In this document: positions 1 through 64,000 of the stretch, piece after piece | Layout: every line of letters starts with the position of its first letter | Position numbering within the stretch: the stretch's first letter is position 1 | NCBI GenBank assembly: GCA_964016885.1 | Contig: CAXHJY010000125.1 | Location: 1,556-65,555, forward strand | Origin: Eledone cirrhosa | Lineage: Eukaryota | Direction: 5' to 3' | Length of the DNA: 64,000 nt | Program-made: the position numbers and the translations under genes | The notes under the pieces: generated by a model | The model's input: the letters and a program-made list of their open reading frames with translations, nothing else | What the model was told of the DNA's origin: nothing | The model's database searches: none

Positions 1-23
1 AACTATATTTATAAAACCATATT

Positions 24-89
24 TATTTCATTATATATATTTCAGGGATATCATATTAACAATATGTTATGCCTTCCTCAGACAAAATA
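24..89 (-). ncRNA. Type I hammerhead ribozyme in the PLE-A pLTR
   Basis: tattttgt-CTGAGGA-AGG..CCT-GAAA-TATATA-TA-atgaaata; palindromic stem III. Confidence 0.75.
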
Positions 90-1004
90 CAATATAGACA
101 GTTTTATAGATAAATAGATTTGACATACCGTTCAACATTGACTTGTATTTGAAAAAGTTGATTTGGCAGTGAAAAATTGTAAACAGAAAGAAAGAAAGAG
201 AGAAAGAAGGAAAGAAAGAAAGAAAACGAAGAAAAAGAAGAAAAAGAAGAAATGCATGCAACAAAATAGAGAGATGGAAAGATAGATAAAGAGAAGAACT
301 TCATGTAAAGAAACAGAGAGAGATATATATAGAGAGAGGAAATAGATAGAGATAGATATATATAGAGAAAAGTAGGTAGTTGGACATCCGTTGAATGAAC
401 GTATCAATGATACATTTATTTATTTATTTATTTATTTAGCTCTAGTATTAATGTAAGGGAGATATATGTGGTTAGGAAAGAAACCAGCCGTTATATAGAG
501 AGAAAAATGAAAAGTAACCAGACATAGGCGAGGCATAGTTTAAAAACCCTATGTTTAATGTAGAAATATTAGTACGTATAAAAACAGGCACTATAATGTA
601 AATATCAGTATTCCTGAATGAGACACGTATCCATAATGTGTGAAAAGTAATGATCTTATGTCTAGTTTTAAAAATTCATATGTTTATATGATAACTACAA
701 ACATCGATGTGAATTTACGTGATCAACTCTGCAAACCCCTATTTCACACGGAGAACATTCTCATTGTCATTGTGCTATAAACATTTAAGTATACATATAT
801 GTGTATATATATACACATATATATAGAGTCCTATATTAATTTTAACAATACTATTCTTGTCTTTACTCTACATGATTATCTATCAAGTAGAAATAGAGAA
901 CAGATTTCAATATATTAATAAAAAATATCAGAAACAAAAACAAAAAATAATAATAATAATAATAATAAATAATAATAATAAACAAATAAATAAAATAGAA
1001 AACT

Positions 1005-1019
1005 AAAAAATAAAAAATA

Positions 1020-1056
<37 letters not shown>

Positions 1057-1150
1057 AAATAAAAAATAAAAAATAAAAAATAAAAAATAAAAAATAAAAA
1101 ATAAAAAATAAAAAATAAAAAATAAAAAATAAAAATTAAAAAAAATAAAA
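1005..1150 (+). repeat. (TAAAAAA)n tandem repeat in the PLE-A 3' UTR (mirror copy ~4862-4992)
   Basis: Directly visible heptamer array. Confidence 0.9.
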
Positions 1151-1604
1151 AATATTACATATTAAAAATAAAAATATTAAAAATATTAAAAAATATTAAA
1201 AAATATTACAATAAATAAAAATAAAAACATAATAGAAACATAATATGCCACGCATATCGACCACAAAGATCAACCCTTCAAAATTAATTGACAATATATT
1301 GCCAAGTTCATTATAAGCATCAGAGTCGAAAACAGATGAAGCTAAAAATTATTTACCAAATCGCGTCTAGCAAAAATCATTTCAAAAAGTTTAGGATGCC
1401 CATTTGGTCTACATATGTTCTTATATTTAATATAGAAGTTTATCTAGTGTAACGTTTATTCGAAATATTTGGAGCAATCAACTTTTAGGGTAGTTTAATT
1501 TTTCATGAAGAATGTTTAAATAAAAATAAAAAGAAGAATAAAAAGAAGAAATCGAAAGATTTATCGGCTAGTTTCCCAAATAATTATAAATCAAACTAAA
1601 TATA

Positions 1605-3819
1605 CTACATTTTAAATTTAAATTTATATTTAAAAGTTGAGTTTAATCTATGTTTGCAGCAACTGAATAAATTTGTCCGTCGATTAAGGGAATTTTTAGA
1701 TTTTAGTATAAAGAATATCTCCTCTGCGCAGAGGTCACATGTCTCAGAGGATGAATTAAAAGGAATCCCTCTTGAGACTATATTCCAAGCCGTCGAATAT
1801 CTAACGTTATCTTGCCTAAGTTGCCAGAGTACGCCTGATAGTGCTGTTGAAGATTTTTTGCTTGGATCTGTGAAAGAATTCTTGTGGTTATTATAGCGAA
1901 GTTTAAATTCCGTCGATGTGGAACCGACGTAGTTAAAAGAATTAAAGTCAGTTTTAACATTACAATTGTATATTATATTTTTAACTAAGCAGTTGTTATT
2001 TAACGGACATTTAGATCTATCTCTACAGTTACATTTAACTTGTATATTATTTATGCTATTATCGCTAGGTTTTAAGTTCCTATTATTTATTCTATTAATA
2101 TTTTGTGCTAAATTTTTGGTGGATGAGTAGGTTAATTTTATAGTATGTCTATTGAAAATTGAGTGATACCTATGTGTTCTAGGGAAGCGATTATCAAGAG
2201 CTTTAAAAAAATAGTTTAGCGATGTGGGTTTTAATGTTTAGTGAGAAAGGGGGGGGCAAACCATATTATGTTCCTAGTTCTATTTCTTTTTTGGCTTTTG
2301 GAATTATTGTAATGCTTTCTATTATAGTTGTTAAGGTTGTTGCCGTAATTAAAATAGTTGTTATTTTGTTTAGTTTGTCTATCATTATCTATGTACATAA
2401 TCTTATCACTATATCCTGCTCTAGCTAACGCTTCATTGTAGTACTGGGCTTTTTCGTCGAAAATCTTTCTATTAGACGAGATTCTAGAGATACGTTTTTT
2501 GAACAGAGTTTACTATAGTGTTTTTGACAGATCTGGGGTGGTTAGAGTTAAAGCTGACATAGTTTAAGTTTTCATTCAACTTGTGAAAAGGATAGTGAAG
2601 ACATGTGTTGAGATTTAATGTTATATCTAGGAAATTGACTATTCTATGGTTGTTCTCAATTTCTATTTTAAGATTAAAGTAATTAAAAAAATTGTGTAAT
2701 TTGTTTTCTTTTTCTATTTAGTTCAGAGTTATTATTATCAATAAGTAAAAGCATGTCATCTCTATATAAACCTCCGGTAGTACCAGGTATTTTCCTATGT
2801 AGCGAATTGATTAAAAATAAGCCCACAAGGTCAGTTACCTGAGCTGAGTCGGATGATCCCATAGTAATGTCAAAATTGCTATCTCTATCTGCTCTGGTCC
2901 ATAGTTGGTCATTAAATTCTATCAATGTTTTCCTAGCCGATAATATAATGTGCATTTCATTGCTAGTTAGGTCTGTATGTTTGAATGCGTAATTTAGTGC
3001 CTTATTTAGTAGATTAGGGGTAATAGAAGAATAATAGTTAGCAATATCAAGTTGAATAAACTTATTATTATTGTTATATTTAATTTGCTTAAACCACTCA
3101 ACAACCTCTCCAGTTCCCTTCCACAAGCTCAGGTTAGGTAAACAATCCAAGTTCTTAATTTGCTGTATCACCCTGTCAAGAATGTTTTTGCTTAATTTGC
3201 CCAGGTCCGATTTTGATGGTGCGATCAATCTAACTGGCAAGTCATTTTCAAAATTCCTTTTGTGATCTTTCATATTGATCTTCGGTTTCCTGGGCACGAA
3301 AGGTTGTGTTCTGTTCTCAATTTCCAACTCGTGCATTATACAAGATGCTTCGACATTCATTTTCTCAAGCTCGGCCTTATCTGCTACCTTGTACTTTTTC
3401 CTCAGTTCCTTCAGTATGAGGCCATTATACATGTCTTTCTGCACTCCATAGAGGTTGTTGGTCTTGTCAGATTTCACCAAGATCTTCTCAGTTTTCTCTA
3501 AGCTCTCAATATTATCCTTAATGCCTTTCAGATATTCCTGGCCTTTGAAGTTTCTCTTGAATTTGACCCCTTGTATGATAGAAATTATATCGTTTTCAAA
3601 GTCAGATAAAAGTTTGTTAGGGGGTGGATTTCTTTTAGATTTGAAAACTTTGTTTAAGTCCGAGACATTTTCATTTATATTAGATTTATCAAAGTGGAAT
3701 GCTCGCCACCTGATTCTCCTTATAAAAGAGTCAGATTTATCTATTAATTGTTTTATAAAGTCTTTGTTTCTAGGTAGAGGTATGTCTTTTAAAGAGGAAG
3801 TAATCTTAAAGAATTCCAT
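1605..3819 (-). pseudogene. PLE RT + GIY-YIG endonuclease, frameshifted near 2683
   Basis: ORF 2683-3819 covers the RT to YRDD. Translation resumes in another frame (NFLDITL, SNHP, CNCRDRSKCPLNNNC, NYVGSTS, CDLC) to a stop near 1605. Confidence 0.85.
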
Positions 3820-3997
3820 TTTTTCAGTTATAATATAAAGCGCTCAACAGTATTGGAGCAAGATACATGGAAAGTTATGTTTAAATTGTTGGGTTACAAC
3901 TAGTAAATATTTATAACTGATATAAAAGCACTCAACAAGTATTTGGAGTATATTTACGATATTAAATAAATGGAAACTATATTTATAAAACCATATT

Positions 3998-4066
3998 TAT
4001 TTCATTATATATATTTCAGGGGGATTAAAATATTAACAATATGTTATGCCTTCCTCAGACAAAATA
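3998..4066 (-). ncRNA. Hammerhead copy in the 5' pLTR of PLE-A (stem II mutated)
   Basis: Same motif as 24-89 with changes at 4021-4030. Confidence 0.65.
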
Positions 4067-4339
4067 CAATATAGACAGTTTTATAGATAAATAGATTTGA
4101 CATACCGTTCAACATTGACTTGTATTTGAAAAAGTTGATTTGGCAGTGAAAAATTGTAAACAGAAAGAAAGAAAGAGAGAAAGAAGGAAAGAAAGAAAGA
4201 AAACGAAGAAAAAGAAGAAAAAGAAGAAATGCATGCAACAAAATAGAGAGATGAAAAGATAGATAAAGAGAAGAACTTCATGTAAAGAAACAGAGAGAGA
4301 TATATATATAGAGAGGAAATAGATAGAGATAGATATATA

Positions 4340-4941
4340 CAAATTTATTCAGTTGCTGCAAACATAGATTAAACTCAACTTTTAAATATAAATTTAAATT
4401 TAAAATGTAGTATATTTAGTTTGATTTATAATTATTTGGGAAACTAGCCGATAAATCTTTCGATTTCTTCTTTTTATTCTTCTTTTTATTTTTATTTAAA
4501 CATTCTTCATGAAAAATTAAACTACCCTAAAAGTTGATGCTCCAAATATTTCGAATAAACGTTACACTAGATAAACTTCTATATTAAATATAAGAACATA
4601 TGTAGACCAAATGGGCATCCTAAACTTTTTGAAATGATTTTTGCTAGACGCGATTTGGTAAATAATTTTTAGCTTCATCTGTTTTCGACTCTGATGCTTA
4701 TAATGAACTTGGCAATATATTGTCAATTAATTTTGAAGGGTTGATCTTTGTGGTCGATATGCGTGGCATATTATGTTTCTATTATGTTTTTATTTTTATT
4801 ATTGTAATATTTTTTAATATTTTTTAATATTTTTAATATTTTTATTTTTAATATGTAATATTTTTTATTTTTTTAATTTTTATTTTTTATTTTTTATTTT
4901 TTATTTTTTATTTTTTATTTTTTATTTTTTATTTTTTATTT

Positions 4942-4978
<37 letters not shown>

Positions 4979-6016
4979 ATTTTTTATTTTTTAGTTTTCT
5001 ATTTTATTTATTTGTTTATTATTATTATTTATTATTATTATTATTATTATTTTTTGTTTTTGTTTCTGATATTTTTTATTAATATATTGAAATCTGTTCT
5101 CTATTTCTACTTGATAGATAATCATGTAGAGTAAAGACAAGAATAGTATTGTTAAAATTAATATAGACTCTATATATATGTGTATATATATACACATATA
5201 TGTATACTTAAATGTTTATAGCACAATGACAATGAGAATGTTCTCCGTGTGAAATAGGGGTTTGCAGAGTTGATCACGTAAATTCACATCGATGTTTGTA
5301 GTTATCATATAAACATATGAATTTTTAAAACTAGACATAAGATCATTACTTTTCACACATTATGGATACGTGTCTCATTCAGGAATACTGATATTTACAT
5401 TATAGTGCCTGTTTTTATACGTACTAATATTTCTACATTAAACATAGGGTTTTTAAACTATGCCTCGCCTATGTCTGGTTACTTTTCATTTTTCTCTCTA
5501 TATAACGGCTGGTTTCTTTCCTAACCACATATATCTCCCTTACATTAATACTAGAGCTAAATAAATAAATAAATAAATAAATAAATGCATCATTGATACG
5601 TTCATTCAACGGATGTCCAACTACCTACTTTTCTCTATATATATCTATCTCTATCTATTTCCTCTCTCTATATATATCTCTCTCTGTTTCTTTACATGAA
5701 GTTCTTCTCTTTATCTATCTTTCCATCTCTCTATTTTGTTGCATACATTTCTTCTTTTTCTTCTTTTTCTTCGTTTTCTTTCTTTCTTTCCTTCTTTCTC
5801 TCTTTCTTTCTTTCTGTTTACAATTTTTCACTGCCAAATCAACTTTTTCAAATACAAGTCAATGTTGAACGGTATGTCAAATCTATTTATCTATAAAACT
5901 GTCTATATTGTATTTTGTCTGAGGAAGGCATAACATATTGTTAATATGATATCCCTGAAATATATATAATGAAATAAATATGGTTTTATAAATATAGTTT
6001 CCATTTATTTAATATC

Positions 6017-6018
<2 letters not shown>
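4340..6018 (+). mobile_element. Inverted, 5'-truncated copy of the PLE-A 3' end, ending in (TA)n
   Basis: 4340-6000 is the reverse complement of 1-1676 with few SNPs; it terminates at ...aatatcgta|(TA)n. Confidence 0.92.
5911..5976 (+). ncRNA. Type I hammerhead (PLE-A inverted copy)
   Basis: CTGAGGA 5919-5925, GAAA 5957-5960, TATATA stem III, stem I tattttgt/atgaaata. Confidence 0.75.
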
Positions 6019-7020
<1,002 letters not shown>

Positions 7021-7022
<2 letters not shown>

Positions 7023-7557
7023 CCTACCCAAACAATCATCTACACCTCTCACAACACCCACACCCACATACCCACCCACTCGAAACCCCATCATTTGCCG
7101 CTACTCTCTACGCTATAGAATATGTACGGATAGTGGCTGCAAATTCACCCATTTACCTAGGACAAAACGATCTATCCCCACAAACAGCCACCACCATAAT
7201 ACATACTGTAATTTAACACCAACACAACTACCAATAACTCAAACAAGGAATCCACAAATCTGCCGTTTTTCCCTGCGAGACAGATTGTGTTTAGACCGGG
7301 ATTGTCCCTTTACCCATCTCCCGGGGACCCGTCGGATAAATGAAAATAAAATTAAAAATAAAAGCAAAAACAAAAACCATAACCTACATAAAAATAACCA
7401 CTACCACAGTCACCAACAGTCTTCTAAACAGGAAACTTCTTCCTCTTTTTTAGCCATAATGAATCTGGCAAAAGAACTGGAAAAAAACATTCGAGCTATC
7501 ACCCAGCACCACCCTCCACTATCACCCCACTGCACAAACTCCCATTGCTGCCATTAA
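7021..7557 (+). CDS. LINE ORF1 C-terminal fragment with two CCCH zinc fingers
   Basis: Open frame: [21 protein letters not shown] and [21 protein letters not shown] (C-x8-C-x4-C-x3-H twice). Confidence 0.75.
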
Positions 7558-10500
7558 CAAACAAACAAATTAACAACACACCAAAACAATTAAAACCATC
7601 CACTCTCGCCTCTACATTTTTGCTTAACGCCCAAGGCATCAGCCCTTCCACCAATACTCAAAAATGGAAGATCAAATTCCTGGAGGACTGGATTGATGTC
7701 CATCCAAACCACATCCCTTTCTTCGTCCTCACTGAAACCCATCTCAGTAACCTCCACTTGGAAGCCGAGGTGAAAGTGAAAAATTTCAAAGCCATCCGTG
7801 CTGATCGCGCTGGCAGAAGAAAGGGCGGAACTGCCATTTATGTCCATAATTCTTTCTCAACAGAGGCTATGAACATATTCACTAATGGATACTTTGAGGC
7901 AGTCACTGTATTCAGTCAAACCAACAACCTATTAGTAGTTGGGCTCTATAGGCCACCCCAAACGCCTGTACCATGCTTCAAGGAATGCCTCAACAGCATA
8001 AAGTGTTTCATCCAAGAGTGTCACCCTGACAACATCTTAATGATGGGGGACTTCAACCTCCCCGGAGTTGACTGGTCCACAAACACCCTGCCACCAGGTT
8101 CTTCTGCCTCAACCTCTGACAGGGAAGCTGTGGAATCACTTCTTGACTTCATGGATGATTTCTTCCTATCCCAACTAGTGCTCGAACCAACGAGGTGCCA
8201 CAAAAACGTCCTAGACTTAATTTTCAGCAATCACACTGACAATATCCACAATATTGCAGTGGAGAAAACTCTACTCTCTGATCATGACATGGTTCTCTGT
8301 GATCTGAGATTCCACCGTCCAATATACAAACCCAATGTCATCTCTCCTGTCCATCCGTTTGACGCTATGGATTTCCACAATGCAAACTGGGAAGCGATCA
8401 GTCATGATCTTGCACATGTCGACTGGTCCTTCACGCACACTCATACACCCACTAACATCAAAAAGTCCTGGCAGACATTTGTGGACACTGTTACAAACAT
8501 ATGTGCTAAACACACCCCATTAAGAACTATAAACAAATCTAAGAGCAGAATCCCTAGAAATAGAAAAACGCTCATCAGAAAAATTAAGAGAACGAACAAA
8601 AAAATCAACAAGCTGAAATACTGTCAGCAGCAACACATCAACTTGACTGCCATTTCATCACTAGAGATTAAAAAACATAACCTCCAAAACAACATAATGT
8701 CCCTCATCAACAATCAGAGAAGAGCTGAAGAGGCCTGGGCCATTGAGAAGATCAAACTCAATCCCAAAGTGTTCTTTTCATTTGCAAAAAAACACAAAAT
8801 CACTGGCTCTACTGTTGGCCCTCTAATTGATGAAAATGGCACTCTTCAAGACAATGCTAAAACCATGGGTGAGATACTACAGAAACAATACTGCTCTGTT
8901 TTCAGCAATCCTGATATGGCCGATCTGGGCTGTATCGGCGATGTTACTCCCCATTACACCTTATCGGACATAACGTTTGGCGCCCCTGATGTCTTGGCGG
9001 CAATAAAGGAAATCAAGCATAATTCAGCAGTAGGTCCCGATAGGTTCCCTGCTTGTGTCCTGAAGGCGTGTCAACACCAACTTGCTTCTCCTCTTGCCAA
9101 TCTGTGGCGGAATTCACTGGATGCTGGATATGTGCCAGAAAACCTTCTATCCCAGTCTGTTGTCCCAGTTTTCAAAAAGGGAAACAAATCCCTTGCCGTG
9201 AATTACCGTCCAATCTCACTCACCTCTCATATCATTAAGGTATTTGAGCGAGTGGTGAGATCGCGAATGACCCACTTCCTTGAGAGTAACAATATGCTGA
9301 ACTCCAACCAGCATGGATTCCGTAATGGAAGGGATTGCCTGACGCAACTACTGCATCACTTTGATGACATTTTGAGAGCCTTGGGAGAGGGTTCCAACAC
9401 TGATGTTATCTACCTTGATTTCAGCAAGGCCTTTGACAGGGTTGATCATAACATTCTACTGAGAAAGCTGTCCAATATTGGTGTCACTGGAAAGCTGCTG
9501 CAGTGGATCAAGAGCTTCCTGTCAAACAGAACCCAACATGTTGTAGTTGAGGGAGTCAAATCAAGCCCAGCCAAAGTCAGTAGTGGAGTCCCACAAGGCA
9601 CTGTGTTGGGCCCACTTCTCTTCATCATCTATATTAATGACATCACTGACATCATCAAACACAGCAACATTAAAATTTTCGCTGATGATTCCAAGCTCCA
9701 AAAGGTCATCAATGGCGTGGATGACCGGATAAGCCTTCAGTCAGACCTACTGGCTGTTACCCAATGGGCAGAAAAGAACAACATGTTACTGAACGAGGAC
9801 AAATTCGAACTGATCCACTTTGGAAAAGAGGATGCTCTGAAACTCCCGTACTCCCTTCCCTCCGGGGAAACTCTCGTGGCATCTAACAACATCAGAGACT
9901 TGGGAGTAACCGTGGACAGCAACATAAGCTGGACCACGCATATAAGCAGCAAAGTTGACATGGCCCGCAGAATGTGTTCCTGGATCCTCAGAACCTTCCA
10001 GTCGAGAGATTCCCGCACCATTATCCTTCTCTTCTCTACTTTCGCCAGACCACACCTTGAATACTGTTGTCCACTGTGGTCTCCCCACACGAAACAAAGT
10101 ATCATGAAACTTGAAGCTCCTCAAAGGGCAATCACGAAAAAGATAGATGGCATGTCAGACCTTGACTACTGGGGTCGATTGGAAAACCTGAAACTTTACT
10201 CACTCCAACGTCGCCGTGAGCGTTATATTATCTGCATGATGTGGAAAATGTTCCATCATCACTGCCCAAATGATGTTGGCATCGCCTTCAAGATACACCC
10301 AAGGCTTGGGCCCCGTGCTATCCGTCCCATTCAAAAATCTAAATCGCAACTCATAACAACAATACGGCACAATTATTTCACCTCAATCGGCCCTGCTCTC
10401 TTCAACATCACACCAGGACACGTCAAAACAGAAACTGACCACTCAAAATTCAAGAAGTCTTTGGACAAATTCCTCCAAGTAATCCCGGACAAACCACCCA

Positions 10501-10565
10501 CACCCGGATATGTCTCCGCAAACAGTAATTCCCTTCTCGAATGGGCCATGGTGCCCAAATCCTGA
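7545..10565 (+). CDS. LINE ORF2: AP endonuclease + reverse transcriptase (intact; frame open from 7428)
   Basis: LNAQG, LTETHL, YRPP, GDFN, LDL, SDH; [29 protein letters not shown]. Confidence 0.95.
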
Positions 10566-10649
10566 ATTGAAAGACTTCGCCAGGTGGTGCTATTAAGTTA
10601 GACATGGACTGGGCCAATACTGGCCAAATCATTTCAAAGTTATTCAAAG

Positions 10650-14830
<4,181 letters not shown>

Positions 14831-14990
14831 ATACTTTGGGAGGGTCATGTTACCAATAAGAAACACAGGCACCAGTTGCTTTCACTTCAATTTATTATAT
14901 ATCTATAAATTTATAAATCTACAAATCTACAAACTTATAAATTTCTGGTTGGTTGGTTGGTTCCACAACCAGATAGTTGTTTATATATAT

Positions 14991-15035
14991 AGTCATAGTC
15001 CTTTCGTCACACACTCTGTGACCTCTTCAGTGACT
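14991..15035 (-). ncRNA. Minimal type I hammerhead with one extra nt after A9
   Basis: AGTCA-CTGAAGA-G-GTCACA(GAGTG)TGTGAC-GAAA-GGAC-TA-TGACT. Confidence 0.75.
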
Positions 15036-15345
15036 GGGATTCCTTTCTTCGTTTCTGTGCCTTTCCTTTCTTCTATCCTACGCCATTTTGTTTCTGTGTA
15101 TGTGTTGTGTGCTCAGTTTGCGCATGCGCCACATCCGGGTGTCTGTGTGTGTTTGTGTTCATTTTTCTATTTTTCTATTTCTATTTTTCTACTTATATTT
15201 TTCTATTTGTTTATTTATTTATTTATTGTTGGTTGGTTGTTTGTTCTATGTGTGTGTGTGTTTTCATTTTGTCCTGTGTGTGTTTTCATTTTGTCCTTAA
15301 TTGTAAGTTGTTTGTTCTATGTGTGTGTGTGTTTTCATTTTGTCC

Positions 15346-16644
15346 TTAATTGTAAGTTGTGATGTTGCTGTTCCACTCATATTTTCTATTTAATTTTGGT
15401 TTTAATTCTTTTATGCTTACTGCCTCTGTAATTTGCCTAAGCATTGCGTCTTTTCTGTGTGTGGATTCTATTTTTATTTCTATGCTCTCTAATCTACCCC
15501 TGTGTTCTATCTTAGCATGTTGGTAGAGCACAGATGATTCTTTATTATCTTGGAGGTCTCGCCAGTGTTCATTTATACGTTCCCCTATACTACGAGCTGT
15601 CTCACCTATGTACACTATATTTTTGTTTCTACATTGTCCTTCAGTACATCTTATGCTATACACTACATTTCTAGTTTTACAGTTAATATGGGGGCTTATT
15701 TTACAGGTTATACATTTCTTATCTATACATGAGGGTCTTTGGAACGGGTATGTCTTGCTAATAAGTGTTTTTACGGAGGTACCAGGTCTTTCTACTATCT
15801 TAATATTGAGATTATGTTTCTTTAGGGCCCTTCTAAATTTGTAGGCTAGTTCGCCTCTAGGGGTTGTATTGATGAACATTACACTCTGGTATTTATTGCT
15901 ATCATACCATGAGTTTATTCTATTGGCCTTGTTCCTAGTTCTTTCTATTCTATTCCAAAATTTGCTCCTATACAAGGGGCAGGTCCCATTTATGTCATTA
16001 TTTACCATTTTTTCCCATTTGATTCTGGCTCCTTTATACACTCTGATTCTATCTCTCTGATTGTAGCCAGAGAACTGCATACGGTGGATGAAGTGTTGTA
16101 TGTGTCTCTCTAGTTCTTCGGGGTTGCACATGCGGGACACATTTCTCATCACCCGTACCAAATCCGCAATCAGTATGTTGATTTTGGTATGGTCCGAAAT
16201 GGCCGAGTTTCGGTGGATCAGATGTTTGGAAGTCATGGGTTTGGCATAATGGGAATGGAGGATTTGGTTTTGGTTGTTAATGGTATCTAACCAGAGCTCT
16301 GTGTCTAGTACAGGTAATCGATGGTTGGGGTGTCTACTTGGGTAGTCTATAGTAACTCTAATGCTCTGGTGGATGGAGTTTGCTATTTGCTGGATGCTTT
16401 CCATTGTGTTTTTCTCTAGTTCCTGACTGTTCTTTAGTGGGGGTGTCTTAACTACGATGTTTATATCATCTACGTAGCGGGAGTACATTATCAGGGTTAA
16501 GCTGTCTTCTAATTGTTCATTAAGTTTTTGTTTAAGTCTACTGTCCCACCATACCATGAATAAGTTAGCTATGTCGCCTGCAATGCTAACACCAATGGCT
16601 GCTCCTTCCTCTTGGGCATATGTTTTACCATTAAATTTGAACAT
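15346..16644 (-). CDS. PLE RT (partial) + GIY-YIG endonuclease; upstream part frameshifted at ~16660
   Basis: 432-aa ORF; clear paralog of 46840-48750. Confidence 0.85.
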
Positions 16645-16954
16645 ATGTTCCTTAAGGGTTCATTTTATGCTGGCCCCTACCGCATGTGCAATCATTTTCT
16701 TCAGTTCATCGTGGTTTTCGGGTGTCCGTATGGCTCTGGTCCACCCGTTCCATCTATCTGTGTGGGTTTTCTTGGCCATTGAGGTAATGGTAGGTGGTCT
16801 GCCTCTTGCTGGTCTTCTTCAGAAACGAAATATATATATATATATATATACATACATATGTGCTTTTTCATAAATACACATGAAGGCGAACTAGCCAGTT
16901 TTAGAATTCCCTTTATCGGATTATACTACTGTGAGAGCCCTGGTTTCTGTTGAA

Positions 16955-17033
16955 CTCTGCTGATGAATGAAATCCAACCGTGACCATCTCCACTGAAAGT
17001 TTTCATGAAATAGTCTTTTAAGACTATACAGAG
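16955..17033 (+). ncRNA. Canonical type I hammerhead, predicted cleavage after A17028
   Basis: CTCTG-CTGATGA-ATGAAA..TTTCAT-GAAA-TAGTCTT(TT)AAGACTA-TA-CAGAG. Confidence 0.88.
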
Positions 17034-17581
17034 CATTTGATGTTATTCCAAATTGAAGGATAAGTGTTTCAAACTTTATTTTATCATGAGTTAAAGGTCT
17101 ATAGATTTTTCCCTGGATTTTACTAAATTCTGTGGATGAATTTATATCCTGATTCTCTTTTGAGATGAGTTTGAGTTATTTTTCCTAAATCTTTCGTTAA
17201 CTACTTTTCCCATCTTGACGTTATAGTCGCATATATGTTATAGAATGCCGTTAGCTTCTTGCTAAAACAATCTCTATACCTCTCATTTATATTTATACTC
17301 GGATTCTTTTCCTAGAGTGCTTAAACTATCTGTGACTAATCCCGTTTTTTTTCATAAAACTGTGATAATTATTGCTATTTTGCTGAACTCCTTTGTAGAG
17401 TTTTTTTCAGAATGTATTTGACTGCTATTTCTTGTAAATAAACATTCACTTCCATCCTGACGTCACTAGCCCCGTTTTTTTCCTCATGTGCTTTTTCATA
17501 AATACACATGAAGGCGAACTAGCCAGTTTTAGAATTCCCTTTTTCGGATTATACTACTGTGAGAGCCCTGGTTTCTGTTGA

Positions 17582-17662
17582 GCTCTGCTGATGAATGAAA
17601 TCCAACCGTGACCATCTCCACTGAAAGTTTTCATGAAATAGTCTTTTAAGACTATACAGAGC
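17582..17662 (+). ncRNA. Second hammerhead copy, predicted cleavage after A17656
   Basis: Same motif at +628 bp; stem I GCTCTG/CAGAGC. Confidence 0.88.
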
Positions 17663-17914
17663 ATTTGGTGTTATTCCAAATTGAAGGATAAGTGTTTCAA
17701 ACTTTATTTTATCATGAGTTAAAGGTCGATAGATTTTTCCCTGGATTTTACTAAATTCTGTGGATGAATTTATATCCTGATTCTCTTTTGAGATGAGTTT
17801 GAGTTATTTTTCCTAAATCTTTCGTTAACTACTTTTCCCATCTTGACGTTATAGTCGCATATATGTTATAGAATGCCGTTAGCTTCTTGCTAAAACAATC
17901 TCTATACCTCTCAT

Positions 17915-18303
<389 letters not shown>

Positions 18304-18305
<2 letters not shown>

Positions 18306-18859
18306 ACAAAGTGCAGGGCAATAAAGATAGACGGTAGCCACGGAGTAGGCAGACCCAGAAAAACCTGGGACGACATGATAAATTCCGACCTCACACGCTT
18401 ACACATCTCCAAGACAATGTCACTGGACCGAGACCTTTGGCGGTACTCAGTAATAGAGAAGACCCGCCTTACCTAAATACAAAGTAACAGTAGGCATCTC
18501 TATCAAAACACACACCCCGTCCCACCACCTCCACCCCATCCACACCGCCCCTTTTAATGTAAAGTTATGTTGGTCCCTCAACATCCAGGCCGAAACAAAT
18601 GAGATAGTGTAGGTGTCACGACAAAAAAACACAGTCCACGCTGTAAATGTGGCCGTGTAGGCAACACGGTAGAAACCTCCCAGCCCCACACTGTAAATGT
18701 GGTTGGTGTTAGGAAGGGCATCCAGCTGTAGAAAACCCGCCAGACAGTCCTATGCGAGCAAGACAACCACTCTTGCCTCAAGTGGGAAAACCCCCGTCCA
18801 AACCCATGCAAGCGTGGAACACGGACGCTAAACCTGATGATGATGATGATGATGATGAT
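18304..18859 (+). mobile_element. RTE-clade LINE 3' fragment with (GAT)n tail
   Basis: Encodes [22 protein letters not shown]...DRDLWR; matches 40605-41230 (-). Confidence 0.85.
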
Positions 18860-18904
18860 ACACATATATATATATATTCATATATATATATATATATACA
18901 TACA

Positions 18905-18942
<38 letters not shown>

Positions 18943-18960
18943 CATGTATATATATACATG

Positions 18961-19012
<52 letters not shown>

Positions 19013-19543
19013 CATCATCATCATCGTTTAACGTCCATATTCCACGCTTGCATGGGTTTGGACTGGGGTTTTCCCACTTGAGGCAAGAGTGGTTGTCTTG
19101 CTCGCATAGGACTGTCTGGCGGGTTTTTCTAAGGCTGGATGCCCTTCCTAACACCAACCACATTTACAGTGTGGAATTGGGAGGTTTTTACCATGTTGCC
19201 TACATGACCACATTACAGCGTGGACTGTGTGTTTTTTGTCGTGACACCTACACAACCTCATTTGTTTCGGGCTGGATGTTATGACACCAACATAACTTTA
19301 CATTGAAGGCGTGGTGTGGATGGGGTGGGGGTAGTGTTTATATACAGTATTTTGTTAGAGGTGCCTACTGACTGTAGTAGGTTTCACTTTGTACTTAGGT
19401 AAGGTGGGTCTACTCTATTACTGTGTAGCGCCAAAGCTCTCGGTCCAGTGACATTGCCTTGGAGAGGTGTAAGTGTGTGAGGTCAGAATTTATCAAGTCG
19501 TCCCAGGTTTTTCTGGGTCTGCCTACTCCGTGGCTACCGTCTA
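19013..19543 (-). mobile_element. RTE-clade LINE 3' fragment, tail-to-tail with the previous copy
   Basis: Diverged reverse complement of 18330-18850; (GAT)n tail at 19013-19026. Confidence 0.85.
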
Positions 19544-19844
19544 TATATAAATGTATATATATACAGAATATGAACCTGAAGATTTACTGTGTTTACTTCT
19601 ACACATATTAATATTATAATGCTCAGCATTTATACTTTGAGTTTGTTAATTGCAGGGTATCTATATGAGTTAATAACTCTATATTTTATTTGTATTTCGG
19701 CTCCATATCTGTTGACCTTATAAAAATGAGTGTAAATAGGCTATTATTTCTAGCATAACCACTAGCACCGCATGTTACTTTCAACGCACGACGTGTAAAC
19801 TTTAGTGATTTTCTTGTTATAGGTGTTGTGTATCATTTAATCTT

Positions 19845-19936
19845 ATCTCTCATTGACAAAATGCCTATGGATTACTTGTTACAAACACGATTTATTCAGG
19901 GCGAAACAGATTAAATCTTTAGTCTGTCCGGGAGAT
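19845..19936 (+). ncRNA. Variant or degenerate hammerhead (TTGACAA core, U3-A8 type, plus 3 extra nt)
   Basis: ATCTCTC/GGGAGAT stem I, GCCT..GGGC stem II, GAAA, CAGATTAAA(TC)TTTAGTCTG stem III, GTC site. Confidence 0.55.
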
Positions 19937-19984
19937 GAAATTGTTATTGATATGGTATGTATGAAAAATATTATAAGAAATCTT

Positions 19985-20255
19985 TGTGGGTATGGTGTGG
20001 CGTGCGGGGGGGGGGGAGTGCTCGACCGGAAGGGGTTTTTGAGTGCTCGACCGGAAGGGGTCTTTGACCGGAAGGATGCTCGACCGGAAGGGCCAGGAGA
20101 GGGCCTCTCTCTAGTGGTGACCAGCATACGGCGAGGACGCGTTTTGGGCAGCTCCCGGTTTTAAGCAGTCGGACGCACGTGGAAGAGGAGTACCTGCAGT
20201 GGAATTAAGCGGCGCCTGTGAAAAGCGATAAGTGAGATAGCTTTTTCTAACCACA
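19985..20255 (+). repeat. 5' LTR (271 bp; internal TGCTCGACCGGAAGG repeats)
   Basis: Near-identical to 23926-24193. Confidence 0.95.
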
Positions 20256-20325
20256 AGCTATTTCGGCGACTGAAAAAAAAAAAAAAAAAAGAAAAGAAAA
20301 CACTTGCCGCAAAACAAATCAGAAG

Positions 20326-21087
20326 ATGGCGACAAGACTACGGATGAACGAAGTTATCAGGCCATTCACCGGGGAAGGTGATGTTGTCGCTTGGCTGCGG
20401 AAGGTTCGGCTGGTCGCGGGCTTGCAGAAGATAGAAGACGTGGCCGGTCTCATTGCATTGTACCTCGAGGGCGACGCGTTGGTACTCTTCCTTGAGTTGG
20501 ACGAGCACAGCCAAAGAGATGTGCAGAAGATTGAGAGGCGTCTGATGGATGCATTCGCCGAGGGACCGTTGGCGGGCTTTTGCTAAGCTGGCGAGAATCA
20601 GGTGGAATGGTGAGCGCGTCGACATTTTCGCAGCGGAAATAAGGCGGTTGGCTATGTTGGCGGCTACCAGGCAGAATGCGAACGCACGGTGCGGTTGGCA
20701 TTCATCAATGGATTTCCGGACGACATAGCGGTGAAACTGCAGCAGGTCCCGGGGTACAAGGAGATGGAAATGCGTTCACTGGTGGAACAAGCCCGGATCA
20801 TAGCGGAAGATGCCAAAAAGAGTGTCGCGGCGATAGCGACTACGGAGGCTCAGGACACCTGGCAGCGAAATGGTCAAAGGGAAGCAACCTCGGCACGCGG
20901 CCGTTCGCGAGAATTTAAGGGCCGCTGTTTTAGGTGTAACGGCCCTCATATGGCTAGGGACTGTAGAGAGTCGAAGCCGGATATAATTTGCTACCGGTGT
21001 AAGCGACCAGGCCACATCGCTACTAACTGCGACCAGGGAAACGGTCCAAGGGGAACTACTGCGCCGGTAGTTACCCCTTACGAGTAG
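20326..21087 (+). pseudogene. gag: gag with two CCHC knuckles, frameshifted near 20575 and 20662
   Basis: IRPFTGEGDVVAWL...; CFRCNGPHMARDC and CYRCKRPGHIATNC; indels break the frame. Confidence 0.85.
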
Positions 21088-21093
21088 CGGCGC
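21036..21093 (+). promoter_or_regulatory. -1 programmed ribosomal frameshift signal (G GGA AAC + H-type pseudoknot)
   Basis: Heptamer in gag frame 21036-21042; 7-nt spacer; stem 1 GGGGAACTAC/GTAGTTACCCC; loop GCGCCG pairs CGGCGC 21088-21093; the -1 frame is open into pol. Confidence 0.85.
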
Positions 21094-21098
21094 TGCCC

Positions 21099-23912
21099 GT
21101 GGTGGAAGTCTTCGTGAGGGGGAAGCCACAGCGAGCCCTCGTGGATACGGGCTGTACGACGACACTGGTGACCGCGGGGGTGGCGCAGAGGTGGGGAGGG
21201 AAGAGCAGCGTAAGGGTAGTCGACGGCAGGAAAATTGAATGCCGAGGTCGCAGCGAGATGGAAATAGCGGTACGGGGAAGGACGATAAGGCTTTCCGCCA
21301 TCGTGGTAGACAGTGTGGTGGATGGGATCGGCGTGGTTATGGGCATGGACGCGATTGGCCGTCTAGGGGGCGTCACGGTGAACAATGTCGGTGTGTCGTT
21401 TGGCGCCGCTGCATCGGTATGCGCTGTGAGTGCACGTCATGAGAACCGGAAGGCCCGCGAGGAGCAATACCCCGCTTACACTGTACAGGACAAGGACTTC
21501 AAGGCCGTGTTTGATGGGCAGCGATGGGTTGTTGAGTGGTACTGGAAGGGAGAACCACCAACACTGAAGACCAAAGTGGGCTGCTATCAACACACATTGA
21601 AGGGAAACGCTAGGGGCGAGTTCGAGCGAGAAGTAGAGAGATGGATCGAAGAGGGCATACTGCTTCCCTGGAAGGAGGAGGTGAAGTGCGGAGTATTGCC
21701 GTTGATGGCGGTGGTGCAACCCACGAAGAGCAAGGTGAGGCCGGTGCTGGACTATCGAGAGCTGAACGAGCACGTGTCATGCCACACGGGTGGCGAGGTC
21801 ACAGATGTCTGTGGGGAAACCCTGCGTGAGTGGAGACGCATGACGGGGGGTTCAGCGATCGTGGATCTAAAGTCGGCTTACTTGCAGTTGCATATAGATG
21901 AGAAGCTCTGGCGGTATCAGCTGGTTAGGTATAAGGGCCGGACATATTGCCTGACCAGGCTCGGTTTCGGGCTGAGCTCCGCACCGAAGATCATGGCGGC
22001 GGTCCTCAAGACCGCGCTGGGGAGGGCCGACAAGATAAAGAGGGCTACTAACTCCTACATTGACGACATCCTAGTGGACGAGTCGGTGGTGTCGACGGCG
22101 GAGGTCACGAGCCATTTGCGGAGGTATGGACTGACTGCGAAGCCATCAGAAGCATTGGAGGGAGGAGCCGCGCTGGGACTTAGGCTACGGCGAGATAAGA
22201 CGGGCGTTTTGGTGTTCCAGAGGGGAAACGAAGTTCCGGAACTGAGCCCAAGTATGAATAGGCGGGAGCTTTTCTCGGTGTGTGGAAAGCTGGTGGGTCA
22301 CTACCCGATCGCTGGGTGGCTCCGGACGGCATGCAGCTATGTCAAGAGACGAGCGGGAGGGGTGACTTGGAGTGACAGAGTGGGAGAGAGAATGGTGGCC
22401 ATGATGCAGGAGATCGTGGGGAGGGTGAAGGCTGACGACCCAGTGCGGGGACGCTGGTATGTTCCCAAATCACGGAGCGGGACCGTATGGTGCGATGCCA
22501 GCAGAATAGCGCTGGGTGTCACGTTGGAGATAGGAGGTGTTGAGGTCGAGGATGCAGCCTGGATTAGAAAGAAGGACGACTGCAGCCACATCAATGTGGC
22601 CGAGCTGGACGCGGTGTTGAGAGGGGTGAACCTCGCCCTGCGGTGGGGGCTGCGCACCATCGAGATACGCACCGACTCGGCTACCGTACTCGGATGGGTA
22701 AGATCAGTGCTCACCAGTGAGAAGAGAGTGCGAACGAGAGGCGCGGCGGAGATGCTGATAAAGCGCCGCCTGGGAACGTTAGGAGAGCTGGCCACCGAGT
22801 TCGACCTGAAGCTGAGCGTAGTGTTCGTGCCTTCAGAGAAAAATAGGGCGGACATCTTAACTAGAGTGAAGAAAGCCTGGATGGAAGCGCCGGAGGAGGT
22901 AGAGGATGAGATAGCTGCCGTGTGTCGGCTGACCGAGTTAGACCTGAAGGGGTTGCATGACATGCACCACATGGGGGTGGATAGGAGCCTGTTCCTAGCC
23001 AGGAGAATCGACTCGGACGTTAGCAGACACAGTGTTCGGGGGGTCGTTAGAGGCTGCGTCCGATGTCAGTCCATTGATCCCGCCCCGGGTGTACACGAAA
23101 CGGGAAGCCTCCCGGTGGATCGCGACTGGAAGCGATTAGCGGTGGATGTGACGCACTACCGGCAGAGAACGTACCTCTCGATGGTCGACTGTGGACCAGG
23201 TCGAGTGGCGATATGGAGGGAGATGAAGACCGGAACGGCCGAGGAAATCGTGCGGACGTTGAGAGAGGTGTTCTTGGAGCGGGGCCCTGTGGATGAACTG
23301 CTGATGGACAACAGCGCAGCGTTCCGCTCGGAGGCACTGAGGGGGATGCTCGAGGGATGGAAGGTGGACCGTTTCTTCAGAGCGGCGCACAGGCCGAGCG
23401 GAAATAGAATCGTGGAGCGACACCACCGGACGATCAAGGCAATGGCGGAGCGGGGCCATATCTCACCAATGGAGGCAGTGTTCTGGTACAATATGTCCCC
23501 TCGGGTTGGACAGGTCGAGGAATCGGTGCCACACAGAGCAGTATTCAAATACGAGTGGCGGCACCCGTGCACCCCACCACAACGGCCAGTGGGGAGAGAG
23601 AGTGCATTCGTGCAGGTGGGCGAAGAAGTCTGGGTTAAGCCCCCAGATGCACGGTGCACATCTCAATGGGGAAGGGGAACGGTGACGGCCGTAAATTCAA
23701 AGAACAATGTGTCCGTGGACGGGGTACCACGTCATGTCCTGGATGTAAGAAGAATCACTGTATCGACGGACTCCGAGGAAGAGGAAACCCAAGATGAGGT
23801 GGAAACCCAGAGCCCTGCCCCAATACTACGAAGATCGCAACGGAGTCGTAGACCACCGACCTGGACGGCAGACTTTCATATGCAGAGGGACGAGGGGGAA
23901 ATTGATCCTTGA
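21099..23912 (+). CDS. pol: pol: protease, RT, RNase H, integrase (intact)
   Basis: ALVDTG, VLDYRELN, YIDD, CDAS/AELDA/TDS, HH-CC, DVT...DN...VERHHRT. Confidence 0.95.
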   Translation: MVEVFVRGKPQRALVDTGCTTTLVTAGVAQRWGGKSSVRVVDGRKIECRGRSEMEIAVRGRTIRLSAIVVDSVVDGIGVVMGMDAIGRLGGVTVNNVGVSFGAAASVCAVSARHENRKAREEQYPAYTVQDKDFKAVFDGQRWVVEWYWKGEPPTLKTKVGCYQHTLKGNARGEFEREVERWIEEGILLPWKEEVKCGVLPLMAVVQPTKSKVRPVLDYRELNEHVSCHTGGEVTDVCGETLREWRRMTGGSAIVDLKSAYLQLHIDEKLWRYQLVRYKGRTYCLTRLGFGLSSAPKIMAAVLKTALGRADKIKRATNSYIDDILVDESVVSTAEVTSHLRRYGLTAKPSEALEGGAALGLRLRRDKTGVLVFQRGNEVPELSPSMNRRELFSVCGKLVGHYPIAGWLRTACSYVKRRAGGVTWSDRVGERMVAMMQEIVGRVKADDPVRGRWYVPKSRSGTVWCDASRIALGVTLEIGGVEVEDAAWIRKKDDCSHINVAELDAVLRGVNLALRWGLRTIEIRTDSATVLGWVRSVLTSEKRVRTRGAAEMLIKRRLGTLGELATEFDLKLSVVFVPSEKNRADILTRVKKAWMEAPEEVEDEIAAVCRLTELDLKGLHDMHHMGVDRSLFLARRIDSDVSRHSVRGVVRGCVRCQSIDPAPGVHETGSLPVDRDWKRLAVDVTHYRQRTYLSMVDCGPGRVAIWREMKTGTAEEIVRTLREVFLERGPVDELLMDNSAAFRSEALRGMLEGWKVDRFFRAAHRPSGNRIVERHHRTIKAMAERGHISPMEAVFWYNMSPRVGQVEESVPHRAVFKYEWRHPCTPPQRPVGRESAFVQVGEEVWVKPPDARCTSQWGRGTVTAVNSKNNVSVDGVPRHVLDVRRITVSTDSEEEETQDEVETQSPAPILRRSQRSRRPPTWTADFHMQRDEGEIDP

Positions 23913-23925
23913 GATCAGGGTGGCG

Positions 23926-24193
23926 TGTGGGTATGGTGTGGCGTGCGGGGGGGGGGTGCTCGACCGGAAGGGGTTTTTTAGTGCTCGACCGGAAGGGGTC
24001 TTTGACCGGAAGGATGCTCGACCGGAAGGGCCAGGAGAGGGCCTCTCTCTAGTGGTGACCAGCATACGGTGAGGACGCGTTTTGGGCAGCTCCCGGTTTT
24101 AAGCAGTCGGACGCACGTGGAAGAGGAGTACCTGCAGTGGAATTTAGCGGCGCCTGTGAAAAGCGGTAAGTGAGATAGCTTTTTCTAACCACA
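23926..24193 (+). repeat. 3' LTR, preceded by a purine-rich tract
   Basis: Repeat of the 5' LTR with a few substitutions and indels. Confidence 0.95.
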
Positions 24194-24314
24194 ATCTTGT
24201 AACATCCCATATGATTCAGGTTAAATTATATGTAACATTTGTGGTGTAATCTACCCTTGTAATTTTAGACACAGGATTTACTGTGTTTTCTTCTACACAT
24301 ATTAATATTATAAT

Positions 24315-24401
24315 TGTTTCTACTTTAGGCACAAGGCCAGCAATTACCCAGTACATTACTGGTACTTTATTTTATCGACCCCGTAAGGATGAAAGACAAA
24401 G
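24315..24401 (-). mobile_element. 5'-truncated tRNA-SINE, TSD TTATAAT
   Basis: Same family as 63716-63917; the empty site is visible at ~19608-19625. Confidence 0.85.
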
Positions 24402-24504
24402 TTATAATGCTCAGTATTTATACTTTGAGCTTGTTAATTGCAGGGTATCTATATGGGTTAATAACTCTATATTTTATTTGTATAAATATATATATATATA
24501 TATA

Positions 24505-25590
24505 GTGATGAAGCATAAGTCAATTGCATGAACTCAATCCTTTATTTACTGCTATATATATTTCGATGATAGCCATTGAGTGGCTATGACCTCATCAGGC
24601 AGTTAGTCAGTTCTTAGATATTCCAGCTCTGTGTTTATAGTGTTGATTGTATCAGAGCCTTGGGACATATGAGCTTGTTAGGAATAATTTAATGTTGTCA
24701 GCAGGAATAATCTTAATTCACATTGGTCAGTTTGTAGATGCTAGTAGGGTTGGTATTTGACCTCACAGAGGCAGGTGGTGTTGTAAAGTTCAAACCATCA
24801 GGCAAGATGACAATAGTTCCATATGACTGATTTTCACAAAAAGCATTCCTGGTCAGATATATATTCAATTGGGTTTATAGTATGAAATTCGATACTACAG
24901 GTCAATCTTAAATTGAGGAATTTATGTAGGGTGGTACTACTGAAAATTATGGTTAGAGTAGAATACTAGAAAATTTACATATAAAAAGACTTATGTTGGT
25001 TGACTTGTACATACACTCACACCCACCCCCACAGACACACACACACAGCCACACATACAAATTGAGGAATTTATGTGGGGTGATGATACTGAAAATTATG
25101 GTAAGAGTCAAATACTTAGAGAGTTTAGAAATAAAAAGACCTATGTTGGTTGACTTGTGCATACACTCACACCTACCTCCTCAGACACACACACACATCT
25201 ACACACACAAATCCATACAGGTGTGTATATATATATATGTACGCACAAGTGCATATATATATACAACAGAGGCGCCCAAATCCAAGTATAAGGCAGACAT
25301 AAAACTAGGTGGGTGTTATTTTTAAAGAGAAGTAAAGTGGGTGTTTGGAAAAGTTTTTGTTTAGACTAGACAAAGTAGAGTGTGATATATATCTTCACAG
25401 CAATAGCTTTGGAGCATAGGCGAATCTCTTAGTACAGATACACATACCCAGCCACACTTTTATACCTCTGGATGCGCGTGTATGTCTATATACACATGTG
25501 CACTCATACAAGAGAGCATACACAAATATACTCCTAAGCATACACTTGAACATTTTTCAAATGCAACCTGGAGTATTAGTAAATATCGTG
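24505..25590 (-). mobile_element. Probable PLE 3'-end fragment with an internal ~150-bp tandem duplication (24910-25200)
   Basis: HHR ~45 bp from a (TA)n junction; no ORF; boundaries approximate. Confidence 0.5.
24548..24603 (-). ncRNA. Type I hammerhead
   Basis: ACTGC-CTGATGA-GGTCATAGCCA(CTCAA)TGGCTATCATC-GAAA-TATATA-TA-GCAGT. Confidence 0.85.
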
Positions 25591-25594
25591 TAAA

Positions 25595-26346
25595 TATCGT
25601 GTCTATAGTCTGCCTTTCATAGGTTATAGATTCCATACACTGGTGGTTTGTTTTTTTCCCTGTTTTATTGGTAGCGCACTGTATATCTCTCTCTGGTGTG
25701 TTACCTTTTCAACATATTGTATTTTAAAGAGCTCAGGATTTCTCCTCCTTTGAGCACATTATTTACAGGGAATGGCGAGGGCCTATGCCTTCGTTAATTT
25801 ATCGTGATATTTCGCTCCTTATAACAGTCTTTCCTGTCTCTCTGTTTGGTTGAGCACACTTCTCTGAGTGGTTTGGGGCTGCCCTTTCTAGCAGTTCGTC
25901 CCTCAGAGGCCACTGGTTCACTGCCCTTAAACACGCTGTGACTTCTCTCTCCCACGAGTAGCTGAACAGTCACTTTTAAAATTCTCTTAGTGTTGTCTGA
26001 AATGTATAGCCTTACACACGCTGATGAACCGAGGTTAATACATTTCTTTCAACAAATTGCTGGCGAAACATATCTTTGGATTTGTACGTGTGTTATATAG
26101 TTATACAGGTATTTATTTACGCTTTAATTTATATTTTTAATTATCGTGTCTATAGTCTGCCTTTCATAGGTTATAGATTCCGTACACTGGTGGTTTTTTC
26201 CCCCTGTTTTATTGATAGCGCACTGTATATCTCTCTCTGGTGTGTTACCTTTTCAACATATTGTATTTTAAAGAGCTCGGGATTTCTCCTCCTTTGAGCA
26301 CATTATTTACAGGGAATAGCGAGGGCCTATTGCTCCGTTAATTTAT

Positions 26347-26354
<8 letters not shown>
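25595..26354 (+). mobile_element. Retrozyme-like element (547-bp period, ~1.4 copies) ending in (TA)n
   Basis: 25595-25810 repeated at 26142-26354; HHR in the unique part; non-coding. Confidence 0.7.
26014..26093 (+). ncRNA. Type I hammerhead
   Basis: ACACACG-CTGATGA-ACCG..TGGC-GAAA-CATATC(TTTG)GATTTG-TA-CGTGTGT. Confidence 0.8.
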
Positions 26355-26392
<38 letters not shown>

Positions 26393-26517
26393 GTATATAT
26401 ATATATATATATAAATGTATATATATATATATATATAAATGTATATATATATATATATATATAAATGTATATATATATATATATATAAATGTATATATAT
26501 ATATATATATATAAATG

Positions 26518-26558
<41 letters not shown>

Positions 26559-26676
26559 GTATATATATATATATATATAAATGTATATATATATATATAT
26601 ATAAATGTATATATATATATATATATAAATGTATATATATATATATATATAAATGTATATATATATATATATATAA

Positions 26677-26758
<82 letters not shown>

Positions 26759-26778
26759 GTATATATATATATATATAT
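26351..26778. repeat. (TA)n array interrupted by AATG
   Basis: Direct reading. Confidence 0.95.
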
Positions 26779-27257
26779 TGGTAAACGGAATAGAAAATGC
26801 TGACAAATTGTTCACAGTTGAAAAATGGTTTAATTAGGAATAAAAGAGTATTAGTGATTGTATGGGTTAGTATTCAGTTGTGGTTTAAAGTTTTTAAGTT
26901 TTTACCGGTTGCGCATTTCTAAATGCTTTTCAAAAATAATTTTGAGATAGAGTGTCCGTGCTGTTTGCTCTGATCTGATTAGTTTTGGGAATTCTACCTG
27001 TTTTTATGTTAAAAAAATGGCTCCAGCGTTATTTTTGTGTTGCAAAAATGCTTGTGGTCAAAACAATTTTGATTGGTCGGTAGAGGTCATGTGAATGTAA
27101 AAAGTTGATTTTGCGCCAAGACTGTTTTTATGTTAAAATGTTAGAAAAGTGGCTCCAGCAAAAATTATGGTCAAAACAATTTTGATTGGTCGGTAGAGGT
27201 CATGTGGATAAAAAATTGGTTTTGCGCCAAGATTGAGAAATGACTCTTTCACAACAA

Positions 27258-27325
<68 letters not shown>

Positions 27326-27713
27326 TAGTAGTAGTAAGGTGTTCGATGCTGCGACAATAGCCACCAGCGATGTGTGTCAAATGGCTATTAAGATAAGTGT
27401 GTGTGTGTGTGTGTGTGTGTGCGTACATACACACAGCAGAGTCATTCGAAGGTCAAAAGATATTTTTCAGCTTTTGTCTTATACGGAGAAGTGCGTGTGT
27501 GTGTGTGTGTATAAGTCTCTTTGTATGTTGATGTACGCGTGTGTATGTGTTTGTGTATATATGTGTGTGTGTGTGTGTGTGCGTGTGTGGGTGGACCAGT
27601 ATTTTTTTCCCCCCTGGTAAAATGGTGTACATTATTCGATTTTTTCAGTAAAATCGGTTCTCTTAATAGAACATCAACAATCTTAACAATAAAAGGTGTG
27701 AAATGATATTCAC

Positions 27714-27762
<49 letters not shown>

Positions 27763-27765
27763 TTT

Positions 27766-27802
<37 letters not shown>

Positions 27803-29128
27803 TACATACATATATATGCACATATATTTTTTGTATTGCACCATAGAGCATGTGTGTTTACGTGTGTCATTGTGTTTATATGTGGGTAGAGATGTGTGCT
27901 GATGTAGGTATGTATGTTGACGTGTGTATGTTGTGGGTTCGTCTTAGGGAGAAGTGTTTAGACGGGGTCCGTATTTGTTAATGAAGTAAGATTCCTTGCT
28001 GATGCGCTGGGTGTGGGTGGCATTATCTTTAAATTTGTAGAGGGGAAAGATTCTGAAGTTGGGATGATTTTGGGCGGCGCAGGTATCAATGTGTTCACTC
28101 AGTGGTATTTTCCTGTATTCCCGTATTTTAATTTGGGATCTATGGACAGTCATGCGTTGGCGGAGGCTGTTTTTGGTCTGGCCTATGTATTGTTCTCGAC
28201 AACCTGAACAAGTTAATACATATATTAAATTTTCCGATGCACATGTGAAATTGTGTTTTACTATAAAACGTTGTCCATCTTTGAAATAGAATTCCGAACA
28301 CTCTATTAGGTTGATGCAAATGCCACAGTTGGGTCTATCGCATTTTTTTACTGTGGGTTTCGTTGTTGTGGTTGGCAGTACTTTGGCATGTGTTAAGATG
28401 TTTTTCATTGACTTGGATTGTCTTTTGCTCTTTATGATATCGTGTGTTCGTAGAATTTGGTTCATTCTATGGTCCTTTTTCAATACAGGGATGTTCTGGA
28501 GGATGGTGTCAAAGGCCTCGTTGTTGAGGGGGTTGTGTGTGGAGATGTATGGAAGAGCTTTTAGTTTTGGTTGATTTACTTTAGGGTGTCTAAGGTCCTG
28601 GGTACTGAGTTTTAGGGCACGTTGGATTCCATTGTCAATTAGTGATGCAGGGTAGTCCCTGCCTATGAGTGTGTCCTTTAGTTCTTGTAGCCGTAAGTAG
28701 CAGATGTTTTTATTGGAGACTATAGTACAGATTCTCTTGGCTAAGTTGTAGGGAATATTAATTTTAACGTGTCTAGGGTGGCAAGAGTTGAAGGGGAGGT
28801 ATTGCTTGGAGTCTGTGGGCTTGTAGTATATGTCTGTTTCTATTTTTTTGTTATGGATCTTAATGAGGATGTCGAGGAAGGGGAGTTGTTGATGGCTGTA
28901 TTCCATCGTGAAGTTAATATTTGTGTTGAGCCCATTTATAAGGGTGTGAAATTCTTTAAGTTTTTCGATGTTTTCGTGCCAAAGGATGAAGCAGTCATCA
29001 AGATATCGCTTCCAGTTCCTTTCAATGTGTAAGTGGAGGGTGTTTCCAAATTTGTTTAGGACTTTAGTGTAGAGGGTGATTTCCAGGTATCCCATGACTA
29101 GGTTGGCATACGTAGGGGCTGTTTTCGT
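26778..29128 (-). mobile_element. 5'-truncated Neptune-type PLE with a (CA)n-rich 3' UTR
   Basis: [38 protein letters not shown]...YIGQT; TA on both flanks. Confidence 0.88.
27944..29128 (-). CDS. PLE RT C-half + GIY-YIG (open, 5'-truncated)
   Basis: Non-repetitive C-terminal ~394 aa of the 27944..31042 ORF. Confidence 0.88.
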
Positions 29129-31025
<1,897 letters not shown>

Positions 31026-31212
31026 GTAGATAAATCTTCCAAAATGTACGGTAGTGTCCAATCCGTATGAAGAACTCAATGTCATCCGAATATGATGAAA
31101 AAAATGTATTCAAAAAATTTTTTCGATGAAAAACACAGGAAAACAGAGTCAAGATAATTTAATAAGAATAATGAATAAAAATAAAGAAACAGTTCCTTAT
31201 ATTGAAAAATTC

Positions 31213-31346
31213 ATCATTTTACGATCGTTTCTAGGATATATATGTGTGTGTTGGTATGTATATCATATAGATCTATGTAAAATTTTTACAAACTATCAGA
31301 GGGAATATACATACCTACACATATATATGCTGTCTTCAGAAATAAT
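31213..31346 (-). ncRNA. Hammerhead with a ~100-nt extended stem II
   Basis: ATTATTT-CTGAAGA-CAG..long hairpin..CTA-GAAA-CGATCG-TA-AAATGAT. Confidence 0.7.
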
Positions 31347-31527
31347 TGTTTCTACTTTAGGCACAAGGCCAGCAATTACCCAGTGCATTACTGGTACTTT
31401 ATTTTATCGACCCCGTAAGGATGAAAGGCAAAGTCAACCTCGGCGGGATTTGAACTCAGATCGTAAAGGGATGTAACTATGCTGGAAAGCATGGCGTCCG
31501 ACCCTCTACTGATACAGCCAATCCACC
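31347..31527 (-). mobile_element. tRNA-SINE, 18-bp TSD overlapping the HHR 5' strand
   Basis: A/B boxes; TSD 31329-31346 / 31528-31545. Confidence 0.9.
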
Positions 31528-31545
31528 GCTGTCGTCAGAAATAAT

Positions 31546-31727
31546 TATTTCTACTTTAGGCACAAGGCCAGAAATTACCCAGTGCATTACTGGTACTTTA
31601 TTTTATCGACCCCGTAAGGATGAAAGGCAAAGTCAACCTCGGCGGGATTTGAACTCAGATCGTAAAGGGACATAACTATGCTGGAAAGCATGGCGTCCGA
31701 CTCTCTACCGATACTGCCAATCCACCA
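31546..31727 (-). mobile_element. tRNA-SINE, 15-bp TSD, inserted in the TSD of the previous copy
   Basis: TSD 31531-31545 / 31728-31742. Confidence 0.9.
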
Positions 31728-34007
31728 GTCGTCAGAAATAATGATATTTGTTTATTGAAAAAAAACCAACAAAGATTTAATATAATAGGTCTGTTTGGGA
31801 ACAGGTTTTGAATTGACCAATAGAAAGGTAGTAAGTGGTCAAGATGGTAGAATAGTAGTAATGGAACTTTAATTTAGGGGTAGAGGAAGGCAGATTTCAG
31901 TTTTGAATGGAAAGAGTATAATGAATGAAAAGATTATTTTGGGGATGAAAATAGGTCAAGTCGGTAAAAGGTACACGAAAATTTGAAGTTATAAAAGAAT
32001 AGTGCTAATGTAAATATCTAAGGAGAATAAAATTTTACGTTAAATGTGTTAGTGAAAAATATCAATCTTATTTAAAACATAAGGAATTTACATCTATAAA
32101 AAGAAAATAAATGAATTAAATTGATAGGTATATTTATATTGATAAATTTATATTAATTCATATAGATATGATAAATAAGAGTTAGATGTAATTGAAGAAT
32201 GCTGTTAAAAACGAAGGGAAAATAAAAAAAAAATTATTATTATTGGGGGGGGGGGGGTTAAATTTATTAGTGAGAAATAACAAATTTATATAGATTATAA
32301 GGAATATAGATTCATAACCTGAAATTAAAATAGTTTATGTGTATACTTATTGGTATAAATTTTAGGAAAAGATAGCTGTAAAAGGGAAATAAAATTATGC
32401 AGTTCATTAGTAGTAGAATATTAATTATAAGTTAACTAATTTTAAAAAAGTGTTATTATTATAATTTGTAAAGTGTATATTAATTAGGTTTATAATATTT
32501 AAAAGTTCTTCTCAATTTATGATTACATGATATAATTAATTCCTGTCGCTTATTTAATAGGATATCCTTAGATTTCATTATTTCAAAAAGTTCCTGGGAA
32601 CATAATCTACATTCATATCTATTATTTTGATAAGGGGTGGCCCTTTTGAGTACACTCCAGGTCAGGTTATAATCTATATTCCTTTTTCTATAATTATTAA
32701 TTATTTCAGCTAAGGATGTTGTATTAGCTAATGCGGCATTTTTAAAACTGTGTTTGTGGGTATTAAATCTTACTTTAAATTGGTTAGAAGTAGCTCCTAT
32801 ATATGAATAAGTTGAGTCCTTAGTGTTAATTTTACCTTTATATACTATGTTATTAATAAGGCAATTTCCTTTTAATGGGCAATTTGCTTTGTTTCTACAG
32901 TTACAACCTTTCGTGAATGCTGTATCAGAGGAGATAGTCTAATTAGGTGTGGAATTTTCACGACTTGTATGTGAATGAGATGGTGGTTTGCTGTGGTTTA
33001 TTTTAGTATTATGGTTAGTTTGATGTATTGGTGGTAGTATATTCATGGTTTTTTTACATTTATATGCATTATAGGCACTTATATTTTGTTGTATATTTTT
33101 GGTTGTTGAGTAGGAGAATTTAACCGTTGATCTATTTAAAATTTGATGGTATTTATGGTTTGGCGGGAAGTTTTTCTCTATTATAGTAAAAAAAATTTTT
33201 TAGGTATATTATCTTTAATTTGTAGATTAAATGGAGCATTATACCAAGTAACTCGTCTATTACGGTTTCGATGTTGTTTATTATTTTTATAGGATGTATC
33301 CTGATGTTTATTAAGAGAATTAGTACTAGTGATTTTATTACACATATTTTTAGTTAGATTCATTGATTTAGGTGTTTTAGCCTGTTTATTAGGAATTTTG
33401 TTAACATATATTGGAGTATTAGGAGGAATGGTTTTTTGAAAGTTACTATATTGTATATTAGAAGAGTTAGAGAAATTAAGTTTTATGTTGGTATTTTTGG
33501 GTATAGTGTGAGTGGCATTTAGGTGTGTATATTTCATTTGGTGTTTGTTGGTAATATTGGGTTGTATGTTTGTAGTGTTATTGGTACAAGTTATATATAC
33601 TAATTTGTTTTTGTGGCCGCTTCTAGCTAAAGCTTCGTTATAAAAGGTCGCATTTTTATCAAATACATCCTGGTTAGACGAAAGGTTAGAAATTCTGAGT
33701 GAGATATTATATGCTAGGTTTTTAAGGATAGATTTAGGGTGATTAGATTGTGAGTGTATGTAATGTAAGTTTTGGTTAGGTTTATGGTAAGGTTGGAAGA
33801 TACATCTTCTCTTTTCATGATATTCGGATTACATTGAGTTCTTCATACTGATTGGACACTTTCGTACATTTTGGTAGATTTATCTACATACTTTGCTCCT
33901 AATTTTATGAAGGTATTCATATTTTTGTATATATATATATATATAATTTTATAACTCACTCTATATATATAGTTGAGCTCTTTTTCTTGTCCATTATCCA
34001 TATCACA

Positions 34008-35779
34008 ATGGAAAAACAATACTTGGGAACTTCTTTAAATAATATACCAATACCTTCTAAGGATGAATTCTTACTTCTTATGATACAAAAAAACAACCAA
34101 TTCATCAAAAGGGTCAGATGGAGGGCCTACCACTTCGATAAAAAAACAAAATGTACTGATAAGAAATATTTATATGATTTCACTACATATAAAAACCCAC
34201 CACACAACTCCTTGCTTGAAAACTTCGAGAAAGACCTTTTTAACTTAATCAAACACCTCAAATTTAAGAAATATAAATCTAATTTTCAAAAGGATCTTGA
34301 TTCTACCCTATTGGATCTATAAAAATCTAACAAAATCCATGTCCACTCTGACAAAATTGGAAATCTGTATCACATGGATATTGATAATTACAATGAGTTC
34401 ATATATAAAGAACTCAGGAAAAATTATAAAAAAACAAACAATGCGGCACTTACCAACATCAACAACAAAACACACAACATAGTAAATAGACTTAATATTG
34501 AAGATAGAACTGAACATTTGGCACTGAAAAAACCACATTTTAACCTGAAAGATCACAAATCTAATTTTAACTCTAATCCTTCTATAAGGCTTATATGCCC
34601 TTCCAAATCTGACATTGGCATCATTAGTAAAAAAATGTTTGTAGAGTCATCCCACAATTAAGAAAACATGTTAATTTACCACTCTGGGAAAACACATCCC
34701 AGCTAATTAACTGGTTTACTAATATTAGAAATAAATCTTCTGCTTCATTTCTACAATTCTATATAGATGCTTATTATTCCTCTATATCACCTATACTCCT
34801 GAACAAAGCCTTGATATTTGCCAAAAATAGATCAAACTTAACTATGGATGAAATTAATATTATCACACATGTTAGACAAACACTACTGGAATTTCAGAAA
34901 GAATACTGGACCAGAAACACATATAGTAATCTATTCGACATTACTATGGGCTCTAGTGATTCTGCCCAAATTACCGATCTTGTGGGCATCTTTCTTCTAT
35001 TTAACATAAATGTTTCTTTTCCCCACCTTAAAGGTGGTTTATATCGTGACGACTGTCTTCTTCTTTCCAATAACCTTAGCCTATCAGAAATTGAAAAAAA
35101 TAAAAAAACTTATTAGAACTTTCCTCAAAGACTATTATAGTCTCGATATTACATTTGAAAACACTAGTAAAGTAGTTAATTTCCTTGATATAACATTAGA
35201 CTTATCTACGGATATCTACCAACCTTACCATAAACCTAACCAAAACTTACATTACATACACTCACAATCTAATCACCCTAAATCTATCCTTAAAAACCTG
35301 TGAAAATTCCACACCTAATTTGACTATCTCCTCTGATACAGCATTCACGAAAGGTTGTAACTGTAGAAACAAAAGAAAATTGCCCATTAAAAGGAAATTG
35401 CCTTATTAATAACATAGTATATAAATGTAAAATTAACACTAAGGACTCAACTTATTCATATATAGGAGCTACTTCTAACCAATTTAAAGTAAGATTTAAT
35501 ACCCACAAACACAGTTTTAAAAATGCCGCATTAGCTAAGACAACATCCTTAGCTGAAATAATTAATAATAGAAAAAGGAATATAGATTATAACCTGACCT
35601 GGAGTGTGCTCAAAAGGGCCACCCCTTATCAAAATAATAGATATGAATGTAGATTATGTTCTCAGGAACTTTTTGAAATAATGAAATCTAAGGATATCCT
35701 ATTAAATAAGCGACAGGATTTAATTATATCATGTAATCATAAATTGAGAAGAACTTTTAAATATTATAAACCTAATTAA
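34008..35779 (+). pseudogene. PLE RT-GIY-YIG with stops, frameshifts and a ~750-bp internal deletion at 35299/35300
   Basis: SLNNIP, KRVRWRAYHF, LKDHK, MGSSDSAQ, YRDD, SNHP; the missing segment equals 32962-33715 of the minus arm. Confidence 0.85.
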
Positions 35780-36529
35780 TATACACTTTACAAATTATAA
35801 TAATAACACTTTTTTTAAATTAGTTAACCTATAATTAATATTCTACTACTAATGAATTGCATAATTTTATTTCCCTTTTACAGCTATCTTTTCCTAAAAT
35901 TTATACCAATAAGTATACGTATAAACTATTTTAATTTCAGGTTATGAATCTATATTCCTTATAATCTATATAAATTTGTTATTTCTCACTAATAAATTTA
36001 CCCCACCCCCCTAAATTATTATTATTATTATATTTTTAATTTTCCCTTCGTTTTTAACAGCATTCTTCAATTACATCTAATTCTTATTTATCATATCTAT
36101 ATGAATTAATATAAATTTATCAATATAAATATACCTATCAATTTAATTCATTTATTTTCTTTTTATAGATGTAAATTCCTTATGTTTTAAATAAGATTGA
36201 TATTTTTCACTAACACATTTAACGTAAAATTTTATTCTCCTTAGATATTTACATTAGCACTATTCTTTTATAACTTCAAATTTTCGTGTACCTTTTACCG
36301 ACTTGACCTATTTTCATCCCCAAAATAATCTTTTCATTCATAATACTCTTTCCATTCAAAACTGAAATCTGCCTTCTTCTACCCCTAAATTAAAGTTCCA
36401 TTACTACTATTCTACCATCTTGACCACTTACTACCTTTCTATTGGTCAATTCAAAACCTGTTCCCAAACAGACCTATTATATTAAATCTTTGTTGGTTTT
36501 TTTTCAATAAACAAATATCATTATTTCTG

Positions 36530-36707
36530 GATTGGCAGTATCGGTAGAGGGTCGGACGCTATGCTTTCCAGCATAGTTACGTCCCTTTACGATCTGAGTT
36601 CAAATCCCGCCGAGGTTGACTTTGCCTTTCATCCTTACGGGGTCGATAAAATAAAGTACCAGTAATGCACTGGGTAATTTGCTGGCCTTGTGCCTAACGT
36701 AGAAACA
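36530..36707 (+). mobile_element. tRNA-SINE, TSD ATTATTTCTG
   Basis: B box GAGTTCAAATCCC; flanking duplications. Confidence 0.9.
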
Positions 36708-36720
36708 ATTATTTCTGAAG

Positions 36721-36894
36721 ATTGGCAGTATCGGTAGAGGGTCGGACGCCATGCTTTCCAGCATAGTTACGTCCCTTTACAATCTGAGTTCAAATCCCGC
36801 CGAGGTTGACTGCCTTTCATCCTTACGGGGTCGATAAAATAAAGTACCAGTAATGCACTGGGTAATTGGTGGCCTTGTGCCTAAAGTAGAAACA
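36721..36894 (+). mobile_element. tRNA-SINE, TSD ATTATTTCTGAAG
   Basis: As above. Confidence 0.9.
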
Positions 36895-37030
36895 ATTATT
36901 TCTGAAGACAGCATATATATATATGTAGGTATGTATATTCCCTCTCATAGTTTGTAAAATTTTTACATAGATCTATATGATATACATACCAACACACACA
37001 TATATATCCTAGAAACGATCGTAAAATGAT
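36895..37030 (+). ncRNA. Hammerhead with extended stem II (PLE C + arm)
   Basis: CTGAAGA 36902-36908, GAAA 37012-37015, ACGATCGT palindrome, GTA site. Confidence 0.7.
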
Positions 37031-37111
37031 GAATTTTTTAATATAAGGAACTGTTTCTTTGTTTTTATTCATTATTTTTATTAATTTATATATATGTATA
37101 TATATATATAA

Positions 37112-37170
<59 letters not shown>

Positions 37171-37181
37171 TATATATATAA

Positions 37182-38175
37182 GGTACGTATACTTTCTCGT
37201 ACATATATTTGCTTGTATATGTTATTGGTGTATATATTATATATACTGGTACATGTGCATTTGGTTATGTGTATACGTGAGTTTTGAGTCTGTGTGAGTA
37301 TGCGAATTTGTACGTATGTAGGGGGTGTGTATACCTGTACTTGGTTGACGTACGTCCGCGAACATATGTGTATTTACATGTGTGTGTGTGTGCGCACGTT
37401 ACATACGTATTTATGTGTGTATATTTATATACGTTTATTTAATTATGTATACACGCACTCACACACATGTATATATATATATATATGTCTTTATTTATTT
37501 TTATGTGGATTTGGTCTATACGTTCGTATGTGCGCGGTACAGGCGTTGCGTGGGTTCTGTATGTGCGTGTGTGTGTGTGTTTGTTATTGTTGTATACATG
37601 CTTGTATTTGCATACCCATGTGGGAGTGTTTTGGCGTATGCTTGTGTATGTACGTATATGGATGTGTGTATGTATATATTTAATTTCAATTACCTCTGTA
37701 TTTTATTTACTTTATTCTTAACTCTGAAGCCGACAATCCTTCGGTTTCCAAATAGAATTGTAGTCTACGACTTCAGCTATACCATTTACGTGGTTTTGTC
37801 TTTGCGTGTAATTGTTCTCATTGCTCCACATAATGACGTACTATCTTCGCTTTTTCCGTTCATTACCAGACAACGTCTCCACCTAATAGAATATTAGTCT
37901 ACGACTTCATTTATACCATAAACGTGGTTTTGTCTTCGCGTGAAATTGTTTTCACTGCACCAAATAATGACGTATTATCTTCGTTTTTTTCCGCTCTTTG
38001 CCAGGGAATGTTTCCACAAACCAAAGTATCGTCTTCCTGTCTTGCTTCGGTTGCAACGTTTTTTGAAATATTTACTTCTGCTTCCACAGATTGACTTTTT
38101 TTTAGTTTTAGAAGATCCTGTTAAGGGTGAAAGCAGCGATTCTTTGCTTAAACTTTAATCTGTTATTTTAATAAA
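37182..38175 (+). mobile_element. Probable PLE 3'-UTR fragment with a ~134-bp tandem duplication and a degenerate HHR (38104-38154)
   Basis: TA-flanked; AGTTT-TAGAAGA-TCCT..GGGT-GAAA-GCA..TGC-TT-AAACT (core mutated). Confidence 0.4.
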
Positions 38176-38190
38176 TATATATATATATAC

Positions 38191-38249
<59 letters not shown>

Positions 38250-38437
38250 TATATATATAAATATATAGATATAGATAGGTAAATATACACGGGTGTGTAT
38301 GATTGTGTATAGAAGATTAAATTAATAAGAGGAATTCCAACTTTGTCTGATTTACTCGTTTTATTTACAATCCTTTAAAATATATAATGGTATTATAATG
38401 AAATAGTATGATACAATATTAAATTCTAAGTGTTAAT

Positions 38438-38476
38438 TGAACAAGTACTTTCATGCTTTCGCAATCTTCAGGTTCA
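38438..38476 (-). ncRNA. Minimal hammerhead
   Basis: Reverse complement of 38534-38572. Confidence 0.8.
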
Positions 38477-38533
38477 TAATATGTGGTGACAGTCGAGTTT
38501 GCAATTTTCAAATTCGACTGTCACCACATATTA

Positions 38534-38572
38534 TGAACCTGAAGATTGCGAAAGCATGAAAGTACTTGTTCA
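38534..38572 (+). ncRNA. Minimal hammerhead
   Basis: TGAAC-CTGAAGA-TTGC(GAAA)GCAT-GAAA-GTAC-TT-GTTCA. Confidence 0.8.
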
Positions 38573-38689
38573 ATTAACGCTTAGAATTTAATATTCTATC
38601 ATACTATTTCATTATAATACCATTATATATTTTAAAGGATTGTAAATAAAACGAGTAAATCAGACAAAGTTGGAATTCCTCTTATTAAT

Positions 38690-40295
<1,606 letters not shown>

Positions 40296-40338
40296 TGTAT
40301 TCGTGTAGACGCGTTCTTGAAGCTAGTAAAATGAGGTA

Positions 40339-40428
40339 TCCTCTTGATAAGTCGGCAGACCTCGCAAGGACTCTATATCTTTATGATGTATTGTTTTTGT
40401 TTATGCCACGAAACTACGTAGTCGAGGA
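40339..40428 (+). ncRNA. Hammerhead with U3-A8 core in island 40295-40604
   Basis: TCCTC-TTGATAA-GT(C)GGCA..TGCCAC-GAAA-CTACGTAG-TC-GAGGA. Confidence 0.8.
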
Positions 40429-40604
40429 ATCTAGGAACAGTTTAGGTATGATACATTTTATTACTAATTATATCTAAATGTTTCTTCTCTCTTCATAATG
40501 TATTTTTAACTCTGATACTGGTCCAGTCTAGTTCAACCGGATTGGTCTGTCCCAGTCATTCATTGAGCAACATCGGTGAGGTTGGCACCATTAACTCACG
40601 TATA

Positions 40605-41977
40605 TCATCATCATCGTCATCAGGTTTAGCGTCCGTGTTCCACGCTTGCATGGGTTTGGACGGGGGTTTTCCCACTTGAGGCAAGAGTGGTTGTCTTGCT
40701 CGCATAGGACTGTCTGGCGGGTTTTCTACAGTTGGATGCCCTTCCTAACACCAACCACATTTACAGTGTGGGGCTGGGAGGTTTTTACCGTGTTGCCTAC
40801 ACGGCCACATTACAGCGTGGACTGTCTGGCGGGTTTTCTACAGCTGGATGCCCTTCCTAACACCAACCACATTTACAGTGTGGGGCTGGGAGGTTTTTAC
40901 CGTGTTGCCTACACGGCCACATTTACAGCGTGGACTGTGTGTTTTTTGTCGTGACACCTACACGATCTCATTTGTTTCGGCCTGGAGGTGGTGGGACGGG
41001 GGTGTGTTTTGATAGAGATGCCTACTGACTCTAGTAGGTTTTTACTTTGTATTTAGGTAAGGCGGGTCTTCTCTATTACTGAGTACCGCCAAAGGTCTCG
41101 GTCCAGTGACATTGTCTTGGAGAGGTGTAAGCGTGTGAGGTCGGAATTTATCAGCTCGTCCCATGTTTTTCTGGGTCTGCCTACTCCGTGGCTACCGTCT
41201 ATCTTTATTGCCCTGCACTTTGTTATACAGCTGTCGTCTTTCATGCGCATCACGTGACCGTACCAACGTAGCCTTCTCTCGAGTAAACAACATCTGATCC
41301 CTCTTATTTCTAATTTTTTCCTTAGTTCGTTTATGCTTTGCCGTTCACGTATATTACTATTGCACATCCAGCGGAGCATGCAAGCTTCGTTCCTCTCTAG
41401 TCTGCGTATATCCTCTGCACACAATGCCCAGGTCTCACTGCCATGCAGCATTGCTGTTCGTATGCAGGCATTGTATAACCTGCCTTTCATTTTTAGGGAG
41501 AACCCTCTAGCGGCTAATAGTGGTATAAGCTCTCTGAACTTTTTCCATCCAGTTCTGACTCTAGCTACTGTACTTTCAGAGCACCCTCCCCCACTGCTGA
41601 TTTTGTCACCCAGATAACGGAAGCTGTCCACTATTTCTATAGAACCCTCTGCGCAGTTGAAGGAGCTAGTATTTTGTGGGCACTTGCTGCTACTTATTGC
41701 ACCAGAGCACCGGCCACATGTAAAATCTATGTTCTTAGTTAGCTTACCTGTGATCCCACTACATCTTTTATGCACCTATACTTTGCATTTGGGACATAAA
41801 ATGGAGTTTCTACCTATGCCTTTCCTACACACTGAGCATGGCCATTTCCCAGATGGGACCGCCGCCTTATTTTCTTTCCTACAAACTAGAACTTTAGTCT
41901 TAGCCAGGTTAATTTTAAGGCCTTTTGATTCTAGGCCGTGCTTCCATGTTTGGAATTTCTTCTCTAGTTCGGTCATA
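40605..41977 (-). mobile_element. 5'-truncated RTE-clade LINE, (GAT)n tail, ~114-bp tandem duplication in the 3' UTR
   Basis: [14 protein letters not shown]-like [42 protein letters not shown]. Confidence 0.9.
41053..41976 (-). pseudogene. RTE RT C-terminus with embedded PHD-like finger; premature TAG at 41776-41778
   Basis: ORFs 41776..42120 and 41053..41775 are in one frame, split by a single stop. Confidence 0.85.
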
Positions 41978-42193
41978 TATTCATATATATATATATATAT
42001 ATATTCATATATATATATATATATATATTCATATATATATATATATTCATATATATTCATATATATATATATACATATATATTCATATATATATATATAT
42101 ATATATTCATATATATTCATATATATATATATATATATATATATTCATATATATATATATATATATATGAATATATATATATATATATATATA

Positions 42194-42297
<104 letters not shown>

Positions 42298-42315
42298 TAT
42301 ATATATATATATATA

Positions 42316-42465
<150 letters not shown>

Positions 42466-42513
42466 TATATATATATTCATATATATATATTCATATATAT
42501 ATATATATATATA

Positions 42514-42682
<169 letters not shown>

Positions 42683-42704
42683 TATATATATATATATATA
42701 TATA

Positions 42705-42760
<56 letters not shown>

Positions 42761-42866
42761 TATATATATATATATATATTCATATATATATATATATATA
42801 TTCATATATATATATATATATATTCATATATATATATATATATATTCATATATATATATATATATA

Positions 42867-42916
<50 letters not shown>

Positions 42917-42978
42917 TATATATATATTCATATATATATATATATATATATATTCATATATATATATATATATATATA

Positions 42979-43014
<36 letters not shown>

Positions 43015-43045
43015 TATATATATATATATATATATTCATATACAG

Positions 43046-43480
43046 TATTAAATAAATGGAAACTATATTTATAAAACCATATTTATTTCATTATATATAT
43101 TTCGGGGATATCATATTAACAATATGCTATGCCTTCCTCAGACAAAATACAATAAAAACAGTTTTATAGATAAATAGATTCGACATACCGTAACAACACC
43201 GACTTGCATTTGGAGAGGTTGAGCTGGCAGTGAAAAAATTTTACACAGAGAGAAAGAAAGAGAGAAAAAAGAAAGAAAGACAGAAAACGAAGAAAAGGAA
43301 GAAAAAGAAGAAATGCATGGAACAAAGTAGAGAGATGGAGAGATACATAAGGAGAAGAACTTCATGTAAAGAAACAGAGAGAGATATATATATAGAGAGA
43401 GAGGAAATAGAGATAGATACATATATATATAGAAAATTAGGTAGTGGGAGGTCAGTTGAGTAAATGTATCAATGGTACAT

Positions 43481-43511
<31 letters not shown>

Positions 43512-43753
43512 GCTCTAGTATTAATGTAAGGGAGATATATAGAGAGAGAAAGAATATAGAGAGAGAAAAAATAGCGAGAGAAAAAAATTTAAAAAATAGC
43601 CAGATATATTCGAGGCGTAAAAAAACCCTATGTTTTAATGTATTAGTATTTATAAAACTTCCAAATATACTCCAAATATTTGTCGAGTGCTTCTATATCA
43701 GTTATAAATATTTACTAGTTGTAACCCAACAATTTTAAATATAACTTTCCATA
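43046..43753 (-). mobile_element. Diverged PLE-A-family fragment: pLTR end (43046-43660, -) plus inverted 5'-UTR piece (43663-43753, +)
   Basis: Similar to 1-590 and to the reverse complement of 3867-3957. Confidence 0.8.
43084..43149 (-). ncRNA. Hammerhead (PLE-A family)
   Basis: Homolog of 24-89. Confidence 0.65.
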
Positions 43754-43757
43754 TATA

Positions 43758-43843
<86 letters not shown>

Positions 43844-43899
43844 TATATATATTCATATATATATATATATATATATTCATATATATATATATATATATA

Positions 43900-43965
<66 letters not shown>

Positions 43966-43989
43966 TATATATATATATATATATATATA

Positions 43990-44107
<118 letters not shown>

Positions 44108-44143
44108 TATATATATATATATATTCATATATATATATATATA

Positions 44144-44231
<88 letters not shown>

Positions 44232-44486
44232 TATATATATATATATATTCATATATATATATATATATATTCATATATTGTTATATTTGGGGAGGGTCAT
44301 ATTTGCGTAATATTGCCAGAATTAATAACAGAACACACTCACTGTTTGGTTGGTTTTCGCTTCTCGCTGTCTTTTATATATATATATCTGCGATCTAACT
44401 TACTCGGTCCTCAATGTTGCCATTGACTGACCGGCGGTCAAAAATAATACAGATACAATATAGACAAACACATATATATATAGTTT

Positions 44487-44529
44487 ACATAAATCTTTCG
44501 TTGCACATCTGCAACATCGTCAGTGGTGT
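44487..44529 (-). ncRNA. Hammerhead-like motif (mirror of 49021-49063)
   Basis: Reverse-complement copy. Confidence 0.55.
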
Positions 44530-44799
44530 TATATTCATTGTTCCTCCTGTTGTGTTGTATGTCTACGCCATTTTTTTTGTTCAGTCTGTCTATATATTTA
44601 TTTATTTATTTATTTGCTTGTTTGTTTATCTTATTTTATTTTGTCTTCTTTGCGCATGCGTTTGCGTGTGTGTATAGTGTTATGTGTGATGTGTGACTAG
44701 TGTGTATAGTGTTGTGTCTGCTGGGTGACTAGTGTGTGTTTATGTGCTTGTGTATGTATTTATTTATCTTATTTTATTTAATTTAATTTACTTATTTAT

Positions 44800-46710
44800 T
44801 TATACTTCTCTTAGGTCAGTGTTGTTTGTTTGGGTGTTGTTGTTGTTCCACTCATTCTTTCTGTTTAGCTTTGGTCTTCTAATTTCTATTTCACTGGCCT
44901 CTCTGATTTGCCTATCTGCTGGGTCATTCCTATGTTTAGATATTATTCTAATTTCTATGTTGTCTATGTTACCGTCATGATGTTGTCTAGCATGTTCGTA
45001 TAGTACTGACCCGTTTTTTCGTCCTTTTAGTTCCCCCCAGTGTTGGTCTATCCTTTCACCTATGCTACGAGCTGTCTCACCTATGTATGTTGTTGTCGTG
45101 TTTCTGCAAGTACCCTCTGTACATCTTATGCTATAGACTACGTTTCTAGTTTTACAGTTTATCCGGGGGTTCACCTTACATATGATACATTTCCTATTGG
45201 TACAGTGGGTTTTCTTAAAAGGGTAGGTTTTGCTGATCAGGGATTTTATGGTGGTTCCTGGCTTTTCTACCACCTTTATTTTTAAGTGGGTCTTTCTCAG
45301 GGCCTTTCTACACTGGTTAGCTAATTTCCCTCCAGGGGTGGCGTCCACAAACATGACACTCTGATATCTCTGGTTGTCGTACCATGATGTGGCCTTCCCT
45401 ATCTTATGTCTAGCCCTATCTAAGCTATTCCATGATTTGCTCCTGTATAGTGGGCAAATTCCTTTCATGTCCAGTTCTATGAGGGTCTTATACTTTTCCA
45501 TGGCTCCTTCGTATACTCTGACTCTGTCTCTTTGGTTGTAGCCAGAGAACTGCATGCGGTTGATGAAGTGTTGGATGTGTCCTTCCATTTCTGTTGGGTC
45601 GCACATGCTGGACACATTCTTCATCACTCGTACCAAATCTGCGATCAGAATATTAAACTTAGCACTACTGGACATTGCTGAGTTTTTGAGTATCAGGTAT
45701 TTGGAGGCCATGGGTTTAGCATAGTGTGAGTGGAGAATTTGGGCTCTCTCGTCTATAGTGTTAATCCAGAGTTCTGTGTCTAATACAGGTAGTCTATTGT
45801 TAGGGTGTTTGGAAGGGAAGTCTATAGTTACAGTTATACTCTGGTGTATGGAATTAGCTATCTGCTGGATGCTTTCCATCGTGCTACGTTCTAAATCAAA
45901 CTTGTTAGTGCTCTCTAGTGGGGGTGTTCTTATAACTATATTGATATCGTCTACATAACGAGAGTACATGATGAGGTCTATGGAGCTTTCATTAAGGAGA
46001 TCTTTAAGTCTCCTTTCCCACCATACCATGAAAAGGTTGGCAACATCGCCAGCTATGCTGACGCCGATGGCTGCTCCCTCATTTTGGGTGTAGATTTTCT
46101 CATTGAACTTAAATATGTGGCCCTTTAGGGTAGTTTTGATACTAGCCCCTATTGCATGTGCGACCATTTTTCTTACCTGATCAGTGTTTTGGGGGGTCCG
46201 TATAGCTTTGGTCCACCCAATCCACCTTCCTATGGGAGTCTTTTTAGCCATTGAGGTTATGGTGGGGGGTCTACCTCTTATAGGTCTACTAGGGCAGAAA
46301 CATCTAAGGTCATGGCTGTCTAGGTAGTCAGTGTCGTAGGTAAGTCTAAGTAGGAGGCCCAGTTCGTCTGTGTCGACGTCGCAGAACTCCACCTCACTCT
46401 CAATGATCATCTCCACACATCTTTTCACAGCAAAATCAATGTTAATGGATGGGTACAGTGACACCACATCCATGCTGCCTATTATGCAGTTGGATAGGCT
46501 CCTGTTTTTGTTGCACTCACTGATTCCGCTGAGGAGGTCCTCTGTACTTTCACATACATCTGGGGACATCTTGATTATGGGGCGTATAACCATTGAGAGG
46601 AAGTAGGAGATCCTGTAGTTGCTAGCTATATTAGCTCCGCATACAGGTCTTGTTGGTGGTCCTATTGTCGGGTCGTCGACTGTCTTGTGGTCTTTGCGGA
46701 GCCCATACAA
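44800..46710 (-). CDS. PLE RT + GIY-YIG (5'-truncated; frame open to the palindrome centre)
   Basis: LRKDHK, MDVVSLYPSI, GAAIG, RYVDD, VVY...YIGET. Confidence 0.92.
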   Translation of the reverse strand: MYGLRKDHKTVDDPTIGPPTRPVCGANIASNYRISYFLSMVIRPIIKMSPDVCESTEDLLSGISECNKNRSLSNCIIGSMDVVSLYPSINIDFAVKRCVEMIIESEVEFCDVDTDELGLLLRLTYDTDYLDSHDLRCFCPSRPIRGRPPTITSMAKKTPIGRWIGWTKAIRTPQNTDQVRKMVAHAIGASIKTTLKGHIFKFNEKIYTQNEGAAIGVSIAGDVANLFMVWWERRLKDLLNESSIDLIMYSRYVDDINIVIRTPPLESTNKFDLERSTMESIQQIANSIHQSITVTIDFPSKHPNNRLPVLDTELWINTIDERAQILHSHYAKPMASKYLILKNSAMSSSAKFNILIADLVRVMKNVSSMCDPTEMEGHIQHFINRMQFSGYNQRDRVRVYEGAMEKYKTLIELDMKGICPLYRSKSWNSLDRARHKIGKATSWYDNQRYQSVMFVDATPGGKLANQCRKALRKTHLKIKVVEKPGTTIKSLISKTYPFKKTHCTNRKCIICKVNPRINCKTRNVVYSIRCTEGTCRNTTTTYIGETARSIGERIDQHWGELKGRKNGSVLYEHARQHHDGNIDNIEIRIISKHRNDPADRQIREASEIEIRRPKLNRKNEWNNNNTQTNNTDLREV

Positions 46711-46839
46711 GGGTGGTATGCCATTGTTAGACGCCTGGAAGTTGTTGGCAGTGCGTCTGCTTGGCTTTAGGATGACATCCTAAAGCCAAGCAGACGCACT
46801 GCCAACAACTTCCAGGCGTCTAACAATGGCATACCACCC

Positions 46840-48750
46840 TTGTATGGGCTCCGCAAAGACCACAAGACAGTCGACGACCCGACAATAGGACCACCAACAA
46901 GACCTGTATGCGGAGCTAATATAGCTAGCAACTACAGGATCTCCTACTTCCTCTCAATGGTTATACGCCCCATAATCAAGATGTCCCCAGATGTATGTGA
47001 AAGTACAGAGGACCTCCTCAGCGGAATCAGTGAGTGCAACAAAAACAGGAGCCTATCCAACTGCATAATAGGCAGCATGGATGTGGTGTCACTGTACCCA
47101 TCCATTAACATTGATTTTGCTGTGAAAAGATGTGTGGAGATGATCATTGAGAGTGAGGTGGAGTTCTGCGACGTCGACACAGACGAACTGGGCCTCCTAC
47201 TTAGACTTACCTACGACACTGACTACCTAGACAGCCATGACCTTAGATGTTTCTGCCCTAGTAGACCTATAAGAGGTAGACCCCCCACCATAACCTCAAT
47301 GGCTAAAAAGACTCCCATAGGAAGGTGGATTGGGTGGACCAAAGCTATACGGACCCCCCAAAACACTGATCAGGTAAGAAAAATGGTCGCACATGCAATA
47401 GGGGCTAGTATCAAAACTACCCTAAAGGGCCACATATTTAAGTTCAATGAGAAAATCTACACCCAAAATGAGGGAGCAGCCATCGGCGTCAGCATAGCTG
47501 GCGATGTTGCCAACCTTTTCATGGTATGGTGGGAAAGGAGACTTAAAGATCTCCTTAATGAAAGCTCCATAGACCTCATCATGTACTCTCGTTATGTAGA
47601 CGATATCAATATAGTTATAAGAACACCCCCACTAGAGAGCACTAACAAGTTTGATTTAGAACGTAGCACGATGGAAAGCATCCAGCAGATAGCTAATTCC
47701 ATACACCAGAGTATAACTGTAACTATAGACTTCCCTTCCAAACACCCTAACAATAGACTACCTGTATTAGACACAGAACTCTGGATTAACACTATAGACG
47801 AGAGAGCCCAAATTCTCCACTCACACTATGCTAAACCCATGGCCTCCAAATACCTGATACTCAAAAACTCAGCAATGTCCAGTAGTGCTAAGTTTAATAT
47901 TCTGATCGCAGATTTGGTACGAGTGATGAAGAATGTGTCCAGCATGTGCGACCCAACAGAAATGGAAGGACACATCCAACACTTCATCAACCGCATGCAG
48001 TTCTCTGGCTACAACCAAAGAGACAGAGTCAGAGTATACGAAGGAGCCATGGAAAAGTATAAGACCCTCATAGAACTGGACATGAAAGGAATTTGCCCAC
48101 TATACAGGAGCAAATCATGGAATAGCTTAGATAGGGCTAGACATAAGATAGGGAAGGCCACATCATGGTACGACAACCAGAGATATCAGAGTGTCATGTT
48201 TGTGGACGCCACCCCTGGAGGGAAATTAGCTAACCAGTGTAGAAAGGCCCTGAGAAAGACCCACTTAAAAATAAAGGTGGTAGAAAAGCCAGGAACCACC
48301 ATAAAATCCCTGATCAGCAAAACCTACCCTTTTAAGAAAACCCACTGTACCAATAGGAAATGTATCATATGTAAGGTGAACCCCCGGATAAACTGTAAAA
48401 CTAGAAACGTAGTCTATAGCATAAGATGTACAGAGGGTACTTGCAGAAACACGACAACAACATACATAGGTGAGACAGCTCGTAGCATAGGTGAAAGGAT
48501 AGACCAACACTGGGGGGAACTAAAAGGACGAAAAAACGGGTCAGTACTATACGAACATGCTAGACAACATCATGACGGTAACATAGACAACATAGAAATT
48601 AGAATAATATCTAAACATAGGAATGACCCAGCAGATAGGCAAATCAGAGAGGCCAGTGAAATAGAAATTAGAAGACCAAAGCTAAACAGAAAGAATGAGT
48701 GGAACAACAACAACACCCAAACAAACAACACTGACCTAAGAGAAGTATAA
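46840..48750 (+). CDS. PLE RT + GIY-YIG (identical mirror copy)
   Basis: Translation identical to 44800-46710. Confidence 0.92.
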   Translation: MYGLRKDHKTVDDPTIGPPTRPVCGANIASNYRISYFLSMVIRPIIKMSPDVCESTEDLLSGISECNKNRSLSNCIIGSMDVVSLYPSINIDFAVKRCVEMIIESEVEFCDVDTDELGLLLRLTYDTDYLDSHDLRCFCPSRPIRGRPPTITSMAKKTPIGRWIGWTKAIRTPQNTDQVRKMVAHAIGASIKTTLKGHIFKFNEKIYTQNEGAAIGVSIAGDVANLFMVWWERRLKDLLNESSIDLIMYSRYVDDINIVIRTPPLESTNKFDLERSTMESIQQIANSIHQSITVTIDFPSKHPNNRLPVLDTELWINTIDERAQILHSHYAKPMASKYLILKNSAMSSSAKFNILIADLVRVMKNVSSMCDPTEMEGHIQHFINRMQFSGYNQRDRVRVYEGAMEKYKTLIELDMKGICPLYRSKSWNSLDRARHKIGKATSWYDNQRYQSVMFVDATPGGKLANQCRKALRKTHLKIKVVEKPGTTIKSLISKTYPFKKTHCTNRKCIICKVNPRINCKTRNVVYSIRCTEGTCRNTTTTYIGETARSIGERIDQHWGELKGRKNGSVLYEHARQHHDGNIDNIEIRIISKHRNDPADRQIREASEIEIRRPKLNRKNEWNNNNTQTNNTDLREV

Positions 48751-49020
48751 ATAAATAAGTAAATTAAATTAAATAAAATAAGATAAATAAATACATACAC
48801 AAGCACATAAACACACACTAGTCACCCAGCAGACACAACACTATACACACTAGTCACACATCACACATAACACTATACACACACGCAAACGCATGCGCAA
48901 AGAAGACAAAATAAAATAAGATAAACAAACAAGCAAATAAATAAATAAATAAATATATAGACAGACTGAACAAAAAAAATGGCGTAGACATACAACACAA
49001 CAGGAGGAACAATGAATATA

Positions 49021-49063
49021 ACACCACTGACGATGTTGCAGATGTGCAACGAAAGATTTATGT
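49021..49063 (+). ncRNA. Hammerhead-like motif, extra nt after A9, weak stem I
   Basis: CTGACGA-T-GTTGCA(GATG)TGCAAC-GAAA-GATT-TA; same position as the HHR of PLE B. Confidence 0.55.
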
Positions 49064-49330
49064 AAACTATATATATATGTGTTTGTCTATATTGTATCTG
49101 TATTATTTTTGACCGCCGGTCAGTCAATGGCAACATTGAGGACCGAGTAAGTTAGATCGCAGATATATATATATAAAAGACAGCGAGAAGCGAAAACCAA
49201 CCAAACAGTGAGTGTGTTCTGTTATTAATTCTGGCAATATTACGCAAATATGACCCTCCCCAAATATAACAATATCTGTTTCGACACACGATTTCATATA
49301 AAAAACCTCGCAAAACTAATTCATCGCCGC

Positions 49331-51539
<2,209 letters not shown>

Positions 51540-51540
<1 letters not shown>

Positions 51541-52148
51541 TATGTCAGGTCACCAGTTGGTGCTACTGGTAACATGTATCCCAGTACAACCTGTCTCATG
51601 GTCGGGTCGTTGGCGACTAAACTGGCAACCCCACCAAGGTTTCTTGGTGAGGAGGGTGACTTTGGACATCCTGCAGGACTAAAAACAAAACCTGTCAAAG
51701 GGCAAGGGAGCTCTTAAGACTCAATAGCCATCCAAAATCACCGGGAGAGATGACCCCTTAGCCTTTGTCAAGGCACAATTCTAGGAGAAGGAAAACTCTG
51801 ATATAACACCTGCAACCCTGATGGTATCCAATGATGTTGACTTGTTCTTCTTTTTGGTAAATATCATCTTGGTTAAAAGAGTGGGACTGGCTTTGTGCAG
51901 TGCCTTTGCTCACTATAAAAGCTTCACAGCACAGGCATTGCTTTATATCTGGAGATCTCTCTGCACTTGTCATCACATGGTCAATATGATGCACTATGTG
52001 TCAATAATGGTCACAAGTGTAGTCTTTGTACCAGAGTTTTCAAGTCGCTGGCTGGACTAAAAAGTCACATTCGTTCAGCGCATCGGTAGGGGTTCTCCTA
52101 CATGGATATAAAGCAGTGGCCGTACTCGAAAACGAGTTGGCAGCCACC

Positions 52149-52150
<2 letters not shown>
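51540..52150 (+). mobile_element. TA-flanked island; the first ~280 bp resembles an RTE 5' UTR
   Basis: GGAGAAGGAAAACTCTGAT motif and a possible degenerate HDV-like fold at the start; the rest is unidentified. Confidence 0.35.
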
Positions 52151-58473
<6,323 letters not shown>

Positions 58474-59613
58474 AGGTGTGTATACATTTGCTTCGTTTTG
58501 TAATTTCCGGTTGATTGTTTTTATTTACCACTCACTGTCTGGCTTTGCTCATCCACACATGTCTGTCTACTAACCTTGAAATTATAAGTATTTATTTATT
58601 TATATATTATATGCCTATTTTTAAAATATATTACATTATGATATAGATCCTTAATACTTACCGTTTATTATATATAACATTAAGATAGTTAAACTTTATA
58701 TTTTTTAATATTTTTTATATTTTTATATTTTAATATTTTAACATTGTAATATGTAACATTATTGTATTTAGACTTTACATATCTTGTTAGATGTCTATAT
58801 TTTTTCTGTAACAACATATTTTTTCTGTAACATCATAATTGTTCCCTGTACCAATATAGTTTTTTTGAGTATTATTGTATTATATTATATGATTGATATT
58901 TCCCCATTTATTATGTAACCTAGTATGAATCATGTTGTACATATTGATTATGGTAATTGTTAATATAATGTTAACAATTTATCATTGTATTTCACTGTGA
59001 CATCTATATTGTTTCTGTAAATTAACCGGAGATTATATATATTCTTATTATATATATCCTACTTTATTATATTGTATTATATTATATAATTTTGTTGTTT
59101 ATTATTTATTATAAGTGTTTCTTGTAATTATTGCCTCATGTATATTGGGTAGATGTATTAGCATTATTTTCACTATTACCATGCTTATTTTTATATTTTT
59201 GATGTTCAAACTTCCAATAGGGCTTAATTTCTGTGTAATAGAAAATAGATATGTGTATTGTAATATGTGTGTGTGTGTGTGTGTGTGTGCGCACATATAT
59301 ACATGTATATATTGTACCTTTTGATTTTTGATTTGGAATTTCAGTGTTGGTATAGATATATTGTTATTATAATGTATTATACTGTGTTATATATAATTCC
59401 TGCTCTATATAACCAAATTTGTTTAGATTTAAGTTGGTGACTTTGGACTATATTTGTAATATGGTTCTTAATGTTATCTACATCCTTAGTTATTATAATT
59501 TTATTATTTTTATCTTCATTTTTATTATCGTATATCCTTGTAAGAGATTAGTGTATGTAAACTCCATATTCTTCAGAGTTTCTGGCTTGTATCTGCCGAA
59601 ATTACCTCTTGTT

Positions 59614-59670
59614 GTTTTGATTGCCCTGATGAGTCCTTAATAGGACGAAACATTGTCGGCTAATAAAAAC
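59614..59670 (+). ncRNA. Minimal type I hammerhead, predicted cleavage after C59657
   Basis: GCC-CTGATGA-GTCCT(TAAT)AGGAC-GAAA-CATTG-TC-GGC with extended stem I. Confidence 0.9.
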
Positions 59671-59887
59671 TTTTGATGTATTAAAGGATTCTTTGTTTTA
59701 CTCTCTTAATTTTTCGGCTCTGTTTAACTGCATTGAGTTATACCTTTTACTGTCATTTCTATAATACGAAGAGGGTGTTTGACTCAAACACGCTCCAGTA
59801 TTCTAATCCTTGTAACTGCTCCCAATAGGTTGAGCTTACTCACATATATACTGGCATTTTGGCCTCTATATATTTTTATCTGACAGT

Positions 59888-62581
59888 ATGCTGACAAAGA
59901 GTTACTTGCCTTTATCTCTGAAAAATATTCCCACCCCCTCTAAGAATACTTACCAAAAACTACTGATAGCTAGTGTTAACTCCTTTGTAAAAAGGATTAG
60001 ATGGCGTGCGTTTCACTACGATAGTAATAAGAATAGGAACGACCCCAGGATTAGAACTAAGTTTAATAGCTACGGCTTCAAAACGTATAAGAGCCCACCA
60101 CACAACATACTATTAGACAGTTTTGAAAGTGACTTACTCTCTCTGGTTAAAAATGTTAGGTTTAGGCCAAATGATAGACATAGAAACAATAGTAAATTTG
60201 ATAAATTCCAGTCCAGACTTAAAAGTATTGTTAAGGGTTTCGGGGAGAATAAGTCCATTCTGGTCCCGGCAGATAAGACTAAGAATCTATACTCCATGGA
60301 CTATAGTACATACCGCGATTTTATTTATAAAGAGTTATATAGAAACTATAAAAAAACTACGCTTGAGAATGTGAACCACATCAATAGTGAGGGCCTTAGA
60401 ATAGTCTCTGACCTCGGACTCGATAAGTATACCCAGCCTTATTACCCTCGAGAACCGAGATTCACACTTAAGGACCATAAGGTTGATTTTATTAGTAACC
60501 CCTCAGTTAGACTTATCTGTCCTTCTAAGTCGGATATAGCCATTATCAGTAAAAAAATCCTTGACCTTATTATACCAGATGTTAGGAATAGGGTTAATTT
60601 TAACTTATGGGGGAACACTAGGGAAGTTATAGATTGGTTCTCTGGGATTAATAGACTTGAATCTAATAAGTTTATCCAATTCGATATTGATGCCTACTAC
60701 ACATCAATTTCACCCATCCTCCTCAATAAAGCCTTAATGTTGGCCATGAGAGTGTCCAGCCTTACACGATCGCAGGTAGATATTATACTAGCAGCCCGTA
60801 AAACTATTATTAAATTTGAGGACTCTTTTTGGACCCGTAAAAACACGCCCAATAATTTCGACGTTACAATGGGTTTGAGCGATTCGGCCCAGGTTACTGA
60901 TCTTGTTGGGTTGTTCCTCCTTAATGAACTATACGCTACCTTCCCGCACCTTGTAGGCGGACTATATCGTGATGATGCATTGTTTATAATTAACTCTAGT
61001 ACCAACAATGTAGAACGTAATAAGAAGAAGCTTTATAAGTTTTTTAATAACTACAACCTTTCAATCACGATGGATAGAAATGATAGAGCGGTTAACTTTT
61101 TAGATGTGACTTTGGACTTGGCTACTAATAGTTTTAAACCCTTCCATAAGCCTAATGAAATTCTTTCTTATGTTAGCCCCAATTCTAACCACCCTAAGTC
61201 TATGATAAACTCTATAATTAAGGGCGTTTCTAATAGGATTTCCACACTATCTAAGGACATAGGAACTTTTAATGAACATGCGGAGTACTACAATAACGCC
61301 CTAGCAAATTCAGGTCACTCTAGTAAAATAAATTATAATAATAGTAACTTTAGAAAGTCTCCGCTTACTCTTAATAATAATAACATTATATCACATAACA
61401 TGGCTATGAATGTGAGTAGCAAACTTAGTAACCGTAGAACTTATATAGGAGTATCTGAACCCACCCATAAGTTATCCCACCGGACTCGTAATAACAAATA
61501 TAATACCTCTAAGAGACAAGTCGAGCCCCCTGTGCGCTCACGCATTGGTGTCGGTTTGGCTGGATCTTGTTCTAGTAATGTTGCTCGTACTGATCCTATC
61601 ATTGGCCTTAATCCTCTTGTAGGGACTCTGAACAACAGTGGATCTACTGGAGGTAGAAAATATAATAGGCATAATGTAATTATGGCTGATTCTATGAATG
61701 CGGCTTCAAATATTCCCGATAGTAACCCTAGTCTCGAAGGTGGGACTTTTGATAGAGGCAGGGTCGATAAGAATAAAAATAAAAATAGAAGGCGATTGAA
61801 TACTTATTTCAACCCGCCATATAACCAGGATGTATCAACTAATATCCCTAGGTCTTTCTTCACTATCCTGGAGAAAAATTTCCCCCCTTCTCACAAATAC
61901 CATGGTATTTTTAATAAAAATGTTATTAAACTATCATTCTCTACCACCCCTAATATTAGTTCTCATTTAGCTAGCACTAACAATAGGAAGATTAGGGATG
62001 GATTCTTCTCTCTGCAGACTAATAGTCTGAATGCATCGGACAATGCTTTACCACCAGAACAGTCCTTATCTAATAGAGATCCTAGGTGCAATACATCTCC
62101 ACTTGAGCCAACCAATAACACCCGGAAGTGCAATTGTAGAGTGAGTGCTAACTGCCCTCTAAACGGTAACTGCCTTTCTAAAAACATAGTCTATGCTTGC
62201 GAGGTTATAACTAATTCCTCTAAAGGAACATATATAGGATCTACTTCAAACACTTTTAAGACTAGGTTTAACTCTCATATCTCTAACTTCAAACATATTA
62301 GGTTTAAGAATTCTACCTCTCTAGTGCATTATATCTGGGACCTTAAGGGAGCTTGTATACCATATAGCCTTAACTGGAGTTTAGTAGCACGATCTAACCA
62401 CCTTTCTGCACATAGTAAGTTTTGTAATCTCTGTATACTTGAGACACACTCTATTATTTTCTCTAGCGTACCCTTACTGAATAGAAAGTCTGAGATATTC
62501 TCTTCTTGCCCCCATGCAATTTCTAATTCTTACTTTTATTATAAACCCAAACGTTCTAGTAGTACAAATCGTACCCATTAG
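59888..62581 (+). CDS. Intact PLE RT + GIY-YIG endonuclease, 897 aa
   Basis: SLKNIP, KRIRWRAFHY, ADKT, LKDHK, FDIDAYY, YRDD, SNHP, CNCRVSANCPLNGNC, IVY...YIGST, CNLC. Confidence 0.95.
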   Translation: MLTKSYLPLSLKNIPTPSKNTYQKLLIASVNSFVKRIRWRAFHYDSNKNRNDPRIRTKFNSYGFKTYKSPPHNILLDSFESDLLSLVKNVRFRPNDRHRNNSKFDKFQSRLKSIVKGFGENKSILVPADKTKNLYSMDYSTYRDFIYKELYRNYKKTTLENVNHINSEGLRIVSDLGLDKYTQPYYPREPRFTLKDHKVDFISNPSVRLICPSKSDIAIISKKILDLIIPDVRNRVNFNLWGNTREVIDWFSGINRLESNKFIQFDIDAYYTSISPILLNKALMLAMRVSSLTRSQVDIILAARKTIIKFEDSFWTRKNTPNNFDVTMGLSDSAQVTDLVGLFLLNELYATFPHLVGGLYRDDALFIINSSTNNVERNKKKLYKFFNNYNLSITMDRNDRAVNFLDVTLDLATNSFKPFHKPNEILSYVSPNSNHPKSMINSIIKGVSNRISTLSKDIGTFNEHAEYYNNALANSGHSSKINYNNSNFRKSPLTLNNNNIISHNMAMNVSSKLSNRRTYIGVSEPTHKLSHRTRNNKYNTSKRQVEPPVRSRIGVGLAGSCSSNVARTDPIIGLNPLVGTLNNSGSTGGRKYNRHNVIMADSMNAASNIPDSNPSLEGGTFDRGRVDKNKNKNRRRLNTYFNPPYNQDVSTNIPRSFFTILEKNFPPSHKYHGIFNKNVIKLSFSTTPNISSHLASTNNRKIRDGFFSLQTNSLNASDNALPPEQSLSNRDPRCNTSPLEPTNNTRKCNCRVSANCPLNGNCLSKNIVYACEVITNSSKGTYIGSTSNTFKTRFNSHISNFKHIRFKNSTSLVHYIWDLKGACIPYSLNWSLVARSNHLSAHSKFCNLCILETHSIIFSSVPLLNRKSEIFSSCPHAISNSYFYYKPKRSSSTNRTH

Positions 62582-63715
62582 CAGATATATTCCATTACTT
62601 AGTTCTTTGTTTGGGTTCTTTTGTTTGCCAACACTATTGTTACCATTGGTTTTTGATGACTCTTCATTCTAGCTCTCATAATCATTTGGCCACTGTACCA
62701 TATCTATGTCTTCACTATTACACCTTGTTAGTATACATAAGATTACACACGTTATTACCTTTATATATTCTTTTATTATCATTAACTTTAATTTTTACTT
62801 TAACATTATTTTTATTTTTAATTCTATTTATATTTTTATTTCTAAGTCTATTCTGATTTATCTATTAACCCCCCCCCCCCCTTCTCCCCCCCCCCATGCA
62901 CGCATAAACTTATTGTCAACCCCTCTAGATTGAATATGATTATATTAAACCCCCCCCCCCACTCTTTTATGCTCTGTTCTATTATTTATTATAGTATATC
63001 GAATATATTTTATGCCACTTCGCACCCTCCATATATTTTGTCAATTCTGTCCCCATTAGCTTACCTTAACTATACCTAAGTCAGTTTTTTAGATATCGTT
63101 GCGTGTATGATAAGTGTAATTTTATTCCTTTTTGTAAACATTTGTAACGATACATTAAAGTTTATATACTTTAATGACTTAGACTATAGCTAATTTTATA
63201 CTACCTTATCGGACGGGTTTGATATCTTTAATATTAATTTATCAAATAGGGTTTGGAGTCATTTAAAATGATCGTTTTCCTTGGTGTTTACCAAATTTCT
63301 TAATGCACGCGACTTAAGTGTGTATACATTTGCTTCGTTTTGTAATTTCGGTTGATTGTTTTATTTACCACTCACTGTCTGGCTTTGCTCATCCACACAT
63401 GTCTGTCTACTAACCTTGAAATTATAAGTATTTATTTATTTATATATTATATGCCTATTTTTAAAATATATTACATTATGATATAGATCCTTAATACTTA
63501 CGTTTATTATATATAACATTAAGATAGTTAAACTTTATATTTTTTAATATTTTAATATTTTTATATTTTAATATTTTAACATTGTAATATGTAACATTAT
63601 TGTATTTAGACTTTACATATCTTGTTAGATGTCTATATTTTTTCTGTAACAACATATTTTTTCTGTAACATCATAATTGTTCCCTGTACCAATATAGTTT
63701 TTTTGAGTATTATTG

Positions 63716-63917
63716 GGCGGTGGATTGGCAGTATCGGTAGAGGGTCGGACGCCATGTTTTCAAGCATAGTTACGTCCCTTTATGATCTGAGTTCAAATCC
63801 CGCCGAGGTTGACTTTGCCTTTCATCCTTACGGGGTCGATAAAATAAAGTACCAGTAATGCACTGGATAATTTAATGCACTGGATAATTGCTGGGCCTTG
63901 TGCCTAAAGTAGAAACA
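63716..63917 (+). mobile_element. Full-length tRNA-derived SINE, TSD ATTATTG
   Basis: A box TGGCAGTATCGG, B box GAGTTCAAATCCC; the empty site is in the 5' pLTR at ~58871. Confidence 0.93.
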
Positions 63918-64000
63918 ATTATTGTATTATATTATATGATTGATATTTCCCCATTTATTATGTAACCCAGTATGAATCATGTTGTACATATTGATTATGG

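Follow-up and report, generated by a model that had tools for sequence, protein, structure and literature searches.

Site-specific non-LTR elements such as R2 and those of the Tx1 clade make repeated use of one site within a multicopy repeat. Alu copies that insert in tandem at a restored target were reportedly described by El-Sawy and Deininger in 2005; in that case the duplication is said to rebuild the nick site and later copies to stack at one point.

The SINE studied here resembles the RTE-, CR1- and L2-mobilized SINEs, as part of Nishiyama and Ohshima (2018; PMC6007223) portrays them, in having a duplication that begins with the tail repeat (ATT) and, roughly a helical turn upstream (-12 and -9), a weak preference for T. 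It differs from that partial account in its 5-nt core, ATTAT, where a 3' overlap of 1 to 2 nt is reported for animals, and in having no clear T stretch at -10. The hammerhead-like motif into which it has inserted is, like the minimal PLE hammerheads in excerpts of Cervera and de la Pena (2014; PMC4209133), of type I and located in the pLTR, with intact CUGANGA and GAAA and a small palindromic stem III of the dimer type. Unlike those hammerheads, in which stem II is 4 to 8 bp, it has a longer stem I (9 bp), a very long stem II and no G10.1-C11.1 pair. In animal retrozymes, as outlined in part of a preprint (bioRxiv 10.64898/2026.07.22.740005), a hammerhead likewise adjoins a nonautonomous element, but no amplified SINE-hammerhead unit is seen here.

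Four SINE copies in a nested PLE locus

The window, by which we mean the whole 64,000-nucleotide stretch of Eledone cirrhosa DNA analysed, contains two PLE arms with the following features.

31026..33802, minus strand: left arm, a Hydra-type PLE, inverted and 5'-truncated (RT thumb, linker, GIY-YIG, 3' UTR, long pLTR end)
31211..31346, minus strand: hammerhead-like motif of the left arm (core 31339-31333 and 31231-31220; T4 run within 31277-31287)
31347..31528, minus strand: SINE L2, first left-arm insertion
31529..31545, minus strand: middle duplication of the left arm, 17-18 nt
31546..31727, minus strand: SINE L1, second and younger left-arm insertion
31728..31742, minus strand: upstream duplication of the left arm, 15 nt
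32576..32597, plus strand: control site with the same 9-mer, CATTATTTC, as the hammerhead site, antisense of the GIY-YIG region, empty here
33800..37089, plus strand: right arm, a near full-length decayed PLE (partial 5' pLTR, broken RT-EN frame, 3' UTR, short pLTR end)
36520..36529, plus strand: upstream target-site duplication of the right arm, C|ATTATTTCTG, the regenerated target
36530..36707, plus strand: SINE R1 (A-box-like element at 36533, B box at 36598)
36708..36721, plus strand: middle duplication of the right arm, 12-14 nt
36722..36894, plus strand: SINE R2 (A-box-like element at 36723, B box at 36788)
36895..37032, plus strand: hammerhead-like motif of the right arm (stem I 5' strand 36895-36901, CTGAAGA 36902-36908)
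36960-36964, plus strand: T5 run within the stem II domain (about 100 nt) of the right-arm motif
37012-37023, plus strand: GAAACGATCGTA, palindromic stem III of the right arm (predicted cut after 37023; stem I 3' strand from 37024)

The outer ends of both arms sit in (TA)n. About 750 bases of the left arm are absent from the right arm, and the two differ by 27 substitutions over 1215 aligned bases, SINEs excluded. In the whole-window repeat search, (TA)n overwhelmed the output of the repeat finder.

Translation of the PLE revealed an RT followed by a C-terminal GIY-YIG with a CxCx5C linker, CxxC and CxH near the end and no CCHH; the Pfam match to GIY-YIG had an E value of 0.018, below the curated cut-off. 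The decayed copy reads RWR and DKI where the Hydra-clade motifs are RWK and DKT. Taking the criteria for the Hydra clade from part of PMC8557442, we class the host element as Hydra-type on its domain order, cysteine motifs, target and arm layout. It shares with the PLEs of that account the C-terminal GIY-YIG, the CxCx5C linker, the endonuclease CxxC and CxH, RW(R), the (TA)n target, the inverted 5'-truncated arm and the extension at one end. Its hammerhead differs from theirs in being noncanonical, with a stem II domain of about 100 nt at whose base a C lies opposite an A where G10.1-C11.1 is usual.

Four copies of one SINE of about 185 nt occupy a single site, two in each arm and all in the PLE sense, as the original prediction had it. 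Duplication lengths read off the sequence are 15 (L1), 17-18 (L2), 10 (R1) and 12-14 nt (R2, where the range reflects microhomology), close to the 15, 18, 10 and 13 bp first claimed, and the 5' junctions differ as well. Each copy departs from the family majority at 3 to 4 positions and from the other copies at 7 to 9. No derived variant is common to the four; the single gap that they share is an end-trimming artefact. With neither junctions nor variants in common, orthologous SINE pairs between the arms are ruled out. The left-arm upstream duplicate has the A>C variant of the middle duplicate and therefore was copied from it. That the insertions were independent events is borne out by the differing junctions, by the lack of common derived variants and by a wider survey, in which 81 filled loci at the hammerhead site (94 further filled loci lie outside this sample) had 71 distinct junctions.

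Target preference and occupancy of the hammerhead site

The SINE family is dispersed, with 56,017 exact 3' ends genome-wide, variable duplications (match to the empty site 1 to 22 nt), 5' truncations and a fixed 3' end; its head is retained in 61 of 97 units. The B box GTTCAAATCC is present in all four window copies and the A-box-like 12-mer has one departure from consensus. ARAGORN found no tRNA in the 64-kb window. Among the 24 tail-only matches in the loci examined, no LINE 3' end was recognized as a partner. Genome-wide, the target is (C/T)|ATTAT: ATTAT follows the tail in 120/140 cases, and C or T stands at -1 in 50 of 54 primary sites. Upstream of generic sites (73 SINE sites compared with 1,293 background sites), T is enriched at -12 (0.53 versus 0.30) and -9 (0.52 versus 0.35) and depleted at -13. 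The SINE is likely an abundant tRNA-type family moved by a LINE enzyme that nicks at (C/T)|ATTAT.

In the hammerhead-like motif of the Hydra-type PLE, one such site happens to be provided by the stem I 5' strand. Only 184 of the 56,017 SINE ends (0.3%) lie there, which rules out a site-specific retroelement and distinguishes this SINE from R2 and the Tx1 clade.

The original prediction also offered a strong hotspot as one of two readings of the site; a hotspot was supported, at moderate strength. By exact matching, 184 of 3,502 sites (5.3%) were occupied, a value biased down by the truncated copies in the denominator, compared with 10/943 (1.1%; 6/503 and 4/440) at two same-family C|ATTATT controls and 2,398/172,312 (1.4%) genome-wide. 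The odds ratio was 5.2 against the pooled controls (p 2.5e-10) and 4.6 and 6.0 against each singly. A same-copy check on control C1 gave 7/87 versus 3/87. In a fuzzy sample with three other C|ATTATT sites as controls, 9/91 hammerhead sites and 5/105 control sites (3/44, 2/36 and 0/25) were filled, a difference that was not significant (p 0.18). The higher occupancy that had been expected relative to other ATTATT sites thus appears as about 4- to 5-fold in the exact counts and about 2-fold, nonsignificantly, in the fuzzy sample, with a generic preference for (C/T)|ATTAT beneath it. The hotspot is moderate, and its true excess may be 2- to 5-fold. Judged from titles and the beginnings of abstracts, we found no earlier description of a SINE hotspot in PLE pLTRs.

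A weight matrix built from the 73 generic sites gave an expectation of only about 2-fold at the hammerhead site and ranked control C above it. Sequence context therefore does not explain the excess and was rejected as its full cause. A rule based on three features (-13, -12 and -10) did rank the hammerhead site higher, at 3.6-fold; it was picked post hoc, its -10 feature was not significant, and it was not relied on. G-rich microhomology downstream was likewise discarded as a driver, as there was no G enrichment downstream of generic sites in a test for which 30 of the source loci had been preselected for +4..+7.

We think it unlikely that there is no real hotspot and that the site is just a target matching the consensus within a family of 3,500 copies, the excess arising from bias in the pattern and in subfamily age. 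The nonsignificant fuzzy sample is consistent with that reading, as is the roughly 1.8-fold effect of C at -1 alone. The expected frequency of arm pairs with both arms doubly filled is about 4.5e-4, so that one among some hundreds of pairs would be unremarkable. Against this stand both exact odds ratios and the agreeing same-copy check, and the truncated copies lower, rather than raise, the apparent occupancy.

PLE 5' ends at the hammerhead foot

The 5' junctions of PLE copies crowd at the same point. One alignment method placed 22 of 98 copies at -1..+5 (19 loci when head-to-head pairs are counted once) and a second placed 16/98 at the hammerhead foot; the next 80 nt held 16 (p 5e-10 for the pile-up), with an anchor that spanned the predicted cut site, so that ends there are invisible. 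Several of these junctions join (TA)n directly and therefore likely date from integration. Truncation clusters at -216, -760 and -1097 were set aside as probable subfamily alignment breaks. AATAAA lies 14 nt upstream of the TC|ATT at the site, which we take to be initiator-like.

These observations suit a second alternative, to which we give about as little credence as to the first: that the site is the 5' end of PLE RNA, set by a Pol II initiator or by a processing or exonuclease stop at the base of stem I, that PLE cDNA runs off there and that open chromatin at this point draws the SINE. The truncation pile-up and the excess of SINEs would then share a single cause. Transcription of Penelope and Chlamys-3 starts inside the pLTR, according to portions of PMC2377424 and PMC8557442. 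In Drosophila virilis Penelope, however, 46 bp separate the start from a downstream 75-bp intron, and it is the end of this intron that maps to helix I, so that the start is not at the helix edge (portions of PMC2377424 and PMC4209133). A cap-derived G is not clear, being found at 3/8 junctions at position 0, and the pile-up could also come, with no involvement of the SINE, from fold-back of the cDNA or from microhomology to (TA)n.

Taken further, and with equal doubt, the hammerhead foot, and not the cut site about 130 nt downstream, would be the 5' end of the template RNA; PLE cDNAs would run off there, the genome's dominant SINE would preferentially hit this exposed point, and its tail would sequester the catalytic core. 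The role of the hammerhead in EN+ PLEs is described as unclear in the part of PMC8557442 that bears on it. If the extended reading is true, about 1 in 10 pLTRs has had its ribozyme and its start site selectively silenced by a SINE, one retroelement acting on another.

Predicted folding, stacking and the proposed explanation

The core elements CUGANGA, GAAA and UH and stems I and III all are present in the motif, which had no hammerhead match among the Rfam matches listed. In an alignment of 149 copies, no variant reaches 4% in any core column, which is partly due to copy selection. Stem I is 9 bp long in empty copies, and in 7 copies a G.U pair has become A-U. The claim that insertion leaves the motif intact stood as far as the letters go: on the downstream side, those of the core and of 7 bp of stem I are kept. 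The stem itself is shortened from 9 bp, and its duplex is weakened from -6.5 to -2.3 kcal/mol. In monomeric minimum-energy predictions (L027, with a mutated 3' core, was left out), the pair probability of stem I was 0.64-0.88 in empty and at most 0.01 in filled sites, and the stem was paired (probability above 0.5) in 47/52 empty copies compared with 0/74 filled copies; PLE hammerheads are thought to act as dimers (PMC4209133, in part). A run of at least four T's, likely a Pol III stop, lies ahead of the GAAA of the 3' core in 46 of the 74 filled copies, both window arms included, and is lacking in 28. These in silico results run counter to the suggestion that a Pol III promoter drives a self-cleaving RNA. 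On these predictions, the insertions would unfold the ribozyme and would not make a functional unit of SINE and ribozyme: the SINE tail would pair with the stem I strand and core C3-U4 in a competing hairpin, and Pol III read-through would stop mostly at the stem II T run. Given this pairing and stop, filled pLTRs are likely to be disabled passengers.

The upstream duplicate retains the original upstream flank, while the downstream duplicate has A at -1; the target is thus restored in the upstream duplicate, and this is how tandems come about. An older junction was copied in five steps (L071, three in L080, and L288) as well as in the left arm of the window; one step, in L287, is at odds with upstream retargeting. 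Stacked units made up 16/97 at the hammerhead site and 15/140 (about 11%) elsewhere (p 0.24), and stacks reach four. Stacking is generic for this SINE. Relative to tandem Alu, what differs here is the genome-wide share of stacked units, the height of the stacks and an order legible from copied junction variants.

It is improbable, in our estimate, that a cruciform or three-way junction, extruded from the hammerhead DNA with its long AT-rich palindrome, lays the neighbouring motif open to the LINE endonuclease. The empty-site RNA fold (z -3.0), the palindrome adjoining the site and the hairpin retained in four filled loci lacking the native upstream flank would fit such extrusion. Occupied hammerhead sites beside a foreign upstream flank (4 loci; 4/89 versus an expected share of 8/62; p 0.07) also tell against the main explanation given below. 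Second insertions, about 190 bp from the hairpin, occurred at 12/81, no lower than first insertions at 8/56; this point against extrusion is weak because stacking is generic.

The hitch-hiking that had been suggested, with PLE machinery copying SINE-bearing pLTRs or a mobile SINE-hammerhead chimera using its own Pol III promoter, is very improbable: one junction does recur 9 times in the 81 loci, with B boxes intact and motif letters kept, but it coincides with microhomology to the SINE head, which favours it, spans several PLE subfamilies without a surplus of SINE variants in common (0.18 versus 0.12) and forms no clade, the survey of 81 loci found no SINE-carrying PLE lineage, and the predicted loss of stem I and the T runs ahead of the 3' core also count against it. 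The same junctions give no sign of an amplified chimera or retrozyme. A template jump of the PLE RT onto SINE RNA also was rejected: among the 9 loci lacking an upstream anchor, L328 left aside, those with a readable junction included none in which the SINE ran into (TA)n in the absence of a duplication, a result that counts against hitch-hiking as well.

We consider it probable that the window records four independent, LINE-pasted insertions at a favoured (C/T)|ATTAT, with predicted unfolding of the ribozyme and no SINE-ribozyme unit. In target-primed reverse transcription, the AATAAT end of the nicked strand would pair with the AUUAUU tail of the SINE RNA. Reinsertion goes into the upstream duplicate, whose flank rebuilds the nick motif. 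The residual excess may stem from local accessibility of this pLTR stretch rather than from recognition of the ribozyme, candidate features being the T7 tract, AATAAA, the long AT-rich palindrome and possibly a PLE promoter or 3'-end signal.

So read, the locus is no new system. It is a well-measured case of transposon-in-transposon nesting at a motif that the SINE prefers, and the order of stacking can be read from it; for a SINE of more than 56,000 copies, this helps in dating insertions and in working out how targets are chosen. Of more interest is that an excess of SINEs and a sharp accumulation of PLE 5' ends fall together at the hammerhead foot, which offers a handle, testable at the sequence level, on where PLE templates start.

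Host element and independence of the SINE insertions

Two arms of a Penelope-like element (PLE) form one insertion within (TA)n on contig C152 of the 3.0-Gb genome. The features of this region are as follows.

31026-33802, minus strand: left arm, inverted 5'-truncated PLE (sequence reading)
33800-37089, plus strand: right arm, near full-length decayed PLE (sequence reading)
36895-37032: hammerhead-like motif
27944-29130, minus strand: 3' portion of a PLE from a second family, with YLDD RT and GIY-YIG with CxxC (translation)
44272-49278: perfect inverted repeat of 2.5 kb around a 1-nt centre (repeat finding)
38150-38690: palindromic pair of short arms, centre near 38500

The second-family PLE is interrupted by the long (TA)n tract that hosts the two-armed PLE. 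Translation of the latter revealed RT, then a CxCx5C linker, a GIY-YIG-like domain (Pfam match E 0.018, below cut-off), CxxC and CxH. This order agrees with the Hydra clade as described in PMC8557442, and by sequence the element appears to match that description. The arms differ at 27 of 1,215 bases. We also noted that two-armed PLE insertions stop at two fixed points, one arm at a short pLTR (terminal repeat) end and the other ~110 nt further, each in (TA)n; this was seen in the window (31026 versus 37089) and at L103/L104, L109/L110, L164, L165 and L174, loci elsewhere in the genome.

Each arm carries two copies of a ~185-nt SINE, which presumably resembles octopus tRNA-derived SINEs, at C|ATTATTTCTG in stem I of the motif ("|" marks the insertion point). 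The original prediction of four separate insertions at one site was borne out. The 5' junctions are all different, the duplications are 15, 17-18, 10 and 12-14 nt long, and the copies have no derived variant in common and 7-9 pairwise differences, which argues for independence. Two further copies lie at unrelated ATTAT sites (63723-63923, plus strand; 24310-24402, minus strand).

The suggestion that SINEs hitch-hike in PLE pLTRs was rejected. We fetched 90 of the 184 filled (SINE-bearing) places and used the 81 with PLE flank upstream; these displayed 71 forms of the site-proximal junction. The commonest, seen 9 times, is the form favoured by microhomology with the SINE head, and it was spread over different PLE subfamilies with no excess of shared SINE variants.

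Target preference and site occupancy

The exact 28-nt SINE 3' end occurs 56,017 times genome-wide. In 90 loci picked because each holds a SINE end, ATTAT directly followed 120 of 140 tails. Of 54 primary insertions whose duplication could be read, 50 had C or T at -1 (the base before the insertion point). On this pattern, the PLE site is a consensus SINE target. The pattern fits a lower-strand nick, which would leave an AATAAT end able to pair with the ATT-repeat tail of the SINE RNA; such pairing is proposed for RTE, CR1 and L2 partners in PMC6007223. A search for the partner LINE of this SINE among 24 tail-only hits found none.

Exact genome-wide counts showed that 184 of 3,502 copies of the PLE site 22-mer were filled (5.3%), compared with 2,398 of 172,312 YATTATTTC sites (1.4%). 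Within the family, the identical 9-mer on the opposite strand was filled in 6/503 copies and a third site 261 nt upstream in 4/440 (odds ratio against both, 5.2; p 2.5e-10). Among 87 copies on contig C1 containing the control site, the hammerhead site was filled in 7 and the control in 3. The first 100 of 3,192 PLE copies anchored on the 3' half of the motif comprised 48 with an intact empty site, 8 filled (14%, CI 6-26%; 6 among 98 of the 100 copies, with the other two, L063 and L064, completing the 8), 19 without the site and 25 whose truncation lies at it or close by. Against the hotspot reading, a fuzzy count over 120 loci gave 9/91 at the PLE site, and three further C|ATTATT sites gave 3/44, 2/36 and 0/25, a contrast that was not significant (p 0.18), and a weight matrix from 73 generic sites predicted only ~2x for the PLE site and ranked the control higher. 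Occupancy above that of other ATTATT sites holds in the exact counts and falls short of significance in the fuzzy one, and the predicted hotspot stands without the word "strong": the preference is real but moderate, probably 2-5x. None of the papers listed by our literature search reports a SINE hotspot in PLE pLTRs in its title or opening abstract.

PLE 5' ends also pile up here. In a sample that includes L091-L120 and L157-L216, the first PLE copies on C1, non-SINE 5' junctions fell at -1 to +5 of stem I (a site corresponding to 36520/36895 in the window) in 22/98 cases (19 loci) by one method and 16 by another, and the next 80 nt held 16 (p 5e-10). They include site-centred head-to-head pairs and direct joins to (TA)n. 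Because the anchor reached across the predicted cut site, any 5' ends located there are invisible in these counts. The pile-up could reflect the 5' end of an RNA or a point where cDNA folds back, and its cause could be shared with, or separate from, that of the SINE excess.

Predicted folding of the motif after insertion

The empty site is predicted to form 9 bp in stem I, with pair probabilities of 0.64-0.88. The post-insertion duplicate retains 7 bp, and to that extent the motif survives in sequence, as was claimed; however, predicted stem I pairing is <=0.01 in both filled arms, because the SINE tail is predicted to pair with the stem I strand and the first core bases. The mid-stem I pair exceeded 0.5 in 47/52 empty versus 0/74 filled copies, the fold set leaving out 19 further filled entries without an intact 3' core. 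In 46 of the 74, both window arms included, stem II contains a run of at least four T ahead of GAAA; such runs usually stop Pol III in metazoans. The proposed unit of a SINE Pol III promoter and a self-cleaving ribozyme is not supported by these predictions.

The motif itself is atypical. Its ~100-nt stem II domain has C opposite A at the base, in place of the G10.1-C11.1 pair conserved in the PLE hammerheads of PMC4209133, and it had no hammerhead match among the Rfam matches listed. Across 149 copies, the subfamily variants seem to leave pairing intact or to strengthen it (a G.U in stem I becomes A-U in 7). Two compact hammerheads of other families lie at 39482-39553 (minus) and 59620-59664 (plus); their Rfam scores, 38.9 bits for HH9 and 31.7 bits for type I, fall short of the gathering threshold.

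Tandem stacking

Of 81 filled loci, 69 held one SINE, 10 two and 2 four. The letters of the older junction, not those of the empty site, recur in the upstream junction at five steps (one at L071, three at L080, one at L288); likewise, both upstream duplicates of the left arm read CTGAC, and the empty site CTGAA. One step at L287 is contrary and the remainder are uninformative. New copies thus mostly enter the upstream duplicate, which retains C at -1. Stacking was equally common elsewhere (15/140 versus 16/97 at the PLE site; p 0.24). Stacks of three or four SINEs occur at L080, L287, L045 and L135/L136, and ~11% of SINE units genome-wide directly precede another copy. At L251, three SINEs occupy one position of a tandemly repeated unit, as repeated hits or copies of one.

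If 14% of sites take a first hit and 15% a second, both arms should be doubly filled in ~4.5e-4 of pairs, and the window locus is an extreme case within an ordinary distribution. It is a generic SINE nested at its consensus target, with insertions that are real, independent and moderately enriched, and with self-regenerating stacks.

Follow-up and report, generated by a model that had tools for sequence, protein, structure and literature searches.

The 64,000-nucleotide (nt) stretch of Eledone cirrhosa DNA analysed here, referred to as the window, carries a perfect palindrome, which is probably a single young head-to-head insertion of a Penelope-like element (PLE) into a (TA)n array, generated when both nicked target strands primed cDNA synthesis and the cDNA ends were then joined. 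Among the loci seen, it has the longest arms around a 1-nt centre, yet it is one of a recurring class, making this single locus an extreme yet expected member of the family distribution.

Architecture and authenticity of the locus

An exhaustive scan of the whole window for exact palindromes identified positions 44275–46774 and 46776–49275 as exact reverse complements of 2,500 nt each around a single A at 46775, as the initial annotation had described; the next-best exact palindromes have arms of at most 58 nt and lie inside TA arrays. The junction, TG-A-CA (46773–46777), is a natural quasi-palindromic 5-mer of the element, and its central base belongs to the element sequence of the right arm. 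The left arm (44275–46774, minus strand) is a PLE copy that is truncated at its 5' end and terminates at the tail-less ("+0") end, and the right arm (46776–49275, plus strand) is a 5'-truncated copy consisting of natural element sequence from 46773. The 55-nt extension reported for the right arm only (49276–49330, plus strand) is element sequence, corresponding to the first 55 nt of the next tandem unit, and forms a tail at this one end. The insertion is bordered by a 13-nt target-site duplication, with the 13-mer at 44266–44278 repeated in direct orientation at 49331–49343 (both plus strand). The final 4 nt of the left copy (ATAT) are also the left arm's first 4 nt, and the first 3 nt of the right copy are the element's next 3 nt. 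The host flanks on the left (43751–44274) and right (49344–51560) are stretches of the targeted (TA)n array with TTCA interruptions of the same polarity, as ATTCAT and ATGAAT occur in ratios of 16:1 and 38:3, respectively. A near-identical high-copy repeat (1,490 candidates) is inserted in the right TA array at 51560–52140, and a TA-rich near-palindrome of 370 nt (97%) is found at 38318–38692.

Both arms contain an identical open frame (44800–46779, minus strand; 46771–48750, plus strand) of 659 amino acids (aa) from stop to stop; counted from its first TTG it has 636 aa, and from its first ATG 597 aa. While the reported identity of the two frames holds, the "636-aa ORF" is not a gene with its own start but a 5'-truncated piece of a frame of ~1,200 aa, of which the left-arm frame lacks approximately the first 550 aa. 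The left-arm frame covers the RT core, thumb, Zn linker, and GIY-YIG, and the right-arm frame displays DVVSLY at aa 104, YVDD at aa 275, a CX4CX2C linker at aa 526, and, at aa 547, a GIY-YIG-type motif containing two inner cysteines. Neither arm encodes the N-terminal part of the protein, so a non-autonomous copy is predicted at this locus. The 3' UTR includes a candidate hammerhead-like core (49027–49060, plus strand; CTGACGA, stem II, GAAA) with a mirror copy at 44490–44523; the core and stem II are visible, stem I looks incomplete, and no Rfam hammerhead match was obtained. Judging from the arms, cruciform extrusion and hairpin RNA at the palindrome are plausible.

The locus is very probably real. 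A read fold-back or assembly artefact, or arms equalised by consensus polishing, could be suspected from the small, repeat-rich contig (65,555 nt, nearly all covered by the window) and from the absence of arm differences, which would be ~6% probable at the rate of asymmetric loci. Yet, a fold-back would mirror everything past the arm, whereas the flanks hold one polarity, the tail is found on one side only, and the 13-nt duplication, which includes the non-symmetric TTCA, is direct, which argues against a fold-back, as this mirrors the flank rather than repeating it directly. Furthermore, an older locus (~96% identical) on a 443-Mb sequence has the same centre between different flanks. An artefact is thus very improbable, as the initial annotation had judged from some of the same features, although polishing could still mask a few arm differences. 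In public contig sets from other samples, which carry fixed differences, no joint is listed at the centre, and loose ends at the centre run on into the natural upstream element. No RNA set is listed as containing it. A search with both flanks, both being high-copy repeats, recognised no allelic copy or empty site, and the best other match of the left flank is 93% identical over its full length. Rfam miRNA matches at the centre were dismissed, as they score below the gathering threshold and any perfect hairpin gives such matches.

The element, its age and its donor

The element is abundant in its own genome (3.0 Gb), where a DNA search returned 1,301 candidates, the 40 scored being 99–100% identical; exact matches to its 3'-end motif number 3,408, and 1,088 matches are found at the position of the locus's centre. 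Tandem copies have a unit of 4,147 nt, and the full-length frame of about 1,200 aa (1,205–1,209 aa stop to stop) includes an Asn-rich insert. In L021 (3174–6791) and L004 (2558–6187), the full-length frame lacks an in-frame ATG close to its start and stays open through the tail, and the insert spans ~165 aa N-terminal of the RT.

RT motifs, a GIY-YIG-type nuclease, a tandem unit, and a tail are all present, in agreement with the proposal that a PLE made the locus. What the arms themselves encode is limited to the RT core, the thumb, the CX4CX2C linker, and a GIY-YIG-type nuclease at the C-terminus. The RT motifs DVVSLY and YVDD of the arm are found in 81 and 82 of 84 homologues, respectively, and the arm's RVT_1 match (E = 0.00017) is below the Pfam cut-off. 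The nuclease is recognised by motif, namely VVY..C..C..YIGET followed by two histidines in HARQHH (CCHH-type, with two cysteines between GIY and YIG). Pfam GIY-YIG gave no match on the arm's nuclease segment and one on the distant homologue P0083, and the strict GIY-YIG/CCHH pattern matched only 6 of the 84 homologues. The CX2-5CxxC linker reads CTNRKCIIC at aa 526, ahead of the C-terminal nuclease, and the RT precedes the nuclease in all 48 homologues having both motifs. The best named relative is a hypothetical protein of Octopus vulgaris (69%); a PDB sequence search and a Pfam search with the full-length frame returned no matches. These features point to a Neptune/Nematis-type PLE, an assignment made from the feature list in the available text of PMC8557442. 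The family's 4,147-nt tandem unit, inverted arms, and one-sided tails (+43 to +55) correspond to the tandem or inverted insertions, pLTRs, and one-sided tails of endonuclease-bearing (EN+) PLEs. A further EN+ trait is a type I hammerhead in the pLTR, for which the element offers the candidate core with its incomplete-looking stem I. The N-terminal GIY-YIG of Naiad/Chlamys is not seen, the nuclease being C-terminal, nor are the traits of the Hydra clade (no CCHH, a CxCX5C linker, <3 kb), as the element has a CCHH-type nuclease, a CX4CX2C linker, and a 4.1-kb unit.

Several other elements are found in the window. A 71%-identical relative at 14826–16818 (minus strand) is a single arm with an equivalent +0 end in (TA)n, and its 3' UTR holds, by eye, a minimal type I hammerhead that is complete, including a stem I of 5 bp. 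Further PLE-like insertions, which have RT/GIY-YIG-like frames and terminal repeats in inverted or direct orientation, are located at 66–5934, 31023–37089, and 58472–64000, and hammerhead-like cores at 59626 (plus strand), 39535 (minus), and 24598 (minus). In addition, an LTR retrotransposon-like element with direct repeats (19614–24483) carries a 961-aa protease/RT/integrase-like frame (21027–23912), and an uninterrupted 1,045-aa frame resembling a LINE endonuclease-RT lies between TA arrays at 7428–10565 (plus strand).

The insertion is very recent, as had been proposed; over 2,156 compared sites it departs from the family majority by a single lineage variant, which places it among the youngest of the copies compared. 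The marker variant shared by the arms is found at 34 places, and three other pairs carry it in both arms; a private reverse-transcription error was therefore rejected as its origin. Across the compared loci, 42 of 44 arm–arm differences are private to the locus and two are variants seen at other loci. Since these differences are mostly private and the marker occurs in both arms of pairs, both arms of an insertion appear to derive from one donor. Two asymmetric loci are equally young, with no differences in 1,451 nt (L016) and one in 1,582 nt (L008). Symmetric loci have 0.5 arm–arm differences per kb compared with 1.3 for asymmetric loci (P = 0.08), as would be expected if one arm was a copy of the other, or if palindromes do not persist for long.

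Ends and junctions of head-to-head insertions

The rarity of such a palindrome is easily overstated, as the head-to-head layout is common in the family and centres of 0–3 nt recur. On the largest sequence, the first 100 ends listed include 28 head-to-head and 2 tail-to-tail neighbours. Centres of 0–3 nt are found in 5 of 26 head-to-head loci taken in position order, where shuffled arm pairs give an expectation of 0.42; three of the positions were hand-corrected for poly(A) slippage, and the uncorrected values are 4 and 0.19. The arms of these five loci measure 40–340 nt, so symmetric centres are in excess even among short arms. Four of the five lie within one 15-nt zone beside the poly(A) run, which means that shared stop sites account for part of the excess. 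The symmetric centres of L045, L058, L061, and L066 cluster in a 15-nt zone immediately 5' of the poly(A) run inside the element, where the reverse transcriptase may stop. Among 23 loci picked for long near-identical copies, L002 has a 1-nt centre with arms of ~1.25 kb, L011 a 2-nt centre with arms of ~2.2 kb, and L015 a 13-nt centre with 2.9-kb arms. The exact centre of the palindrome recurs once more in the genome, at C1:329.62 Mb (L035). This independent, older insertion has different flanks and is ~96% identical, its left arm jumps after 43 nt, and its arm with the natural centre is the tail-less one. The centre is suggestive of a truncation hot spot, as 4 of 12 copies that differ just before the centre base are truncated there and 1,088 copies span the base, a count that includes the palindrome itself and one locus from the junction search and has no control position beside it.

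The outer ends follow a near-strict rule. Exactly one tailed end is found in 65 of 69 resolved head-to-head insertions, while four have two tails and none has zero; the count omits L004, L012, L030, L038/39, L092, and L109, in which outer ends fall outside the sequence covered or the structure is nested. In the 65 insertions, one end is at +0 (range −7 to +4) and the other at +43 to +55. An independent choice of start site would predict one tail in half of the insertions. Flanks informative at a length of 13 nt were available for 16 of 47 loci, and 8 of the 16, the palindrome included, have an exact 13-nt direct repeat in a fixed register, whereas any other duplication length from 5 to 25 nt occurs at one locus at most, and two further loci match 13 nt with a one-base shift. 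The four terminal element bases at the +0 end coincide with the end of the duplication, and the first three flank bases at the +55 end with the next element bases, as expected if each nicked strand served as a primer on sense RNA. The longer arm, reaching further 5', is the tail-less one in 25 of 49 loci and the tailed one in 18. In L067, L073, L100, and L103, the second arm comprises just 13–40 nt of tail and was thus not templated by a cDNA started at +0.

At the junctions, overlaps of at least 2 nt are present in 28 of 36 simple asymmetric cases compared with 15% by chance; the overlap lengths are BLAST ends and may be inflated, and the 36 omit junctions with inserts or long mismatched overlaps. 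Apparently templated inserts copied from nearby were seen by eye in L020, L032, L034, L038, and L047. Overlaps and inserts of this kind fit polymerase-theta-type joining (PMC4912351), in which the host enzyme would presumably take part. As the element itself reads TGACA at the palindrome centre, two cDNA ends of TGTCA could pair around a T-T mismatch, and L002 (TC-A-GA) and L066 (CAG-T-CTG) have the same junction form. In L011, L045, L058, and L061, the symmetric centre is either blunt or holds a small insert, without 3' pairing for a hairpin. Energy models of the folded cDNA end gave neither a 3' hairpin nor the TGTCA register, and two ends favoured a shifted register. Snap-back does occur in the family, as seen from fold-backs of ~43 nt at the 5' end of the long arm in L035, at the same centre, and of 44 nt in L040. 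Nested duplicated head-to-head structures with one junction present twice are found in L056 (523–6698) and L111 (599–8433), possibly representing retrotransposed or recombined palindromic units.

Formation of the palindrome and known systems

We propose that two-ended priming proceeds in two steps. In the first, the GIY-YIG nuclease would cut both strands 13 nt apart, after which the 3' end ending in ATAT primes at the +0 site of the RNA and the other, ending in ATA, at +55, with the RNA for both cDNAs coming from one donor. Stagger, start sites, and donor of this step are likely as described. In the second, both cDNAs would stop within 3 nt of each other at GGATGTCA and be united by microhomology end joining across the quasi-palindrome TGTCA, probably through a host polymerase-theta-type pathway, with fill-in completing a perfect palindrome. 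This step is weaker than the first, joining being only slightly preferred to a snap-back bridge, and the last event at the palindrome may have been either joining of co-terminal ends or snap-back followed by annealing to the second cDNA. The strict pairing of start site to strand is suggested by genomic copies of an element from a clade other than that described in the available text of PMC11167929. Beyond this, it could be speculated that a PLE dimer reads one RNA twice, at +0 and at +43/+55, once for each strand of the 13-nt staggered cut, and that co-terminal run-off at the same broken RNA end yields the spacerless palindrome, a reading that is possible rather than probable.

Snap-back alone, the origin favoured in the initial annotation, would have the cDNA started at +55 fold at TG-T-CA and copy itself, the second nick then priming at +0 on the new plus strand, with asymmetric copies arising by later central deletions. 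It accounts for the exact arm identity, single tail, and duplication of the palindrome, resembles the 43-nt and 44-nt fold-backs at C1:329.62 Mb and L040, agrees with the slightly fewer arm differences at symmetric loci, and has a known agent, as polymerase theta carries out snap-back synthesis (PMC4912351). Yet, it requires a 2-bp stem with a 1-nt loop where no 3' hairpin is predicted, and yields without later deletion neither longer tail-less arms (25/49) nor tail-only arms; moreover, asymmetric loci can be equally young (L016, L008). Even at C1:329.62 Mb, the natural centre is on the tail-less arm, so a second primed cDNA is still needed. In its simple form, snap-back is thus insufficient for the family and on the whole unlikely, while it may have served as the last joining step here.

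Two other routes are much less likely still. One, put forward for rotifer Penelope elements to explain head-to-head repeats with junction palindromes (PMC3846280), is self-priming on an antisense transcript. It leaves the two fixed outer ends with 3–4 nt of target microhomology to sense RNA and the fixed 13-nt duplication unexplained, and the template in vitro is sense RNA (PMC11167929); this route is very unlikely. An ordinary asymmetric insertion might instead have been symmetrised later by break repair or gene conversion between its arms. Fold-back repair can turn inverted repeats into palindromes, yet this copy is among the youngest, its junction is a 5-mer natural to the element that reappears at an independent locus, and symmetric centres are in excess even in short arms, making later symmetrisation very unlikely.

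Long near-spacerless palindromes are normally regarded as unstable, and three with kilobase arms (this locus, L002, and L011) persist in an animal genome, where retrotransposition is suggested to generate them repeatedly. If the dimer reading is true, the family would be a routine source of perfect palindromes. The proposed route yields sharp predictions that suit the existing in vitro system, namely a 13-nt stagger, one start site per strand, one-donor arms, and end-joining scars. PMC8557442 singles out the formation of inverted repeats and of a one-sided tail by PLEs as an open problem, and PMC11167929 does not settle it, as far as the available texts of both go.

Inverted copies, junction palindromes, and one-sided tails are already in print (PMC3846280, PMC8557442). 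The Neptune/Nematis-type EN+ PLEs described in PMC8557442 share with the Eledone family the domain order of RT, Zn linker, and GIY-YIG with two inner cysteines, 5' truncation, partial tandems, an inverted 5'-truncated copy, a tail often at one end, and (TA)n targets. However, the tail is 43–55 nt in the Eledone family compared with 30–40 nt in those elements, the duplication has a 13-nt mode instead of being variable or indiscernible, and one tail per insertion is near-strict (65/69), unlike the description in the available text. The Penelope elements of Adineta vaga (PMC3846280), for which antisense self-priming is favoured, likewise have head-to-head inverted repeats, junction palindromes, and an optional tail on one inverted end, and their 8–10-bp duplications and Asn-rich ORF inserts can be likened to those of the Eledone family. 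Yet, their junction palindromes measure 18–38 bp, whereas Eledone arms reach 2.5 kb around a 1-nt centre, their copy number is low in contrast to thousands of ends, and the Asn-rich insert is N-terminal of the RT in the Eledone family only. PAc, a Poseidon element of the green anole, has a comparable AT-rich target and a tail at the ORF start, and in vitro both strands are cut and extended, two RNA start sites define the tail, and a dimer is predicted (PMC11167929). However, PAc belongs to a different clade and displays no strand-specific start-site use in vitro, and the available text of that study does not explain inverted insertions. The available text of PMC12910113 holds nothing on insertion structure, and a retrozyme preprint contributes only clade context.

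The layout itself is already known. In the accessible literature on PLEs, no strict one-tail rule, fixed 13-nt duplication, or two-ended priming was found for autonomous insertions, and subscription papers or supplements may contain such counts. A further parallel is LINE-1 twin priming, reportedly described by Ostertag and Kazazian in 2001, in which both target ends prime cDNA and microhomology joining leads to an inversion. While the two cDNAs cover different parts of the RNA in LINE-1 twin priming, those of the Eledone PLE would cover the same 3' part, and the product is therefore an inverted repeat or a palindrome.
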